Source of the DNA: a virus
Taxonomy: Duplodnaviria; Caudoviricetes
DNA length: 54,995 nt
Strand: one strand, 5' to 3'
IMG/VR virus record: IMGVR_UViG_3300027418_000012
Coordinates: 1-54,995 of that record
Under the pieces are notes generated by a model. That model did not search any database. It saw only the letters and a program-made list of their open reading frames with translations, and had not been told where the DNA came from. Positions within the stretch are counted from its first letter, which is position 1, and every line of letters begins with the position of its first letter. This document shows, one piece after another, positions 1 to 54,995 of this stretch. The position numbers and the translations under genes were made by a program.

Positions 1-34
1 TGCCTACCCAATCAGACTACCCCACCATAATTAT

Positions 35-53
35 TGACGGGGCTACCCCGTCA
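35..53. promoter_or_regulatory. Perfect GC-rich hairpin TGACGGGG-CTA-CCCCGTCA upstream of first ORF
   Basis: 8-bp perfect inverted repeat with 3-nt loop, 22 nt before ATG at 76. Function is inferred only. Confidence 0.4.
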
Positions 54-75
54 TCACTCGTAAACTCGTTATATT

Positions 76-390
76 ATGGCACAATTATCAATTGCAATGC
101 TTACAGAGCAAGCATTGGGTCAGTTAGACAAACTGACTTTCAACCTTGCCAACGCTGAATGCAGAGCATCAGCTAATGGCAATGTAGGTTTTAAAGTTAA
201 AACCGACCAAGGGAAGGTTATCACCTTCTGGACTTCTACGGCTGACGCAACCGTAAAAGCCCTTGATGACGCTGGAAACTTCCAGGTCATTCCAGGCACC
301 GGTTTGGCGGAAGAGAAACTTCCTGACGGTACCACTGCTTACGGGTTGATTGATAAATCATCAACAGGCCGTAACAGTTTCTGGAAGTAA
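76..390 (+). CDS. Hypothetical phage protein (104 aa), probably early
   Basis: Clean ORF, AT-rich leader, followed by a strong terminator. Confidence 0.75.
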   Translation: MAQLSIAMLTEQALGQLDKLTFNLANAECRASANGNVGFKVKTDQGKVITFWTSTADATVKALDDAGNFQVIPGTGLAEEKLPDGTTAYGLIDKSSTGRNSFWK

Positions 391-400
391 CCTTCCAGAT

Positions 401-432
401 GAGAGAAGACTATATGTCTTCTCTCTTTTTTT
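401..432 (+). terminator. Rho-independent terminator
   Basis: GAGAGAAGAC-TATAT-GTCTTCTCTC followed by T7. Confidence 0.85.
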
Positions 433-611
433 CTGTTACGTAACGTTTAACACGCAGTAGTTTGTAGACAATCTTATAGATTGCATAGTACTTTTCTCTC
501 ATAACTAATTGATTGTGAGAGAGTTAGTGTGTTACAGAAAGACAGGTGCGTATTTCTTAATGTATTTTCTATGCCATATATTCCAATTTTGCAGCGGATA
601 ATATGGCTATA

Positions 612-772
612 ACTAGCAGGTGTTAAGGCTAGTGCGTTCTATAAATACAGTTCTAATCTAAGTAAGACAGATAGACAAGCAAATGATATACCACATACAC
701 TGTGTTATATAGCTTGGAGTTCCTGATTGTACAAACGTAGATAGATTAGTATTGTATATATAGAGGTCACCT
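612..772 (+). ncRNA. Pistol-like self-cleaving ribozyme variant (no P1/AAA linker, extended P3)
   Basis: ACUAGC(612-617)/GCUAGU(628-633); P2 GGUG(619-622)/CACC(768-771); UUAAG(623-627); GCG(634-636); P3 UUCUAUA(637-643)/UAUAGAG(759-765); GU(766-767) at the cleavage position. Confidence 0.6.
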
Positions 773-786
773 AAAAATCTATTATT

Positions 787-978
787 ATGATTATTTTACT
801 TGGTTCTAATTACGACGGGGTTACAGACGTATACCATTTTTACTATCACAACAGTGAAACTAATTGGTATTATGAGATGGCCTGTAGAAACTCATTTGGT
901 ACAGCTGATATGAATTCACGTACTAAAGATATATCAATGGAAGAATTTAAACAACTAGCAGGTGATAGACTTGCTTAG
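787..978 (+). CDS. Hypothetical protein (63 aa)
   Basis: ORF with A-rich leader, directly downstream of the pistol-like element. Confidence 0.6.
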   Translation: MIILLGSNYDGVTDVYHFYYHNSETNWYYEMACRNSFGTADMNSRTKDISMEEFKQLAGDRLA

Positions 979-1099
979 TGTTTACATTTAGCTAAAGTAA
1001 AAACACTACACATCTACAGGGACTATCCTTGATTATCCCCTGGTGTAGACCTTTAAGCAGTAAATCAAGCTATGTTGCTTATTGGACTTTTTCTTATTA

Positions 1100-1163
1100 A
1101 CTCCTCTGAGGGAGTATAAACCGTGTTAGGCTCAGAGCGTCCGTAGTATATCTACGGGGTCAC
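1100..1163 (+). ncRNA. Pistol self-cleaving ribozyme
   Basis: P1 ACUCC(1100-1104)/GGAGU(1111-1115); 6-bp pseudoknot UCUGAG(1105-1110)/CUCAGA(1131-1136); UAAA linker; P2 GUG(1123-1125)/CAC(1161-1163); UUAGG; GCG(1137-1139); P3 UCCGUAG/CUACGGG; G1159-U1160 cleavage site. Matches the pistol consensus order element for element. Confidence 0.88.
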
Positions 1164-1178
1164 CAAAAATCATTAAAC

Positions 1179-1400
1179 ATGAAAAACATCATTAACTACG
1201 TTTGTAGCATCTCTGCCTCTCTGTTGATACTTATCTTCTTAGAAGGACTATTAACGAGAGGTATGGCCTTTAAATTTGAATTGTACGGTATTATAGCTTG
1301 GGTAGCCCAAGTAGTAATTACCATTTTCTTCATTTCTCTTGCTATTCTAATCACTCAATCTGATTTAGAAGACAAAAAACGCAAGACTAGATCATTTTAA
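1179..1400 (+). CDS. Small membrane protein, 2 predicted TM helices (73 aa)
   Basis: Two hydrophobic stretches and a basic C-terminus. Confidence 0.7.
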   Translation: MKNIINYVCSISASLLILIFLEGLLTRGMAFKFELYGIIAWVAQVVITIFFISLAILITQSDLEDKKRKTRSF

Positions 1401-1405
1401 ACACT

Positions 1406-1490
1406 TTCAGGGAGCTCACCAGTGAGCTATAATCATAGTATAGTTTAGTTTATTATACTATGACTAGGGGTCATACATGAGCTCCCTGAA
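1406..1490. ncRNA. Structured intergenic element closed by a 13-bp perfect inverted repeat
   Basis: TTCAGGGAGCTCA(1406-1418)/TGAGCTCCCTGAA(1478-1490); inner TCATAGTATA(1433-1442)/TATACTATGA(1454-1463). Confidence 0.5.
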
Positions 1491-1524
1491 TCTATTACAT
1501 CATCATTTAATCATAATTACACTT

Positions 1525-1950
1525 ATGAAACAAGTTATCACTAGGGATATGCTTCCAAAAATAAAAGCACCCAAATTTAAAGTGGCAGGGTTTATTCTCA
1601 ATGAGTATGAGTTAAGATGCCTAATGCTTGAAACAGCAAAAAACAACATTCAAAGCGGTATTTCCGTTATTGATATGCAAAGCAATCAAAAGGCTTTTAT
1701 ACAAAAAGACGGCAGTTTAACTCAATACATTGGAGAATCATTAAAAATTAATGGCAAATTAGGCTTAGAATTACTTCAACACAGAGTAAGTAAACTTAAC
1801 GAACTAGCACAAATGTTAGATATAAGTCCTATTGAACTCCTTAAAACAGTTAATAAACTGTCTACCGTTGTAAAGTTAGAAGGACTAGAAATGATTAGCA
1901 AGTCTGTAATGGAAACAGTAGCAATTAAAAATAAGAAAAACAAAATTTAA
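1525..1950 (+). CDS. Hypothetical protein
   Basis: ORF 1477..1950. ATG at 1525 preferred because 1477 lies inside the inverted repeat. Confidence 0.65.
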   Translation: MKQVITRDMLPKIKAPKFKVAGFILNEYELRCLMLETAKNNIQSGISVIDMQSNQKAFIQKDGSLTQYIGESLKINGKLGLELLQHRVSKLNELAQMLDISPIELLKTVNKLSTVVKLEGLEMISKSVMETVAIKNKKNKI

Positions 1951-1963
1951 ATCATTTTACACC

Positions 1964-2113
1964 ATGATACGCAAAAAAAACTTAGTCTTCAGGACTTACA
2001 ACCAATTCACAGAATGGTACTTAAAAATGTCTAGAAAGTTCATTAAACTTAAACTTATATACTTAAAACTATTTAGATCAAGTACTTATATAGCTGTTAC
2101 TATCAGCTATTAA
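1964..2113 (+). CDS. Small basic hypothetical protein (49 aa), not in ORF track
   Basis: ATG 1964 to TAA 2113 (MIRKKNLVFRTYNQF...), AT-rich leader. Confidence 0.4.
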   Translation: MIRKKNLVFRTYNQFTEWYLKMSRKFIKLKLIYLKLFRSSTYIAVTISY

Positions 2114-2159
2114 TATATTCTGTAATTGTAATTAAACATTAGTTTCCCCCAAACTAAGT

Positions 2160-2405
2160 AATGACTATGAGCCATTCCCACGCCAAAAGATCACATATTG
2201 TGACTGATAGTAACATCAGATAGGAGTGTAGGGTGTTGCAGGGCTCTGGTCATTTATTAAAGTGCACAATAGATATAACAGTATGGGAATCCATCCCTAC
2301 TAACACAGCTAGCGGACTGTTATACTATGTGCATAATCCATCTATTCCATAAAAACATTATGTAGATGGTGACCCGGAGACTGAAATATGTCAATGGGTG
2401 CCATT
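2160..2405 (+). ncRNA. Cluster of three consecutive structured RNA elements
   Basis: AATGAC/GTCATT plus GAGCC/GGCTC multi-stem (2160-2254); TGCAC-ATAG-TATAACAGT/ACTGTTATA-CTAT-GTGCA (2263-2333); hairpins in 2338-2405. Confidence 0.5.
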
Positions 2406-2447
2406 TATTAAAACCCTTTCATTTTATCACCAATCAATTCATAAAAC

Positions 2448-3032
2448 ATGAAAACTTTCTCAATTAGTGCTCCATGGGACACTAAATCAATTGTCGTTAG
2501 AGTAGAACTAGGTAAATACGCTAACGGTAGAACTAGAATCAATCTTATAGATGATTCTGACAACGAGCCATATTGTACGGCTACAACTAACCTTCCTGAT
2601 GTCTTATTACTAGACAATGAAGTCTTTATCAAAGACTATTCAGAGAACGAAGGCGTATTAGACTTCTTAACTACGAACAACATCGTAATTGCTACAAACA
2701 AATGGGCAACCAGTGGTTTTGTAGATGTACAGGTGTGCACTCTCAATCCTGAATCAGAATGGGGAATGATTCCTAATCTTTATTCAGATGAAGAACCAGA
2801 GTATGACAGTGCTGGCTTTTCTGTATCTGATAGAACTGTAAATCAAGAATTTACAGCTACATTAGAACAAGATGAGCAAAGATATGATGATAAGCATAAC
2901 ACAATGCCACCTCCACCACTTGAAATAGATATGGTGACAGGTAAATGCATGTGGCTTATCAAAGATTATAAAATATGGGCTAATACATATGAAGAAGCTG
3001 TAAAGCATCTTGATGTGATTGAATCATTTTAA
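2448..3032 (+). CDS. Hypothetical phage protein (acidic, 194 aa)
   Basis: Long ORF. The N-terminal PYCTATTNL...VFIKDYSENEG segment resembles widespread phage hypotheticals (DUF4313-like, from memory). Confidence 0.75.
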   Translation: MKTFSISAPWDTKSIVVRVELGKYANGRTRINLIDDSDNEPYCTATTNLPDVLLLDNEVFIKDYSENEGVLDFLTTNNIVIATNKWATSGFVDVQVCTLNPESEWGMIPNLYSDEEPEYDSAGFSVSDRTVNQEFTATLEQDEQRYDDKHNTMPPPPLEIDMVTGKCMWLIKDYKIWANTYEEAVKHLDVIESF

Positions 3033-3041
3033 ATCATTAAC

Positions 3042-3269
3042 ATGAAAAAAGCATTAGAAGTATTATTTGGTATTAGAGAGCCTAAAAAGCTCTCTAAACC
3101 AATTGAACTATCATTTTCTACATTAATTCCTATTAGTAGGCCAGGTATGGGAGAATGGTTCAAAAGATATAACGTGGGCATATTGTCTGATAGACAATCA
3201 ACTAATGTCCAAATTAGAATGGGTAACATCATTAAGTATGTTGATCTACATTCTATAAGAAATTTTTAA
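3042..3269 (+). CDS. Hypothetical protein (75 aa)
   Basis: Co-oriented ORF with typical leader. Confidence 0.65.
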   Translation: MKKALEVLFGIREPKKLSKPIELSFSTLIPISRPGMGEWFKRYNVGILSDRQSTNVQIRMGNIIKYVDLHSIRNF

Positions 3270-3308
3270 TAGGACTTGGACCGGTTCTACTTCACTGAAC
3301 TAGCAGTT

Positions 3309-3343
3309 TGCAGGCTAATCTTTAAAACCTGCAATTTTTATTT
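3309..3343 (+). terminator. Possible terminator hairpin
   Basis: TTGCAGG...CCTGCAA followed by TTTTTATTT. Confidence 0.5.
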
Positions 3344-3381
3344 TAGGTAACAATAATTAATTAATTCATAATCAATCATTT

Positions 3382-4146
3382 ATGAAAAAGCAATCAGATG
3401 CTTCAATTCTAAAGACAATAATGCCTTTAGAAATCTTACGTAAAGACTCCAATAAGAGTCTTGGTATTTTAAACATGGTCAATAGACCAATTGTACCCTC
3501 ACATGTCACCTCTGTAGCTACATCAATTGAGAAAATAGGTCTTATACGACCTGTTGTTGTAGCTAATCTAGACTTAAAAGAGTTTAAAGGAGAATATATT
3601 ATAGACGGACAGCATTTGTTTAATGCTTGTATGAGACTAAACAAACATGTTCCTTATGTAAAAATAGACATAAACTCGGAAGAAGAACTAATAGACATAT
3701 TAGCCAGTCTTAACAATTCATCTAAAGCATGGACATTAAAAGACTATGTACAATCATGGGCATACATACGCTCAGATTTTAGAAAATTAGCTAAATATCG
3801 TCAAACATATGATTTAGAATTAGTAGCAATTGCAGGTATTCTGCATAAGTCTCCTAATATATTTCATTGTATGAACTTAATTAAGAAAGGTGAGCTGGTA
3901 ATTAAAAACGAAGCGGTAGCTGTCAAGGTGATGGAGTATACTAATGATCTATTAGGTGTATTCTACAAGTTTGATAGAAAAAACGCTAGAAAGTTAGTTA
4001 ATGCATATGTACAGTATGTAACAAACACTCATGATTCTTATAATCATAAAAAATTCTTAAATAACATTAACAAGCAGAAAAGTAAATTAGAACTGTTATT
4101 GGCTAATCCCGATGATGTAACTGATTTCTTTAATAAAATGTCTTAA
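3382..4146 (+). CDS. ParB/Sulfiredoxin-like N-terminal domain protein
   Basis: NRP...GLIRPVVV...YIIDGQH motif typical of ParB-like domains, followed by LNNSSKAW. Confidence 0.7.
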   Translation: MKKQSDASILKTIMPLEILRKDSNKSLGILNMVNRPIVPSHVTSVATSIEKIGLIRPVVVANLDLKEFKGEYIIDGQHLFNACMRLNKHVPYVKIDINSEEELIDILASLNNSSKAWTLKDYVQSWAYIRSDFRKLAKYRQTYDLELVAIAGILHKSPNIFHCMNLIKKGELVIKNEAVAVKVMEYTNDLLGVFYKFDRKNARKLVNAYVQYVTNTHDSYNHKKFLNNINKQKSKLELLLANPDDVTDFFNKMS

Positions 4147-4155
4147 TGTTATTAA

Positions 4156-4350
4156 ACTCGGTGAGACTAGCATGTGCTAGTATGGGTACTCTCTTACCCG
4201 AACCATAGATGCAAGACTGATCAACTATGAGATGCTGCAGATGAAAACTGGACGTTCTTAACTGAACTAGTAAGATGGCTGCCGTGATGGGGGCATACCA
4301 AAGAGACTACTGCATTAGCTAACGCTTCATAAGCCAGCACCGTTTTGAGT
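4156..4350 (+). ncRNA. Large multi-stem structured RNA (~195 nt) with possible pseudoknot
   Basis: Closing ACTC-GGTG/CACC-GAGT; hairpins ACTAGCA/TGCTAGT and GGGTA/TACCC; nested TATGA/TCATA, TGCAG/CTGCA, TCTTA/TAAGA, TGCC/GGCA; loop TCTCT(4190-4194) complementary to AGAGA(4302-4306). Confidence 0.55.
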
Positions 4351-4457
4351 AGTATTGACTGAACCTGACAGCACAGCTGTTCAGATGTAGGGAACTTCAA
4401 CACAATCAGTACGTTAAGCTGATTATTTTTATTAATCATTCATTAAATATAAAAACC

Positions 4458-4853
4458 ATGTCAAAAAAATTGACACCAACTATTGCCAAAGCATTGGCAG
4501 AGAAAGTACGAGCTGAACTAGTAGTTCGTCACAAAGGAAGCACTGAAACCATTACCAAAAAGGTTGAGTCTTCTAAACTCTATAAAGAGTTAATACTAAC
4601 CATCAAGAAAATTGATGAGCTTGACGAGAAAAAACAAGTTCTTAGAAAAGAAATAGAGGAGAATTTATCTACAAAAATGTATGATGTAGGTGTATCAGCT
4701 TATCACTCTACACCACATATATCTGTCAACTATCGTTCTGCATTCTCAGTGGAGAGTATTAAAGATATGATCTTGATAGAAGACTATATGTCTGAAGACG
4801 CAAAAACTCCAGAAGAGTTTGTCAAATTTATTGCTGATAAATTATCTAAATAG
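4458..4853 (+). CDS. Hypothetical protein (coiled-coil, 131 aa)
   Basis: ORF with A-rich leader. Confidence 0.75.
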   Translation: MSKKLTPTIAKALAEKVRAELVVRHKGSTETITKKVESSKLYKELILTIKKIDELDEKKQVLRKEIEENLSTKMYDVGVSAYHSTPHISVNYRSAFSVESIKDMILIEDYMSEDAKTPEEFVKFIADKLSK

Positions 4854-4860
4854 CAATTAT

Positions 4861-5037
4861 ATGACAATTGAACAACTGAATAGGCTGCTAAATGCAGCTT
4901 GTGAAATCATTACAGCATTAGAAGAGCATGCTGATGAATCATTAAAAGAAGATATTGATGCTTTCTTTAATGAAATTAAATATTCTGATGATATAAAAGA
5001 CGAAATTGATCATTATGAATTGGGTGGTGAAGCATAA
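4861..5037 (+). CDS. Small acidic hypothetical protein
   Basis: ATG at 4861 just after the previous stop. Confidence 0.6.
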   Translation: MTIEQLNRLLNAACEIITALEEHADESLKEDIDAFFNEIKYSDDIKDEIDHYELGGEA

Positions 5038-5068
5038 GTAATTAATAACAATTTAAAAACAATTTACC

Positions 5069-5416
5069 GTGAGTAAAAAATTAATCAAAGGTGTACAAAC
5101 AGCATTTGTTGCTGACATCAAAGCAGGAGTAAAAACAGAAGTATTAGTAAGTAAATATGGCTTTCCTAATAGAGGCAAGTTATATCAAACTATGTACTAT
5201 TTAAGAAAAACAGGTGTATTACCTAAAAGAAAGCATAAAACAGCTAAGAAAGTTGTTAAGCCTGTAATGACACAAACTAAAACTGTAGACAATACAGCGT
5301 CTATAAACAATTTTAGAACTGTGTTTTTCCAAGACTTTTCTGTGCAGATTCATAAGAAAGCTAATTCAAGAGTGGTATTGGATGAGAACAACAACGTCCA
5401 TATTTTAAACAACTAA
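5069..5416 (+). CDS. Basic hypothetical protein, possible HTH DNA-binding
   Basis: GTG start, helical N-terminal half, Lys-rich linker. Confidence 0.65.
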   Translation: MSKKLIKGVQTAFVADIKAGVKTEVLVSKYGFPNRGKLYQTMYYLRKTGVLPKRKHKTAKKVVKPVMTQTKTVDNTASINNFRTVFFQDFSVQIHKKANSRVVLDENNNVHILNN

Positions 5417-5427
5417 AAGTTAACCGT

Positions 5428-6030
5428 ATGTTATTTAAACAACGAGGATTTAACCACGAAGAAGAGATCTTTCATAGAGCTCTTAGCATAAGTGATGACG
5501 TTAAAAACATAGTAAGAGAGAAAATATTCTTCTCATGTTTTTGTAACGGATTACAAGCTATGGACTTGTTTGAAGACATAAATGACGCTCCAAGATCATT
5601 GTCTACAGTGACAGGTGATCTAGAAAAGTGTTTAGAAATGACTGATGGTCATGAAGAATATGAATATGCTTTACTGTGTTTCACTATGTATCAGAGACTT
5701 ACTAAACCTATTTTAGCAGATTATAAAATGCAGAATAGTACAGATCCTGAAGATAGAGAAGCTAGATTAAAACATAGAATTATAGAAGCTATTATGGAAT
5801 TAAAGCGTGAAGCTGATAGAGCTGAGTCTGATGAAGACAGTGATTATCCTGATGAAGAAAAGGGACCATTTGCTGTTAATCAAGAAAGAATGCTGACACG
5901 TTTAACATACATAAAAAAATCTAAGTATAACTTCAATACATATATGAATTTGATGAGAGGTGTTAAAAGCACTAAATCAGATTTTGATATAGATGGAATG
6001 TTAGGAAATATAATGAAAGGTGATGATTAG
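5428..6030 (+). CDS. Hypothetical protein (200 aa)
   Basis: Long ORF followed by terminator. Confidence 0.75.
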   Translation: MLFKQRGFNHEEEIFHRALSISDDVKNIVREKIFFSCFCNGLQAMDLFEDINDAPRSLSTVTGDLEKCLEMTDGHEEYEYALLCFTMYQRLTKPILADYKMQNSTDPEDREARLKHRIIEAIMELKREADRAESDEDSDYPDEEKGPFAVNQERMLTRLTYIKKSKYNFNTYMNLMRGVKSTKSDFDIDGMLGNIMKGDD

Positions 6031-6044
6031 TAAATAAGTAAAAG

Positions 6045-6071
6045 AGGGGGGCAGCAATGCCTCCTTTTTTT
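6045..6071 (+). terminator. Rho-independent terminator
   Basis: GGGGGGCA-GCAA-TGCCTCC followed by a T-run. Confidence 0.8.
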
Positions 6072-6073
6072 AT

Positions 6074-6081
6074 TACATTTG
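6074..6081 (+). promoter_or_regulatory. Bacteroidota sigma70 -7 element (TAnnTTTG)
   Basis: TACATTTG right after a terminator and 26 nt before ATG 6108. Confidence 0.6.
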
Positions 6082-6107
6082 CTTCCCTTCATTTACAAAA
6101 CACACAC

Positions 6108-6398
6108 ATGTCACAACTTATCAACTATAGATTAAAAAATGGCTTTGGACAAGTTAGTAACAATATCATGAGAGATCCTGAAGTTTCTTTGCAAGAAAAG
6201 GCAGTTTATTCTTATCTTTGTACTTACTCAGATGCCATTACTAATCAGACATATGTTGGTATAGCTAAAATGGCAGATGAATGTGGAGTGTCTCAATCAA
6301 CTATTAAAAGAATATTAAATAGTCTTGAGAGTAAAAGAATAATAGTAAGAGTAACTCGTGGTAGTGGATTAACATCGTTTACAAACATATTAAAATAA
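6108..6398 (+). CDS. Winged helix-turn-helix protein (HTH_36 / replication-initiator N-terminal-like)
   Basis: LSxxEKAVYSYL...IAKMADECGVSQSTIKRILNSLESKRII pattern. Start moved to ATG 6108. Confidence 0.75.
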   Translation: MSQLINYRLKNGFGQVSNNIMRDPEVSLQEKAVYSYLCTYSDAITNQTYVGIAKMADECGVSQSTIKRILNSLESKRIIVRVTRGSGLTSFTNILK

Positions 6399-6411
6399 AA
6401 GCTTTAATAGC

Positions 6412-7004
6412 AGCGGGCCAGGCTCAGATAAGCAGGTATTAGTACGCTATTTATATGTATAACTCCTGAGCCCCAGCTAACTTATAATTGTAATCACACT
6501 GAGCGTCTCCTCATTATAGCTGTGATGTATGTTGTTATTGAGTAATGACCAACAACAATTAAACTTATTAACTGATTATAGAAGACTCGTAAGACCCTGC
6601 GGGCTAGGTCAGCTATAATGGTTAAAAATAAAGATCTGATCCTAAGTGCCTATCATTAGTTCTTGTCTCGTTCGTCAAACAGTTCCGTCATTTAGTAGTA
6701 CGACATGTGTATTGAGCTCCGTCAAACGAAAGATGGTCATACCTAGTAGCATTACGTAATAGTACAAAAGTAGTCCTTGAGATAGATCTTTTTTAAAATA
6801 TTACCAAGTTGAAGTCAGTGGCAATAAAACCGGCCACGTGAACTGTCCTCTTAGTATTGCACTGTAGAGAGCCACGATAAAACCGGATACTTGGGAGCAG
6901 TTGATGAAATGCACGTCTGGAAGCTGTTAAACATAAGAACCTGAACAGATAAACCAGAATAATACATACAGTAAGAATTCCAGGTCTGACTGTAAAGTAA
7001 TCAA
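6412..7004 (+). ncRNA. Array of ~6 self-contained structured RNA domains upstream of tmRNA
   Basis: About 600 nt with no ORF. Consecutive closing stems at 6412-6478, 6486-6560, 6568-6625, 6630-6791, 6804-6894 and 6901-7004, mostly separated by short A/U-rich spacers. Confidence 0.6.
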
Positions 7005-7010
7005 TGATTT

Positions 7011-7053
7011 AGAAGTGGTGGAGTTTTTAATAGATCTCCACTACTTCTTTTTT
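7011..7053 (+). terminator. Long hairpin/terminator immediately before tmRNA
   Basis: AGAAGTGGTGGAG/CTCCACTACTTCT followed by a T-run. Confidence 0.7.
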
Positions 7054-7058
7054 ATAAT

Positions 7059-7482
7059 GGGGCCGTATTGGTTTTGACAGATATGAGGAAGGTAGTATCA
7101 CATGTAAGCCTTGGAACAGGTAAACAAGTTCTAAACAATAACCGTAAAGAGTCAATCTGAGCGTGTTGCAGAAGGTGAAGCTATCTTAGCTTCTATCTTT
7201 GCTTCTGAGTATGCATTAGCAGCTTAGGCAACTGGGTGGTAACAACCTGGAAACAGAAAGTTACAAATGTTTTCTCTGTTATGTCAAAACAGAGTGGTGG
7301 ATGGTAAGCAGAACCTGCGTACCCCAATTTACTGATCAAGATGAAGCTTCGGACTGTAGTAAATACGCAAGCTTGAAACATAGGAAACGCTACAGCAAAT
7401 TCCTATATCAAATAGATCTAAGCATGTAAGAACGGTATTATTGTCACGTATTTGGACAGGGGTTCAACTCCCCTCGGCTCCA
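7059..7482 (+). ncRNA. ssrA: tmRNA (transfer-messenger RNA)
   Basis: 5' GGGGCCG...TTTTGAC; 3' GACAGGGGTTCAACTCCCCTCGGCTCCA T-arm and acceptor with G3-U70 Ala identity pair; tag ORF 7144-7227 VKSQSERVAEGEAILASIFASEYALAA*; CCA not encoded. Confidence 0.95.
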
Positions 7483-7545
7483 CACATTAAAAACAACATT
7501 ATGAGAGGTAGTAAATATCCTTATTATAAACAAAAAAACAACCAT

Positions 7546-7722
7546 ATGCAAGATGTAGTATTCAAAGTGTATCAAGTATTTTATACTAAACCTGCTAAGA
7601 AAAGAAGAAAAGCATTAAGTATTATGCTTAAATGGTGCTTTAAAGAATACATTAAGACTTTTAAAAAGGAAGAAATTCCATTAAATGTAATGACAAATGA
7701 GATCGTTAAGCTTGATGATTAA
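7546..7722 (+). CDS. Small basic hypothetical protein
   Basis: The ORF-track start (7441) overlaps the tmRNA. ATG 7546 has a typical A-rich leader (7501 is also possible). Confidence 0.5.
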   Translation: MQDVVFKVYQVFYTKPAKKRRKALSIMLKWCFKEYIKTFKKEEIPLNVMTNEIVKLDD

Positions 7723-7827
7723 ATACTTTATGCTTTTTACTATAGCATATATAGCCTTGTGGATACTGGCCATATTACAATTAATAAATGAAGCTTTTGT
7801 TTCTTTAATAAATAAATTAAAAAATAT

Positions 7828-8046
7828 ATGGACCAAGAACTAGACCCAATAAATCATGGGCACTATATAGAGTTGATAGACAGAGTACATGTAATGGCTT
7901 CTAACATAGAAGATCATTTAATTAATCACCGCTTGACAGCTGATGTAGCAGAATTAAAAGATCATTTTGAGAAAGCTCAAGAGTCTCTTATGAATGCATA
8001 CCAACTAATAGGTAATATAATGCCAGATAATGACAGAGTATACTAA
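7828..8046 (+). CDS. Hypothetical protein (72 aa)
   Basis: ORF in co-oriented gene run. Confidence 0.7.
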   Translation: MDQELDPINHGHYIELIDRVHVMASNIEDHLINHRLTADVAELKDHFEKAQESLMNAYQLIGNIMPDNDRVY

Positions 8047-8593
8047 ACTACCCATACCTAAAGATACGGCATGGGATACAGCAAGATTTAAATGGGGTAG
8101 ATATATCCATTGGCGTATTAGATACTTCTTTCAAGGAGTATGGAATATAATACGATGGATGCCAACTATCTTTCATGATAAAGATTGGGATGATTATTAC
8201 ATTACTAAGATGCTACAAAAGAAACTTGAGTTTCATAGAGCTCATCTAGTATCAGAGAATAGACATGTAAATATAGATAGAGATAACTACTGGATGACAG
8301 TGGTACTTAATCTTTTAGAACGTAAACATACAGAATACTATCAAATGGAACGTTATGACTATATGGTACATGGCCCAGAACTATTTGATGATTTAATATC
8401 AGACACTCTTGATGAGTATATAGCTAAATATGGTAGTGCTAAACGTGCAGCTATTAAAAAGTATGCTAAAAATAACCCACGTCTTAATGATAAGGAATCT
8501 ATATCATTTTATATGTGTACTATACGTCAACAGAAAGCTGATGATCTAATATTTGAGATTCTTAAAAGACATTCTGCCGAATGGTGGGATTAA
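8030..8593 (+). CDS. Conserved-type phage hypothetical protein (187 aa)
   Basis: Trp-rich, with DKDWD and C-terminal WWD motifs. Confidence 0.75.
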   Translation: MTEYTKLPIPKDTAWDTARFKWGRYIHWRIRYFFQGVWNIIRWMPTIFHDKDWDDYYITKMLQKKLEFHRAHLVSENRHVNIDRDNYWMTVVLNLLERKHTEYYQMERYDYMVHGPELFDDLISDTLDEYIAKYGSAKRAAIKKYAKNNPRLNDKESISFYMCTIRQQKADDLIFEILKRHSAEWWD

Positions 8594-8604
8594 ATTTATA
8601 AATT

Positions 8605-9156
8605 ATGACAGAAGAACAATATATAGAACTAAAAGATAAATACCTTACAAATATTAAAAGGTATATGATACAAGAAGGAGGACTATTCTCTCACATCAGC
8701 GTATTTGCTGAAAAGTTAGGATATGATGAAGATGATGATCAAGAAACTAAAAATGCTATTATTCATATTCCTCTACCTACAAAGATTGCTAACTCAGATG
8801 AAGGCAAAGAGTACTTTGTTACCAAAATGATACCTGATATAGCTAGTTCATTAAAAGAAGGTTTTACAACAACAGGTGTAGCCTGGGCTTCCGAAGCTTG
8901 GTTAAGATCTTCTCATATAGATGATAAACAACCAGAGAACTGGAAAGATATGCCTATAAAAAAAGAGGTGTTAATGGTATCTATGGAGTCTGCATTTGGT
9001 AATGAAACCAGTGTCTACGAAATAGTACGTAATGGAATGAAGGTAACCGAGGAAGGGTTATCTGACACAATTGAATTAATTAAGGACGAAGAGCTTAGTG
9101 GTGAAAACCTCAATTTTGAAGGTAGATTCACCGGCCTTTATAAAAAATTTATATAA
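8605..9156 (+). CDS. Hypothetical protein (183 aa)
   Basis: ORF with SEAW...KKEVL motif. Confidence 0.75.
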   Translation: MTEEQYIELKDKYLTNIKRYMIQEGGLFSHISVFAEKLGYDEDDDQETKNAIIHIPLPTKIANSDEGKEYFVTKMIPDIASSLKEGFTTTGVAWASEAWLRSSHIDDKQPENWKDMPIKKEVLMVSMESAFGNETSVYEIVRNGMKVTEEGLSDTIELIKDEELSGENLNFEGRFTGLYKKFI

Positions 9157-9320
9157 TGATTAAATGGATTAAGGACTTATTTAAATCAACAAGAGTTAAA
9201 GAACTTGAACAGCATATTTCTGTTTTAGAAAGAGAACTTTTAAAAAGACAGGAAGATATTAATAAAACCAATGCTTATTGGAAAAGAAAGATGCATAACC
9301 TAAAAAAGAGAGAGGATTAG
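9156..9320 (+). CDS. Small coiled-coil hypothetical protein (54 aa), not in ORF track
   Basis: TAATG stop/start overlap with the previous gene. Confidence 0.6.
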   Translation: MIKWIKDLFKSTRVKELEQHISVLERELLKRQEDINKTNAYWKRKMHNLKKRED

Positions 9321-9412
9321 TATATTATAGCTCTATTATCCAACCTATTAGTAATCAAGTGATTGTAAATTGAGCTTTAGTAAGTAGTTTTATAGCAAAT
9401 AATACTATAACT

Positions 9413-9670
9413 ATGATTTATCAATTACCAAACGGAAAGGTAATAGAGATAAGTACAGAACAATATTTTGAGATGTCCGATGAAGAGTTTGAATATTTAG
9501 TAGCTTATAACTATGGTGAGATTGTTGAAAATCCATGGTTTGGCTCAGTGATAAGTAAAGCAGATAATTCTAAAGAAGATGTTACAGAGACTGTTCCTGA
9601 CTTAACAGATATCCCCTTATCAGAAAAACTTGTTAATCCTGATCTTGATATGCAAAGAGAAGAAGAATAG
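9413..9670 (+). CDS. Acidic hypothetical protein (85 aa)
   Basis: ORF followed by terminator. Confidence 0.75.
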   Translation: MIYQLPNGKVIEISTEQYFEMSDEEFEYLVAYNYGEIVENPWFGSVISKADNSKEDVTETVPDLTDIPLSEKLVNPDLDMQREEE

Positions 9671-9693
9671 AACAATTTTAATTATTACACACG

Positions 9694-9727
9694 TCCCCTA
9701 GGTTTATAATCTAGGGGATTTTTTTTT
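9694..9727 (+). terminator. Rho-independent terminator
   Basis: TCCCCTAGGTT/AATCTAGGGGA followed by T9. Confidence 0.85.
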
Positions 9728-9746
9728 ATTTTTAAATATAACAAAC

Positions 9747-10217
9747 ATGAGCAGCGTAAAAGTGGTAGCAGATGAAAACCAAAATGTCCTTTTCATCTCA
9801 GAAAACAATCCAGAGTATGGATGGATCTTTGTAGAGCAAATTGCTACACAAATTGAAAACGGTTGGTTAAGAAATGTAAGACGTAAAGCCCGTATTATGG
9901 GTAAAGTGTCTGACTTACAAGAATTAGGTTACACTACAGATAGTGATTTACCTGGAAAGATCATTGTAAAAGAATCTTTCACTCCATTTAATTTAGAGAA
10001 CCCAGATCGTGATCTTAAGATTGCTGGTAGCACTGGAATTATATGCAGAGTAGATGATCAAGCAATATATAGACAAACTTTTTACACGTCAAATGAGAAC
10101 TTACAAGATGAATTAATTTCTCATACTAATACGTTAGAAATCAAAGAGGTTATGAACGCTCAAAAAGCTATTAACTCATTGAATATCAGTAAAGTATCAA
10201 CTTCAGTAGAATTATAA
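9747..10217 (+). CDS. Hypothetical protein, possible ssDNA-binding (beta-rich) protein
   Basis: Monocistronic between two terminators, beta-strand-rich. The functional call is tentative. Confidence 0.6.
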   Translation: MSSVKVVADENQNVLFISENNPEYGWIFVEQIATQIENGWLRNVRRKARIMGKVSDLQELGYTTDSDLPGKIIVKESFTPFNLENPDRDLKIAGSTGIICRVDDQAIYRQTFYTSNENLQDELISHTNTLEIKEVMNAQKAINSLNISKVSTSVEL

Positions 10218-10225
10218 TTTAATAG

Positions 10226-10255
10226 AAAAAGGGCTAGGTAATCTAGTCCTTTTTT
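10226..10255 (+). terminator. Rho-independent (bidirectional-looking) terminator
   Basis: AAAAAGGGCTAGG/TCTAGTCCTTTTTT. Confidence 0.8.
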
Positions 10256-10288
10256 CTTATATTTACTAATCACATAATACATCATAAC

Positions 10289-10807
10289 ATGTACAATCAT
10301 CACAAAACCGTATCTGCTAACTCTAGAGGAATCATTATTTCTTTCAGAGATATCAACAAACATAAGTTTATGGCTTATGACAACCAGTACGTAAATGACC
10401 TTCAATTAAAAGGTAGATCAAAATACCAGCAAATTGAACCACCAGTGTTTAACTTTAAACAACAACAGATTTATTCTGAAGCTGTGTATGGTCTTAACAT
10501 ATTTACTAAAGAAGATTTACAAAAAATGCCGGCTACTAAAAAGTCAGCAATCCTTAATCATTTTAATAAAGTGCAAAGGTTTTTAAATGCATGGAAACAA
10601 GAGATAGTTAGTATCAAAGTTGATTCTTTTCTATTAAAGCTATTTCCACGATCATCTGTTATAAAACACATGGTTGAAATTAAAGGGTCAGACGACACTT
10701 TAAAAGATAAACATTCATTTAAAGAACTTGGCATTAGTAAAAAGATGATAGCTAACAAGCTAATAGAAGCTAGATTATTACCAAAAGAATTTTTTAAACT
10801 CACGTAA
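10289..10807 (+). CDS. Hypothetical protein (172 aa)
   Basis: Long ORF, A-rich leader. Confidence 0.75.
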   Translation: MYNHHKTVSANSRGIIISFRDINKHKFMAYDNQYVNDLQLKGRSKYQQIEPPVFNFKQQQIYSEAVYGLNIFTKEDLQKMPATKKSAILNHFNKVQRFLNAWKQEIVSIKVDSFLLKLFPRSSVIKHMVEIKGSDDTLKDKHSFKELGISKKMIANKLIEARLLPKEFFKLT

Positions 10808-10811
10808 ACTT

Positions 10812-11021
10812 ATGCAAAATATATTTGTAACAGAAAATGACGTTCAGCTTGTATTAGTGCCTGAAAATGAATTAGATAGACTATTAATCAATAAACTACT
10901 AGATAATGGTCCAGTAGAAATTATTAGAGTTAGTCAACCTATAGGCGTTATGGGACAATCTATACAAGATGGTGTTATTATTAAAAGAAAAGTAATGTTA
11001 GATGATTCAAGCAAAGCTTAA
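10812..11021 (+). CDS. Hypothetical protein (69 aa)
   Basis: Tightly packed ORF. Confidence 0.65.
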   Translation: MQNIFVTENDVQLVLVPENELDRLLINKLLDNGPVEIIRVSQPIGVMGQSIQDGVIIKRKVMLDDSSKA

Positions 11022-11409
11022 AACATGTGCAGGTTGTAATGAGCCTAAACACATTTGGAAATCAGATGGCAAAGATAAATACTGTAAGGAGTGCTGGTAT
11101 AAAGTCCAGCCTCCAAAAGGTATGCCTAAGCAAACCAAAAAACCTAATCCCATTAGTGTAAAAATGAAACAAACAGTAGATGAGTATTCTAAGCTTAGAA
11201 ACTTATTTATGATAGCTAATCCCAGTTGTAAAGCTGCGTTAGTAGGCTGTACAATAATTGCTACAGATGTTCATCATAAAACAGGACGTGGAGAAAATCA
11301 TTTAAAAGTCAGCACTTGGCTTCCAGTGTGCAGATCATGCCACTGTTGGATTGAGGAAAATCCTAATGAAGCTAAAGAACTTGGCTATTCAGAAAATCGT
11401 TTAAATTAA
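11002..11409 (+). CDS. HNH-like zinc-binding nuclease (NinG/Ref-like)
   Basis: CxxC pairs, DVHH...GRG...VCRSCH motif. Confidence 0.7.
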   Translation: MIQAKLKTCAGCNEPKHIWKSDGKDKYCKECWYKVQPPKGMPKQTKKPNPISVKMKQTVDEYSKLRNLFMIANPSCKAALVGCTIIATDVHHKTGRGENHLKVSTWLPVCRSCHCWIEENPNEAKELGYSENRLN

Positions 11410-11414
11410 ATTTT

Positions 11415-11633
11415 ATGCAAAATTGCCCAAAATGTTCACAAGAAGGTAAATTTCTAACAAGCCCGTTTCAAGTAGTTGGTAAAACTTATTACAAAATTGA
11501 CAAAGATACTTTTTTGTGTTACAGACACTGGTATCAATCAAAAAAACGTAAATATCAGATTTCAGGAGACTATTATTCTATTATAAGAGAAATAAACAAA
11601 CCTGAATATTTACAAGAGAACTATCTAAAATAA
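11415..11633 (+). CDS. Small zinc-finger-like hypothetical protein
   Basis: CPKC...CYRH. Confidence 0.55.
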   Translation: MQNCPKCSQEGKFLTSPFQVVGKTYYKIDKDTFLCYRHWYQSKKRKYQISGDYYSIIREINKPEYLQENYLK

Positions 11634-11642
11634 AACTAGTTT

Positions 11643-11924
11643 ATGGAAAAAACATGGGATGAAATTAGAGACAGCTACAGAATGGCAGCAGTCCATTTTG
11701 CTAACAGATACAACGAGCAAGTATCTGAACACATTATTGATGTTATGATATCAACAATGATGACTAAAGACAGCGTTTTACATGGCGGAAGCTTTGTACA
11801 AGCAGTAATTAACAACGATTTAAAGGATGCAATCAGTAGAGCTGATACAGAATGCCTTAAGCATTTAAGAATCATCACACTATGTGCAAACTTTTGTAAC
11901 GTACAATATGAAATGAACTACTAA
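11643..11924 (+). CDS. Hypothetical protein (93 aa)
   Basis: GGSFVQAVINNDL..A..RAD motif; TAATG overlap with the helicase gene. Confidence 0.7.
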   Translation: MEKTWDEIRDSYRMAAVHFANRYNEQVSEHIIDVMISTMMTKDSVLHGGSFVQAVINNDLKDAISRADTECLKHLRIITLCANFCNVQYEMNY

Positions 11925-13027
11925 TGAGTAAAAGAGAAATTATTCAACAGGAAGCCTTAGATATGGCTATTAAACACAAACGTTGTGGTCTTGGTATATC
12001 TATGGGTGTTGGTAAAACTCTTATAGGATTAAAATACATAGATCATTTCAGAAAAGATAATAAGCTTAGGGTGCTAGTAGTAGCCCCTAAACTTTCTATA
12101 TTTGAATCATGGAAAGATGATGGAACTAAATTTGATATAAATGTAGATGATTTAGAATTTACTACATACTTATCACTTAATAAGTTTAACCCTAACAACT
12201 ATGATTTAGTAGTGCTAGATGAGTGTCATAGTTTACTAGACTCTCATGAAATCTTTCTAGCTAACTACACTGGTAAAATATTAGGCCTTACAGGCACGCC
12301 TCCTAGATATACAAAATCAGAGAAGGGTCAGATGGTCTTTAAATATTGCCCAATAAGTTATAAATACATCACTGATGATGCTGTAGACGATGATATTCTT
12401 AATGACTATAGAATTATAGTACATAAAATGCCTATTGGTACAAGTAGTAATATGCTTGTACAATTAAAAGATAAACAGTTTTATACATCAGAGAAAAAAA
12501 ACTATGAGTATTGGACTAAAAGAATAATGGATTCTCAATCTAAAAAGCAAGAGCAAATAGCTTCTGTAATGAGGATGAGAGCTTTAATGAATTTTAAAAG
12601 TAAAGAAGAGTATGCTAAACTTTTATTAAATGATATGGAAGACAAGTGTTTAGTATTTTGTAATACACAAGAACAAGCAGATAGAATCTGTAAACAGTCT
12701 TATCATTCTAATAACCCCGACTCTGAAGATAACCTACAAGAATTTAAAGATGGTAACATCTCTGAATTGTCATGTGTAATGCAGCTTAATGAAGGTGTAA
12801 ACATACCTAATCTTAGAGCTGGAATAATTATGCATGCCTACGGTAATGAGCGTAAAGCTAATCAGCGTATTGGTAGACTCTTAAGACTTAACCCTGATGA
12901 TACAGCGTATATACATATACTATGTTATTCAGGTACAGTGGACGAGCGTTGGGTGGCAGAAGCACTTAGAGATTTAGATCCTAGAAAAATTAAATACTTT
13001 GACGTAAACCTAGAAGATTATGAGTAA
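11924..13027 (+). CDS. Superfamily 2 DExH helicase
   Basis: MGVGKT (Walker A), DECH, GLTGTP, EGVNIP and QRIGRLLR motifs. Confidence 0.9.
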   Translation: MSKREIIQQEALDMAIKHKRCGLGISMGVGKTLIGLKYIDHFRKDNKLRVLVVAPKLSIFESWKDDGTKFDINVDDLEFTTYLSLNKFNPNNYDLVVLDECHSLLDSHEIFLANYTGKILGLTGTPPRYTKSEKGQMVFKYCPISYKYITDDAVDDDILNDYRIIVHKMPIGTSSNMLVQLKDKQFYTSEKKNYEYWTKRIMDSQSKKQEQIASVMRMRALMNFKSKEEYAKLLLNDMEDKCLVFCNTQEQADRICKQSYHSNNPDSEDNLQEFKDGNISELSCVMQLNEGVNIPNLRAGIIMHAYGNERKANQRIGRLLRLNPDDTAYIHILCYSGTVDERWVAEALRDLDPRKIKYFDVNLEDYE

Positions 13028-13415
13028 TCACTTAACAGGAAAATTTATAAAGAAAGGAGGAAAACTAGACTTTAGTAGTTTAGCGTCATCTAAACAGTTT
13101 GAATTATTTGTATCAAGTGTACCTGAACATAGCATAGTGGAGTTTTTCTACGAAGTTACTCATGATGATGGTACGCTTCCTCAGCTAGCCAAGTTACATG
13201 TAATGCTAAAACAATTAGCAACACATATTGGTGAGACTGTAGAGAATATGAAACTACTAGTAAAAGATAGAGCTGGTCTATGCATAGCCAGAGAGGTTGC
13301 AGGTAAAGAATACTTCTTAGCAAAAAGCTTTGCAGAATGTTCTAAAGATGAACTATCCCTTGCTATACAAGCAGCAATAGAAATTAGCCACGAGGTAAAC
13401 CATCCTCTAGTGTAG
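13020..13415 (+). CDS. NinB/Orf-like recombination accessory protein
   Basis: T..Q.AKLH.M...LA...G.T...MK and KSFAECSKDE patterns. Confidence 0.55.
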   Translation: MSNHLTGKFIKKGGKLDFSSLASSKQFELFVSSVPEHSIVEFFYEVTHDDGTLPQLAKLHVMLKQLATHIGETVENMKLLVKDRAGLCIAREVAGKEYFLAKSFAECSKDELSLAIQAAIEISHEVNHPLV

Positions 13416-13683
13416 GAGCTTCTAGTTCTTCTTGAACAGTTAATCCTTTACTATGAGCTACCACTTCTAAGTGTCTTACAAAAAAAGATAGAAATGCAAA
13501 GTGTTCAATCCATTCTTCAGGATATTGATTCTTTAGAATAAGATCTTGAGCCTTAGTAATTTCTTCTTCAGTTTTACCTTCTATAACATATAGAAGTAGC
13601 TTTTGTAAGTTAATTAAAGTGTTACCTCCCACCTCAATAGGAAATGTAGTATCTCTTTTAATTGCTGTATAAGTATTAGCCAT
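13384..13683 (-). CDS. Hypothetical protein on opposite strand (99 aa)
   Basis: Fills the gap between + strand genes and has its own TAnnTTTG element. Confidence 0.7.
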   Translation of the reverse strand: MANTYTAIKRDTTFPIEVGGNTLINLQKLLLYVIEGKTEEEITKAQDLILKNQYPEEWIEHFAFLSFFVRHLEVVAHSKGLTVQEELEAPTLEDGLPRG

Positions 13684-13700
13684 AGGTATATTTATTTATA

Positions 13701-13708
13701 CAAAAATA
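13701..13708 (-). promoter_or_regulatory. Bacteroidota -7 element for the minus-strand gene
   Basis: Reverse complement TATTTTTG, 17 nt upstream of ATG 13683. A second TAAATTTG lies at 13711-13718. Confidence 0.5.
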
Positions 13709-13717
13709 ATCAAATTT

Positions 13718-14434
13718 ATGTTACAAACTGTGGATCTTGCAGATATAAAATGCAAATTAATAGAAAAATTGAAACCATCAGGTTGGTCAAGTAAGCTTAA
13801 AGGCTTTGTACAATCATCTGATTTTGATAAGATTTTACAGAATTTATATGATTTAAGAGAGGCAGGTAAAAGATTTACTCCTCCTCTAAAACAAGTTTTT
13901 AGAGCATTTGAAGAATGCCCCGTAGACAAACTACGTGTAATTATAATAGGACAAGATCCTTATCCTCAGCTAGGTGTAGCAGACGGGTTAGCTTTCTCAT
14001 GTGGTAGCACAGAAAAACCTCAACCAAGTCTACGAAACATGTTTGAGGCCATAGAACAGACAGTATATCAAGAATTTCCTACTTATCAAGATCCAAATCT
14101 TACAAGATGGGCTAACCAAGGAGTGTTATTAATAAATAAAGCACTTACTTGTGAAGTTGATAAGGTGGGCTCTCACTATGATGTATGGAATGAGTTTTTA
14201 ATGTATGTATTAGATATACTAAACTTTACAGACAGCGGTTTAATCTTTGTATTACTAGGTAAACCAGCACAAGAGTTAGAAAGTTTAATAGGACCTAATC
14301 ACTACATTATTAAAGCTAGTCATCCTGCATCAGCAGCTTATACTAAAACAGTATGGGATTGCAAAGATCTTTTTAATCAGGTTAATGAGATTATTACAAA
14401 ATGTAATGGTCCACAATTCACAATCAGTTGGTAA
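13718..14434 (+). CDS. ung: Uracil-DNA glycosylase, family 1
   Basis: GQDPYP, GLAFS, PSL.N, WANQGVLL.N and SHP motifs. Confidence 0.95.
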   Translation: MLQTVDLADIKCKLIEKLKPSGWSSKLKGFVQSSDFDKILQNLYDLREAGKRFTPPLKQVFRAFEECPVDKLRVIIIGQDPYPQLGVADGLAFSCGSTEKPQPSLRNMFEAIEQTVYQEFPTYQDPNLTRWANQGVLLINKALTCEVDKVGSHYDVWNEFLMYVLDILNFTDSGLIFVLLGKPAQELESLIGPNHYIIKASHPASAAYTKTVWDCKDLFNQVNEIITKCNGPQFTISW

Positions 14435-14452
14435 TCAACTAAAAACAATTTT

Positions 14453-14872
14453 ATGGCAATTCAAAAAGAAAACGTGTCAATTGATGTCCAAGACATCATT
14501 GAATTATTACACAGTGGTTACACTTGGTTTAAGAAAGATGATCTTGGCTACGGCTCTATTCAAGAGAAGTTTAACGCTCTAGATATTCATATTAAGACTA
14601 TCCAGAAGCATCCTGAATTAGCAAATGTAGATACAATAGCTAAGGTATTTGTAATTACTAATAGAAATAAAACAGATAATGGATCAACAACCACCAATGA
14701 CATTAGTGTCAAACGAGATGAGATCAATTTGGGGGGCTTACCTAAGACTGATGACAGGAATACAAGATCTACAGATACAAGCATCCTATCTCAAGTCAAC
14801 AACGGAACTCCTGGAACTAGCACAGCAGAAAGTAGTGAACAAAATGATCTCTCAGCCTTTGCCAATCTCTAA
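14453..14872 (+). CDS. Hypothetical protein with disordered C-terminus
   Basis: ORF between ung and the ATPase. Confidence 0.7.
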   Translation: MAIQKENVSIDVQDIIELLHSGYTWFKKDDLGYGSIQEKFNALDIHIKTIQKHPELANVDTIAKVFVITNRNKTDNGSTTTNDISVKRDEINLGGLPKTDDRNTRSTDTSILSQVNNGTPGTSTAESSEQNDLSAFANL

Positions 14873-14876
14873 TCCT

Positions 14877-16277
14877 ATGAAACCTTTAAGACCTAGTCCT
14901 ACAATGAGTGCAACACAGTTTGCTGTAGGACGTCAATTAATAGGTAATGATAATAATATATGGGAAGTAACTGCTACATCAGCAGGTATACACAGATGGG
15001 TAAAAGCTAAATATGTTCAATCAGGTACTTTTCATCCTAGTGCATTTAACATACCTAGTACACAGATATCAAATATTAGCATTGACCCCAATGCTCAACA
15101 ATCATTTAAATACAAACAAAATAACATGTCTAAAGTAAAATCTATTACAAAAAAATCTACTCAAGAAGTGAGAACAATTGACACCTCTTTAATTAATAAA
15201 GAAGAAGTGTTTAAAATGCTAGCATTAGCAGAAGCTACAGGCTTACCCTGCTTATTAGTAGGTGCACCAGGTGTTGCTAAAACTAAAACTATAATTGACT
15301 ATGCTAAAGCATGGTTAAACAGAGACGGTAATATGACCGCAGAAGATTTTGCTAATAAAATCTACATACTAGAGACTGACGAAGGTACTAAAGCATCAGA
15401 GATTAAGGGTATGCCTGACTTAGGTAAGTTATTCACTGATAACAAGTATGAGCTTAACACTCCTATTGCTGATGCAGAGATTGTAATCATCAACGAGGTG
15501 GATAAAGCTAGCTCTGGTATCCGTAATGCTATGCTAGGTGTAATGAACGAGAAGTTCTTATTCAACGGTAAGCACAAGATCCCATGTAAGTGGAAGTTAT
15601 TTGTAGCTACCTGTAATGAGATTCCTAAAGATGAGACAGGATCTCCTTTCTGGGACCGTTTTATGTTGAAGATGACTGTAAATCGTGTATCTGCAGGTGA
15701 ATTAGCTAAATATTTTAGCAAAGGAGCTCGTAACTACAGAGAGAAGTTTTCTATTGGTGTACCTAATAAGCAAGAAATTGAGAGTTTAGAAGTACCGGCA
15801 AATAAATTAGAGAAATATCTTGAGGTGGGTTATCAGCATAGCTCAGATCGTACATTAACATTTGTACCTAGTCTGACTAAAGCAGTTAGTTACATTTGGG
15901 ATATCAGTCTTGATAAAGCTCTTGTAAAAACAGCTCAGATTATGATCTCACAAAATGCAGGTTCAGAATTACAAAACAAGTTGATGAGTCCAGAAGTTAA
16001 GGCAGTTATGTCTAAGGTAGAGATGTTACATTCTCATAGCTCTAATGAGCAATTAGAACTAGCTATAGCTGAAATTGAAAGCTTAATCAATACTTATACA
16101 TCTCGTGGTATTATGGATGAAGGTCAAGTAGACGAAATAGAATTATCTATGCAGTATATTTTACAAAATCACCCAGCTAGAGAAACTCAATTGACTGAAG
16201 ATTTTGAAGCTATGATGTCTGAAGCAGAAGTATTTGCTGATGTAGCACTTCAAAATGGTTCTAGTAATCCTTTCTAG
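14877..16277 (+). CDS. MoxR/RavA-family AAA+ ATPase with N-terminal extension (alternative start 15126)
   Basis: GAPGVAKT Walker A, IINEVDKA Walker B, NEK, ATCNEIP, WDRF; adjacent VWA gene. Confidence 0.85.
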   Translation: MKPLRPSPTMSATQFAVGRQLIGNDNNIWEVTATSAGIHRWVKAKYVQSGTFHPSAFNIPSTQISNISIDPNAQQSFKYKQNNMSKVKSITKKSTQEVRTIDTSLINKEEVFKMLALAEATGLPCLLVGAPGVAKTKTIIDYAKAWLNRDGNMTAEDFANKIYILETDEGTKASEIKGMPDLGKLFTDNKYELNTPIADAEIVIINEVDKASSGIRNAMLGVMNEKFLFNGKHKIPCKWKLFVATCNEIPKDETGSPFWDRFMLKMTVNRVSAGELAKYFSKGARNYREKFSIGVPNKQEIESLEVPANKLEKYLEVGYQHSSDRTLTFVPSLTKAVSYIWDISLDKALVKTAQIMISQNAGSELQNKLMSPEVKAVMSKVEMLHSHSSNEQLELAIAEIESLINTYTSRGIMDEGQVDEIELSMQYILQNHPARETQLTEDFEAMMSEAEVFADVALQNGSSNPF

Positions 16278-16300
16278 TATAATCTTTTAAATAAAGTAAA

Positions 16301-17824
16301 ATGGCACTAAGAAGTCTCAGTACAGGAAAGCAGTATAAGAATGTTTATACTATCCTAGAGAAAGTAAAGAAAGGAGAAATACAGTCTCATTACAAGAACG
16401 ATGATGGAGGATTATTTGGTAAGCTTAATTTTTATAAGAAATCAGATCTTATTAAACCTCACATGCATTATATAGATGAAAGAAGACTAGCCACTGTAGT
16501 AGATGCTCATCTTAATGACCAAAATAATACTACGGCATTCTATACTAAATTTAGTAGAAGTGTGGGATGTACAAGTTTACCAGAAGACAAAAAGCCTGAT
16601 TGGCAAGCATTCCAAAAAAAGATGACAGAAACATATCAAAAGTTTCCTAAGCACTTAAAGAATGACATCTTTAAAATGTTTTATCATAAGATGGATAAAC
16701 TAGATTTTGAAGAACGCACTGAAAGTAACTATACTCAGTATAAGTTTCTAGAGCGTTCTAATAATCCTGTAGGTAAGATCATGACTGAGACTAGTAGTCT
16801 TAAATCAGCCATATTTACCAGAAATCTAATGCATTATTACATTATGCAGATGACTATGATGGAATTTATAGATCCAGATGCTGCTAAACAATTAATGAGT
16901 GGTCTTAATGGTGAGTCAGACTTTGATAATCAAGGCATGGACGATCTTATAAATAAGATGTTAGATAGTAGACTATCTAAAAACATGCTAGATGATGCTA
17001 TACAAGAAGCTCAGAATACATGTAAGGCTATGGATGAAGCTATACCACAAGATCTTCAAGATGAGATGTTTAATAACGTCAAAGATGGAGGAGCTAATGC
17101 AGGTAAACTAAGTCCAGATTACATTAATCAAGTGACTGCTAATATTAGGAGAATCAATCTATCTATGGGGTCTCTTAAAGACAAGATTAAGAAGTTAATG
17201 GATAAGTCCAAGAACTACTTTTCTGCTAAGAAAGAAACTATCCAAGAAGATTTATTCAACTCTGATAATTTAGCAGGCTTAGATGAATATGTATTCTTAC
17301 ATCCTCAATTGAGGAAGTTCATGATTGAAGACATTATGATTAAGGATAGTAAGTCTATAGGTAAGATTAACATCTATATAGACATATCTGGTTCAATGTC
17401 AGACACATGTGGAGTGGGAGATATAGATGGAACAAGAATAGATAAGCTAGACTTTTGTAAAGCATTTGCACTTAAGATGCAGGATTTAGGAATGTTGAAT
17501 AAAATATATACATTCAATAATCATGTAAAAGAACTTAAGACAGATGTGTTTTCAATAGCTAATTTAACTACATGTGGCGGTACATCAATTAACACTGTGG
17601 TAGAGCATATTAAAAGACATGATGATAATGCACTAGTAATCACAGATGCTGAAGATGGATGCCATAGTTATTCAGAGAAAGCTTTCTTTATAGGTGTGAA
17701 AGGTGCAAACTTTAATCACTTTGATAAGAAGACTATACAGAAGTATTCTGAAAGCGGTCAAGTAGTAGTATTTGATGGTAACAGAATATTTAATGTTAAC
17801 ACAAAAGGTGGTATTACAAATTAA
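16301..17824 (+). CDS. VWA-domain protein (ViaA/CoxE-like partner)
   Basis: MIDAS DISGSMS, GGT, VITDAE. Confidence 0.85.
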   Translation: MALRSLSTGKQYKNVYTILEKVKKGEIQSHYKNDDGGLFGKLNFYKKSDLIKPHMHYIDERRLATVVDAHLNDQNNTTAFYTKFSRSVGCTSLPEDKKPDWQAFQKKMTETYQKFPKHLKNDIFKMFYHKMDKLDFEERTESNYTQYKFLERSNNPVGKIMTETSSLKSAIFTRNLMHYYIMQMTMMEFIDPDAAKQLMSGLNGESDFDNQGMDDLINKMLDSRLSKNMLDDAIQEAQNTCKAMDEAIPQDLQDEMFNNVKDGGANAGKLSPDYINQVTANIRRINLSMGSLKDKIKKLMDKSKNYFSAKKETIQEDLFNSDNLAGLDEYVFLHPQLRKFMIEDIMIKDSKSIGKINIYIDISGSMSDTCGVGDIDGTRIDKLDFCKAFALKMQDLGMLNKIYTFNNHVKELKTDVFSIANLTTCGGTSINTVVEHIKRHDDNALVITDAEDGCHSYSEKAFFIGVKGANFNHFDKKTIQKYSESGQVVVFDGNRIFNVNTKGGITN

Positions 17825-19103
17825 TTTTTGAACCTACCACCATAAATAATAGCATAGGAACTTGGGGATTAGTTGAAAGACTAGTCCTCAATCCTATGTT
17901 TAATTTAAAACGCTTGGTAAAAGCGTAGTCACTAGATACACCAGTGATAAATCCCATATCTTGGGAAACCACAAAATCCTTAGTATCAAATAGATACACA
18001 ACAGGACTCCCTGATACATATAGTTCAGGAGATAAGTTTAACCTCTTATTGACAGCAAAAGGTCTAGTATAAAATAAAAGAAGATTGTGCATTAGATTGT
18101 CTTTACTAAAAGACAAAGTGTAGTTGGCACCTGTAACACCCCATTTACCCATAGGGTAGATATAAGCATATGTTAAGAAACTAGAAACGTTTCCAAACAT
18201 CACTGCTGTTGTAAAACCAAAGTTAGATATAGATTCTAACTTCCCAGCATTGAAATTCATTTTAGTATATCTAGAAGAGACAACAAACTGTTTTAGATTA
18301 CTCCAAACCATACCACTTACGCCCCAGGAAGATGCTCCAGTCATAGAAGACTGAGATATTCCCCCGCTAAGTACTAACGCTATACTAGCGTCAACATTTT
18401 GACCTGCAGTTAAGTCAGAGTTAAATAAAATAGGATTCATCCTAGCCTGAGCTTTATTAGAGGATTTAGAATCCTTTTTACTGTCAGACTTTTTCTCTTC
18501 AGATTTCTTTTCAGACTTAGACTCTGATTTAGATTCAGACTTTTCTTCAGATTTAGACTCAGAACTACTTTCACTCTTAGATTCAGATTTAGACTCTGAA
18601 GATGAACTACTAGAACTTGACTCAGAACTTGATGATGAGCTACTGCTAGAACTAGCAGGTGCTGGAGCAGGGGCAGCAGCAGGTGCAGCAGGAGGAGGAG
18701 CGGCTGCTGCAGATGAGGCAGCGGCAGAAGCAGCTGAAGAAGCGGCACTAGAAGCCGCAGATGACGTTGCAGAGCTTACAGCAGCACTTACTGCAGCAGA
18801 GACAGCGTTGGCTGTAACTGTATTGCTAGTTTGTGCAGTTTGAGCAACAGAACAGGGAGATAATTTTCTATAGTCTTCATACACTTGATTAAGCCAAGCC
18901 TGAAATGCACCAGAAGATACATCAGCGGAAGTAAAAGTACGAGACTTATTATAAAAGACAATAGTAGTAATCCCATTGATAGGAATACTAAAAGTGCTAA
19001 CGACTTTTGTACAAGGGTCAACAAAAGTTTGTATAAGAGTTTGATTATACGCATAAAAAGGTAGTAATACTACTAAAATTAGAGCAAATATAAACTTTTT
19101 CAA
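17814..19103 (-). CDS. Exported protein: N-terminal domain, Ser/Ala/Pro/Glu/Lys linker, putative C-terminal beta-barrel
   Basis: Signal peptide then Gln; two Cys in the N-domain; ~130-aa low-complexity linker; alternating amphipathic strands to the C-terminus. Confidence 0.7.
   Translation of the reverse strand: MKKFIFALILVVLLPFYAYNQTLIQTFVDPCTKVVSTFSIPINGITTIVFYNKSRTFTSADVSSGAFQAWLNQVYEDYRKLSPCSVAQTAQTSNTVTANAVSAAVSAAVSSATSSAASSAASSAASAAASSAAAAPPPAAPAAAPAPAPASSSSSSSSSSESSSSSSSSESKSESKSESSSESKSEEKSESKSESKSEKKSEEKKSDSKKDSKSSNKAQARMNPILFNSDLTAGQNVDASIALVLSGGISQSSMTGASSWGVSGMVWSNLKQFVVSSRYTKMNFNAGKLESISNFGFTTAVMFGNVSSFLTYAYIYPMGKWGVTGANYTLSFSKDNLMHNLLLFYTRPFAVNKRLNLSPELYVSGSPVVYLFDTKDFVVSQDMGFITGVSSDYAFTKRFKLNIGLRTSLSTNPQVPMLLFMVVGSKINL
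18470..18800 (-). repeat. Low-complexity coding repeats (SAAVSAA, APAAAP, poly-Ser, SESK units)
   Basis: Visible in the translation and as recurring TTAGA(T/C)TC units in the DNA. Confidence 0.8.
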
Positions 19104-19211
19104 TCACTTTAACTTGTTTAAGATGACTAGATTAGATTTGATTAAAGCTGCAGTTTTAACTCCAGACTTAACTGATCTCATAGCTCTTTTCTTTTTCTTA
19201 GCGTTTGCCAT
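19104..19211 (-). CDS. Small basic peptide (35 aa), not in ORF track
   Basis: MANAKKKKRAMRSVKSGVKTAALIKSNLVILNKLK*; its stop abuts the TTG start of the next gene. Confidence 0.6.
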   Translation of the reverse strand: MANAKKKKRAMRSVKSGVKTAALIKSNLVILNKLK

Positions 19212-19223
19212 TGTAATTAAAAT

Positions 19224-20114
19224 TTAAAACTGAAAATCTGTTCCTATCATAAATAGGATTGGGTTACTCTTTTTGTAGCCAACTGATTCACTTAATTTAT
19301 CCCAAGTTGTATTATATCTGATATTAGTGTTTAATATAAATCTTTTAGTTATTTTCCAATCTACAGATGTACCGTAGTATAAGTCTAAATTGAAATCATT
19401 TAAGTACCCAAGATCAGATGCTGTTCCATCTTTAAATTGTTTGTAGATATCACTCATAGTAAATACTTGAGGTGATATATTTACTCTTTTTGTTTTAAAT
19501 GTATATGTATACATAGCCATACCTCTGTAAGTAATTTGACTTGATGCCGGCATTGTTGGGTATATTAAATCTACAAAGTTACCATCTATATCTACTGTAT
19601 ATTTTCCTTCCCATTCACCTTGGTAGGTCCCCCAGAATGTTTTAGAAGCAATTAGACTATAGCCAAAGGTTCCAAACTTTTTAGATCTAAATACATCTAT
19701 AAATGATAGTGTAATATCTTTCTGAAAATCAAAATCTGTTGAATAAAAAGATTGTATTGTAGTAGTTCTTGTATCTGTATTTCTGCTGAAACCATATCCA
19801 ACACCATAATAATTCCATACTGGGTTTATTGATGATGCAAATGAGTGTCCCCACTTACCATTATTAGATGACTTACTATATCCCAGATTCAGTGTGGTAG
19901 ATACTTGTTTACCAATTATACCCACTGATAGGTTTGATGATGAAAGAACATCTTTTGAAAAGTCAACATAGGATTGTAATATACCTAGGTTATTCCAATC
20001 ACCACTTTCTCCAAATAGTTCTTTAGGTGATAGCTGTAATGTATCAGGTTTTTGTACCTGTGCATTTGATATAAATCCAATCAGAACTAATAATATAGTT
20101 AATAAGTATTTCAT
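19224..20114 (-). CDS. Putative outer-membrane beta-barrel protein
   Basis: Signal peptide (SNA|Q), Tyr/Phe/Gly-rich alternating strands, C-terminal Phe (MIGTDFQF) as a BAM beta-signal. Confidence 0.7.
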   Translation of the reverse strand: MKYLLTILLVLIGFISNAQVQKPDTLQLSPKELFGESGDWNNLGILQSYVDFSKDVLSSSNLSVGIIGKQVSTTLNLGYSKSSNNGKWGHSFASSINPVWNYYGVGYGFSRNTDTRTTTIQSFYSTDFDFQKDITLSFIDVFRSKKFGTFGYSLIASKTFWGTYQGEWEGKYTVDIDGNFVDLIYPTMPASSQITYRGMAMYTYTFKTKRVNISPQVFTMSDIYKQFKDGTASDLGYLNDFNLDLYYGTSVDWKITKRFILNTNIRYNTTWDKLSESVGYKKSNPILFMIGTDFQF

Positions 20115-20830
20115 TACTTAGTAAATATTCCTTTTTTAATCATTCTATCTAAGATTCTAGCACACGCTATATCTAGGGCTTTCTTCGTAGCAATAGATAT
20201 AGTGGATTGATTAAACTTCACTGGGTCTAAAGAAGCATCAGATAAACCTGAAGTCTCTTTAGTAGTCTTAGCCTCACCAAGCCCAGAGGCAGAAATAATG
20301 GTTGCTGTCTCAGCATCTGTAAATCTAACTTGTAGACCAATACGTGTTACCATCATTTGTTTGGTATCACCCTTAATATAAACAGACTCGTCTTCTGATA
20401 TAGAATAATCATAGCACTCAATAGTAACAAAATACTTAGCTAGGTTAATTTTACCTCTACCGTCTAGTTTATTCTCAGAGATGCCCGATTGTGAAGCTTG
20501 AAACTGCTTTACCATACGGTTTTTAATCTCTGTCTTATCCTCTGTAAACTTGAACCTATTAAGATTCTCTAAATACTCCATAGAAATGTTAGCTACGCCT
20601 AATCCTACACGCTTTTCTTTAAGCTCCGGATACATTTCATACATCTCATCTGATATACCCGCTTTAAGGATTTGTATAGGTATTTGTACACCTTCATAGT
20701 CTAAAAATTGTGATATGTCTATAGCCTTTTCAAAGCTAGCTTTATAATTCTCAGTTTGAGTCTTAGCTATCTGAGCATTACTGCTAATAGTTAATAGTAA
20801 ACCTGTTATAAAAATTAGTATGTTCTTCAT
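20114..20830 (-). CDS. CsgG/HfaB-like (curli assembly/transport fold) exported protein
   Basis: Signal peptide; GLGVANI..EYL...NRFKFTE, then IGLQVRFTDAETATIISASGLG pattern typical of the CsgG/FlgT/TolB-N fold. Confidence 0.7.
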   Translation of the reverse strand: MKNILIFITGLLLTISSNAQIAKTQTENYKASFEKAIDISQFLDYEGVQIPIQILKAGISDEMYEMYPELKEKRVGLGVANISMEYLENLNRFKFTEDKTEIKNRMVKQFQASQSGISENKLDGRGKINLAKYFVTIECYDYSISEDESVYIKGDTKQMMVTRIGLQVRFTDAETATIISASGLGEAKTTKETSGLSDASLDPVKFNQSTISIATKKALDIACARILDRMIKKGIFTK

Positions 20831-21045
20831 TTAGATTTATTTATAGATCTGGACCAATATATAAAAGAGAGCCAGAAGCATCCGGAAAGGAAATAGAAAG
20901 TTATATCTGCAGCCCAATATGAACCTGTAGCGTCCATAATCAGCTTGAAGAGGAAGTCGTAGCCAAACGGCAGAAAAAACATGGCTAATAGTAGGGAAGT
21001 ATCTTTGTAAAAAGTAAATCTTTTTATTCTGTCTTTGTAATTCAT
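20827..21045 (-). CDS. Small membrane protein, 2 TM
   Basis: Two hydrophobic helices; overlaps the start of the next gene by 4 nt. Confidence 0.7.
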   Translation of the reverse strand: MNYKDRIKRFTFYKDTSLLLAMFFLPFGYDFLFKLIMDATGSYWAADITFYFLSGCFWLSFIYWSRSINKSK

Positions 21046-21069
21046 CAGGGTCCATGGGAGTTAATTAAG

Positions 21070-21651
21070 TTAACAATGTTCATCCTTGATCTTACCACAG
21101 TGGATACATTCATAGTCTCCATCATGGTCTATATCTGCAAACACATGCTCACACTGTCTGTGTTCTTGATGCTCAAACTCTAATTTCTTAAGCTCAATCT
21201 CATGGTGATGCTGTTCAGCCACTTTATCAGCTTCAGCTTTAACTACATGATCAATCTTAGTTTGTTCAGACGCTCGGCCCGCAGCAGCAACAAATGCATC
21301 AGGAATTAATGGAGCATATGGTTTGTTAGACTCTTTAATGTCATTAACACTACCTATACTAACACCATCTTCCTCGTCCATTTTCTGTACAAGCATCTTA
21401 TCTTTATCTGTATCAGAAAACCAATAGTCTATAATCTTACCATAAGAACCAATAAAGGCTCCTAATAATAACATAAGTAATTCTTTCCATTCACCGGCCA
21501 TAACAGCGTTATTAGATACAGCTACGAATATTCCAGCTATAATCATAATAAATGTTCCTAGTACTAAGCCAGTAATGTACCAGCGTCTAGTCATCATTTT
21601 ACCTAGTAGTTCTTTAAATCCACCAGATTCTGGTTGTTTTTTATCTTCCAT
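21070..21651 (-). CDS. Membrane protein with 2 TM helices, His-rich segment and C-terminal CxH/CxxC metal site
   Basis: TM1/TM2, IIDYWFSD motif, QHHHE, CEH...CIHC. Confidence 0.7.
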   Translation of the reverse strand: MEDKKQPESGGFKELLGKMMTRRWYITGLVLGTFIMIIAGIFVAVSNNAVMAGEWKELLMLLLGAFIGSYGKIIDYWFSDTDKDKMLVQKMDEEDGVSIGSVNDIKESNKPYAPLIPDAFVAAAGRASEQTKIDHVVKAEADKVAEQHHHEIELKKLEFEHQEHRQCEHVFADIDHDGDYECIHCGKIKDEHC

Positions 21652-21678
21652 AAAACTTTTTTAGTTCTTAATAATATA

Positions 21679-21978
21679 TTACCATTTTGGAGCTTCTTCT
21701 TTAAACTCATCACCATCTTTTTTAGGTTTAGCAGGAGCCGGTTTAGGATCTGCAGCTTTCTGATTAATAATAACAGTTTTACCTCCAGCAGGTTGAGACT
21801 GCTGATTAGAGTTAGTAATGTTAATTACAGGTGCAGCCTGTATAGGAGCAGCTTTATCTTCTCCACCAAATAAGGTTGAGCCTAACCAAGCCCCACCAGC
21901 CGTTACAACTGTAGCTATAGTACCTAATATTGTTTTTTTTAGACTAGAGCCCGTTGATTCTTGTTGTTCTTCTGACAT
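21679..21978 (-). CDS. Single-TM protein with Pro/Gln-rich tail
   Basis: ILGTIATVVTAGGAWLG anchor. Confidence 0.7.
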   Translation of the reverse strand: MSEEQQESTGSSLKKTILGTIATVVTAGGAWLGSTLFGGEDKAAPIQAAPVINITNSNQQSQPAGGKTVIINQKAADPKPAPAKPKKDGDEFKEEAPKW

Positions 21979-21983
21979 AAAAT

Positions 21984-22358
21984 TTATTTTATAATTATTG
22001 GATGTTTAACTTCTTTACCTGCTATATCTATAAAGATTAAATCATAATCCTTTTTAGGTAATGCAGATAGGTCATATACCTTTTTAGTAATAATATCAGT
22101 GGCTGTAAAGCCCTCTGTTTTAACAGCCTCATCTTTTCCAAATGGAATTACTTGTACTGAATACTTAGCTCCCGGAGTGGTAACAAACTCCACTGTAACA
22201 ACATTACCAGTTTGACCTATAGACTTTATAGATGTAGCTGTAGATTTAATACCTAAATCAATGGTATTCATTATTACAGGAACATCCACCTTTCTACAGC
22301 TTAACGCTAATAGTGTTACTAAAAACCCTAACCCTAAAACTTTGTCTATTTTTCTCAT
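21984..22358 (-). CDS. Lipoprotein with Ig-like / T9SS-CTD-like domain
   Basis: Lipobox-like LALS|C; C-terminus YDLSALPKKDYDLIFID...KHPIIIK. Confidence 0.65.
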   Translation of the reverse strand: MRKIDKVLGLGFLVTLLALSCRKVDVPVIMNTIDLGIKSTATSIKSIGQTGNVVTVEFVTTPGAKYSVQVIPFGKDEAVKTEGFTATDIITKKVYDLSALPKKDYDLIFIDIAGKEVKHPIIIK

Positions 22359-22360
22359 AG

Positions 22361-24487
22361 TTAGAAATTGTTATAACCTGTTAATTTAATTTGTGAAGTA
22401 TTTAGATTAATACCTAATTGATTTCCTTTAGCATCAGAAGCGTCCATAGTTTGTGACACTTTAATAGCTGTTAATATATTCACTCCTTCTCCTATAGTGC
22501 TAAACTTAAGTTTAAACGGAACACTTACACCAGTGAGAGAAGCAGACTTGTTCTGATCTAATGCTCCAAACTTTACACGACCATCTTTTGTATTAGCAAA
22601 TACATACCATGTAGCAGGTACTGTTGGAATTAACTCTTCAAACTTTATCTTAGCAGGATCAAACGTAAACTCAAACTGTAAACCACTTACATTTAAACCC
22701 TTAGTATCTAAACCTACAGGTATTTCTATAGTGTTACTTGTTACAGTTGAATTTGTTAAGTTTACATCTACAGCACTAATATCATATGGAGTGTTAATCC
22801 ATCCCCCAGTAGCTTGCACTTGAGTAGCCATAGTCTTAAATACAGTGTTTGTCTGTAAACTATTAATAGCATTAGTCTGTACAGAAGATGTACCCCCGGA
22901 AGATACAATCACCTGAGAAGAGTGAGATCTGTTTACATCAGCCCATAGAAGATACTTAAGATCTAATATAGCATTAGTACCTAAAGCTCCTGTTTTAAAA
23001 TAAGCATGTGGTGTTGTAATATCCTTCCAGTTAGATGTAGTAATAGCTCCCCAAGAGCTGTTAGGATCTACATCAAATACAAATTCAGACTTAAAAGAAT
23101 AATCTGTACCATTTGCTCTTATGTAAGGAAGGTATGTAGAAGTGTTATCAGAAGCTTTAGTAAATGTAGAAGGCACTCTATATTGTGCCCAGGTAGCATC
23201 AGCAGATAAATATTCTATAGGTCCAGTGTATAAATCAAACAATTGTATACTTCTAATACTACTAGGTGTAACACCTGTAGGGAATTTTCTCATATCTAAG
23301 TATAGTGTACTATTGCTAGTACCAACAGATACATAAGACCATTCCACTTGACCACCAACACTCATTACATCAGCAGCTTTCCAAGTAGGAACACTTCTAT
23401 AACTAGTGCCTGCTCCTGCAGAAGTATAAGTAGTAGGTAATTTAAATAATGTATCTATTCCTGCAACCTGAGCTAGTAATCTAGGAAGGTCACCCCCATC
23501 TATTTTACTGTTGTCATTAATATCTGCAGCCAATAAAGACTGTCCAGTTTTTAAATTCTGACCGTTAGATCCGTCCAGACCCATAGAAGTAAACTCTGAT
23601 TGAGCTGTAGTAAAATCTGATATAGTGATTGCACTATTGTATATAGTGTAAAGCTTATCCATATCATGCATAACACTAACATCATACACTTTGTTAGCAG
23701 CTAATAAAGATTGATTAACATCAACCGCTCCTGTAGATGTAACACTAAACATTTGACCTGTTTTAGCAAGTGTGTCATAGAAGAAAACTTTTAAAGGGGA
23801 AAGATTATATAAGTTAGAGTTTACATCTACATTAGCTGTTACATACTTACCAAAGTTTTGGTTCATTATAACAGAAGTAGATAATGGAGTTTCCATTAAA
23901 GTAGCTTCTTGATTTCCTGATCCATTCCATGCAGATACAAAGTTTAACTTAATAGGATTAAATGTATATGCCGTAGAAGCAGCTTTTAATCTAAATGTAA
24001 TTTTAACAAGAGCATCATAACTAGTATAAGGCATTGCCGAATTAGTAGACCAAGTAAGTGTACTTCTTAAAATAGCATAAACATTGGTAGTACTATAGTT
24101 ATAATTAGCATATTGATAATTAGTAGTACCATTTGTAGTGGTATTATTATTATTACCTGACGTAGCAGGAATAAAGTTATAACCTGGATAGTTATAATAA
24201 GAAATAGTAGGTGATGAATTCTGAGGAAGAACACCACCATTACCACCAGTACCTGTATGTGCAACAGTAACTAATTCAAAGTTATCTTTATCATACTGAA
24301 TATCAAATAGTAACTGACGGGTAGTAGAGTTACTATTACCGTTAGCATAAATAACATAATCAAAGGTTGTACCTCTATCTAAAGATGCACCACCTACTGA
24401 TGTAGCAGCTTTAAACTTGATTTGGCCGTAAGATAGTGTCACAAATATTGTAAAAATTGTGACAAGAAACAGTCTTAATTTACTCAT
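22361..24487 (-). CDS. Exported cohesin-like / dockerin-like multidomain protein (708 aa)
   Basis: Signal peptide (SYG|Q); N-terminal LFDIQYD and C-terminal IEIPV...VSGLQFEFTFDP cohesin-like segments; Ca-binding loop ADINDNSKIDGGDL. Confidence 0.65.
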   Translation of the reverse strand: MSKLRLFLVTIFTIFVTLSYGQIKFKAATSVGGASLDRGTTFDYVIYANGNSNSTTRQLLFDIQYDKDNFELVTVAHTGTGGNGGVLPQNSSPTISYYNYPGYNFIPATSGNNNNTTTNGTTNYQYANYNYSTTNVYAILRSTLTWSTNSAMPYTSYDALVKITFRLKAASTAYTFNPIKLNFVSAWNGSGNQEATLMETPLSTSVIMNQNFGKYVTANVDVNSNLYNLSPLKVFFYDTLAKTGQMFSVTSTGAVDVNQSLLAANKVYDVSVMHDMDKLYTIYNSAITISDFTTAQSEFTSMGLDGSNGQNLKTGQSLLAADINDNSKIDGGDLPRLLAQVAGIDTLFKLPTTYTSAGAGTSYRSVPTWKAADVMSVGGQVEWSYVSVGTSNSTLYLDMRKFPTGVTPSSIRSIQLFDLYTGPIEYLSADATWAQYRVPSTFTKASDNTSTYLPYIRANGTDYSFKSEFVFDVDPNSSWGAITTSNWKDITTPHAYFKTGALGTNAILDLKYLLWADVNRSHSSQVIVSSGGTSSVQTNAINSLQTNTVFKTMATQVQATGGWINTPYDISAVDVNLTNSTVTSNTIEIPVGLDTKGLNVSGLQFEFTFDPAKIKFEELIPTVPATWYVFANTKDGRVKFGALDQNKSASLTGVSVPFKLKFSTIGEGVNILTAIKVSQTMDASDAKGNQLGINLNTSQIKLTGYNNF

Positions 24488-25125
24488 TTTTTATCTTCTA
24501 TTATCTTGGTTACTAATGAATTACATGCTTTCTTTAAAGCACTTGATAGGTTTTGATTGTTAAACTTACCTCCCTCATCTACAAGTAATGTAGACATAGA
24601 GATTTCATCTGCAGACTCTTCTACTAAGAATTTCTTTTCTAGCTTGCCGTCTTTATAATAAAATCCCTGCAATCTAATTACAACGGATTCTTTATTCTTA
24701 TGTATTATAGATAGACTAGATTGTGTCTTTAGAACATCTAAATAAATTATATCTACCTTTAACATGTTCTTTGATGTAGGATCTAAAGAGATTTCTCTTT
24801 CTTGAAATACCTCTTCTAGGATGTTCTTAACACCAAACTCTAATTTTCTGTTACCAGCAAGATTACCTATCTGTACCTTGTTAGTGATAGCTCCTATAGT
24901 AATGTCTTTAGGGCCTTCATATGAAATATTACCAGGGCTGTTTTTAAATGTCCCGTCAAACTTCCAATTAAACTCATTAGACATCTGCTGAAGCTTTTCC
25001 TGATTACCAGAAAACTCTAAGTATACAGAATAGAACATTAAACCTATAGCAAAGATTAACCATGCTCCTACAAAAGTTAAAAAACCATAAAATATATACT
25101 CACGTATCTTATATAGCACTGTCAT
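24484..25125 (-). CDS. Membrane-anchored CsgG-like/TolB-N-fold protein
   Basis: N-terminal TM; LEFGVKNILEE and C-terminal LSSALKKAC parallel VGLGVANISME and IATKKALDIAC in 20114..20830. Confidence 0.5.
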   Translation of the reverse strand: MTVLYKIREYIFYGFLTFVGAWLIFAIGLMFYSVYLEFSGNQEKLQQMSNEFNWKFDGTFKNSPGNISYEGPKDITIGAITNKVQIGNLAGNRKLEFGVKNILEEVFQEREISLDPTSKNMLKVDIIYLDVLKTQSSLSIIHKNKESVVIRLQGFYYKDGKLEKKFLVEESADEISMSTLLVDEGGKFNNQNLSSALKKACNSLVTKIIEDKK

Positions 25126-25143
25126 CTCTTAAATTTTTGCAAG

Positions 25144-25170
25144 AAAAAAGGGTAGAAATTATCTACCCTG
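25144..25170 (-). terminator. Rho-independent terminator (minus strand)
   Basis: AGGGTAGA-TAATT-TCTACCCT followed by a T-run on the minus strand. Confidence 0.7.
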
Positions 25171-25281
25171 TCCTCTATATTTACTAATTTTTTTAGCCTT
25201 AGGGCCAGAAGTTTTGTAAGCTCTCCCTGTTTTACGCTTACCAAAACTGATCTTACGACTGTCTGATTTTACTTTAGCCAT
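25159..25281 (-). CDS. Small basic peptide ending in KYRGQGR (40 aa), not in ORF track
   Basis: MAKVKSDSRKISFGKRKTGRAYKTSGPKAKKISKYRGQGR*; A-rich leader. Confidence 0.7.
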   Translation of the reverse strand: MAKVKSDSRKISFGKRKTGRAYKTSGPKAKKISKYRGQGR

Positions 25282-25298
25282 TGTGGTTTTTTTAAATA

Positions 25299-25916
25299 TT
25301 ATACAAGTAATGTGTGAAACTCTTTAAAATGTTTGATACGATCAGCTAAACCAATAGTACCACCATTAACTCTTTTTGTGATCTTTGTAACCACTTCATC
25401 AGTGGCACCTGTATCTGCAATTTCATTAAGTTTATTCTTAGACCAGAACCATGCTGCAGAAGTTAGAGCATGTGTTGAAGCTACTGAATCAGGATTAACT
25501 GACATATCTACACCAATTGATTTACCAAATGCTGTATAGTTATCTTTACCAGTTAGCTGAATGTAACCACGGCCTCTAAATTTATAACCATCACCAGATG
25601 CTTCAGCACCGTTACCCATACGTCCACCATATACAAGATTTGCAATCTTCTCAGGCTTTTTAGCATAAGCAGCTGCTTTAGGTTCATCAATTGTACCGTC
25701 TGGACGCTTAAAATACTTTTTAAATATACCTACTAAGCCTTTAGCAGAGTAGTTAAGGTTTTCTTGTGTAACTCTAAATCCACCAGATTCATGACCAGCT
25801 TGAGCTAAGAAATGAGATAAACGTAATGCAGTGGTAACACCAAACTTTTCTTGTATAGAAGGAATCTGAGCAATAACTGTATCAGGAACATGTCCTTTTA
25901 AACGAGATAGGTCCAT
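25299..25916 (-). CDS. Endolysin, glycoside hydrolase family 19
   Basis: HFLAQAGHES, ENLNY, FRGRGYIQLTGKDNY, SAAWFW and VNGG.IGL.DR motifs. Confidence 0.93.
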   Translation of the reverse strand: MDLSRLKGHVPDTVIAQIPSIQEKFGVTTALRLSHFLAQAGHESGGFRVTQENLNYSAKGLVGIFKKYFKRPDGTIDEPKAAAYAKKPEKIANLVYGGRMGNGAEASGDGYKFRGRGYIQLTGKDNYTAFGKSIGVDMSVNPDSVASTHALTSAAWFWSKNKLNEIADTGATDEVVTKITKRVNGGTIGLADRIKHFKEFHTLLV

Positions 25917-25918
25917 GA

Positions 25919-26089
25919 TTAAGATTTAGGTTTGTAATATCTTTTTTTCTTTTTAGGAGCTGCTTCTGGTTCAGATGCAACTACTACTTGTTTAGCTTTA
26001 GGAGCTTCTTGTTTAGCTACTGGAGCAGCAACTACTGCTTTTGCAGGAGCTGAAAACAAACCTTTAAAAAACGCAATAATTTTCTTCAT
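25919..26089 (-). CDS. Small Ala/Lys/Pro-rich protein with amphipathic N-terminus (56 aa), not in ORF track
   Basis: MKKIIAFFKGLFSAPAK...PKKKKRYYKPKS* exactly fills the gap between flanking genes. Confidence 0.65.
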   Translation of the reverse strand: MKKIIAFFKGLFSAPAKAVVAAPVAKQEAPKAKQVVVASEPEAAPKKKKRYYKPKS

Positions 26090-26090
26090 A

Positions 26091-26711
26091 CTATTTCTTT
26101 AATTTTATCTTCCAATAAGATTGAATACCATAAGTGATAGGACCGTTAATTTCAGTACCTATATTCAATCCATAAATATGATCTTTTTTATTCTTTAATA
26201 ACAATCCAGCACTAGCTCCTGTAATTCCAAGAGTTTGATTACCATTTATACCACCACCCAAAAACATTTGAGTCTTAGGCTTTTCATAATGCTGTATAGT
26301 TACAGTGTTAGTTATTGTAGGAATCTTATAGTTAGATCTCACTGATCTACCTCTAAGACTATTCTGGTTCACTGTATCTGTAATAGCTACATAACCAAGG
26401 GTATCTATTCTAATAGTATCTTTAAATTCTACAAGAGCCATATACTTACCTAATAAGTCATTATACTGAGCTAAAAGCTTAGGATAATTAGTATCAGCTA
26501 TATATTCTGGAGGAGTGGCAATAGTGTCATGTAACACCTTACCCTTCAAAGTCATTGTCTTATAAATAGTTGTATCATGTACAGACCAACTAGTATCATG
26601 TACAACAGTTGTATCTGATTTCTTACCGCTAAAGTTTACATAGCCACAACCGCCTTGTTGAAAGAACAACACTACAATTAAAATAACTATAATTATACTA
26701 AGATACTTCAT
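26091..26711 (-). CDS. Putative spanin-like lysis protein
   Basis: N-terminal TM/lipoprotein-like signal, DTT repeats, C-terminal beta strands; lies between holin and endolysin. Confidence 0.55.
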   Translation of the reverse strand: MKYLSIIIVILIVVLFFQQGGCGYVNFSGKKSDTTVVHDTSWSVHDTTIYKTMTLKGKVLHDTIATPPEYIADTNYPKLLAQYNDLLGKYMALVEFKDTIRIDTLGYVAITDTVNQNSLRGRSVRSNYKIPTITNTVTIQHYEKPKTQMFLGGGINGNQTLGITGASAGLLLKNKKDHIYGLNIGTEINGPITYGIQSYWKIKLKK

Positions 26712-26946
26712 TTGACTTCTTTTTAAATGAGAACTTGTCTGCAGTATCACCACCTATAGCAGCTATACATATAAACATTACAGCATCTACTAAAGCGTCA
26801 GAAGGTTTAATATCTCCATGACTAAAGCTATTAGCTGTTAATGTTATACATAAGAATAACGCACACATAAAGCCTACAACAGGCTTAATGGATGTAGAGC
26901 CACGCTCATCTTTAAAAAGGTCTAAAGCCCAGTCTTTAAAATTCAT
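26698..26946 (-). CDS. Putative holin (2 TM)
   Basis: Two TM helices, charged termini, position in the lysis cassette. Confidence 0.6.
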   Translation of the reverse strand: MNFKDWALDLFKDERGSTSIKPVVGFMCALFLCITLTANSFSHGDIKPSDALVDAVMFICIAAIGGDTADKFSFKKKSNEVS

Positions 26947-27221
26947 TTTCTAAATTTAAATTTGTTATCAACTAAGACAGCATATATAGTCTCTTCTTCT
27001 CTTTTAGGAATAAAAGGTGAAGGGATTGTATTACTAGTCTTAAACATTTGACGTTCTATGTTATCAATACGGGTCTTGTCTATATTAGACTGAGCCATTA
27101 ATAACTTTACATCAGATTTAATCTCGTTTACATCATTCCAGATGAGTAAACTAACTAAGGATACAAGTGTTGGGAATATCCAAGCTTTAAATGTACCTAT
27201 AGAAGGATTGTCTTTAGTCAT
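26943..27221 (-). CDS. Single-TM coiled-coil protein (lysis-associated?)
   Basis: TM followed by heptad pattern. Confidence 0.6.
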   Translation of the reverse strand: MTKDNPSIGTFKAWIFPTLVSLVSLLIWNDVNEIKSDVKLLMAQSNIDKTRIDNIERQMFKTSNTIPSPFIPKREEETIYAVLVDNKFKFRK

Positions 27222-27233
27222 TTTTAGTTAAGA

Positions 27234-27515
27234 TTATGCTGTTTTTAACACCTTAAACTCATACACTGATCCTTGAGGCTTTACTAAGCTGATAGTCAAT
27301 GAGTTAGGGATGATTTTACCAGTTGAATCTTTACGTACAAAATAACGTAAGCCTGAAGGTTGTTTAACCACTGCTTGTCCAGCACCAGCTGCTACGTTTT
27401 GAGCAGGGATACTAATACTATCTGCAGGAATGTTACGTGGTGCCTCAACAGACATCATTGTACCCGGAATAGGGAAGCCTAAGGCGTCTTTTTGGGCATA
27501 AAACTTTTTAGCCAT
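27234..27515 (-). CDS. Hypothetical protein (possible virion protein)
   Basis: First gene of the minus-strand operon. Internal duplication: FYAQKDALG.PIPGT / YFVRKDSTG.IIPNS. Confidence 0.7.
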   Translation of the reverse strand: MAKKFYAQKDALGFPIPGTMMSVEAPRNIPADSISIPAQNVAAGAGQAVVKQPSGLRYFVRKDSTGKIIPNSLTISLVKPQGSVYEFKVLKTA

Positions 27516-27603
27516 TGTATAAATAATTTAAAATATAAACTTAGAACATGTAGAATTTGTATAATCCCTACAATATAATATACGAAATATTCAGGAAATT
27601 ATC

Positions 27604-27611
27604 TACATTTG
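27604..27611 (+). promoter_or_regulatory. Bacteroidota -7 element driving the replication operon
   Basis: TACATTTG 18 nt before ATG 27630 in a divergent intergenic region. Confidence 0.65.
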
Positions 27612-27629
27612 TGAACATAAAATCTATAT

Positions 27630-28121
27630 ATGAACCAACAACAATACGCCAGCCGTTTAGAGAAAAAGCTTATAGACAATTTTAAAGAAGACTTTTTTAA
27701 CAAATTTGAGTACTATCCTGTGGTTTTAACCAAAATTAACCTGATTACAGATGAATCAGATAAAGCGGCATTAATCACCTTGGATGAATTAGAATCTTAT
27801 TTTACCCCATTTTTACCTATTAAGTACCATAAAGTGGTGCATTTAAAGCAAAAGCTTAGAATAAGAGAAATCACTGAGCTAAGGTCTATTTTCTGCTTTT
27901 TAGCTAGAAATATGAGCTACTCTCTTAAGACTATTGGAGAATATCTTAACGGGAGAGACCACACTACAGTTATTCATTCAGTTAACACCTTTAAAGATTT
28001 AATTGAAACCTGCCCCGTATTTAGAGAAAAGTATCATAGAGTACTAGATAACATTAAACAAATAAACAATATAACAGATGAGTCACCAATTATGGAACGT
28101 TTGCAGAAAATACAGCATTAG
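27630..28121 (+). CDS. DnaA C-terminal (domain IV) DNA-binding protein
   Basis: R.I...R.IFCFLAR...SLKTIGEYLNGRDHTTVIHS signature; no AAA domain. Confidence 0.85.
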   Translation: MNQQQYASRLEKKLIDNFKEDFFNKFEYYPVVLTKINLITDESDKAALITLDELESYFTPFLPIKYHKVVHLKQKLRIREITELRSIFCFLARNMSYSLKTIGEYLNGRDHTTVIHSVNTFKDLIETCPVFREKYHRVLDNIKQINNITDESPIMERLQKIQH

Positions 28122-28635
28122 CCCTAATCAGCTGTACTATTTAGATAGTTGTAGAGAAAAAATTGTACCTAGCCAAGTTATTAATGCTGAGGCTCAAAGA
28201 GTTGTATGTGAACAAAGAGGATGGATGAGCCCTGATGGTAAATTAACAGAAGGGGCATTATATATTTTAGATGAATTTGAAACATTTTTAAAAAAGACTA
28301 AGTCTAGAATTACAAAAGAAATTTTAGGTGATGATTTTATAAAAAATGTAAATGAATACAGAGAAATGTTTCCTGCTAACAGACTGCCTTCTAAAGAGTT
28401 AGGTAGACAAATGCCTGCTGAGCTTACAAAGAAGTTTGTAGAGTTCTTTAAGAAGTACCCCCAATATGATTGGGAATTAGTTTTGGATGCAACGGATTAT
28501 TACGTAAATTACTATAAGAAGCTAGACTATAAATTTATGGCTACTAGTAGTTATTTTATACTTAAAAATGACACGTCTAAATTAGCGGACACTTGTCAAG
28601 CTATATTAGATGACCCTAAAATATTAAATATTTAA
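28078..28635 (+). CDS. Hypothetical replication-region protein
   Basis: Long ORF upstream of the helicase. Confidence 0.75.
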   Translation: MSHQLWNVCRKYSISPNQLYYLDSCREKIVPSQVINAEAQRVVCEQRGWMSPDGKLTEGALYILDEFETFLKKTKSRITKEILGDDFIKNVNEYREMFPANRLPSKELGRQMPAELTKKFVEFFKKYPQYDWELVLDATDYYVNYYKKLDYKFMATSSYFILKNDTSKLADTCQAILDDPKILNI

Positions 28636-28713
28636 AAATAATTTAGATATTTTTTGGAAGTTATAAACACATTTATTAACTTCACATCCCTCAAAATTAC
28701 AAAAACACAGTGT

Positions 28714-28917
28714 ATGACAGATTATGAAAAAGAGATAGAAGATAAATTCTATCAAATTACTATTCCTCTTAATGAGAAGAAATCAATCTACGGGATTAGT
28801 TTAGAAGGTTTTAAATTAGCTGTTAATAATTTAATGACTAAAGCTGTTCTAGAAGGAAAGATAGAAACATTAAATGAAGTTAGAGTGGATCTTAAGAACA
28901 TTGTAACCACTTTATAA
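28714..28917 (+). CDS. Hypothetical protein
   Basis: ATG 28714; TAATG overlap with dnaB. Confidence 0.6.
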   Translation: MTDYEKEIEDKFYQITIPLNEKKSIYGISLEGFKLAVNNLMTKAVLEGKIETLNEVRVDLKNIVTTL

Positions 28918-29972
28918 TGTCAGAACAGAAAGAAAGACTTTATGGTGCTAGAAAGTATTCAGAAATCTTAACAGAGACTGCTAAATACGTAGATGATAGA
29001 CGTAAAGGAAACATTAAATCTTTACTAACACCTTGGCCTGGGCTTAACAAAGCTGGTGTCAACGGTATAGAATGGGGCTCTCTTATTACAATTGGTGCAA
29101 GACCTGGTGCAGGTAAAACACTTATTGTAAGTCAGATTTTAAGAGAAGCTCGTAAGTTAAATCCTGGACAAGAATTTAACATCTTAGAGTTCCAATTTGA
29201 AATGGGAGCTAAACAGTCAGGCTCTAGAGCTTTTGCTGCAGAGACTGCTCTTGACTATAATCAAATCTTAAGTACTACACAAGCTCTTGATGACTATAGT
29301 TATAATTTATTATTAAAGTATATTAAAGAGACTGAATTACTAGAGAGTCAAGGTATACATAGATTACAAATAAATAATCCTATTAACAATAGAGAGATAG
29401 TAGATGCTATTAAACAATTTTATGTTGCTCTTGGTAGCAAACCCTTAATAGTGACCATTGACCATAGCTGGTTAATTAAAAAAGCACCAGATGAGAGAGA
29501 GAAAATTGCTACATTGTACAACACTGTAGAAGCCTTAATGCAAGTTAAGAAAGAACTTCCTGTCATCATATTTATGGTCACACAACTTAACCGTACAATT
29601 GATGAGCCGTCAAGAAAGGAGCCAGGTAAAATTGGTAACTATCCTGTATCATCAGATGTATTTGGTGGTGACGCTCTTATGCAAGGATCAGATATGCTAG
29701 TAGCATTGAATAATCCTTATAAAGCAAACATTCCTTTATATGGGCCTAAAGAGTATGATGCTAAAAAGAATCATATCTTTATGCACTTACTTAAAGTGAG
29801 AAACGGATCAGATGATAATAACTTACTATTCATGGATGCTAATTTCAATAGACAGAAATTAATAGAAGTGGCAGAGTTTGACTCTCAGAATCCAACAGGT
29901 ACATATCAAAGACGTTCAGCTAGAAATCAAACAGCTGGACAGCAATTTACAACAAATCAATTTCAACCTTAA
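28917..29972 (+). CDS. dnaB: DnaB-like replicative helicase
   Basis: GARPGAGKT, FEM, IDH, TQLNR and KVRNG motifs. Confidence 0.9.
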   Translation: MSEQKERLYGARKYSEILTETAKYVDDRRKGNIKSLLTPWPGLNKAGVNGIEWGSLITIGARPGAGKTLIVSQILREARKLNPGQEFNILEFQFEMGAKQSGSRAFAAETALDYNQILSTTQALDDYSYNLLLKYIKETELLESQGIHRLQINNPINNREIVDAIKQFYVALGSKPLIVTIDHSWLIKKAPDEREKIATLYNTVEALMQVKKELPVIIFMVTQLNRTIDEPSRKEPGKIGNYPVSSDVFGGDALMQGSDMLVALNNPYKANIPLYGPKEYDAKKNHIFMHLLKVRNGSDDNNLLFMDANFNRQKLIEVAEFDSQNPTGTYQRRSARNQTAGQQFTTNQFQP

Positions 29973-29985
29973 CAAAAAACAGATT

Positions 29986-30579
29986 ATGTCAGATTTTAAT
30001 TTTTTACAGTCTGCCGATGAGCAGAAAAAAGAATGGAAGCGTAGTAAGCTTGAAGCTGTACGATCCCATCATAAAACATTAATTGAAGATCTTGGTATTA
30101 GTATCACAGACTTCAATATGAAAATGCCCTTCCATGATAAATCAGGAAGATTAGTAGTAGGTATCTTTTCATCAGAGTTCAAGAAAGAAAAAGGTTTCTA
30201 TTTTGAATTAGTTACTAGAGAGCTAGACCCTGCAGACGTTAAACGTACAGTGTATAGAATCCCTTATAATGCAGCTTTTGAAGAAGAGTATGAATTAAAT
30301 GAGAAAGGTTCTTATTTAGTCCCTATTGAACAACTAAGATCTGTTAATCCTCAGTCTATTGCTATTAGTAAATATGCAGCAGTTGAGAGTACACAGAACA
30401 TCTTTACAACAAATGCTAACCCGTCTTTAAAAGACATGCCTATGTATCCAGCACCTGCTTCTATGGATTCATCAGATGCTCCGTATAGTGAGATGACTAT
30501 TAGAGATTACTATGCTATCCATACAGGTAAGCCTGTAAGTAGCAAGAACTGGTTAAACGAGCTTATAAAATCTAAATAA
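29986..30579 (+). CDS. Hypothetical protein
   Basis: ATG 29986; C-terminal MTIRDYYA motif. Confidence 0.75.
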   Translation: MSDFNFLQSADEQKKEWKRSKLEAVRSHHKTLIEDLGISITDFNMKMPFHDKSGRLVVGIFSSEFKKEKGFYFELVTRELDPADVKRTVYRIPYNAAFEEEYELNEKGSYLVPIEQLRSVNPQSIAISKYAAVESTQNIFTTNANPSLKDMPMYPAPASMDSSDAPYSEMTIRDYYAIHTGKPVSSKNWLNELIKSK

Positions 30580-30596
30580 CAAATAATAACAATCAC

Positions 30597-31280
30597 ATGG
30601 CACAAGGAGTATTAATTATTGCAGAGTCCGGTGCAGGTAAGTCTACAGCTATTGAGACCCTGGACCCAAAAGAAACTTTCATCATTAATGTGGCTAACAA
30701 ACCGTTACCCTTTAAAGGATGGAAGTCAAAGTATTCTATATGGTCTAAAGATAATCCTACAGGTAATATGTATGATAAGTCTAGCACCCAGAATATTTAT
30801 GCAGCATTACAGTATGTAAATGACAAGCGTCCTGAAATCAAAACCATAGTGGTAGATGATTTTCAGTACATGAGCTCGTTTGAGTTCTTTGAAAGAGTAG
30901 ACGAGAAAGGTTATGAGAAGTTCACTCAAATCGGTGCAGGTTTAGCTCGTATAGCTAGAATGCCTAAAGACTTGAGAGAAGACTTAACTGTATTCTTCTT
31001 AACTCATGCAGAAGAATCTACTGATATGGATGGTAAACGTAAATTAAAAGCAAAGACTATTGGTAAAATGGTTGATGAAAAGCTTACTTTAGAGGGATTA
31101 TTCTCTATAGTGCTTTACGGTAAAGTGAAGAAAGGAAAAGATGATGTAATTAGATATGTTTTTGAAACTCAGACTACAGGTGATAACACATGTAAGTCAC
31201 CTAAAGGAATGTTTGATACCTTTGAGATAGCAAACGATTTAGGTTTAGTAAAAAAAGCAATCACAGATTTTGAAAATTAG
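30597..31280 (+). CDS. AAA_24 / Sak4-like ATPase
   Basis: AESGAGKS, KPLPF, VDDFQY, LTH and KSP.GMF motifs. Confidence 0.85.
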   Translation: MAQGVLIIAESGAGKSTAIETLDPKETFIINVANKPLPFKGWKSKYSIWSKDNPTGNMYDKSSTQNIYAALQYVNDKRPEIKTIVVDDFQYMSSFEFFERVDEKGYEKFTQIGAGLARIARMPKDLREDLTVFFLTHAEESTDMDGKRKLKAKTIGKMVDEKLTLEGLFSIVLYGKVKKGKDDVIRYVFETQTTGDNTCKSPKGMFDTFEIANDLGLVKKAITDFEN

Positions 31281-31311
31281 TTGAACGTTTAACATTTATA
31301 AAACAAACAGT

Positions 31312-31923
31312 ATGTTTAGTACAAAAGGACAAGAAGTAAAACAAGGTGGTGGAGTACAGAAGTCTCTACAACCAGGAGTAAATTATGCACACATCTTTAG
31401 TGCATCAGTAAGAGAATCTAAAAATACAGGTAAAAAAGCTCTGGAATTAGTTTTAGAGGGACCTGTATTAGAAAACTTTGAGGGGTGGACTATAGAAAAA
31501 GGTAATGAGAATGGCCCTAAATTTACAGGCCAATCTGCTAGAGTGTCTGCAAGTATGTGGATTGATTCTTATAATGAGACGAGTCCGTCTAAAAATGAGA
31601 TTATGAACAAGCTTAGCATTATTGCTGTAGAATTGGGTTTAAAAGATGAGTTAGATACTATCAGTGCATCTAGTATTGAAGACTGGGTTGCTCAAGTAGC
31701 TAAGTTATTAAAAGGAAAGAATTTATATTTCTTCCTTAAAGCTCAAGAAGAAGAGTACAATGGTAAAACAATTGTTAAGTTATCACTTCCTAAGTTTAAA
31801 TTTGCAAACGCAGATGAAAGTAAATTAGAGAAGTTTGACAAGAATAATCAATATCATTACAAAGCTTTACAGACTAAGCCAGTATCTGGTTTTGAGCCTG
31901 TAAACGAAGATTTTAACATGTAA
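31312..31923 (+). CDS. Putative ssDNA-binding protein (DUF669-like)
   Basis: Follows the Sak4-like gene; LQPG...beta-rich N-terminus; acidic/aromatic C-tail (EDFNM). Confidence 0.55.
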   Translation: MFSTKGQEVKQGGGVQKSLQPGVNYAHIFSASVRESKNTGKKALELVLEGPVLENFEGWTIEKGNENGPKFTGQSARVSASMWIDSYNETSPSKNEIMNKLSIIAVELGLKDELDTISASSIEDWVAQVAKLLKGKNLYFFLKAQEEEYNGKTIVKLSLPKFKFANADESKLEKFDKNNQYHYKALQTKPVSGFEPVNEDFNM

Positions 31924-31948
31924 AGTCTTTCTTTCATATACATTCTGA

Positions 31949-31980
31949 GGGGGGAGTTTCTACTCTCCCCAATTTTTTTT
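31949..31980 (+). terminator. Rho-independent terminator
   Basis: G-rich/C-rich hairpin followed by T8. Confidence 0.7.
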
Positions 31981-31992
31981 AAATTCTTAGCT

Positions 31993-32961
31993 ATGTTTAA
32001 AACTAAAAATCTGGTACATGATATAAAAGATGTACCAACACCTTGGGTATTTGAACATTTTTGCAAACTGAAAGAAAAGTTAGCTGGTGAAGATGTAAAA
32101 ATTAAAAGCTTATTTAATAGTAAAGAACGCACGCCAAGCATGTGTATATACTTTGATGCAAAAGTTAAAGTGTATAAGTATAAAGATTTCTCTACAGGTA
32201 AGGGGGGCTCAGCTATAGATCTTGTAAAAGATATCTATGACTTACCATATCATAAAGCCTGCAATCTAATTGTAGAGCAATATAATGATTATGTTCTCCA
32301 TAATAATGGAGGATACGACGTAAAGGAATTTAAAGAGCAGTCTAAGTATAAAGTACATAGTTATATTTTTAGACCATGGACTACTCAAGATCAATACTTC
32401 TGGACCCAGTTTAATATTGGATCTAAATTACTAGATGAGTATTGTGTAAAACCCCTATCATATTACACTATGATAAAGGACGGTAAAGAATTAGTAATTA
32501 GTGGAAACTACATCTATGGGTATTTTACCAAAGGCGGGGAGCTATATAAAATCTACCAACCTAAAACATCAGATAAAAAGTTTCTAAAAATTAAAGACCA
32601 TTTACAGGGAGAGCAGCATCTAGAGCAGAATGATTATTTAATTATTCTGTCCAGTCTTAAAGATATGATGTCTCTGAAGTCTCTTAAGCTTTCTAATATA
32701 AATGTAGTAGCCCCAGATAGTGAGAACTCTATGATTAAAAGAGACACTATGGAGCAATTTATAAAAGATTATAAGAAGGTGATAGTAATGTTTGATAATG
32801 ACGATGCAGGTATTAAAGCTATGGAAAAGTATAAAACTACTTACCCTGCAGTGGAAATCCTTCTTCTTCCTATGAGTAAAGACTTGTCTGACTCAATAAA
32901 AGACAATGGAGCTAAAGCTGTTAGAGACAGATTGGTTCCATTAATAAATAAAAAATTATAA
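31993..32961 (+). CDS. DNA primase (Toprim)
   Basis: ERTPS...YKDFSTGKGG N-domain; FDNDDAG and KD.SD Toprim motifs. Confidence 0.88.
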   Translation: MFKTKNLVHDIKDVPTPWVFEHFCKLKEKLAGEDVKIKSLFNSKERTPSMCIYFDAKVKVYKYKDFSTGKGGSAIDLVKDIYDLPYHKACNLIVEQYNDYVLHNNGGYDVKEFKEQSKYKVHSYIFRPWTTQDQYFWTQFNIGSKLLDEYCVKPLSYYTMIKDGKELVISGNYIYGYFTKGGELYKIYQPKTSDKKFLKIKDHLQGEQHLEQNDYLIILSSLKDMMSLKSLKLSNINVVAPDSENSMIKRDTMEQFIKDYKKVIVMFDNDDAGIKAMEKYKTTYPAVEILLLPMSKDLSDSIKDNGAKAVRDRLVPLINKKL

Positions 32962-33353
32962 TGGCAACTAGAAAGAAACCTGTTAAGAAAACAAGTAGAG
33001 TTCCTAAAACTAGAAATGCGGGGACTATGACTGAATCAGCTTTTTGGTCATTCATACGTAGTGCCCTTAGACAGAAGTCTAGGTGGTGGAAACCTATTAC
33101 AGAATGTAAAATGAAAGCTCGTAGGCCCTACAAGGGACCTAATAAGAGACAGAAGTTTGAATACTTATGTAATAGTTGTAAGACATGGTTTCCTGATAAG
33201 CAAATTAACGTGGACCATATTGTAGGAGCAGGTAGTTTAAACTGTGGGCAGGACCTTCCCGGATTTGTGGACAGGCTCTTCTGTGAACAAGATAACTTAC
33301 AGGTACTTTGTACAACATGTCACGATCATAAAACAAAATTAGAAAAGAAATGA
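32961..33353 (+). CDS. HNH endonuclease
   Basis: CNSC...VDHI...NLQVLCTTCH..KT. Confidence 0.85.
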   Translation: MATRKKPVKKTSRVPKTRNAGTMTESAFWSFIRSALRQKSRWWKPITECKMKARRPYKGPNKRQKFEYLCNSCKTWFPDKQINVDHIVGAGSLNCGQDLPGFVDRLFCEQDNLQVLCTTCHDHKTKLEKK

Positions 33354-33535
33354 GTGAAGAAAATATGTCTAAACAGCAACTAGACAATCAAGCTGCTGAA
33401 TTAAAGAACTGTAATGACTTAATTAAAGAGTTAGTAGCTCTCCTTGAATATGAGGAAGCTATGACTATAGATCCTAGATCTCAGCAAAAGATGAGTGCTA
33501 AACTTATAGAATTAGGATTATGGCCAAGCAGATAA
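33350..33535 (+). CDS. Hypothetical protein
   Basis: ATGA overlap with the previous gene. Confidence 0.6.
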   Translation: MSEENMSKQQLDNQAAELKNCNDLIKELVALLEYEEAMTIDPRSQQKMSAKLIELGLWPSR

Positions 33536-33963
33536 CTACAGAAGAAATAATAGCCAAGTATCCAAAGATATTTGAAGACTATCAGGGTAACCCCGGCAGG
33601 GTTAACTGGCATGGTGTACCAGAAGGCTGGTTACCAATTATAGATAAACTATGTGATTGTATACAATGGTATATAGATCATCATGTTAAACATACAAAAG
33701 AAGGGCAGTATAAACCAACTCAAGTTACATGTGTACAAATGAAAGAAAAGTTTGGAGGCTTACGCTTCTATACAAATGGACATGATGAAGTAGTAGAAGG
33801 TATGGTTAAAATGGCTGAAAGTATGTGTGATGACAAATGTCAAGACTGTGGATCAGAAGAAGACCTAGGTGTTACATCAGGTTGGATAACTGTACTCTGT
33901 AGAAATTGTGTAATAGCTCATGGTGATAGAGCCATGGGAGTTTGGAAACCTAAAAATTTATAG
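33520..33963 (+). CDS. Conserved phage hypothetical with QxKEKFGGLRFY motif and zinc ribbon
   Basis: GW..I...QMKEKFGGLRFY...CQDCG...GWITVLCRNC. Confidence 0.8.
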   Translation: MAKQITTEEIIAKYPKIFEDYQGNPGRVNWHGVPEGWLPIIDKLCDCIQWYIDHHVKHTKEGQYKPTQVTCVQMKEKFGGLRFYTNGHDEVVEGMVKMAESMCDDKCQDCGSEEDLGVTSGWITVLCRNCVIAHGDRAMGVWKPKNL

Positions 33964-33964
33964 T

Positions 33965-34303
33965 ATGGCAGATATAGATCAAGAGATAGATCACAACTCA
34001 GCATTTAGAAAATGGATGGAAGATCCAGAAACTCAAAGAATGCAGGAAGAAGCTCAAAAGCAGTGGGAAGAAGAGAAACAAAAGTTAAAAGATGATCTTA
34101 CACCAGAGATGGTTAATGACATTAGAGAATGGCGTTGTGTAGAAGACTACACCTGGAGAGGGATAGCTACAGCTTTTTACGAAAAGTATAAAGACTTTAG
34201 TTACTCTCACAGTATACTGCCAGGTAATCAAATTGACGGTATGATGATTTGCGGTGTTGCACAAGATTTATTAAAACAAGAAAACTCAGAAGGATGGAAT
34301 TAG
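33965..34303 (+). CDS. Hypothetical protein
   Basis: ATG 33965 just after the previous stop. Confidence 0.7.
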   Translation: MADIDQEIDHNSAFRKWMEDPETQRMQEEAQKQWEEEKQKLKDDLTPEMVNDIREWRCVEDYTWRGIATAFYEKYKDFSYSHSILPGNQIDGMMICGVAQDLLKQENSEGWN

Positions 34304-35322
34304 AATCATTAATGGAAGAAACAGTTATCAAATTACAAGATGACTTTTATAGTAAGAAGTTTTACTTCTCTTATAGTAGCTTAAACAAGCTTATGTGGAA
34401 CCCTGCAGTATTTTATCAGATGTATGTTCTAGGTAATAAAGAAGAACGTACTGATGCTCACTTAGTACAAGGTAAGATTATTCATGCTCTTATTTTAGAA
34501 GAAGAGAAGTTTAATGACCAGTTTGTTATCAGCCCCGGCAAACTTCCAGGTGATAATATTAAAATAATAGTTGACAGAGTGTATAATCATCATGTAGAAT
34601 TAGCTAAAGATGGTGACACTCGTACTAACTTAGAAGAGTTTGACGGTGCAATACTAGATGTAATGAAAGATATTAATTATTTTCAGAACCTAAAGACCGA
34701 TCAACAGCGTGTAGAAAAAGTGATTACACTAGAAGCTACTAACTATTGGGCATTTCTTAAGATTAAAGGAGCTAAAACTCTAATTGATCAAGAGACATAT
34801 GACTATTGTAAGAGTGCAGTGGAACTAATCAAAGCTAACAAATCTATTTGTGAGCTAATTGGTTGTGATTTAAATGATTTTAGTAATGTAGAAATTCATA
34901 ACGAGTATCCAGTACAAATAGAATTTGATGACAAACCTTTTGGTTTTAAAGGAATTATAGATAATTTGCTTATAGATCATGACAAAAAGATTATATTTGT
35001 AAACGATATCAAGACTACTAGTAAAGATTTAAAAGACTTCCCTGAGAGTGTAGAGTTTTATTCTTACTGGATGCAAGCAGCCATTTATTTATCAATGGTT
35101 ACTGTAATCTATAAAGAATTAATACAGAAAGGGTATAACGTTAAATTTCATTTTGTAGTTATTGATAGAGCATTTCAAACTTATGCATTCCCAATATCAA
35201 GCACTACATATAGTGATTGGTTAGAAAGATTCTTTAAGGTGATAGAAAAAGCTGCATGGCATTATACCAATAAAAGCTATGACTTACCTTATGATTTTGC
35301 AACTGGGACTGTAACTTTATAA
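34294..35322 (+). CDS. PD-(D/E)XK exonuclease (RecE/exonuclease VIII-like)
   Basis: SYSSL, G..IH, KGIID...DIKT and QAAIY motifs. Confidence 0.85.
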   Translation: MELESLMEETVIKLQDDFYSKKFYFSYSSLNKLMWNPAVFYQMYVLGNKEERTDAHLVQGKIIHALILEEEKFNDQFVISPGKLPGDNIKIIVDRVYNHHVELAKDGDTRTNLEEFDGAILDVMKDINYFQNLKTDQQRVEKVITLEATNYWAFLKIKGAKTLIDQETYDYCKSAVELIKANKSICELIGCDLNDFSNVEIHNEYPVQIEFDDKPFGFKGIIDNLLIDHDKKIIFVNDIKTTSKDLKDFPESVEFYSYWMQAAIYLSMVTVIYKELIQKGYNVKFHFVVIDRAFQTYAFPISSTTYSDWLERFFKVIEKAAWHYTNKSYDLPYDFATGTVTL

Positions 35323-35332
35323 AGAAAACAAT

Positions 35333-35893
35333 ATGATAGAAAACCTTTATGGGAAGTATTTTCAAAAATCACGATCATTTTTATATCCAGCTCTTGGTAT
35401 TAGACGTTCTAGTAACATTAGTCCAACAGGGACCTATCTTTCTCTTGAGGGGAAGATAGATCCTGAGGATATGAGATTGGTAGTAGCATATAAAGTTACT
35501 AAAGATGAAGGGTTTAAAGTGTTTGAAAAACAAATGCTACTTACTAATCCTTTATTTGACAGTAAAATAGATGTAAAAGAATACAGTCTTTATATATTTA
35601 ATTTTGAGATATATAAAGATGACTGGTTCAACTTCTTATTAGGAAAATATTCTAAACTATCAAATGTTTTAAAGAGAGCTATTAAAACATATTATGGTGA
35701 AAGCTCTTCAGAGTATAAGTATATGGATACTTATTTGTATCCTGAAAAGTATCACGGTGTATACTCTAAGCTATTAGATGTAGACATAGATACTATAAAG
35801 ACTACCAAGGAATTATGTAACCCGTGTGATTTAGAAAAAGAAACTTTAAAAATTCCTATAGAAGATACACAATTATTAGAAAAGACTACTTAA
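35333..35893 (+). CDS. Hypothetical protein
   Basis: Long ORF in operon. Confidence 0.75.
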   Translation: MIENLYGKYFQKSRSFLYPALGIRRSSNISPTGTYLSLEGKIDPEDMRLVVAYKVTKDEGFKVFEKQMLLTNPLFDSKIDVKEYSLYIFNFEIYKDDWFNFLLGKYSKLSNVLKRAIKTYYGESSSEYKYMDTYLYPEKYHGVYSKLLDVDIDTIKTTKELCNPCDLEKETLKIPIEDTQLLEKTT

Positions 35894-35913
35894 CTTTGTA
35901 AAAAACAAACAAT

Positions 35914-36315
35914 ATGAATAAATCAATGATGTTAATTACATCCGTATGGGGAAGTAAAAAGACATTTAAGTTAATCCCTGTAACATCAGACTCCCCTTAT
36001 AACGAGGCTATCTTTGACGTAGATAATAAAGTGCTAGCAGTTATATCAAAACAGAAAAAAGAATCATTGCATATGCTTGCTAAGCTTAATGAATTTGGAG
36101 ATCCTCAGACAATGAAGATCGGCAGAAGAGCTAATGGTAAAGACTATGCTGAAGAGCGTAAGACACTAGAGACTTTCTATGAATACTATGTAGAAAACGT
36201 TCCTGAAGTAGAAAACTTTATTAATATGTTTGCTATTAATGCAGACAGCTTTGATTATAAGAAATACTTCGTAGAAGAAAAAGCAGCTACACCTAGTAGC
36301 ATTGTGACCGTATAG
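35914..36315 (+). CDS. Hypothetical protein
   Basis: Preceded by TAACTTTG (35891-35898), followed by terminator. Confidence 0.75.
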   Translation: MNKSMMLITSVWGSKKTFKLIPVTSDSPYNEAIFDVDNKVLAVISKQKKESLHMLAKLNEFGDPQTMKIGRRANGKDYAEERKTLETFYEYYVENVPEVENFINMFAINADSFDYKKYFVEEKAATPSSIVTV

Positions 36316-36338
36316 ACTAACCCAAACAAAAACTGGAT

Positions 36339-36364
36339 AAGGGAAGAGAAATCTTCCCTTTTTT
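36339..36364 (+). terminator. Rho-independent terminator
   Basis: AAGGGAAGA-GAAA-TCTTCCCTT followed by Ts. Confidence 0.85.
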
Positions 36365-36407
36365 CAGCTTCAATAACAAGGGGGGACAGCTTAACTGAAC
36401 CATATAT

Positions 36408-38348
36408 ATGAAACAAGATTTACCAACCCATTGGGTTATGGATTATGAAACCCTTCTCAACTGTTTTGTAGGTGTGTTTCAACACTACAAAGATGACAGC
36501 ATTAGTGAAATATTTATTATCACTAAAGACCAAAATGACTTACCTAAATTTATTGATTTCTTAAAGAAATGTGTACAGCTTAATCAGTGGCATATATCTT
36601 ATAATGGTCTAGCATTTGATGCTCAGATCTCACAACACATACTTAAAAATGAAGCTAAGTTGTTGAAACTTAGTGGATTAGAAGTAGCTATGTATATTCA
36701 TAAGCTAGCTCAAAGTATTATTGACAAGTCTGATAGAGGAGAGTTCCAAGAGTTTGCACCTAGACAGCTTAAAATTAGACAGATAGATTTATTTAAGATG
36801 AATCACTGGGATAATAAAGCTAAGATGTCTTCTCTTAAATGGATACAGTATTCTATGGACTGGCAAAATGTAGAAGAGATGCCTCATCATCATACTAAGC
36901 CTGTTGAGAATGATCAGCAGCTGCAGGATATAATAACTTATTGTATTAATGATGTACAATCTACTAAGAAGATATTTGAGCACTCTAAAGAGCAAATAGA
37001 ACTTAGAAAGACTCTTACTAATGAATACGGTATAGATCTCTATTCTGCTTCAGAGCCTAGAATTTCTAAAGAACTGTTCTTATTTTTCCTTGAGAAGAAA
37101 CTAGGATGGGATAAAACAGAAATTAAAAGACTCAGAACAAAACGTGATGAGATCTATCTTGGACAATGTATTCTTCCCTATATTAAATTCCAGACAGTAG
37201 AGTTCCAAAAGATTCATGACTACTTTAGAACTAAGGTGGTTACATCTACTAAAGACAAGTTAAAATACACTCTTGATTATAAAGGCGTAAAAACTGACTA
37301 CGGTCTTGGCGGCATCCATGGTGCAAAAGATGCAGGAGTATATCAAGCTCAACCGGGATGGACCATTATGACATCTGACGTAACTTCTTTCTATCCTAAT
37401 CTAGCCATTAAGAACAAGTTTCATCCAGAACACCTACCTCAGAAAGAATTTGGGGACCTGTATGAATGGTTTTTTGAAGAGCGTAAAAAGATTCCTAAGT
37501 CTGACCCAAAGAACTATGTATACAAGATTATTCTTAACAGTACATACGGTCTTACAGGTGATGAGAATAGTTTCCTATACGATCCTAAAATGACTATGCA
37601 GATTACTATCAATGGTCAGCTTCAATTATCTATGCTATATGAGATGCTATCTCTAGCTATTCCAGAAGGTATACCGCTTATGCAAAATACAGATGGTCTA
37701 GAAATGATGATTCCTACCTCATCTATATCCACTTATATGGATGTATGTGCTCAATGGGAAACAATCACTCAGCTTAACCTAGAACATGACGAGTATTCTA
37801 AAATGATTATAGCAGACGTAAATAATTATATGGCTGTCTATAAGAATGGAAAGGTAAAGTCAAAAGGTAAATATGAGTGGGAAGATCTAGAGAAAAAGAA
37901 GGTGGCTGTACTTCATAAGAATAAATCTTTTCTTATTATTCCTAAAGCTATCTATGCCTACTTTGTTTATGGTACACTACCAGAAGAGTTTCTTGCCCAG
38001 AATAAATCTATATATGATTACTGTGGCGGGATTAAAGCTAAGTTTGGGTGGTACTATGAAGAAAGAAGTTTAGTTAATGGTGAGCTAGTTACAAATAGAT
38101 TGCAAAAGATTGTTAGATATTATGTAAGCAAGTCAGGAACTAAAATTATGAAATGCCATTCTGATGGTAGAGAGATGCAGGTGGAAGCCGGGGAATGGAT
38201 GCAGAAGATAGCTAATGAAATAGATCCAAACATAGCTTACGAAGCATATGATATAGATACAGAATATTATTTAGAAAACATATACAAGCAAATAGAGCAG
38301 ATTAACAAGATTAAACTAAGCTCTTTCACACAATTATCATTATTTTAA
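36408..38348 (+). CDS. polB: DNA polymerase family B
   Basis: Exonuclease DYE, YNG..FD, YCINDV; polymerase DVTSFYP, KIILNSTYG, NTDG. Confidence 0.93.
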   Translation: MKQDLPTHWVMDYETLLNCFVGVFQHYKDDSISEIFIITKDQNDLPKFIDFLKKCVQLNQWHISYNGLAFDAQISQHILKNEAKLLKLSGLEVAMYIHKLAQSIIDKSDRGEFQEFAPRQLKIRQIDLFKMNHWDNKAKMSSLKWIQYSMDWQNVEEMPHHHTKPVENDQQLQDIITYCINDVQSTKKIFEHSKEQIELRKTLTNEYGIDLYSASEPRISKELFLFFLEKKLGWDKTEIKRLRTKRDEIYLGQCILPYIKFQTVEFQKIHDYFRTKVVTSTKDKLKYTLDYKGVKTDYGLGGIHGAKDAGVYQAQPGWTIMTSDVTSFYPNLAIKNKFHPEHLPQKEFGDLYEWFFEERKKIPKSDPKNYVYKIILNSTYGLTGDENSFLYDPKMTMQITINGQLQLSMLYEMLSLAIPEGIPLMQNTDGLEMMIPTSSISTYMDVCAQWETITQLNLEHDEYSKMIIADVNNYMAVYKNGKVKSKGKYEWEDLEKKKVAVLHKNKSFLIIPKAIYAYFVYGTLPEEFLAQNKSIYDYCGGIKAKFGWYYEERSLVNGELVTNRLQKIVRYYVSKSGTKIMKCHSDGREMQVEAGEWMQKIANEIDPNIAYEAYDIDTEYYLENIYKQIEQINKIKLSSFTQLSLF

Positions 38349-38358
38349 AATTACAATT

Positions 38359-39165
38359 ATGCCAGCAAAAACAGAGTTTACAACTGAGCAACGTATTAGA
38401 TCCGCTAATTTACCTACCCATGGTAAGACTTACACAACTATCCCTCACGGATATGTTATAGACGAAACAAGAAGAGAACTGCAAGCTGCAGGTTTTCATA
38501 TACAAAAAGAAGTTTACAAGACTAATTTAGATGGTCAAGTGGCACAAGGTATATATCACTTAAATTATGGCAGTGACTCAGATATGGGTCTAATGTTTGC
38601 ATGGTCAAACAGCTATAATAAGATGATGAAATTTAAATGTGCTGTAGGTGCACAAGTATTCATATGTATGAATGGAATGGTATCTGGAGACTTATCCAAC
38701 TACTCAAGAAAACATACAGGTAATGCTTTGCAGGAAGCTACAGATACTATTAAACACCAAATTTCTAATGCTAGAACATACTACGATCAACTAGTTAAAG
38801 ATAAAGAGATGTTAAAAGTTATTACATTAACTAAAAGTCAGCAAGCAGCTATAGTAGGTCAGTTATTGATTGAACAAGATGTACTAACTCTTAGCCAAGT
38901 TGGTATTGTTAAGCGTGAGATAGAAACTCCTACACATACTTATAACGCCCCGGCTGATTCAGCATGGACATTATACAATCATATTACACTAGCTTTAAAA
39001 GACTCACATCCAATGAGTTATTTAAACGACCATCAAAAGTTACATAGTTTCTTTGTAGATCAATATAAAATTACTAAGAAATTTATACAACCAGAATTAC
39101 TATTTGTAGAAGAAGCTGAAAAAGCTTTGGTAGAAAGTGATGATAGTGGTGTAATCTTTTTATAA
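38359..39165 (+). CDS. DUF932-family protein
   Basis: NSYN...G..VFICMNG...RKHT and SAW.LYN..T motifs. Confidence 0.75.
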   Translation: MPAKTEFTTEQRIRSANLPTHGKTYTTIPHGYVIDETRRELQAAGFHIQKEVYKTNLDGQVAQGIYHLNYGSDSDMGLMFAWSNSYNKMMKFKCAVGAQVFICMNGMVSGDLSNYSRKHTGNALQEATDTIKHQISNARTYYDQLVKDKEMLKVITLTKSQQAAIVGQLLIEQDVLTLSQVGIVKREIETPTHTYNAPADSAWTLYNHITLALKDSHPMSYLNDHQKLHSFFVDQYKITKKFIQPELLFVEEAEKALVESDDSGVIFL

Positions 39166-39173
39166 AATCTTAT

Positions 39174-39512
39174 ATGGAAGACAGCGTAGGTTCAGTATTT
39201 AAATCAGTGTTACAACATCTAAAGTGTATTGAAGTGAGACTAGACTGTGCAAAAGCTCTAACTAGTCAAAAACAGAAATACGCTTTAGGTAATGCTGTAC
39301 AAAAAGTAAAGCTTGCTATTAATCATATATGTGATCTATTACCAAATTCAAAGGGTGCAATGGAAGTAAAGAAAGAACTAGATAGTGATCATCTAGTTTA
39401 TGTAATGTTACTGACAGAGCAACTCTTTGACCTTGGTAGTGATGACTTAGAAGAGATAATAGAGCTAGTAGATAATCATATTAACAAAAACTATGGCAAG
39501 GGAGAAATGTAA
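39174..39512 (+). CDS. Hypothetical protein
   Basis: ORF in operon. Confidence 0.7.
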   Translation: MEDSVGSVFKSVLQHLKCIEVRLDCAKALTSQKQKYALGNAVQKVKLAINHICDLLPNSKGAMEVKKELDSDHLVYVMLLTEQLFDLGSDDLEEIIELVDNHINKNYGKGEM

Positions 39513-39849
39513 AGTGACTGGCAAGTCTAGGTTTCCAACACCTGGAGAAGCTAAGGAAGCTATGACTAGTCTCAAGTCAAGTAAAAGATACTATGATACA
39601 ACAGGTAAAAGAATAAATAGAGGAGCAGGTAAAGTAAAACAATGTAGATTTTACTACTGCTGCCACTGTAACGGTTATCATATGACTAGTCAAGATGCAC
39701 CTTTAAATCAGAAAAAGAGAGAAAGAATGCACAAAGATAGAGTAGAGTCTACTAAGACTTTGGTAAAAAATAAACAAGAGGCAGCAGAGTGGATGAAAGA
39801 CTCTCTGCCATTTCCTGAAACTAAAATTAATAACAATGAAGTGGTATAA
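39493..39849 (+). CDS. Zinc-binding basic hypothetical protein
   Basis: C..TGK..F and RFYYC..C.GYH.TS. Confidence 0.7.
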   Translation: MAREKCKVTGKSRFPTPGEAKEAMTSLKSSKRYYDTTGKRINRGAGKVKQCRFYYCCHCNGYHMTSQDAPLNQKKRERMHKDRVESTKTLVKNKQEAAEWMKDSLPFPETKINNNEVV

Positions 39850-40156
39850 ATTAAATGAAGATCACAGTGTAGAACTATTTCCAGAAGGTGAGTATCCTTT
39901 AAACGGTGATTTACGTAGTGCTATTAAACACATAGGAGATGATGTAGTAAATGATCAAAGAATATCTACAGTGTTTTTACATCTAGATCATAACTGGAAC
40001 CCAGATGGTCAACCAGTATTATTTGAAACCATGATCTTTGGTGGAGAGTATGATGAAGAGATGTGGAGATACTGTACATGGGATCAAGCTAAAGCTGGAC
40101 ATGATAGAATTGTAAATTGCCTTAAAGAAGGCGTAACACCAATAGAAAATATATGA
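39836..40156 (+). CDS. Conserved-type phage hypothetical protein
   Basis: ISTVFL.LDH...P.LFETMIFGG...RY.TW..A..GH. Confidence 0.75.
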   Translation: MKWYKLNEDHSVELFPEGEYPLNGDLRSAIKHIGDDVVNDQRISTVFLHLDHNWNPDGQPVLFETMIFGGEYDEEMWRYCTWDQAKAGHDRIVNCLKEGVTPIENI

Positions 40157-40839
40157 TTATAGGAATCAACGGATATGCCGGCAGTGGGAAAGACACTGTC
40201 GGTACTATTATCCAATATTTAAAAGCTAAACCACAAAACACATCTTTAGAAGATGTATTAGACTTTCCTCTTACTCATCAGTGGTGGTTAGAAGACATGT
40301 CCACCTGGGAAATAAAGAAATGGGCTGGTAAACTTAAATCTATTGCTAGTATGTTAACTGGTATAGATAAATCAAAGTTTGAAGACCAAAAGTTTAAAAA
40401 AACTAATCTAGGACCTGAATGGGATTGTAACCCTCCAGAAATAAGAGGATTAGGTACATCACATAAACGACCTATGACTGTAAGAGAATTCTTACAAAGA
40501 TTAGGTACTGATAGTCTAAGATATGGTTTACATGAAAACACATGGGTCAATGCTCTTATGGCTGATTATAAAGCTATAGACTATAATGATGATGAACAAC
40601 CCGAACATCCTAATTGGATTATTACAGATACTAGATTTCCTAATGAAGCACAAGCTATTAAAGATGCAGGAGGTTTAGTAATCCGTGTAGATAGACCAGG
40701 CGTTAAACCTATCAACGATCATCCTTCAGAAATAGGATTAGATGGTTGGAAGTTTGATTATAAGATAGCTAACGTGTCTGATCTTAAAGCTCTTACTGGG
40801 ACAGTAAAGATGATATTATTAAAAGAAAACTTATTGTAA
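40153..40839 (+). CDS. Deoxynucleoside monophosphate kinase
   Basis: IIGINGYAGSGKDT, RE.LQ.LGT, ITDTRFPNE and HPSE motifs. Confidence 0.9.
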   Translation: MIIGINGYAGSGKDTVGTIIQYLKAKPQNTSLEDVLDFPLTHQWWLEDMSTWEIKKWAGKLKSIASMLTGIDKSKFEDQKFKKTNLGPEWDCNPPEIRGLGTSHKRPMTVREFLQRLGTDSLRYGLHENTWVNALMADYKAIDYNDDEQPEHPNWIITDTRFPNEAQAIKDAGGLVIRVDRPGVKPINDHPSEIGLDGWKFDYKIANVSDLKALTGTVKMILLKENLL

Positions 40840-41195
40840 TGTGTGAACACTGTATAACCTATGGAGAGGGTGATGACGATGTATATGAAGTTACTCAAGA
40901 AGATATTAATCTTTGGAAAGATAACGGTAAATACTTTGGTTATCCTAAATGCTGCATAGAAGAATTCTGTAATAGAGAGACTATTGATATTACACCAGAG
41001 CAGGAGCAAGTTATTGATAATCATGGGTTTATCCCATGTCAGAAACATGCTATCATGATTTTGGAAAATAAGACCACTTTAAAAGACCTTATTATTAATA
41101 GAGAGTGTCAATATGATTATCCTATGGATGATGAAGACGCTGAACTTATGAAATTTTTAATAGAAAATGATCCAGAATTCCAAATTAACGACTGA
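40839..41195 (+). CDS. Cys-rich hypothetical protein
   Basis: FGYPKCC..F and GFIPC..H. Confidence 0.7.
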   Translation: MCEHCITYGEGDDDVYEVTQEDINLWKDNGKYFGYPKCCIEEFCNRETIDITPEQEQVIDNHGFIPCQKHAIMILENKTTLKDLIINRECQYDYPMDDEDAELMKFLIENDPEFQIND

Positions 41196-41290
41196 TAAGT
41201 CTGTAAAGAAAAGAAAAAGATTTAAAATTCCTTATGTTAAAGTAACTTTGCAGCAGGATAAATCAGTATATAAAAATAATAGTAAGCTAT

Positions 41291-41980
41291 ATGAAAATTC
41301 TACACATAAGTGATACTCATGGATTTCATGATGACTTTCCTGAAGCTACTTGGAAAGATATAGACATAGTTGTACATAGTGGTGACTGCTCTAATTATGC
41401 AGATGTTTTTAGGAATATACACGAAGTACATAAATTTCTTAATTGGTATGAAATGGTTCCAGTTAAACATAAAATATTTGTAGCTGGTAATCATGATACT
41501 TCTATAGAAAGAAATAAATGGGCTCCTAGTGAATTTACTGATCGTGGTATTACATACTTACAAAATAGTGAGGTTGTAATAAACGATCTTAAGTTCTACG
41601 GATCTCCTATTACGCCTACCTTTGGAGATTGGGCATTTATGAAAGGTAGAGATAAGACTCATGAAGTGTGGGCAAAGATTCCAGATGACACTGATGTACT
41701 TATAGTACATGGTCCACCTAAAGGTATACGTGATTTATCATTTGATAGAAACGGAAAACTAGAAATGTGTGGAGACTTAGCTCTTTATAAAAGATGTCAA
41801 GCTCTTAAAAGTAAGTTAAAACTAGTATGCTTTGGTCACATCCATGATATGGATGGAGTAGACAACCAAGGTATATCTAGATATGCTAAAACAGAAACAG
41901 CATTTTCTAATGCAGCTTGTGTAAGAGATGGCCGCTTTGATTTAGGATTAACATCCTATGGAAACAAATTTAAAATTTAG
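41291..41980 (+). CDS. Calcineurin-like metallophosphoesterase
   Basis: SDTH, GD, GNHD, HGPP and GHIH motifs; TAACTTTG at 41243-41250 upstream. Confidence 0.92.
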   Translation: MKILHISDTHGFHDDFPEATWKDIDIVVHSGDCSNYADVFRNIHEVHKFLNWYEMVPVKHKIFVAGNHDTSIERNKWAPSEFTDRGITYLQNSEVVINDLKFYGSPITPTFGDWAFMKGRDKTHEVWAKIPDDTDVLIVHGPPKGIRDLSFDRNGKLEMCGDLALYKRCQALKSKLKLVCFGHIHDMDGVDNQGISRYAKTETAFSNAACVRDGRFDLGLTSYGNKFKI

Positions 41981-41983
41981 CAT

Positions 41984-42214
41984 ATGAAAGACAAATGTAT
42001 TTTATGTGATGCTGAAACAGCATACGATAGTTCTACCCATATAGATATGAGAGTAGGATATATAGAAGGTGCAGGACAATTATGTCATGCCTGTTGGATG
42101 AGAGGTACAGATAGAAGACACTTTTTAGTACCATATAATATTGTTTACAACACTCCTAATGATCAAGAGTTAGGAGCTAAAGTGAGAGAATTATACTATG
42201 AAACAGAAAGCTAA
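41984..42214 (+). CDS. Small zinc-finger hypothetical protein
   Basis: CILC...YIEGAGQLCHAC. Confidence 0.7.
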   Translation: MKDKCILCDAETAYDSSTHIDMRVGYIEGAGQLCHACWMRGTDRRHFLVPYNIVYNTPNDQELGAKVRELYYETES

Positions 42215-42467
42215 CGTTGCAGAAGATCTTATTAACCAAATGTTTATTATAGCTGGCCATCCAGAGGTCAGCTATAATGACATCCTTGATAGAAAAGATG
42301 CTTGGTACACTGAATGGACTATGACTGAAGCTCAAAGAGATGAGTGGAAAGAATGGTGCTTCAACTATCTAAAGAAAAACAAAAAAGCATGGACTAAAAG
42401 GCTAGTAGAAAGAGAAGTAGCAATGTTTGACTTATGCTATGGTTTAAAAATAGATGATACTAAATAA
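42198..42467 (+). CDS. Hypothetical protein
   Basis: ORF in operon. Confidence 0.7.
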   Translation: MKQKANVAEDLINQMFIIAGHPEVSYNDILDRKDAWYTEWTMTEAQRDEWKEWCFNYLKKNKKAWTKRLVEREVAMFDLCYGLKIDDTK

Positions 42468-42483
42468 TTAATAAATTTGCAAT

Positions 42484-42759
42484 ATGTACAAAGCAGACGT
42501 TTTATATGAGGATACATGTATTAGAGTGTACGATCCAGAGAAAAAAGAGTTAATAGCAGTTTTTAAAACCTATGCTAAAGCATCTAGTAGACTTGGAGTG
42601 AGAGCATCAACGGTTCAACATAAGTGTGAATCTAAACGTAGAATGCTTTCTCCAATACTAAACAAAGAAGTGGCTTGCAGAATAGGTGTAATAAAGGACG
42701 GTGACAAAGAATTAATAGACCGTACCGAAAAGTATTTAACAATTAAACCTATAAAATGA
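42484..42759 (+). CDS. NUMOD1-like HTH DNA-binding protein
   Basis: VYD....LIAVF.T...AS..LGV..STV pattern. Confidence 0.6.
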   Translation: MYKADVLYEDTCIRVYDPEKKELIAVFKTYAKASSRLGVRASTVQHKCESKRRMLSPILNKEVACRIGVIKDGDKELIDRTEKYLTIKPIK

Positions 42760-43025
42760 AAAAGTATATAACAGCAATTTTAAGTATAGGAACAATTAGC
42801 TTATTGTTCTATACCCTATTTGATCTTAAGAATCAAGTAAAACAAATACCAGTGTTGCAACATCAATTAGACAGTGTGACTATTCAATTAGATAGTTTAT
42901 CTCTAATTAATTTTCAAAATGAAGTGCAAAATGGTAGATATGAAATAACTTTGGAGCAGCTTAAAGAAACCAATCCTAAAGCAGCTAAAAAGTTTGAAGA
43001 ATTTATGAACAGTAAAACTGAATAA
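42756..43025 (+). CDS. Membrane-anchored coiled-coil protein
   Basis: N-terminal TM followed by heptads. Confidence 0.7.
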   Translation: MKKYITAILSIGTISLLFYTLFDLKNQVKQIPVLQHQLDSVTIQLDSLSLINFQNEVQNGRYEITLEQLKETNPKAAKKFEEFMNSKTE

Positions 43026-43026
43026 A

Positions 43027-43149
43027 ATGAAGCAGTGGTTTAACAAAATCAAAAAGTATAATTGGACATTCTTAATAGTATGGGTGTCAATAATTACAAT
43101 ATCATTTACTTTATGGTATTACATCTTTAAAATAGTAAAAAACTTATGA
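43027..43149 (+). CDS. Small single-TM protein (40 aa), not in ORF track
   Basis: MKQWFNKIKKYNWTFLIVWVSIITISFTLWYYIFKIVKNL*; ATGA overlap with thioredoxin. Confidence 0.55.
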   Translation: MKQWFNKIKKYNWTFLIVWVSIITISFTLWYYIFKIVKNL

Positions 43150-43406
43150 GCACTTTAGAAGTAAAAACATTTATAGAAGAATGGTGTCCCACTTGTCAGA
43201 AAGTAGCACCAGCACTTTCAAACCTAGAAAGTAGGTATAATACAAGACTATCTTGGCAGAATTTAAACACTGACCAACATGGTGGGACATATGAGGTTGG
43301 AGCAATACCTACAGTTATTTTTGTAAAAGACGGAGTGGAGGTAGAAAGAATGGTTGGAGAAAGACCTGCATTCCTCTATGAAGAGACTATTCTTAAATAC
43401 TTGTAG
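43146..43406 (+). CDS. Thioredoxin-like protein
   Basis: WCPTC active site; V.AIPT..F.KDG.EV.R.VG. Confidence 0.9.
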   Translation: MSTLEVKTFIEEWCPTCQKVAPALSNLESRYNTRLSWQNLNTDQHGGTYEVGAIPTVIFVKDGVEVERMVGERPAFLYEETILKYL

Positions 43407-43408
43407 AT

Positions 43409-43672
43409 ATGTCAACACGTAATAAGTATAGACTAACAAGGTTAAATGACGGTCTTGTTAAAGAAGGTATACAGATAGTTTGGATTAACTATAAGCTTAC
43501 TGGTAATTCTAAGTATAAACGCCCCGCTAAAGGTAGAGGGTTAGTTATATATAGAGGCATGGCTGACTATTGGCAAACAACAAGAGTGCAATCTTTTACA
43601 AGAGTGAAAGGTGGCACCGTAATATTTACTACAGAAAATAGTAAGTATATACTAGAAACAATAAAGATTTAG
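43409..43672 (+). CDS. Hypothetical protein
   Basis: WQTT.V...F.TENS.Y.L motif. Confidence 0.7.
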   Translation: MSTRNKYRLTRLNDGLVKEGIQIVWINYKLTGNSKYKRPAKGRGLVIYRGMADYWQTTRVQSFTRVKGGTVIFTTENSKYILETIKI

Positions 43673-43673
43673 C

Positions 43674-44276
43674 ATGAGTCATCAGCTAGAAAAGTATAAA
43701 GACTACTACTTAGAAAACGACAGAGTAATCTTCACAGCTGCTTTTCACATAAACAGAGGAAGCTGCTGTGGTAGTGGGTGCCGCCACTGTCCATACACTA
43801 AACCTCATACAAGAGGTAACATTAAAATATTAGAAAATATGAAAACAGCTCTTTATCTTGATGACGTAAGAACACCTACAGATACTATTCCAGGCTATGA
43901 GCCTTGGAATGTAGTGAGAAACTACGAAGAGTTTACTAGTTGGATTTTAGTTAATGGTATACCTGATTTGATCAGCTTTGACCACGATCTAGCTGAGGAG
44001 CATATAGATGACTATTTTAGCCAGCTAGCTTCTCAGGGATATCAGCATCCCAACTATGATAAATATGCTGAAAAAACAGGCTTAGACTGTGCTAAATGGT
44101 TAGTAGATCTTGTACAAGCTAATCCCAAGCTAGTAATTAAAGCCTGTTCTGTACATAGCCATAACCCGGTTGGAGCTAATAATATACATAGCTTCATCAA
44201 TGGCTTTAAAAAACACATGGGTTGGGCTGAAGATTGTTATATAGGGAAGCACCCTTTCACTGTAGAAAATAAATAA
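43674..44276 (+). CDS. DUF5522-like Cys-rich domain fused to cyclic-phosphate-processing receiver (cREC-like) domain
   Basis: RGSCCGSGCRHCPY, then LYLDDVR, VVRNY.EF, ISFDHDL, TG.D..KWL, VHS.NPVG. Internal in-frame ATG at 43839. Confidence 0.75.
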   Translation: MSHQLEKYKDYYLENDRVIFTAAFHINRGSCCGSGCRHCPYTKPHTRGNIKILENMKTALYLDDVRTPTDTIPGYEPWNVVRNYEEFTSWILVNGIPDLISFDHDLAEEHIDDYFSQLASQGYQHPNYDKYAEKTGLDCAKWLVDLVQANPKLVIKACSVHSHNPVGANNIHSFINGFKKHMGWAEDCYIGKHPFTVENK

Positions 44277-44284
44277 ATAGACAT

Positions 44285-44458
44285 ATGAAAAAAGGGTTCA
44301 GCTTAGAGTTTTTTAAAGAAGACGGAAGTCTGTTAGGCATTAGTTATGATAAACAAAACTTCTGTGATGAGATTACAGATGATAAGAAGTTAGTAATTAG
44401 TGCTTACCACTCCATATCAATTGGAGTGATCTTTATGAAAATAACAATCGTGTTTTAA
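44285..44458 (+). CDS. Small hypothetical protein (57 aa), not in ORF track
   Basis: ATG 44285 to TAA 44458, just before the terminator. Confidence 0.55.
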   Translation: MKKGFSLEFFKEDGSLLGISYDKQNFCDEITDDKKLVISAYHSISIGVIFMKITIVF

Positions 44459-44462
44459 AAAG

Positions 44463-44491
44463 AAAAGGGGAAAGTAAAATTTCCCCTTTTT
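44463..44491. terminator. Bidirectional terminator between convergent modules
   Basis: AAAAGGGGAAA-GTAAAA-TTTCCCCTTTT. Confidence 0.88.
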
Positions 44492-44492
44492 A

Positions 44493-47400
44493 TTAGTATC
44501 CTGCTTGTAGTTTAATATCCCAGTCTTTTCTAAAGTCATCATCATATGTAGCCATAAGTAACATTGCTTCTTTAGCTACAGGTACCATTCTATTAAAGTA
44601 TTTTAAAGGTTTTGCAGACTTAATTAACTCTTCATTTCCTGTAACTTGACCATAAGTCTCCTTACTTAAAGCTCCCATAAATCTATACATATCTTCAGCT
44701 AAACCAACTGCCGGAACAGGAGATTTAATTAACTTAGTAAATTCAGTAGGTAAGTAGTAAAATGCAAACTCATTATAATATTTTCTAAGGGCTCTAGCTA
44801 AGTATAACTTCATGCCCTTATTCTTTCTATCTTCATCATCTCCTGAAACAACTGACATAACAGCAACTGCAAAAGATGTAAGAACCATAACTTCTAGCAT
44901 CATAGATCTTAGATTACCTCTGTACATGTCTATGAACTCAGCCTCAGATATATTAAATTCCTGTCCTTTTTCAAGAGCATCACGTTTTAAGTTTTCAAAC
45001 TTTTCTCTACCCATCTTTACAACATCATCACCAAAACCAGTGATAATACCTTTAAGTAATGTAGGGATGTTCTTAAAAAAGATCTTACTAAAGAATACGT
45101 TAAACTTACCGTAGGTCCAAGTTTGTAATTCATCATCATACTGAAGACCTCCTAAACGCTCCTCAACCATCTCTGGTATCCAGTTTCTAAACTGCATTAA
45201 AGCAGAACCGTACACTGTGCTTCTAATACTATTGATATCATCTCTAGTTGAGTTACCTAGTATCTTTTTACTAACTCCTTTTATCTTACTTCTAAAGTCA
45301 GAAAAAGTATCAGACTCTTTATCAATCCCCGGAATAGAAAACTGACCATCTTTATCTAACTCACCTTTAACTAGTATACTTTCTTTATCCTGTAACTCAC
45401 CCACTTCTTTATCTATCTTAGCCATCAGAGCTTTTCTCTCTGAAGAAGATAAAGAGTAAAAGTTTTCATTATAGTTATACTTATCTTTTACAAACTTTTG
45501 TATACTAACAATCTGACCATCTACCACCATATGATCCATCATTATAGCAATTGCTACAGGGTATTGAACTCCTTTATCTGCTGCTCTTTGCATAGCATAG
45601 AAGTTATCTTTCTTTAATACAGCATTAGTAGCTGATAAAGATAGATCGTCTATCAATAGACTTTTATTACCTTCTTGTAAAATATTGAGGTATACTAAAG
45701 CTGCACGAGCTTTCTTACTCCCTCCTACAGCATGTATAGCTCTAGCCCAAGTTTTATTAGTAAAGAATATACCTTTCTGAGCAACGAACAAAGCATTACC
45801 TGTACCACCTACAAACTGAGCTGACGCTGAAATAGGGTTTAATGCTAATGTCTTTAAACTAAAGAAAGATATAGCTGACTGTACTGTCTTTAATAATGAG
45901 TATTCTTTGTTAATATTAAGTAATGGAATATTCACCTTAATCTTAGTGTCACTTCCTTTACCTTGAAGACTATCATAAATGTAATAATTAATAAAACCTT
46001 CTAATAAGTTAGCATTTCTATCATTATTTTTAACAGATTTAACCTTGCCATTTTCTAATACTATATTATTAAACGCATCAGTTACTAAACTCTTTTTACT
46101 TCTCTCAGCTTCCAATAACATAAGTGATTGATCTTCAATAGAATGCATAGCTTCATAGTTATACATATGAGCTGACCATACACCATACACTTTAAACAAG
46201 TCTCTTGACTTTTTAGAATAATCTGTCACACCAGTCTTTTCATCTGTTACTCCCATGTCTTTAGTAAAGTATACAGGAATACGATTAATAATACTACCAT
46301 CGGTTGGATCAACTTCTGGAGTGTATGCTGTACCTGAATCCACTTCTAAGCTTTCAAAGAATCCTTTAGTACTAAACAATCCTTTTACATCTCCAAATAC
46401 TAACTGATCTAATTTACCAGCATATGTAGAAGGTATAAACTTAGTTACATTTCTATCAATCATTCCTAGTTCTTCAGCATAGTTATTTAAAGACTGGAAG
46501 TAATCATACATCTCTTTTAACGGACCGTTAACGTAATTACCTGCAGCATCTTTTCTATTTAACTCTGCCCACTTTTCAGTGTACCATTGAGACTTAGGTT
46601 TAAGAAAGTTGTTATCTTTATTAATTAAAGCCTTAGTGTTAATTTTACCATCTTCTCTTATCACTTGGAAGTTACTCTTCCATTCAGCAATCTTTTTAGC
46701 AACCAGTGCTGCATTTTCTTGTTCATCTAAAGCATACTGTATAGATTTAAAAAACTCAATCTGTCTTTTTTCTGACGCAGCAAACTTAACATCATCAAAT
46801 TCTACGTTATCTACAAACCACTCAAAGTTACCATCTTCAATAGCTTTGTCTCTAGATTTATAAAACTCTGATTTATAAGTACTTACAAAGTTACCATTCC
46901 AGTTACCCTTGTCATTAATCTGAAGAATCATCTCCATAGCTTTATCAGTACTAATACCTTTTCCAGCTGCCCATTGTTTAAACTTCTTTTTAAGAGCTAG
47001 CAATTCACCAGCTGTCTTATCAAACTTAGCATCTCTTCTATTCTGAGCAATTCTTAATATCTTAGAGAAGATTCTAAAAGCCTTTTGAGGGATGTTAGAT
47101 AAAGAAGTTAACCATCCTCTTAATGTTCCCACTGCAGTCTCAGAATTAAGATAGTTAAATATACCATTGCTTTCAGCTAGTTTACTAGTTTGCTCATCAC
47201 GATAGTTTTTAATTGTATCAACTAACTTAGTAACCTTAGAAGTCATTTGTAAAAACTTTTCATTCACTTCTTTAAAGGCTGCCATCTCTTTAGCATTTCC
47301 TTTCTCTTTAACTACAGTGTAGTATTGATCACGTAAATCATATAATAGTACATTACTTTTACCAAACACCTCAAGAATCTTAATAGCTTCTTGAGTGTCT

Positions 47401-49415
47401 TTACCAGTCAGTGTTTTGTTTTCTAACATTTCACTGTACTTCTTATACTCTAATAATCCTAAGTCAACAAGTCTATTAACCTTACCCTTTAATTGTAAGT
47501 CACGAATAGCTATTCTAAGCTGACTAAGCTCCTCTCTCTTTTTATATAGCTCTTCTTTAGTATATCTAGTATTTTGAATCTTATCATAAATACCATTAAG
47601 CTGTTCTATAAGAGAATCCAATTGATCATCCCCTGTACTTTCTGTTCTAAGAACTACAGGTAATAAATAACTTTTCTCATCAGGAATTTTAGTAGGATCG
47701 GTATTACCTACTTCTATGCCTTTAATAGTTTCAATTCTTCCATCTCTAAAAGAGAAGGCTGTTCTAATAGGGATGGCACGAATCTTACCAAACTTACTAA
47801 ACCCGTATTGTAATTGTAAGATTTTACGATAGTTTTCTAACTGAATCCTATACATCTGCTCTTTATATGTCTTGATATCAGTCTGTTCTTTTCCAATCTC
47901 TTGGGACTTCCAGTCATAGATATCTACTAATCCATCTGCTTGTATTGCTAGCAAGTCAATACTACCAGCAATTTTAGTTTTCTGATCAAAGATTTTAACC
48001 TCAGTCATAAACACAGTGCTATTATCATACTGATTTAAAACTTCTTGTATATACTCATTCAATCCTTTATAGACAGCTTGATTCTTAATCTTAATATCTA
48101 TAGGTTTTTGACTAGGTCTTTTAGTACCATCCTCGTTTAACCAGCTATCAATTATATCTTTAATCTGCTCATGGATAATATCTCCATATTCAGCTTTAGC
48201 TAAGTCAATAAGCTTTTGTTTATCACTTCTTTGGTCAGATCTAAATATCTTCTTAAGCCACTTATCTACATAAAAAGATGTAACAGATCCTTTACCTTCT
48301 ACACCTTTATACCTATAAATGTGTCTCTTCTGGCCAGTTCTGTTATCAATACTGTTATCAAGATCAATGTTATCTTGATCTAATCTTAATCCTTGTACAG
48401 GATCTACTAAGTGATAATACTCTTCATCAATTAAACCTTCATCAGTTAATTGAGCAGTTTCACCATCAATGATCTGCTGAGCTGCATCCTCAAAAGGATT
48501 CTCATCAGCTTGATTAAATATAGAAGTGACATACTCCCATAATCTATTAAACCAATTAATTAGAGATCCTAATTTCTCATCAGTTTCTTCTAAAGCTTGA
48601 TTCTTAACTATATGTTCAGCTATCACTCTACCAATAGCTTCTTTTTTTATCTTATCAAAATTAATAGATCCATCTTCATTACGAAAAGCTTTTTTATTCT
48701 TATACTGATTAACTGTAGTGGTATACACCTTATACCCAGTTATCTTATTGTACATCTCTTTATATAAAGGATGTCCAGGTCCTAGCATTTCTACAAAGAA
48801 GTGAGCTGCCTCTTCAGGTAATACATCTAAAGAAGCTTTGTTTTCTACCACCTCAATAATCTTATTAAGCATGCTAGCTTTAGCTGCAGCATTAATTATA
48901 TTTCCCTCTGAATCACGTATCTCATTTACAGACTGAATAGATACACCTATTTTTTCTAAGAAACGTATAACTGCTTTATTATCAGACTCTTTAGGTTTAG
49001 CAGCCACCTGTGGTTCATTCACAGGCATTGGCTCCTCCATTTCTTCTACATCCTCTCGTTCTATAACAGGAGTCATCTCATCATTAAGTAGCTGATAGTA
49101 TGCTGATGCATCTGAATCTTTATGATACTCATTATGTAACTCTTGAAGTTCATCAAAAAACTCATCATTTATTATAGCATAGGCATTTCCTTGCCTAAAG
49201 TTCTCTCTATTACCTGTAGGATATAGTATAGGTATCTGTTTAATATCCACTGTAAATAACTTATCAGTATTTGTAACACCGTACTTATCCTTAGCTATTT
49301 TAGAATACTTATCATTATATAATCCAAATTCCATGCTGATGATTTTCATGTTATCATCAACAAGTCCTTTCTTTTTAAGATTATCAATTGTGTTCTGTCT
49401 TACGTTACAAACCAT
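44493..49415 (-). CDS. Giant virion/ejected protein (1640 aa) with PD-(D/E)XK nuclease-like domain
   Basis: G.IIH...E...AGSIDLL...IYDWKS...Y.IQL..Y motif; degenerate zincin-like EEAAH; adjacent to the RNAP gene as in crAss-like phages. Confidence 0.7.
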   Translation of the reverse strand: MVCNVRQNTIDNLKKKGLVDDNMKIISMEFGLYNDKYSKIAKDKYGVTNTDKLFTVDIKQIPILYPTGNRENFRQGNAYAIINDEFFDELQELHNEYHKDSDASAYYQLLNDEMTPVIEREDVEEMEEPMPVNEPQVAAKPKESDNKAVIRFLEKIGVSIQSVNEIRDSEGNIINAAAKASMLNKIIEVVENKASLDVLPEEAAHFFVEMLGPGHPLYKEMYNKITGYKVYTTTVNQYKNKKAFRNEDGSINFDKIKKEAIGRVIAEHIVKNQALEETDEKLGSLINWFNRLWEYVTSIFNQADENPFEDAAQQIIDGETAQLTDEGLIDEEYYHLVDPVQGLRLDQDNIDLDNSIDNRTGQKRHIYRYKGVEGKGSVTSFYVDKWLKKIFRSDQRSDKQKLIDLAKAEYGDIIHEQIKDIIDSWLNEDGTKRPSQKPIDIKIKNQAVYKGLNEYIQEVLNQYDNSTVFMTEVKIFDQKTKIAGSIDLLAIQADGLVDIYDWKSQEIGKEQTDIKTYKEQMYRIQLENYRKILQLQYGFSKFGKIRAIPIRTAFSFRDGRIETIKGIEVGNTDPTKIPDEKSYLLPVVLRTESTGDDQLDSLIEQLNGIYDKIQNTRYTKEELYKKREELSQLRIAIRDLQLKGKVNRLVDLGLLEYKKYSEMLENKTLTGKDTQEAIKILEVFGKSNVLLYDLRDQYYTVVKEKGNAKEMAAFKEVNEKFLQMTSKVTKLVDTIKNYRDEQTSKLAESNGIFNYLNSETAVGTLRGWLTSLSNIPQKAFRIFSKILRIAQNRRDAKFDKTAGELLALKKKFKQWAAGKGISTDKAMEMILQINDKGNWNGNFVSTYKSEFYKSRDKAIEDGNFEWFVDNVEFDDVKFAASEKRQIEFFKSIQYALDEQENAALVAKKIAEWKSNFQVIREDGKINTKALINKDNNFLKPKSQWYTEKWAELNRKDAAGNYVNGPLKEMYDYFQSLNNYAEELGMIDRNVTKFIPSTYAGKLDQLVFGDVKGLFSTKGFFESLEVDSGTAYTPEVDPTDGSIINRIPVYFTKDMGVTDEKTGVTDYSKKSRDLFKVYGVWSAHMYNYEAMHSIEDQSLMLLEAERSKKSLVTDAFNNIVLENGKVKSVKNNDRNANLLEGFINYYIYDSLQGKGSDTKIKVNIPLLNINKEYSLLKTVQSAISFFSLKTLALNPISASAQFVGGTGNALFVAQKGIFFTNKTWARAIHAVGGSKKARAALVYLNILQEGNKSLLIDDLSLSATNAVLKKDNFYAMQRAADKGVQYPVAIAIMMDHMVVDGQIVSIQKFVKDKYNYNENFYSLSSSERKALMAKIDKEVGELQDKESILVKGELDKDGQFSIPGIDKESDTFSDFRSKIKGVSKKILGNSTRDDINSIRSTVYGSALMQFRNWIPEMVEERLGGLQYDDELQTWTYGKFNVFFSKIFFKNIPTLLKGIITGFGDDVVKMGREKFENLKRDALEKGQEFNISEAEFIDMYRGNLRSMMLEVMVLTSFAVAVMSVVSGDDEDRKNKGMKLYLARALRKYYNEFAFYYLPTEFTKLIKSPVPAVGLAEDMYRFMGALSKETYGQVTGNEELIKSAKPLKYFNRMVPVAKEAMLLMATYDDDFRKDWDIKLQAGY

Positions 49416-49427
49416 TGTTTAAATATT

Positions 49428-52400
49428 TTAGCAAGTAAATGGATCTTTTTCATCTAGGTCCTCATTATTATCTATCTGATCTGTTAAATCTTTATCCTTT
49501 TTAGTAGGAGTATTTTTTTCTTTAAACATATCAGGGAATAATTCTCTAGCACTTACATAGCCACCCATCATCAATTTAGTACTAACATCAGCTTCTTTAC
49601 TGCTGTTGTTCTCTAAAATTGACTCTTGATTAGGATCAGTATACAATTCTAGCATCTTATTTCCATTACCTAATTTACTTATAGGTAAGTATAAAGTGTT
49701 TCCTTTCTTATCTTTTAAATCAGACTTTTGGAAAAGAACTGGTTCAAAAGCCTTAAACACTGTTTTATTCTTCTTCATCTCTCTATACTCTTCCTTACTC
49801 ACCTTAGGATTCTTAATATATTTTACATAGAAGTCATGCACAATTGCAGAACTTTCAGGATTAATACTAAGACTTCCGCCTCTCACCTTTAACCAGTAAG
49901 GAGCTTTTGGAACAATACTTCTATTAGTCCAGTTGTTCTGATGGAAAGTTCTCCAAACTTGCTCTGTGTCAATTTTAGGATCAGCTTTGAATTTATCTAG
50001 AATAGTCTTAACTAGCTCAGAGTAAATTTCAGTACTTAATATCTTTTTAAAATCAACAAAACTAGATTGTAAACCTGATTGCAAGATACTAAATTTGGCT
50101 AAATTATCTGTAAAAGTAAGCAAATCATTATCTGCAGTTTCCTGAGCATACTCCTTTAAGTTATTTAAAGCTTCAATTACATTGTTAATTTGGAATGTAT
50201 CCATTCTATTTCTAAACAACATGATGTTATCAGTCTTGGTAGCATCGTCAGTCATTAACGGAAGTAGTTCCTTAATAACTAAGTTATCTGAAATATTAGG
50301 GTCTATAGAGTTTTTATAGTCATAAAGCTTTTTAGCCATGGTACCACCACTTGTAAAGAAGTCCTTATACAAGCTGTTCATCACCTTAGTCTTACCATCA
50401 TTATCTACGAAAGGTGTAGTATGTAATACATAACCAATAACATGATTCTGATACCTATTAATTAGATTAGTAACATCATCCTTTGTAAAAAAATACTCTG
50501 GGTCATCAATCTTACTATACAATGGTTGGAACACCTCTTGTAATTCAGGGCTTAAAGTGATAAAGAAGTTCTTAAACATATTAAATATATCTTCCTTTTG
50601 AGCTTTCATCTCACCTAGGAATGTATTATCTAATACTGATTCTGGATTATTAACAAACTCTTCAGAAGCCGATCTTTCCCATCTAGCTATCTGTAACATA
50701 TTTTCTTGAGTGGTACGAGTCTTATTGGTATCGTAGCTAGTAGCCTGCATAAAGTTACTTAAGAATCTAGATTGAGATTCATATTGTAAGTAGTTCATTA
50801 GTACAGAGATTTGTAATGCTGCATCTGCTCTATCACCATTAGAAACACCTTGCTTAAGTTCAGATAAGCTATAAGACCCTTTGCTTTGATCCACCTCATT
50901 AAGCTGCTTAAGAATGCTAGCTTTCATAGCTGATTGTACACCAGCTGGGGAATCTTCTACAGAAGCTAATTTAGCTTTTAAATTACCACCAGTTAATCTA
51001 TCATAATACGGAGCTATCACTTTGTAAAATAAGTCTTGTCTAATTAACTCTTCACCGTTAATCTTCTTAAAGTTAGATTTGTTCTTACCTAGCTCTGTAA
51101 AATAACTATCTAATATAGGTTGGTTAAAGAAATATGCAAGCTCATTTACAGGTACACCATGATGTTGTAAATAAAACCATGTACCTGCAGTGTTTAAAGA
51201 GAAGTTTAAGTCAAATACAAACGGATTCTTAGCCCCGTCCACAAATCCAGATAGAGCTTCTGACATTAAATCAGATATAGTGTCTCCATTTACATCTGTA
51301 ATGTGACCTATGTTGTATAAGTTATCCTCTGTTTTAGGATGATGACTCAGTTTAATATTAATACTTCTTTGAGTCTCATCTTTGCCAGCTAAGTATTTAA
51401 TACCGCTAGTCTTAAACACTGAATTAAGTTTCAATCCGCTCACCTGAGCTATAGCATGTAAAGTGGAATGTAATGCTGCAATACCTACCATTCTCTTAGC
51501 AGTTAAGTATCTCTCTCTAGTAGTAGCAGATCCTACAAAGGTTCTTAAATAAGTAGGAGACTTCTCGTCTTCTTCTAATTTAGTACCTGCAGCCACCTTA
51601 GCTTTCTTAATAGTTTCAGCCAACACTTCTAAGTTCTCTGTAGTGTTAGGAACAACTAGTTGTGAGTAGTTTTCAGGACGTAGGATAAGCTCAGACATAA
51701 CATTGATAAGCTTATTCTGTAAACCTTCTTTGTCTACATCATTAGCAGGAGTATATATTAAAGATTTCTTTCCTCTATACTGAGCATTATAACGACTTAA
51801 TCCTTGTTTAAAGAACGCAAAGTCTTCTTGAGTTTTCTTGTCTTTAGCTATATCACTCAAAGAAGTCAGAGCTCCTTTAGATAATCTACCCTCATCTGTG
51901 TAAGTAGATCTATTAATCTCTTTAATTTGAGTACTACTTAAAGAATTTAATAAGTCATTAGCATACCTCTCATCTTTACCACGAGCTACCATATCAGCAA
52001 TCATGAAGTCTTTAAACTTCTTACTACTATAGTCAGCTACTACTACAGAAGAATTAGGTAAGTAGATGTTTAATTTATCTATATCAAAGTCAGATCCGGC
52101 TTTACCTACAATCTCAGATGGAACCACAATCATGTCTCCATTTGTAGAAGGAGTAAATCCTTTTATTACAATAGCTTCAATTGAGTTAGGAGCCTGTGTA
52201 GGAATACGGAATCCAATACCTTTTAATAACTGAGAATCTATATTACCATTAACTTTATAAACACCATTTTCTAAAACCATTCCTAATTCCTCAGGAGTAA
52301 CTTCTTTAAATGGCCAGCTAATATACACTTCCATACCTGCAATCTTTCCGTTTTCATTACGGTAGAATTTAAGATCTGAAGACTGCATACGAACACTAGC

Positions 52401-54995
52401 TTTTTCATCTTTACTTAACGTAAGTATAGCTTCCTTAGTTAATTTAACATACTTACCATCTTTTAGATATGCGTAGTCTCTTGGGTTCCTCTCATAAAGT
52501 GTGCTTGCTACTTGTACTGAAGCTTTACCGCTCATCTTCTCAGATATAACACGAGAGTCAACAATAGAGTTTAAGATGTTATCTATCTTGTCTTTATTGA
52601 TAAGAGTATCAAATGGATACTGCAATTCTTGTGTATCATCTTGGTTAATGATATAGTTAATAGCATTAACTATGTTCTCTGGTAAGTTTCTTTTCTCAGC
52701 CTCAGCCTTTAGTGTACGTACTAATTTAGAAAGATCTTTTACAACGTATTGATTATCAACCTTTTCTAATCCTAATTCTCCAAGTAGGGATTGTTTACCC
52801 AACTTAATCATCTTAGTAATAATATCATTATATTCAGCTATAAGCTTGCCTATCTCTTCGTTGATAGGAGCACCATTACTAAAGAAGTTAGTCATAACAA
52901 TCTTACTAACCTGAGTACCACGAACTACATACTGCTTTGGTTTACTAGACTGCTCCACTTGAATACCATAGAACTTACTATACAACTCTTGACGTGGTAA
53001 AGACTCTGGTAAAGTGTATTTATTATTTACAACTTGTACATTAGCACTTCCGTCTTCAGAATAGATAGATAAGAATTCATTATCTTCTGTAGTTACATTA
53101 CCCACCTTTTGACCTGATTCAAAACCAATAACATCTACTTGCTCATTTTGAGCAGCTAAATATAATGATTCAAATTGTGTACCTTCTATGTGACGGTAAA
53201 ACTTGGGTTGCAACGAGTGCTTTAAAAATACAGGATGAGTTAGATTATCAGTCTTAGCATATCCAAAGTATTGAGGCTTAAGAACTTGGAATATAAATCC
53301 AGGATCTCCTTTCTCATATATTTCTTTAGAAGATTCAATCTCAGCTTTTGTATAAGTTTTATATTCAGGACTTGACTTACCCACCTTAGTACCATTTGCT
53401 TTCTTAATAGAACCAGAGCGTACTAATTTCTCATAAGCCATTTCATAATTCCATTGTACTTCAGCTTGGTTGTTAAACTTACCACTCATGAATAAGATGT
53501 CTCTGATAGCATCAGGTAAACCCATTGCCATAGCATCTGCTTCTACTAAGTTCATATAAGCTTTAACACTACCTGTAAACTTACCACTCTTCATAATGAA
53601 TCCTGTAAGTTGACCTTGATCATCAAAACGTGCACCAATCTTAGACTCAGCTTTTTCTTTAGTTAAGTTGTTCTGAATCAATTGAGCGTATGTATTTTCT
53701 ACAATGTCTTTATGGAAAAGACTAGCTACGTTCATATCTTTAAATGATATGTTCTTTATAGTCTGATGTACATCTTTAGCACGCTGCTTACCATCATTAC
53801 GTACCATATTGTTATCCATCCATGCTACTACATCAGTATCTTCTACTAATGCCTCCTTGTTAGAAGTGGCACCGTTAGCACGCTTAGGTAAGTCTTTGTA
53901 CATAGCCGGGTGACCATATATAACTTTATGTTGCTCAGTTAGCAAGATCTCTTTATTGATAGCAAGGATACCAGCAAGATTGTTAATGTCATCTTCTGTG
54001 TAACCACTACGCTCTAGATTCTCAGAATCTTTTCCTAATGTTCTATATCTAATGTTTTGAGTCTCACCCAATCCTAAAATAGTATTAAGTGTATCATTAT
54101 CAATAGCATCTGTAATATATAATTCACTAGAGAAAGCTGCAGGCTTTACAAACAAGTCTTGACTCTTTAAAAACTCTGCAGTTTCTGCTATCTTATCATT
54201 TAGATAGTTCTTAATCTTAGTTTTTATCTTAGCATCATTAGCTTCAACAAACTCTTCAAAGTTTTCATATTTAGGTTCTTCAGAAAGAACATCTGATTTA
54301 AACTTGTTAATCAAGTCTTTACCTAAGATATCTCTAAAGTGCCCAAGATTGTACACCCCGGTATTCTCATCTTGATAGTACTGAATGTTTATAGGATCTT
54401 GAGATTGTATTACAGCTGCAGACATTTCATCAGCCAATTGAGCCATATACTTGTCAATGATTGCAGTGTCATTAAACTCCTGCATATCACGCACATCTTT
54501 AGAATTCACTATTAACTTACCAGGAATGCTAATACCATATTCAGTGCTCTTATCAGAGTTAATATTAGAGAACACTATGTTCTGTAATAGGTAATGAATC
54601 TCATTAGCTACTCTCTCAGGGAATTGAAGCTTAGCTGTATTAGCACCGTCTACATCACTGATACCTGTACCAGAAATAACATGGTACTTAAGGTTTGTAT
54701 TTCTTTTACGTCTACCCGCTTTGTCAAACAGAATACCTCCAGCCTTTAAAAGCTCAGAGTTAGTTTGATATGCATTAAGAACTACGTTGTCATCTTCATC
54801 AATAAAGCCTAACCAAGGACATGTTTGCACAAGTTCCTTTTGAGACTTAACTGTATTTAAAGTGTTAATAGTATTACTTAACAATGAAGGGATATTAACA
54901 GAATACTGTGTTTCTCCCTCAGCATTTAAATAACTAAGAACATTATCTTCACTATTAAACTTAGATTCTATACTAATAAGTGTACTAAGTCTACC
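49428..54995 (-). CDS. Virion-associated RNA polymerase, crAss-like (5'-truncated by window edge)
   Basis: GFRIPTQ...AGSDFDIDKL catalytic motif (~52078-52092), LKHS and FESGQKVG. The frame stays open from 54884 to the window end. Confidence 0.88.
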   Translation of the reverse strand, partial: GRLSTLISIESKFNSEDNVLSYLNAEGETQYSVNIPSLLSNTINTLNTVKSQKELVQTCPWLGFIDEDDNVVLNAYQTNSELLKAGGILFDKAGRRKRNTNLKYHVISGTGISDVDGANTAKLQFPERVANEIHYLLQNIVFSNINSDKSTEYGISIPGKLIVNSKDVRDMQEFNDTAIIDKYMAQLADEMSAAVIQSQDPINIQYYQDENTGVYNLGHFRDILGKDLINKFKSDVLSEEPKYENFEEFVEANDAKIKTKIKNYLNDKIAETAEFLKSQDLFVKPAAFSSELYITDAIDNDTLNTILGLGETQNIRYRTLGKDSENLERSGYTEDDINNLAGILAINKEILLTEQHKVIYGHPAMYKDLPKRANGATSNKEALVEDTDVVAWMDNNMVRNDGKQRAKDVHQTIKNISFKDMNVASLFHKDIVENTYAQLIQNNLTKEKAESKIGARFDDQGQLTGFIMKSGKFTGSVKAYMNLVEADAMAMGLPDAIRDILFMSGKFNNQAEVQWNYEMAYEKLVRSGSIKKANGTKVGKSSPEYKTYTKAEIESSKEIYEKGDPGFIFQVLKPQYFGYAKTDNLTHPVFLKHSLQPKFYRHIEGTQFESLYLAAQNEQVDVIGFESGQKVGNVTTEDNEFLSIYSEDGSANVQVVNNKYTLPESLPRQELYSKFYGIQVEQSSKPKQYVVRGTQVSKIVMTNFFSNGAPINEEIGKLIAEYNDIITKMIKLGKQSLLGELGLEKVDNQYVVKDLSKLVRTLKAEAEKRNLPENIVNAINYIINQDDTQELQYPFDTLINKDKIDNILNSIVDSRVISEKMSGKASVQVASTLYERNPRDYAYLKDGKYVKLTKEAILTLSKDEKASVRMQSSDLKFYRNENGKIAGMEVYISWPFKEVTPEELGMVLENGVYKVNGNIDSQLLKGIGFRIPTQAPNSIEAIVIKGFTPSTNGDMIVVPSEIVGKAGSDFDIDKLNIYLPNSSVVVADYSSKKFKDFMIADMVARGKDERYANDLLNSLSSTQIKEINRSTYTDEGRLSKGALTSLSDIAKDKKTQEDFAFFKQGLSRYNAQYRGKKSLIYTPANDVDKEGLQNKLINVMSELILRPENYSQLVVPNTTENLEVLAETIKKAKVAAGTKLEEDEKSPTYLRTFVGSATTRERYLTAKRMVGIAALHSTLHAIAQVSGLKLNSVFKTSGIKYLAGKDETQRSINIKLSHHPKTEDNLYNIGHITDVNGDTISDLMSEALSGFVDGAKNPFVFDLNFSLNTAGTWFYLQHHGVPVNELAYFFNQPILDSYFTELGKNKSNFKKINGEELIRQDLFYKVIAPYYDRLTGGNLKAKLASVEDSPAGVQSAMKASILKQLNEVDQSKGSYSLSELKQGVSNGDRADAALQISVLMNYLQYESQSRFLSNFMQATSYDTNKTRTTQENMLQIARWERSASEEFVNNPESVLDNTFLGEMKAQKEDIFNMFKNFFITLSPELQEVFQPLYSKIDDPEYFFTKDDVTNLINRYQNHVIGYVLHTTPFVDNDGKTKVMNSLYKDFFTSGGTMAKKLYDYKNSIDPNISDNLVIKELLPLMTDDATKTDNIMLFRNRMDTFQINNVIEALNNLKEYAQETADNDLLTFTDNLAKFSILQSGLQSSFVDFKKILSTEIYSELVKTILDKFKADPKIDTEQVWRTFHQNNWTNRSIVPKAPYWLKVRGGSLSINPESSAIVHDFYVKYIKNPKVSKEEYREMKKNKTVFKAFEPVLFQKSDLKDKKGNTLYLPISKLGNGNKMLELYTDPNQESILENNSSKEADVSTKLMMGGYVSARELFPDMFKEKNTPTKKDKDLTDQIDNNEDLDEKDPFTC

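Follow-up and report, generated by a model that had tools for sequence, protein, structure and literature searches.

A probable reduced pistol ribozyme lacking P1 and the A-rich linker in a phage leader, with a covarying family of P1-less relatives

Positions 612-771 (+) of a phage record probably encode a natural reduced pistol self-cleaving ribozyme that has neither P1, one of the three stems of pistol, nor the A-rich linker and is predicted to cut the leader in which it lies. The motif is real and non-random, and it is part of a conserved family with covariation. The window, that is, the whole stretch of DNA analysed, is a virus record of 54,995 bases that is ~42% complete and has a G+C content of 33-34%. 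Pistol belongs to the small number of self-cleaving ribozyme classes known from nature and serves as a tool of synthetic biology. P1 and the A-rich linker are part of the pistol consensus, of the crystal structures and of the Rfam model, and mutagenesis has singled out P1 as important.

The core elements of pistol occur at 612-771 in pistol order, as claimed in a preliminary description of this DNA, and all coordinates that we checked agree with the sequence. The 5′ strand of the pseudoknot, ACUAGC (612-617), is the exact complement of 628-633, and its 6/6 pairs are kept in 14/14 family members with four different pair sets. In canonical pistols this strand forms the P1 loop. A single spacer, A618, follows and occupies the site of the canonical P1 3′ strand and A-rich linker. 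The P2 5′ strand GGUG (619-622) pairs with 768-771, with compensatory changes at 4/4 P2 pairs across the family. Next come the UUAAG turn (623-627), which is the catalytic-core loop between P2 and the pseudoknot and aligns with UUAgG of the Rfam consensus, the pseudoknot 3′ strand GCUAGU (628-633), an exact reverse complement of 612-617, and the conserved GCG (634-636), the same as the GCG in the Rfam consensus. Following the pistol literature, we take the first G of this triplet, G634, to be the general base. P3 occupies 129 nt (637-765) and is followed by the predicted scissile G/U junction (766-767), the 2 nt between P3 and P2′, which reads GU in 14/14 members. The P2 3′ strand CACC (768-771), the exact complement of 619-622, closes the element, and an A/U-rich leader (772-786) precedes an ORF of 63 aa (787-978, +) with no PHROG match.

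The element has the 6-bp pseudoknot helix, P2, UUA(R)G and GCG of pistol, a P3 that starts directly after GCG and opens with U-G, and a junction of exactly 2 nt. A P1 hairpin with the pseudoknot strand in its loop is absent, as A618 alone leaves no room for a P1 3′ strand, and so is the A-rich linker, which is AUAAA in the Rfam consensus and lies between P1 and P2. The one-nucleotide joint of the 6-bp strand to P2 that had been noted earlier is A618, and a spacer of the same length recurs in 14/14 members. A P3 of ~22 bp enclosing 661-741 had also been proposed; folding P3 alone reproduced it, giving ~22 basal bp around an irregular distal insert (661-741). The basal helices in this fold are 638-643/759-764 (plus U637-G765), 645-651/751-757 and 653-660/742-749. 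The P3 fold has a free energy of -30.7 kcal/mol (z -3.43), and equally good folds occurred in 0/200 shuffles. The whole stretch 565-790 folds unexceptionally (z -1.47), with 18/200 shuffles folding equally well. The signal is therefore the arrangement of motifs together with P3, rather than the overall fold stability of 565-790.

A strict descriptor of the P1-less layout (pseudoknot of 6 bp, spacer of 0-3 nt, P2 of 4 bp, TTARG, GCG, P3 of at least 4 bp, GT and P2′) gave one match in the window, both strands included, against 0 in 200 shuffles. A relaxed version matched only the 612-771 element and a canonical pistol copy further downstream. The individual motifs are short and the 565-790 fold is unexceptional, features that a chance arrangement in AT-rich phage DNA would also show; given the descriptor result and the 13 further distinct sequences with covariation described below, such an accident is scarcely credible.

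The canonical pistol ribozyme lies at 1100-1164 (+) and matches Rfam RF02679 with 47.3 bits (cut-off 34.5). Its P2, core, GGUCACC and leader are nearly the same as those of the 612-771 element. The U of its junction is U1160, and an ATG at 1179, 19 nt later, opens ORF 1179-1400; at 612-771 the ATG at 787 comes 20 nt after U767, so that the similar spacing claimed for the two copies is borne out. ORF 1179-1400 encodes 73 aa and is hydrophobic. The window has two pistol-type elements within 500 nt, each preceding a small ORF.

A search for covarying homologs had been proposed in the preliminary description; pattern scans recovered 13 further distinct P1-less elements with compensatory changes in viral and metagenome contigs, making 14 sequences with the window. 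The complete relatives are L015 (45 nt), L208, L292, L469, L197, L336, L116, L296, L128, L150, L187, L302 (79 nt) and L104 (206 nt, with a long P3); L153 is an additional P1-less copy that is incomplete at its contig end. The layout shared by the 14 members is a pseudoknot strand, exactly 1 nt, and then P2. The spacer letter is A in 11 members, G in two and U in one, and both the U-G pair at the start of P3 and the GU junction are present in 14/14. The GU junction is also found in L292, L296, L302, L336 and L469, which were retrieved with patterns not containing GU. The flanks of the members are unrelated by blastn, except for three duplicate or near-duplicate pairs and one match between the window and L116. 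The latter spans 42 nt and lies within 400 nt downstream, where both hold a canonical pistol.

The pattern scans used IUPAC codes and were run on collections of viral, metagenome and genome sequences. Since every pattern demanded UUAAG and GCG, the constancy of these letters in the relatives carries no independent weight, and members with other core letters would be missed. Variable-gap scans can also miss matches at storage-chunk borders; an element in G003 fits two of the patterns and is absent from the results of both. Three doubtful single matches with other gaps (L309, gap 8; L474, gap 7; L462, gap 8) were kept out of the family, as were the GC-rich L156 and L161, which are without a pseudoknot partner. 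Among GTDB bacterial and archaeal genomes, the P1-less layout was present in 0/31 pattern matches. Megablast of window positions 1-6000 against cultured phages gave no match. A 47-nt blastn query returned just 21-nt matches (E=3) in three Fusobacterium phages, and these were taken as chance. A protein-based search for relatives with the ParB-like ORF 3382-4146 yielded one distant locus, L158.

We next consider covariation, with pairs counted on end-anchored blocks of the 14 sequences because a MAFFT alignment of the 14 misplaced the 3′ ends of three short members. In this set, standard pairs account for 98.5% of 196 pair cells, and both-side (compensatory) changes are seen at 10/14 pairs in 32 cells. 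On every measure, the observed pairing and covariation values were reached by 0/1000 shuffles. Consistent with this, a count on a 13-sequence MAFFT alignment gave 98.2% paired cells and 8 pairs with both-side changes (0/500 shuffles), and sliding the partners by 1-3 columns in that alignment reduced pairing to 23-49%. The pseudoknot occurs as four pair sets (ACUAGC/GCUAGU, ACUAGG/CCUAGU, ACUGGC/GCCAGU and GCAAGG/CCUUGU). P2 occurs as seven (GGUG/CACC, GGGC/GCCC, GGGG/CCCC, GAGG/CCUC, GGGU/ACCC, AGGG/CCCU, and GGUG with different neighbours). At the base of P3 the first pair is U-G in 14/14, and pairs 2-4 covary.

These covariation tests do not depend on the way in which the sequences were retrieved. 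The pseudoknot 5′ strand was left out of three search patterns, P2′ was left out of two, and P3 was specified by at most one or two letters. In every match from the patterns without the pseudoknot 5′ strand, that strand pairs 6/6. Five new P2 sets came from the patterns without P2′ (GGGC/GCCC, GGGG/CCCC, GAGG/CCUC, GGGU/ACCC and AGGG/CCCU); all of them pair 4/4, each after a P3 hairpin and GU. Homologs with covariation in the pseudoknot, P2 and the base of P3, whose absence was to have counted against the proposal, are thus on record in the 13 further elements, and the family of 14 supports the earlier inference of a minimal pistol.

The origin of the element is suggested by L321, a canonical pistol (45.2 bits). 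Its upstream flank shows homology to the flanks of both the window element and the P1-less L150, and its P3 base (UUCUAU...AUAGAG), CACC and leader resemble those of the window element. The presence of a canonical pistol in this homologous flank suggests that the window element arose from a pistol by loss of the P1 strands plus the linker. The canonical pistols L318, L290 and L303 have the same P3 base as the window and their own inserts of 42-75 nt, so the long P3 reflects ordinary variation, unconnected with P1 loss. The first P2 pair differs, with GGUG in the window element versus CGUG in its canonical neighbours, and the loss of P1 and linker looks to have been accompanied by a strengthening of this pair.

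Descent from a canonical pistol raises the alternative that the element is a decayed, catalytically dead remnant whose P1 and linker were deleted and which persists in the leader. The canonical pistol at the homologous locus in L321 would fit such decay, as would the lowered activity of canonical pistol on P1 disruption (PMC4604425). However, 98.5% pairing with compensatory changes in 10/14 pairs among 14 sequences with mostly unrelated flanks, together with a 1-nt spacer, a U-G first P3 pair and a GU junction that are fixed in 14/14, argues against a dead remnant, which we regard as unlikely. For the family as a whole, we lean on balance towards P1-less pistols being an active, selected minimal class, down to 45 nt in length, that occurs in aquatic and other phages and is missed entirely by current models.

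It was suggested at the outset that standard covariance models may miss this form, and the Rfam model does. The Rfam Pistol model found only the canonical copy at 1100-1164 in the window and had no match to 540-820 even at E<=10. Its gathering cut-off of 34.5 bits was reached by 0/12 P1-less relatives, whose scores were 30.7 (the best), 29.4, 26.9 and 20.3 bits, with 8/12 giving no match at E<=10. The matches to P1-less relatives start at model position 22-24, or arise by forcing the flank; partial matches from model position 22-24 to 68 were obtained for L336, L157, L208 and G001. A covariance model, R1, built from 11 short members without the window, placed its top window match at 612 (31.7 bits, E 5.5e-7) and its second at the canonical copy (12.6 bits). 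R1 aligned just the 5′ half of the window element correctly and set a false 3′ end because P3 is long. L129 (G004:C1:34099-34157), a pistol of canonical type, has a long P3, reads AU rather than GU at the junction and scored 18.8 bits. L208 has, at 6-57 (+), a second but weak pistol-like match that spans the full model (20.8 bits), ~450 nt upstream of the P1-less element.

In a spacing census that left the gap between the pseudoknot strands free at 5-30 nt, the pseudoknot class ACUAGN gave 59 matches, with 8 at gap 6 (P1-less), 48 at gaps 15-19 (canonical) and singles at 8, 27 and 30. In the class ACUGGN, gap 6 was found in 2/14 matches. Besides 6, the only short gaps were 7-8, represented by the three doubtful single matches, and canonical gaps ran from 15 up. 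Spacing is thus bimodal, with the P1-less form standing apart as a separate state whose spacer is always 1 nt. The P1-less spacing was present in 0 among the 127 matches listed for the most frequent pseudoknot class, UCUGRG/CYCAGA; the variant may accordingly belong to one or a few lineages and not be a general solution. Two of the UCUGRG/CYCAGA matches listed, L348 and L381, have a 2-bp P1 (GG/CC) and a 4-nt linker in place of the canonical ~5 bp and 6-7 nt. The same module that is missing from the window element is shortened in these two, yet a token P1 and linker are kept. L381 passes the Rfam cut-off with 37.2 bits, and L348 falls below it with 28.9 bits. L348 and L381 are intermediates between the canonical and P1-less forms and, together with the gap-6 forms, they indicate that P1 reduction is stepwise in nature.

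Could another helix stand in for P1? A hairpin, GCCAUAU/AUAUGGC, had been described at 573-607, where P1 could stack; it does form in the MFE fold, and the comparative data lend it no support as a P1 stand-in. The homologous flanks of L150 and L321 do not contain its 5′ arm. A predicted hairpin ending <=7 nt upstream is found at 10/13 P1-less loci versus 110/151 canonical pistols, and several of the hairpins upstream of P1-less members are terminator-like with U-runs, at distances of 1-12 nt. An active pistol in which the 573-607 hairpin stacks on the pseudoknot helix as a strand-permuted P1 would agree with the existence of this hairpin, with the polarity of its 3′ strand, which would enter the pseudoknot strand as a P1 5′ strand does, and with the upstream hairpins of the 10/13 members. 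Against such a permutation, the P1-less group shows no enrichment of upstream hairpins over canonical pistols, which have their own P1, the 5′ arm is not retained in the two homologous flanks, and the upstream hairpins are in several cases terminator-like and lie at variable distances. We consider it quite unlikely and, given the lack of conservation and enrichment, treat the hairpin as incidental; upstream hairpins as P1 surrogates were rejected in general. A helix between the 5′ and 3′ flanks in place of P1 was rejected as well, since the longest complementary run averages 4.9 nt versus 5.0 nt for mismatched partners. Another hairpin, at 401-425 upstream of the ribozyme region, is terminator-like.

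Every member is encoded on the same strand as the gene that follows it. In 9/15 family loci, an ORF of >=30 aa with an ATG start opens 13-19 nt downstream of P2′. At L292 and L302, tRNA genes on the same strand follow the P1-less element instead of an ORF. The L292 tRNA (36-106, -) is downstream of its P1-less pistol, and the L302 tRNAs (689-762 and 857-939, +) are ~110 nt from theirs. These arrangements recall other phage ribozymes next to tRNAs. Such a location, 13-19 nt ahead of start codons, could also be expected of a translational element, for instance a conserved non-catalytic pseudoknot controlling translation or stability that merely resembles the pistol core. On the other hand, all pistol core letters and the 2-nt junction are kept, the element has direct positional homology to a canonical pistol, and L336, L157, L208 and G001 give partial Rfam Pistol matches. 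A non-catalytic leader is therefore very unlikely.

Based on these data, we propose a probable scheme for the reduced pistol. The former pseudoknot helix 612-617/628-633 would be left as a plain local hairpin whose 10-nt loop carries the spacer, the P2 strand GGUG and the UUAAG turn. Pairing of GGUG with CACC (768-771) beyond P3 would rebuild the pistol core as an H-type pseudoknot, in which GCG (634-636) and the G766/U767 junction would keep the positions that they have in pistols. From the sequence we infer catalysis, a cut site and a role in mRNA 5′-end processing. The RNA would be transcribed within the 5′ leader of ORF 787-978 and is predicted to cut itself between G766 and U767, which would release an mRNA with a 5′-OH and an A/U-rich leader of 20 nt. 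A like product is predicted for ORF 1179-1400 from the canonical copy at 1100-1164. Leader self-cleavage that leaves a 5′-OH mRNA with a short A/U-rich leader, as presumed for canonical pistols of the same genomes, would be the likeliest role.

RNA-library contigs from four runs cover 427-642, 501-613, 792-1087, 992-1084, 1164-1393, 1175-1400 and 1180-1400 within 400-1400; none crosses 766/767 or 1159/1160, and the contigs are short and low-depth, with scattered ends, and possibly include DNA.

The window, G004 and the record containing L153 and L319 each combine a P1-less element with a canonical pistol. G004 has the same tandem as the window, with the P1-less L116 followed by the canonical-type L129, and on the contig with L153 and L319 the canonical copy is ~2.4 kb upstream of the P1-less one. 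A motif, GCGGATAA(G/T)AT(A/G)GCTATA, is conserved directly 5′ of the ribozyme at window positions 590-611 and at L150, L321 and L319. It precedes canonical and P1-less ribozymes alike in several related phages, and could be a phage promoter or another signal. Downstream of the canonical copy, a long and very stable hairpin without an Rfam family lies at 1406-1490 (+; -44.2 kcal/mol, z -7.8, 0/200 shuffles). The hairpin, whose 3′ arm includes the ATG at 1477 of ORF 1477-1950, could block translation or serve as a processing site. The phage record also contains a tmRNA gene at 7059-7485 (+, 88.3 bits).

How a pistol could dispense with P1 is suggested by structures. In solved pistols, the pseudoknot helix is stacked between P1 and P3 with P2 alongside, and the linker makes A-minor triples in the P1 minor groove (PMC11300833 and PMC6154101). 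These triples make P1 and the linker interacting partners, which are lost together in the window element. P1 and linker would be a lateral module, branching off the core where the pseudoknot strand has its 3′ end and rejoining it where P2 begins, so that a 1-nt bridge can replace both. The junction between P3 and P2′, usually GU in pistols and retained in the window element, is of strictly conserved length in pistols (PMC4604425). The main ground for caution is that a mutation disrupting P1 in a canonical pistol caused a substantial loss of activity (Harris 2015, PMC4604425), from which it follows that loss of P1 is not obviously neutral. An unpaired P1 in a canonical RNA is different from a clean deletion of P1. 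The A-rich linker that is absent here holds highly conserved nucleotides of the pistol class, and this counts against the reduced-pistol reading.

If the reduced-pistol reading is true, P1 and the A-minor linker would be a detachable stabilising module outside the catalytic fold, and pistol architecture would be a series running from full P1 through a 2-bp P1 to no P1. The true minimal catalytic core would then be defined at ~45 nt, which would give engineers a compact scaffold. The conserved siting of the elements, 18-24 nt ahead of a start codon or else upstream of tRNA genes, would point to a general use by phages in setting short leaders with a 5′-OH, adding data on why phages put self-cleaving RNAs immediately upstream of small genes. 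There would also be a blind spot in annotation, as the variant makes up 8/59 matches in ACUAGN and 2/14 in ACUGGN, with none passing Rfam.

We found no report of a pistol without P1 in the full texts searched, a set outside which the original discovery and crystal-structure papers fall. Among known systems, the element is closest in its features to pistol RF02679, with which it shares the 6-bp pseudoknot, P2, UUA(R)G, GCG, the U-G-opened P3 and the 2-nt GU junction, as well as siting in phage leaders just before ORFs and positional homology to the canonical L321. In contrast to RF02679, it has no P1 and no A-rich linker, and the pseudoknot strand joins P2 through one nucleotide. The 'pseudoknot' helix becomes a simple hairpin that holds P2 in its loop, members can be as short as 45 nt, and P1-less elements fall below or outside Rfam detection. 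The pseudoknot-containing hammerhead has the helix connectivity and fold of pistol, including the stem with its linker A-minor triple (PMC11300833). However, that ribozyme has a hammerhead core and mechanism, whereas the window element has pistol core letters and is without that stem. Natural twisters without optional stems exist (PMC6154101), and phages carry minimal HDV-like theta ribozymes (PMC10879173). Both set a precedent for dispensable peripheral helices and trimmed phage variants; their folds and chemistries differ, and the comparison is an analogy only. We rate the window element as pistol-like and apparently pistol-derived, yet departing from pistol as curated in P1, in the linker and in the Rfam score.

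Follow-up and report, generated by a model that had tools for sequence, protein, structure and literature searches.

The locus described here lies close to the start of a 54,995-nt IMG/VR virus record with an estimated completeness of 42% and a G+C content of 33%; this record, analysed at its full length, is referred to as the window. On the plus strand, a 63-aa ORF and a 73-aa ORF follow one another, the second preceded by a canonical pistol ribozyme and closed by a long hairpin, the first headed by a putative pistol-like element that lacks the P1 stem. The coordinates of these and of the other features discussed are collected in Table 1.

Table 1. Features of the window, and one-strand pistol arrays found in other viral records
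Feature	Position	Strand	Remarks
ORF, 104 aa	76-390	+	no family
P1-less pistol-like element (putative)	612-771	+	pseudoknot, P2, core, P3 and G/U junction in pistol order
Predicted leader of ORF 787, 20 nt	767-786	+	A/U-rich
ORF, 63 aa	787-978	+	no family match; headed by element 612-771
Spacer with two modest hairpins	979-1099	+	sequence not shared with L103 and L104; 24/118 and 37/118 positions identical
Mosaic block: pistol, leader, ORF, hairpin (~409 nt)	1097-1505	+	from alignment with L103 and L104
Canonical pistol ribozyme	1100-1164	+	Rfam RF02679, model positions 1-68 of 68
Leader on the 3' product, 19 nt	1160-1178	+	A-rich; no Shine-Dalgarno sequence
ORF, 73 aa	1179-1400	+	two predicted transmembrane helices; charged C-terminal tail
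Near-perfect hairpin, 85 nt	1406-1490	+	3' end of cassette; no U-run behind it
Non-coding spacer, 334 nt, before DUF4313-like ORF 2448	2114-2447	+	folds somewhat better than shuffles, z -2.7
tmRNA gene	7059-7485	+	Rfam 88.3 bits against a cut-off of 47; ARAGORN 7059-7483
Pistol array, 7 copies	G022:C1:25961-30279	one strand	
Pistol array, 5 copies	G004:C1:13516-15910	one strand	
Pistol array, 5 copies	G008:C1:359-2041 and 74399-75216	one strand	record has terminal repeats; copies at each end

The replication genes of the window encode a family-B-like polymerase, a primase, a DnaB-type helicase, a UDG-like protein and a ParB-like protein. Polymerases from various Proteobacteria phages (Acinetobacter, Nitrincola and Vibrio) share just 33-38% identity with that of the window, which does not support a guess that the virus is crAss-like. 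No Shine-Dalgarno sequence was seen at any of the 56 gene starts listed in the window, and the leaders at these starts are A/U-rich; the idea of a Bacteroidota host comes solely from this lack of Shine-Dalgarno sequences. Megablast of window positions 1-6000 against phage records gave no matches, and no related loci turned up in viral contigs when either the 73-aa ORF or the 194-aa DUF4313 ORF served as the query. The DNA runs that contain most of the sequence words of the window, a comparison of shared words only, are labelled as marine and freshwater metagenomes. The tag peptide given by ARAGORN for the tmRNA of the window has 27 residues and ends in ALAA. Two giant ORFs of 1640 and 1685 aa occupy 44493-54485 on the minus strand, and have almost no family match except for one weak exonuclease-like stretch.

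Around the locus itself, a terminator-like hairpin with a T-run lies at 401-425, 3' of ORF 76-390, and RNA contigs of three runs still extend to 613-642. The 5' arm of this hairpin (400-419) is one copy of a 20-nt direct repeat, 95% identical, whose other copy (4774-4793) lies inside ORF 4458-4853; apart from similar leaders, the direct repeats of window 1-9000 contained no recurring signal. Further downstream, the spacer before ORF 2448 has no Rfam match and no pistol or ribozyme core, and one RNA contig (2042-2706) spans it. ORF 2448 and ORF 1179 have similar leaders.

A preliminary description of this DNA had placed a pistol ribozyme at 1100..1178 and expected it to match the Rfam model, as it does over the full length of that model: cmscan of the whole window scored RF02679 at 47.3 bits against a gathering threshold of 34.5 (E 1.4e-5), while a separate search run gave an E-value of 3.3e-9 and matched none of 14 control genomes. 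Read from the sequence, P1 is formed by 1100-1104 paired with 1111-1115, and its loop, 1105-1110 (UCUGAG), forms the pseudoknot with 1131-1136 (CUCAGA) through six Watson-Crick pairs. An A-rich linker (1116-1122) leads to P2, in which 1123-1125 and 1161-1163 form three Watson-Crick pairs, and P3 comprises seven pairs between 1140-1146 and 1152-1158. The predicted cut lies in the two-nucleotide junction G1159/U1160 (model positions 63/64). Both this cut and the resulting 19-nt leader, U1160-C1178, before the ATG at 1179-1181 had been proposed in advance, and both can be read in the sequence and in the model alignment.

The match is not a perfect one. The fourth P2 pair of the model is a C1122/C1164 mismatch, and the linker is one base shorter than in the model, the A at model position 23 being aligned to a gap; all other upper-case consensus positions of the alignment are matched. 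Among 75 phage pistols, a set described below in which the window pistol is included, the same short-linker form occurs in seven, and the score of the window pistol is the seventh lowest. The C/C opposition in P2, the short linker and the low score suggest a rather weak member of the class. Judged on its sequence, 1100-1164 is a genuine but ordinary pistol, in a context that fits an existing hypothesis.

Downstream of the predicted cut, the stretch 1160-1210 folds with -3.2 kcal/mol, no better than shuffles, so that the leader is taken to be unstructured. The ORF behind it matches nine database clusters at 82-90% identity, all of them from metagenome or environmental assembly sources; none of the nine is credibly named, and no Pfam domain was found in the ORF. 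Its two hydrophobic stretches on the Kyte-Doolittle scale make the earlier designation as a membrane protein a fair prediction. The hairpin 1406-1490 has a folding energy of -44.6 kcal/mol (z -8.7), a stability reached by none of 200 shuffles, and Rfam returned for it only microRNA matches at chance level.

Two metagenome contigs, L103 and L104, which were obtained in a scan with the 73-aa protein, allow the borders of this arrangement to be drawn. Their ribozymes, which score 47.8 bits each with RF02679, are identical to that of the window at 61 of 68 positions, and every difference lies in P3, where three pairs are changed on both sides and are fully compensatory. Three compensatory pairs in an otherwise conserved ribozyme indicate that the pistol fold is under selection. 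Leader positions 1165-1178 are identical in both contigs (14/14), ORF 1179-1400 is identical at 219 of 222 nt in L103 and 217 of 222 in L104, and the hairpin region at 108 of 113, the hairpin 1406-1490 itself being the same in all. Identity begins at 1097, 3 nt 5' of the ribozyme, and ends near 1505; the flanks beyond are 20-40% identical in the three contigs, that is, unrelated. On this alignment, ribozyme, leader, gene and hairpin move together as one cassette of ~409 nt. Since the shared block starts just 3 nt before the ribozyme, no promoter would be inherited with it and the cassette would rely on transcription from upstream. L104 also carries ORF 76-390, and over the part aligned here, 560-613, this contig is identical to the window.

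The position of pistols relative to genes was surveyed more widely. A pistol-core sequence pattern of our own found 57 loci in viral contigs, and 50 of the 57 whole records were run through the Rfam model, giving 76 matches to RF02679, 74 of them above the cut-off; with the match in the window added and two exact duplicates removed, a set of 75 pistols resulted. By a crude ORF rule, and in 50 records which were chosen by our own pattern, are in many cases related and are not random, an ORF of at least 50 aa starts 0-60 nt past the cut in 51 of the 75 (median 29 nt among these) and 13-60 nt past it in 45, as against 1113 of 3000 random same-strand positions (37%) and 16 of 75 on the antisense strand. 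In the other 24 no ORF starts inside 60 nt. Among the 75 phage pistols the commonest layout is thus one in which only a short leader separates the cut from the start codon; the direction of the effect is clear, although its p-value is not to be read at face value. The preliminary description had asked whether related phages keep the distance from ribozyme to ATG; L103 and L104, with their identical leaders, do so, and the survey places the window within this layout. Besides the arrays of Table 1, three pistols on one strand occur in each of G048 and G030. In the arrays of G022, G004 and G008, most pistols lie directly before consecutive small ORFs, and the leaders are near-identical within an array. 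No paper on pistol-to-start-codon spacing in phages was found among main texts.

The gene before the cassette appears to be headed in a related way. The preliminary description spoke of two ribozymes in front of consecutive genes, and this holds for one Rfam pistol only: Rfam searches of 1-6000 (E<=10) and of the complete window (E<=5) revealed no second ribozyme, and the element 612-771 gave no Rfam pistol match in 1-6000 at E<=10. The second ribozyme survives in part, as a putative P1-less element with covarying pairings. Its parts stand in pistol order, and its pseudoknot strands are 612-617 and 628-633. A one-base linker (A618) leads into P2 (619-622 with 768-771), whose 5' strand is followed by the loop UUAAG (623-627), while GCGU (634-637) leads into the P3 domain. 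This domain (637-765) contains a long insertion, begins, like P3 of the model, with a U/G pair, and closes on folding (-30.7 kcal/mol, z -3.4). The predicted cut is G766/U767, and the sequence 767-817 behind it folds with -1.3 kcal/mol, no better than shuffles. Neither a P1 stem nor an A-rich linker is present. Pistol-type cores occur just twice in the non-coding DNA of the window, at 623 and at 1126. A similarity of 748-784 to the 3' part of the pistol had also been considered and was too weak on its own (best local score in the window 39 against 35 for the next best); the structural reading replaces it.

Relatives of the element were sought with three patterns. One that fixed P2 and the core and left the pseudoknot free had three matches, each with a complementary strand one base upstream, the pseudoknot strands of the elements amounting to three different sequences overall. 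The pattern TTAAGGCTAGTGCGT...GGT, in which the 3' pseudoknot strand is fixed and P2 is free, found 15 loci, four of which have the upstream strand; these represent three distinct elements, L226 and L233 being one stretch, and in each of them the P2 strands match, three kinds being represented. About 11-12 of the 15 loci look unrelated and have no upstream pseudoknot strand. The pattern GGTGTTAAG-N5-TGCGT alone matched mostly by chance: among the 80 loci screened, two (L117 and L141) have a complementary upstream strand together with a P2 3' strand within 30 nt.

When 539,011 bases were scanned with a descriptor, eight distinct P1-less elements were identified, 612-771 among them, as against none in five shuffles. 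In all eight the 5' pseudoknot strand lies one base from P2, with no stem and no linker; the elements have three pseudoknot versions, three P2 versions and a P3 of 13-174 nt, and the shortest complete one is 44 nt long. In an alignment of five short elements, 96.9% of cells are paired and seven of 13 pairs have changed on both sides, an outcome matched by none of 500 shuffles, while slid controls reached at most 0.09 against 0.508. The pairings of the P1-less elements thus appear clearly maintained. An ORF starts 18-43 nt past the predicted cut in six of the eight, and the other two have no clear ORF. Five of the six ORFs encode 56-84 aa; the sixth is open to the end of its locus and encodes at least 27 aa. 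A covariance model built from five P1-less relatives, R1, matches 612-656 of the window with 34.1 bits (E 5.3e-7) and finds one copy per P1-less record. In 43 canonical-pistol records it found no further P1-less copies, its sole match being weak and falling on a canonical pistol in G041. The Rfam model aligned locally with one short relative, L227, over model positions 24-68 only, at 26.9 bits (E 0.11) and below the cut-off.

Two further observations concern the relatives. In L141, on the minus strand, the predicted 3' product of the P1-less element starts with a small palindromic hairpin and a mini-ORF of five codons, and the likely real start lies 36 nt downstream. In L104, inspection of the alignment by eye suggested a pistol at ~860-960 that has P1, a UUUAAAC-type linker and a long P3 (~37 nt); it has no Rfam match at E<=10. 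As this stretch lies at the corresponding place, each of the three contigs would have a pistol-type element in front of the gene that precedes the membrane-protein cassette.

The element 612-771 is therefore described here as a candidate variant of the pistol, more novel than its canonical neighbour. Whether such elements self-cleave is finely balanced, and we lean slightly towards cleavage. The maintained pairings count in its favour. In the stacking order of the pistol, as given in the accessible part of Zhan et al. (2024, PMC11300833), P1, the pseudoknot and P3 are coaxial and P2 lies alongside; from this order we infer that joining the pseudoknot strand to P2 by a single base is sterically plausible. 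Against cleavage counts the substantial loss of activity caused by a P1-disrupting mutation in a canonical pistol, as stated in the available text of Harris et al. (2015, PMC4604425). Main texts yielded no paper on natural P1-less or minimal pistols.

Six metatranscriptome runs contain part of the window, and four of these, from four studies, were examined as contigs. Upstream of the pistol, RNA contigs cover 792-1087 (X16) and 992-1084 (X17); downstream of the cut they cover 1175-1411 (X15), 1180-1409 (X17) and 1186-1500 (X18). Among the RNA pieces listed from the four studies, none crosses 1159/1160 or 766/767. For X15-X17 the listed pieces account for all of the binned depth, so that 1088-1174 is uncovered in these three, while the depth arithmetic of X18 suggests a further contig from 1025 to ~1133, which would enter the ribozyme. 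There are no loose ends at the contig borders 1084/1087 and 1175/1180/1186. Positions 643-791 have no RNA cover in any of the four runs; neither this gap nor that at 1088-1174 is evidence on its own. Other RNA contigs bridge structured stretches (183-642, 1186-1500 and 2042-2706). The X16 piece starts 25 nt past the predicted cut at 767, and the three downstream pieces start 15-26 nt past 1160. At 613 and at 1500/1505 RNA contigs run on into unlike sequence, matching the mosaic junctions in the DNA. As contigs, which show neither RNA ends nor strand, these data are a weak hint of a break at both cut sites. Contigs with these same ends could also arise if upstream transcripts terminated at a hairpin that is followed 8 nt later by a U-run (~1056-1096).

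Taken together, 1100-1164 is probably a working pistol which cuts a longer RNA, insulates its gene and forms a cassette with the hairpin, the preceding gene being headed likewise by a P1-less element. A longer, polycistronic RNA starting upstream would be transcribed through the pistol, which would fold into P1, pseudoknot, P2 and P3 and cut itself between G1159 and U1160 in the cell. The upstream fragment would keep almost the entire ribozyme and end in a 2',3'-cyclic phosphate, whereas the downstream RNA would begin with a 5'-OH at U1160 and continue through the 19-nt unstructured leader to the start codon of the 73-aa membrane protein (for pistol chemistry and phage association, see the accessible sections of Harris et al., 2015, PMC4604425). 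The 85-nt hairpin would close the 3' side of the message. As the cassette of ribozyme, leader, gene and hairpin travels between phage genomes, the pistol would act as a built-in insulator, giving the gene the same short leader whatever sequence lies upstream. A constant short leader would suit the Shine-Dalgarno-less initiation at all gene starts examined, and translation or message stability may benefit. ORF 787-978 would be served in the same manner, with the putative P1-less element cutting at G766/U767 and leaving a 20-nt leader.

A broader form of this reading is put forward only tentatively, and we would not bet on it: small phage genes may be self-insulating cassettes, ribozyme cores may serve as homology patches for their exchange, and P1-less pistols down to 44 nt may be catalytic. 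A 5' pistol-type ribozyme and a 3' hairpin would then allow a message to be cut out, with a Shine-Dalgarno-less leader of ~20 nt, anywhere in a transcription unit.

The pistol could instead mainly serve the RNA upstream of it, setting or protecting the 3' end of the ORF 787-978 message with a pseudoknotted cyclic-phosphate cap, the short leader being a by-product. Cleavage does leave nearly the whole fold on the 5' fragment, for 37 of the 75 pistols a stop codon on the same strand lies no more than 25 nt upstream of the first base, and in L103 the upstream ORF ends at the first base of the ribozyme. In the window, however, the upstream stop is 121 nt from the pistol, and across the three related contigs the ribozyme accompanies the downstream gene, each contig having a different gene and spacer upstream. 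A role centred on the upstream message is therefore thought unlikely.

A transcript could also start from a promoter of its own in the upstream spacer, with the pistol trimming a monocistronic 5' leader and removing the triphosphate end. The hairpin and U-run at ~1056-1096, together with the RNA contigs that end at 1084 and 1087 in two studies, could mark termination of an upstream transcript. The same contigs, 792-1087 and 992-1084, nevertheless reach right up to the ribozyme, and the conserved block begins 3 nt before it with three unrelated flanks upstream, which leaves no inherited promoter. Motif scans located no promoter or transcript start: a Bacteroidota-type -7 motif does not occur in 400-1180 and, over the whole window, is no commoner than expected (32 against 31.7), and sigma-70-like sites, at seven against a shuffle mean of 13.7, are fewer than in shuffles. 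A local promoter for the 73-aa ORF accordingly seems improbable.

Cleavage could act as a brake, by detaching the message of a potentially toxic membrane protein from a stabilising 5' part, or conditionally, so that expression is lowered or timed. The gene product is indeed a small predicted membrane protein, the pistol matches its model weakly, and regulated cleavage is raised for phage hammerheads in the consulted part of Perreault et al. (2011, PMC3088659). Genes downstream of pistols are, however, of many kinds, RNA contigs of three studies cover ORF 1179-1400, and folding of the locus revealed no ligand-binding or alternative fold, which together make a brake a distinctly improbable explanation. 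That the ribozyme is a passenger of no benefit to the phage, selfish or decaying and between genes by chance, would accord with its low score, its mismatched P2 pair and the unknown role of most pistols (as described in the available part of Weinberg's 2019 review, PMC6765202), but is very hard to reconcile with three compensatory P3 pairs in an otherwise identical ribozyme and with the non-random placement of pistols before start codons.

Under the preferred reading of a working, insulating pistol, what is new at the locus, as far as sequence allows, is a cassette with compensatory variants, the occurrence of canonical and P1-less forms before consecutive genes, and RNA data. The locus offers a compact and directly testable case for the role of pistols, which is still described as unknown: the predicted cut lies 19 nt before a start codon, the cassette border coincides with the ribozyme, natural compensatory variants exist, and RNA is present in lake metatranscriptomes. 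Current models miss the P1-less form; its activity would therefore widen the definition of the class, P1 no longer being a fixed feature. If the 44-nt form is catalytic, it would be among the smallest natural self-cleavers, and an active P1-less form would provide a very small natural ribozyme usable as a genetic insulator.

The pistol self-cleaving ribozyme class is reportedly the subject of a 2015 paper by Weinberg et al. Several familiar systems resemble the arrangement proposed here. In the early mRNA of phage T7, intercistronic processing by RNase III cuts one long transcript into units with defined ends. RiboJ is a synthetic ribozyme insulator which removes the 5' context and makes expression independent of the upstream sequence. 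The PeSL of T4-type phages are promoter-stem-loop cassettes, and small gene cassettes with such regulatory borders shuffle between phages. The likeness is one of resemblance only: these systems use a protein nuclease, engineered parts or promoters, in contrast to a natural pistol.

Set against the pistol class itself (RF02679; Harris et al., 2015, PMC4604425, as far as the available text goes), 1100-1164 shares P1, pseudoknot, P2, P3, G/U junction, phage context and, except for the A at model position 23, the upper-case core positions, and differs by a linker one base short and one mismatched P2 pair. The element 612-771 keeps the 3' two-thirds of the fold, whereas P1 and the linker, fixed features of the published consensus, are missing. 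The pseudoknot-containing hammerhead described in the accessible portion of Zhan et al. (2024, PMC11300833) has the same helix connectivity as the pistol, so that the fold tolerates different cores; the core sequences of that hammerhead are absent from 612-771.

The concept that phage ribozymes cut transcripts into gene-length mRNAs is not new, and is already in print for hammerheads. In the part of Perreault et al. (2011, PMC3088659) that was available, clustered phage hammerheads are proposed to process long transcripts to gene-length mRNAs, and prophage hammerheads cleaved transcripts of ~2 kb in vitro. As with pistols, several such hammerheads can lie on the same strand of a prophage, to either side of a single gene or a short block of genes; they belong to another ribozyme class. 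A 2019 review (PMC6765202), in its accessible text, extends the transcript-processing idea to hammerhead and twister and calls the functions unresolved. According to the portion available, a 2026 paper (PMC13725137) connects ribozymes in the 5' UTRs of RNA viruses with the initiation of translation. It shares with the present locus a self-cleaving ribozyme directly before an ORF and a link to a translatable 5' end; it differs in that its motifs (hammerhead, deltavirus and twister) come from RNA viruses of eukaryotes, and it leaves DNA phages aside. A further parallel is the HHphage hammerhead of haloviruses HF1 and HF2. In the same available part of Perreault et al. (PMC3088659), it is placed 13 nt ahead of an early gene's ATG or other start codon, and the 5' end of the transcript maps no more than 3 nt from the cut. 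This follows the same logic as the 19-nt leader, in an archaeal virus and with a hammerhead for which the transcript end was mapped experimentally. Pistols cut at their own 3' edge, and the downstream RNA would therefore retain only 5 nt of the ribozyme.

Follow-up and report, generated by a model that had tools for sequence, protein, structure and literature searches.

A gene cassette of crAss-like phages encodes a predicted CsgG-family protein and may remodel the envelope of infected Bacteroidota

CsgG assembles as a nonameric ring in which each protomer carries a lipid-anchored Cys and contributes two amphipathic hairpins to a membrane barrel. Spanins of the Rz/Rz1 type and surface-exclusion lipoproteins such as TraT are phage or plasmid products with anchors in the inner and outer membranes, and their site of action is the periplasm or the cell surface. 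In the PelC-PelB, LptE-LptD and FlgT H-ring systems, periplasmic alpha/beta modules work with outer-membrane barrels or rings. Phages also encode CsgG-family proteins, as in the pelagimyophages and the Methylophilales phage Melnitz, where CsgG and CsgF occur without curlin and outside any curli context (PMC9004378, excerpt). Beta-barrel outer-membrane proteins with envelope-related neighbours have been reported from huge phages, many of them freshwater (Yuan and Chen, bioRxiv 10.64898/2026.10.24.761521, excerpt), and secreted phage proteins that follow the Q-rule have been proposed to modify the outer membranes of Bacteroidota (PMC10367356, excerpt).

Here we analyse a window of 54,995 nucleotides, the whole of IMG/VR record IMGVR_UViG_3300027418_000012, in which nine genes for envelope proteins lie together. 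An 1818-aa ORF of this phage finds matches only in crAss-like phages, including the phi14:2 g066 RNA polymerase subunit, and the genomes that carry the cassette here are crAss-like phages of about 110-131 kb. On these matches the source, a freshwater phage of Bacteroidota, is assigned to the crAss-like phages. We tentatively favour the possibility that the locus is a mobile accessory cassette whose products assemble a scaffold in association with the envelope and present cohesin/lectin proteins at the surface. It probably remodels the cell envelope during infection and is probably not a secretion pore of the curli type.

Layout and export signals of the cassette

The cassette (17814-25125) comprises nine tightly spaced minus-strand genes, with overlaps or gaps of 0-120 nt, directly downstream of transmembrane (TM) proteins and a GH19 endolysin on the same strand. 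The features, with genes taken from the ORF listing, are as follows.

25299-25916, minus strand: GH19-type endolysin, the upstream neighbour, outside the cassette
25159-25281, minus strand: 40-aa basic ORF, just beyond the cassette
25149-25169, minus strand: terminator-like hairpin (8-bp stem and T-run; consensus match only), between the 40-aa basic ORF and A213
24484-25125, minus strand: A213, membrane-anchored protein with a predicted alpha/beta domain
22361-24487, minus strand: coh708, secreted cohesin protein
21984-22358, minus strand: lipo124, lipoprotein
21679-21978, minus strand: p99, predicted inner-membrane protein
21070-21651, minus strand: tm193, small membrane protein
20827-21045, minus strand: tm72, small membrane protein
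20114-20830, minus strand: B238, predicted CsgG-family protein
19224-20114, minus strand: bar296, probable outer-membrane barrel
19104-19211, minus strand: 35-aa basic ORF between bar296 and bar429, its stop abutting the start of bar429
17814-19103, minus strand: bar429, TTG start, N-domain and probable barrel

The endolysin was identified by Pfam Glyco_hydro_19 (E 3.2e-10) and by phrog_181 (E 6.7e-70). Each of the nine cassette products has a signal peptide, a lipobox or a TM helix on direct reading of its sequence. In four of them the Sec signal is followed by Gln (coh708 ..SYG|Q, B238 ..SNA|Q, bar296 ..SNA|Q and bar429 ..YN|Q), a residue that is invariant or nearly so in the family alignments. 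The Q-rule of Bacteroidota is documented (PMC5837995 and PMC10653852, excerpts), and the export and membrane signals of all nine products are of the Bacteroidota type. None of the 16 proteins encoded in the minus-strand block gave a Pfam or NCBIfam match at E<=0.1 to CsgE, CsgF or the curlins CsgA and CsgB. An earlier, sequence-only reading of this DNA had described nine co-oriented, packed envelope genes downstream of lysis genes, four Sec signals followed by Gln, a lipoprotein, a lack of curlin repeats and CsgF, and a crAss-like phage; each of these points held up. The 35-aa ORF is probably the 'small basic ORF' of that reading.

Conservation of the cassette and its relation to lysis genes

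A relative of B238 is encoded in 513 of 526 pattern-matched IMG/VR stretches, and 5427 of 6259 candidate protein clusters matched at E<=1e-3. This frequency, together with the conserved gene order, indicates that the cassette is not a chance arrangement. Gene order was scored in the 49 of 80 freshwater loci with at least 6 kb upstream and at least 2.5 kb downstream of B238. In all 49, p99 lies upstream of B238 and a bar429-like gene follows it; A213 and a cohesin/lectin protein are each present in 48, tm193 in 42 and lipo124 in 37, all of these genes on the B238 strand. The remaining two are less constant, with tm72 in 25 of the 49 and bar296 in only 6. Co-occurrence in other genomes, which the sequence-only reading had made a test of its proposal, is thus borne out. 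Since B238 is at least 79% identical throughout the 80 loci, part of this synteny reflects common descent.

More distant relatives preserve a smaller set. Flavobacterium phage immuto encodes gp016 (p99-like), gp017, which shares 54% identity with B238, and gp018, in which the N-domain of bar429 is conserved (hhalign 98.4%). This module sits among replication genes, and the endolysin is about 8 kb away. Directly upstream of this trio is gp015, which scores above the gathering thresholds (GA) for both Cohesin (36.7 bits, GA 24.1) and Por_Secre_tail (34.6 bits, GA 27), and gp013 carries Lectin_C (3e-15). A marine phage clade encodes a CsgG-like lipoprotein with 35-38% identity to B238, and in six of eight loci the very next gene codes for an N-domain protein, the other two loci being cut off; this N-domain matches that of bar429 at hhalign 97.1%. 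In marine locus L093 the pair sits between portal and head genes, and in L096 Por_Secre_tail reached a sub-threshold 23.5 bits. The invariant core is the trio p99, B238 and bar429, and the variable periphery consists of the cohesin/lectin protein, the LptE/PelC-like A213, the lipoprotein, two small membrane proteins and the extra probable barrel.

Among the small envelope proteins, p99 has an acidic N-tail and one TM helix. An alignment of 26 sequences, immuto gp016 among them, shows that the motif APVIN is invariant, that a stretch rich in Pro and Lys is present and that the C-terminus bears a conserved motif whose last residue, Trp, is also invariant. It is predicted to be a single-pass inner-membrane protein whose disordered, Pro-rich periplasmic tail ends in a docking-like motif. 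All 24 lipo124 sequences share the lipobox Cys21, which precedes a beta-rich domain of ~90 aa; LPAM_1 matched 4 of the 24, and Por_Secre_tail only 2 of the 24 (E 0.016), a lead only. Two hydrophobic segments are found both in tm72, which is small, and in tm193, which has in addition a Cys/His-rich C-terminal tail and a weak phrog_9990 match (E 0.003, aa 22-89).

These features bear on an unlikely alternative, in which the cassette is a lysis or egress device for the outer-membrane step. Inner-membrane p99 and outer-membrane bar429 or lipo124 would bridge the periplasm through B238; once the endolysin has cleared the peptidoglycan, they would disrupt or fuse the membranes, or they would time lysis. 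To our knowledge, classical spanins have rarely been recognised in phages of Bacteroidota. The lysis genes lie directly upstream on the same strand, which counts against our preferred reading and fits a lysis role. The inner-membrane anchor and periplasmic tail of p99 beside a lipoprotein also fit such a role. An endolysin also occurs within 8 kb in 38 of the 49 loci, and phage CsgG/CsgF, including that of Melnitz, has been suggested to time lysis (PMC9004378, excerpt). However, the endolysin shares the strand of the cassette in only 27 of these 38 loci and is on the opposite strand in 11, and the positions of the immuto and L093 modules indicate that endolysin linkage is not conserved. In the window, the terminator-like hairpin parts the cassette from the lysis genes, and the p99 tail, read directly, is Pro-rich and of low complexity rather than a coiled coil. 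Moreover, 7 kb with cohesin and lectin domains far exceeds the needs of known spanins or disruptins.

Predicted folds of the cassette proteins

The window's B238 protein alone has no Pfam match, whereas its relatives matched CsgG in 14 of 38 cases (best 1.9e-17) and LpoB in 6 of 38. The family profile aligned with E. coli CsgG over nearly its full length (hhalign 93%, E 3.5e-7, 229 columns) at ~13% identity. With the AF2 model (pLDDT 81.4), all top ten Foldseek matches were CsgG chains (E 1.6e-7, TM 0.47-0.55). VIA-align against 48,161 chains gave CsgG a Z of 12.5 (rmsd 3.3 Å, 179 residues) and next PelC at 9.7, with PelC, FlgT and LptE together at Z 8-9.7; the TraT decamer 9e2v scored 7.4, within the range seen across the superfold. 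Among the viral structures of BFVD, a phage protein named CsgG matched the fold best (E 2.8e-7). By profile and by predicted fold, B238 is assigned as a true but divergent member of the CsgG family.

A213, the other protein that had been read as CsgG-like, gave a different result. It has one N-terminal TM helix followed by a superfold domain of ~140 aa (residues ~72-213), and its AF2 model (pLDDT 73.6) begins with a long helix at aa 2-38. Foldseek (E 1e-6 to 1e-5) placed Cj1090c, HpaA, LptE and PelC at the top and CsgG at rank 40. VIA-align scored PelC at Z 12.7 (rmsd 2.1, 110 aa), the FlgT ring at 12.4, CsgG at 12.4 and LptE-like proteins at 12.2-12.3; TraT 9e2v, at 9.8, fell inside the spread of the superfold, and Pfam added a weak Lipoprotein_16 match (E 5.9e-4). 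As these Z scores are tied, no single family can be named, and the domain is best described from its model as the generic two-layer alpha/beta fold of LptE, PelC, CsgG and FlgT. The tied scores, the rank of CsgG and the lack of any sequence relation found to B238 do not support A213 as specifically CsgG-like, so that only one of the two proposed CsgG-like proteins stands. A213 has no lipobox for an outer-membrane lipoprotein anchor, the long N-terminal helix standing in its place, and in some orthologues a short signal peptide takes the place of the TM helix.

The two putative barrels are related to each other. In alignment A4, bar429 comprises a signal peptide, an N-domain of ~70 aa with two invariant Cys 53 residues apart, a linker of ~130 aa that varies in length and is Ala/Ser-, then Ser-, then SESK-rich, and a predicted barrel C-domain of ~205 aa. 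The Cys pair suggests that the N-domain is a folded, disulfide-bonded periplasmic domain. The bar296 family (A6) aligned with the bar429 family (A4) at hhalign 96.8% (E 3.1e-10, 198 columns), which identifies bar296 as a probable paralogue of the bar429 C-domain. Period-2 hydrophobicity, measured against column shuffles, gave z 4.1 for bar296, 3.8 for the bar429 C-domain and about 0 for other module proteins; bar296 ends in ..FQF with an invariant F, and bar429 in L. Both are probably outer-membrane beta-barrels. The claim of two barrels is supported indirectly, by signal peptides, periodicity and, in bar296, the terminal aromatic residue; the sole match to a Pfam outer-membrane protein family was DUF5777, hit by one of 38 relatives (E 6.9e-4). 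By ESM, the named clusters closest to bar296 are outer-membrane barrels, a lead only at the chance-prone level of 0.93.

At 708 aa, coh708 is a Q-rule protein secreted by Sec, with a C-terminal cohesin domain at aa 585-686. The window protein matches Pfam Cohesin (PF00963) with E 4.7e-4 and 20.8 bits, below the gathering score of 24.1, but among its relatives Cohesin is found in 30 of 34 (E<=0.01, best 1.4e-8) and Lectin_C in 6 of 34. The cohesin half of the suggested cohesin-dockerin protein is thus retained and the dockerin half is not: Dockerin (PF00404) gave no match in coh708 at E<=0.1 and in none of 34 relatives at E<=0.01, and the EF-hand-like D-x-N-x-N loops read in the sequence are single, about 190 residues apart. 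A T9SS sorting domain (Por_Secre_tail PF18962 / TIGR04183) was likewise not found in coh708, which has no NCBIfam match, nor in any of the 34 relatives at E<=0.01.

These data allow us to weigh a true secretion pore, a quite unlikely reading in which B238 would form a CsgG-type outer-membrane channel that exports an unfolded phage substrate, such as the cohesin protein or the N-part of bar429 with its many Ser and Ala residues, to form a surface scaffold. The family assignment of B238 favours it, as do three strands of 16-18 residues that jut from the core of the model; assembly of the B238 hairpins into a membrane barrel may be compatible with this monomer model. In addition, the always-adjacent bar429-type protein combines a conserved N-domain with a long, low-complexity and probably unfolded region, a layout that recalls an N-terminal targeting signal and unfolded substrate, and marine and bacterial relatives of B238 are lipoproteins. 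The freshwater clade, however, lacks the lipobox: Cys follows the signal in 25 of 38 rows of family alignment A2 (visual count; a strict regex gives 18 of 38) but in none of the 8 freshwater rows, and [GAS]C is missing from the first 35 aa of 52 of 55 unique B238 orthologues. The two stretches that align with the hairpins of E. coli CsgG fall short of them by about 5 and about 10 residues and are polar, with a hydrophobic fraction of <=0.11 at family positions 145-149 and Glu148 in 29 of 36 rows, and do not appear to be of the amphipathic membrane type. Given the missing lipid anchor and these hairpins, a trans-envelope secretion pore is not the best reading. Nor does the block hold CsgE, CsgF or curlin, and the apparently disulfide-bonded N-domain of bar429 is ill suited to a narrow channel. 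The sorting domain on the cohesin protein of relatives points to the host T9SS, and not the CsgG-like protein, as its route of export. What survives of the proposed phage-built secretion apparatus is a phage-borne block of envelope proteins; a curli-like pore is not supported.

An uptake or permeability module, with barrels as phage-made porins importing nutrients or macromolecules and LptE/CsgG-like proteins as plugs or gates, is highly improbable: it can draw on outer-membrane proteins beside transport genes in huge phages (bioRxiv 10.64898/2026.10.24.761521, excerpt), on macromolecule uptake once proposed for pelagimyophage CsgG (cited in PMC9004378, excerpt) and on ESM leads for bar429 to KdgM, OMP_b-brl, Tsx and OmpG, but these score at a chance-prone 0.92-0.93, Pfam and NCBIfam found no transporter or binding-protein genes in the cassette, and the cohesin/lectin proteins and long tethers are left unexplained.

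A possible envelope scaffold and its comparison with known systems

Our preferred reading, a cassette for an envelope scaffold with surface display, can be set out as a mechanism. The proteins would first be exported by Sec, and BAM would then insert the barrels into the outer membrane. B238 would form a periplasmic scaffold under the outer membrane, probably ring-shaped, tethered from the outer-membrane side by the N-domain of bar429 and from the inner-membrane side by the tail of p99. The cohesin/lectin protein would reach the cell surface or be retained there, in relatives via the host T9SS; that no sorting domain was found in coh708 or its 34 relatives counts against this reading. The outcome would be an altered surface of the infected cell, and could serve receptor masking, superinfection exclusion or adhesion.

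Like the pelagimyophage and Melnitz systems, the locus has a phage CsgG-family protein without curlin, but it lacks CsgF and a lipid anchor, its hairpin regions are shorter and polar, its partners are p99, an N-domain/barrel protein, a cohesin/lectin protein and an LptE-like protein, and its hosts are Bacteroidota rather than SAR11 or OM43. E. coli CsgG (PF03783; PDB 4uv3, 6l7a, 6lqh) is homologous to B238 over nearly the full length and shares its predicted fold, but differs in its lipobox Cys, its longer and less charged hairpin regions and its CsgE/F/A/B partners. The huge-phage barrels resemble the probable barrels described here in their neighbours, although the genomes differ in size (>200 kb), and the main text of that preprint contains no occurrence of CsgG, cohesin, LptE or curli. 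A two-component spanin pairs an inner-membrane protein that has a coiled-coil periplasmic domain with a small outer-membrane lipoprotein, both encoded in the lysis cassette; p99 has the TM anchor but a Pro-rich tail of low complexity, lipo124 is a lipoprotein, and linkage to the endolysin varies between lineages. TraT shares the superfold with B238 and A213 by fold score; for spanins and TraT alike, sizes and domain sets differ.

The PelC-PelB, LptE-LptD and FlgT systems are alike in fold, with A213 at Z 12.2-12.7 and B238 at Z 8-9.7, and the cassette genes likewise adjoin barrel-type proteins. A213 differs from PelC and LptE in being held by a TM helix rather than by lipid, and the Pfam search detected no PelB or LptD homologue in the cassette. 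The T9SS cargo gp015 of immuto is three times shorter than coh708, whose cohesin domain lies at the extreme C-terminus and which has no detectable sorting domain, but it too is a cohesin-domain protein, encoded directly upstream of the trio of p99, CsgG-like and N-domain proteins.

Layout of the cassette and identity of the phage

The window carries a single co-oriented gene block on the minus strand (17814-27515), with replication genes on its flanks. Small TM proteins and an endolysin make up the upstream part of this block, and the nine-gene cassette follows.

Features of the minus-strand block, in gene order
25299-25916, minus: GH19-type endolysin (Pfam E 3.2e-10; phrog_181 E 6.7e-70)
25159-25281, minus: basic 40-aa ORF, after the endolysin and before the hairpin
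25169-25149, minus: terminator-like hairpin, after the 40-aa ORF and before A213
24484-25125, minus: A213, TM-anchored cassette protein
22361-24487, minus: coh708, cohesin-type cassette protein
21984-22358, minus: lipo124, cassette lipoprotein
21679-21978, minus: p99, cassette TM protein
21070-21651, minus: tm193, cassette TM protein
20827-21045, minus: tm72, cassette TM protein
20114-20830, minus: B238, cassette CsgG-fold protein
19224-20114, minus: bar296, cassette probable barrel
19104-19211, minus: basic 35-aa ORF, between bar296 and bar429
17814-19103, minus: bar429, cassette probable barrel

All nine co-oriented cassette genes encode a Sec signal, a lipobox or hydrophobic helices, in agreement with the envelope gene set proposed by the sequence-only reading. 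The four Sec signals followed by Gln that it described are also present, and the exposed Gln is conserved across the family alignments; Gln after signal cleavage is the pattern described as the Bacteroidota Q-rule (PMC5837995, PMC10653852).

The window record has an estimated completeness of 42%. Two giant ORFs lie on its minus strand, at 44493-49415 (1640 aa, with a weak exonuclease PHROG match) and 49428-54995 (1818 aa, or 1855 aa open-ended). The latter matches crAss-like phages only, in 74 phage records whose names are uncultured (36), Bacteroides phages (27), Cellulophaga phages (2), crAssphage (1), Kehishuvirus (1) and a few others. These matches include the catalytic RNA polymerase subunit phi14:2 g066 (E 2e-20), and on the whole set we assign the phage to the crAss-like group, as had been assumed from the sequence.

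A B238 relative is encoded in 513 of 526 candidate IMG/VR stretches and 5427 of 6259 candidate protein clusters match B238, making the cassette very common in freshwater metagenomes; most of the long contigs are 100-131 kb. We analysed the best 80 loci (B238 identity 79-100%), 49 of them with flanks of 6 kb or more upstream and 2.5 kb or more downstream. In this full-flank set p99 and a bar429-like gene occur in 49/49 loci, A213 and the cohesin/lectin protein in 48 each, tm193 in 42, lipo124 in 37, tm72 in 25, bar296 in six and an endolysin within 8 kb in 38 (27 on the same strand), counts that are inflated by common descent. Since the partner proteins are far more diverged than B238 (26-80% identity), this synteny is more than near-identical DNA, and the co-occurrence in other phage genomes proposed as a check on the cassette was found.

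Several neighbouring genes deserve mention. The 40-aa and 35-aa ORFs are both very basic, the former being found by tblastn in 22 of the 49 full-flank loci; they are candidates for a cationic membrane-active peptide or a nucleic-acid binder. On the plus strand, an AAA-type ATPase (14679-16277; phrog_19600 E 1.3e-16) is followed by a 507-aa protein (16301-17824) with a DxSGS motif that by eye resembles a vWA MIDAS site; both genes point towards the 3' end of bar429, and their place beside the cassette is conserved in 21-25 loci. The "lysis" part of the block also encodes a 220-aa protein (26091-26753, minus) whose N-terminus is hydrophobic and ends ..GGC, and whose C-terminus is rich in Gly and beta-like. 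It may be a member of the envelope cassette, because its homologue directly follows the bar429-like gene in other lineages (e.g. L034, L039 and L041). Some freshwater variants, such as locus L053 (8961-10559 and 13115-15178), have insertions or other neighbours around the B238 to bar429-like interval, with a 282-aa ORF and a 2OG-Fe(II) oxygenase (E 1.3e-7) inside it and a ClpB-like double-AAA ATPase downstream.

A sigma-70 promoter scan returned 35 sites against 48.8 expected, using a model that is uninformative for Bacteroidota promoters. RNA-library contigs from four runs of four freshwater or riverine studies match the cassette and flanks at 90-100% identity, which records presence in RNA libraries and says nothing on transcription, timing or strand.

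The CsgG-like protein B238 and its partners

B238 itself has no Pfam match. An exhaustive HMMER search gave 206 representatives at E<=1e-3, and 14 of 38 aligned relatives match Pfam CsgG (best 1.9e-17), six match LpoB, and the cluster of one relative is named CsgG/HfaB family. Over 229 columns, the profile of the B238 family can be aligned to CsgG of E. coli K-12 (hhalign 93%, E 3.5e-7). In the Foldseek search suggested by the sequence-only reading, the ten best matches of the B238 AF2 model (pLDDT 81.4) were all CsgG chains (E 1.6e-7). CsgG also headed the list in an independent all-against-representatives fold search (Z 12.5, rmsd 3.3 Å, 179 residues), PelC being second at 9.7, and the best viral fold match is a phage protein named CsgG.

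A Cys after the signal peptide is absent from the freshwater phage clade of B238 and present in most distant relatives. Where B238 aligns to the membrane hairpins of E. coli CsgG, it is shorter by about 5 and about 10 residues and is polar, Glu148 occurring in 29 of 36 rows and hydrophobic residues making up a fraction of at most 0.11 at positions 145-149. As judged from these alignments, B238 fails two defining features of the CsgG channel, the lipid-anchor Cys and the membrane hairpins. B238 has a CsgG-family fold without the anchor or amphipathic hairpins; having apparently shed both, it would be a natural case in which the fold of a secretion channel has been put to new use as a scaffold in the periplasm.

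Some distant relatives (P0214, P0218, P0239 and P0247) are fusions with other domains. By eye, three of these have a caspase-like C-terminal region, and in one the CsgG-like part lies behind a Ser/Thr kinase-looking region followed by a TM segment.

The second CsgG-like protein of the sequence-only reading, A213, is not assigned so clearly. The model of its core (aa 72-213, pLDDT 73.6) ties PelC, the FlgT ring, CsgG and LptE-like proteins at Z 12.2-12.7, and Foldseek ranks LptE-like proteins first. A sequence relation between A213 and B238 was not detected (BLASTP E 0.016 over 24 aa; hhalign 8%), and tblastn against cultured phages gave no match to A213.

bar429 comprises a signal, a domain of about 70 aa in which two Cys are invariant, a variable-length linker (Ala/Ser-rich, then Ser, then SESK/EEKK) and a C-domain of about 205 aa, of which bar296 is a paralogue (hhalign 96.8%). 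A Kyte-Doolittle moment strand count was uninformative for these putative barrels and a period-2 hydrophobicity test was used instead, giving z 4.1 for bar296, z 3.8 for the bar429 C-domain and about 0 for other proteins. The nearest named ESM clusters of both are outer-membrane barrels, matches that serve as leads only. We found no relation of bar296 or bar429 to the 281-aa signal-peptide protein of the marine locus L096 (hhalign 2-3%).

The cohesin domain of coh708 is sub-threshold in the window protein and matched in 30 of 34 relatives, and six of the 34 have a C-type lectin domain instead of or besides it. No dockerin match was found in coh708, so that of the cohesin-dockerin protein first described the cohesin stands and the dockerin does not. 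A second, N-terminal cohesin was unsupported (BLASTP of aa 20-200 against aa 560-708, E 0.056). The lipobox Cys of lipo124 is invariant in 24/24 sequences, supporting its reading as a lipoprotein; a T9SS-CTD-like domain, matched in 2/24 relatives (E 0.016), remains a lead. p99 begins with an acidic tail, which is followed by a TM helix, the invariant motif APVIN and a stretch rich in Pro and Lys; its C-terminal motif is conserved and closes with a Trp that does not vary. PDB sequence profile searches with five family alignments (A1, A2, A3, A4 and A7, where A2 is B238 and A4 bar429) gave chance or low-complexity matches only.

The cassette on other phage backbones

Recurrence of the core (p99, B238 and bar429) on other backbones is more telling than the full-flank synteny counts. 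The 160-kb Flavobacterium phage immuto, a cultured representative of the cassette on strain LMO8, encodes among its replication genes, in order, gp013 (C-type lectin), gp014, gp015 (cohesin plus T9SS sorting domain), gp016 (p99-like), gp017 (54% identical to B238) and gp018, whose N-domain matches that of bar429 (hhalign 98.4%). In six of the eight loci of a marine clade (35-38% identity, contigs of 11-55 kb), an N-domain protein comes straight after a CsgG-like lipoprotein; the other two loci are cut off. Upstream of this pair are a TM protein, a signal-peptide protein of 281-291 aa and a protein of 758-992 aa that matches Cohesin and Por_Secre_tail below threshold. In locus L093, portal genes lie on one side of the set and head genes on the other.

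The cassette is mobile between unrelated phage backbones, with variable linkage to lysis genes. B238 is invariably paired with a two-Cys N-domain protein and p99, and the cohesin/lectin cargo of relatives carries a bona fide T9SS signal. As the cassette crosses phage lineages and a cultured phage-host pair is available in immuto and LMO8, its role is directly testable.

Two of the marine loci (L095, 7710-7997; L097, 7709-7996, Fer4 E 2.2e-11) have a gene for a 95-aa 4Fe-4S ferredoxin inserted after the TM protein and before the CsgG-like lipoprotein. Among bacteria, a context search with the relative P0146 gave no loci and one with P0302 gave seven, in Desulfobulbaceae-like and other MAGs, where distant CsgG-like genes adjoin LpoB-like and FlgT_N-like genes; none of the seven has a p99 or N-domain partner. 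In one Desulfobulbaceae MAG (L088, 2374-8448), genes for periplasmic ring-type proteins stand in tandem, LpoB-like, CsgG (E 1.1e-8) and FlgT_N-like (E 2.8e-6), and several of their neighbours look like lipoproteins; this bacterial system, itself uncharacterised, is related to the phage protein.

Proposed function and relation to known systems

crAss-like and other Bacteroidota phages belong to the most numerous viruses of gut and water. To our knowledge, classical spanins are seldom found in Bacteroidota phages, and how these phages deal with the outer membrane, be it for exit, exclusion or surface change, is poorly understood. In the arrangement that we propose, the barrels (bar296 and the bar429 C-domain) would be inserted in the outer membrane and B238 would form a periplasmic scaffold beneath it. 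The bar429 N-domain, predicted to be folded and of disulfide type, would reach B238 via a long tether, and the p99 tail would do so from the inner-membrane side. A213 and lipo124 may give extra anchoring, and the cohesin/lectin protein would be held at, or delivered to, the cell surface. The net effect is quite possibly, though we say so tentatively, an altered infected-cell surface, through receptor masking, exclusion of further phages or adhesion.

A more specific proposal, which we consider unlikely, is that p99, B238 and bar429 form an undescribed trans-envelope machine specific to Bacteroidota phages. Here the p99 tail would hold a CsgG-fold ring, repurposed from a secretion channel and now soluble, on the inner membrane, and the long Ser/Ala-rich tether of the barrel protein would hold it on the outer membrane; the device would span the periplasm and serve either as a spanin substitute in the outer-membrane lysis step or as a block on DNA entry by superinfecting phages.

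The main rival to an altered cell surface is a lysis or egress device, an idea published for the CsgGF of Melnitz (PMC9004378) and locally in keeping with the adjoining endolysin; linkage to lysis genes is, however, not conserved, and we regard this explanation as improbable. A true CsgG-type pore is more doubtful still, given that B238 lacks the anchor and has short, polar hairpins and that the cargo of relatives bears a T9SS signal. An uptake role, the least supported of the readings, is very improbable.

The cassette is not the curli secretion system, because defining features of that system were looked for and are absent. A literature search found no description of an envelope cassette of this composition; in kind, we place it among the phage-encoded envelope modules. 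In Porphyromonas phages, Q-rule secreted proteins have been noted as possible envelope modifiers (PMC10367356). Phage beta-barrel OMPs have been newly catalogued in huge phages (bioRxiv 10.64898/2026.10.24.761521), in a report whose text, supplements aside, does not mention CsgG, cohesin, LptE or curli. CsgG and CsgF in phages without curlins are known from pelagimyophages and Melnitz (PMC9004378), which the present cassette resembles in carrying a phage-borne CsgG-family protein without curlins, theirs being accompanied by CsgF.
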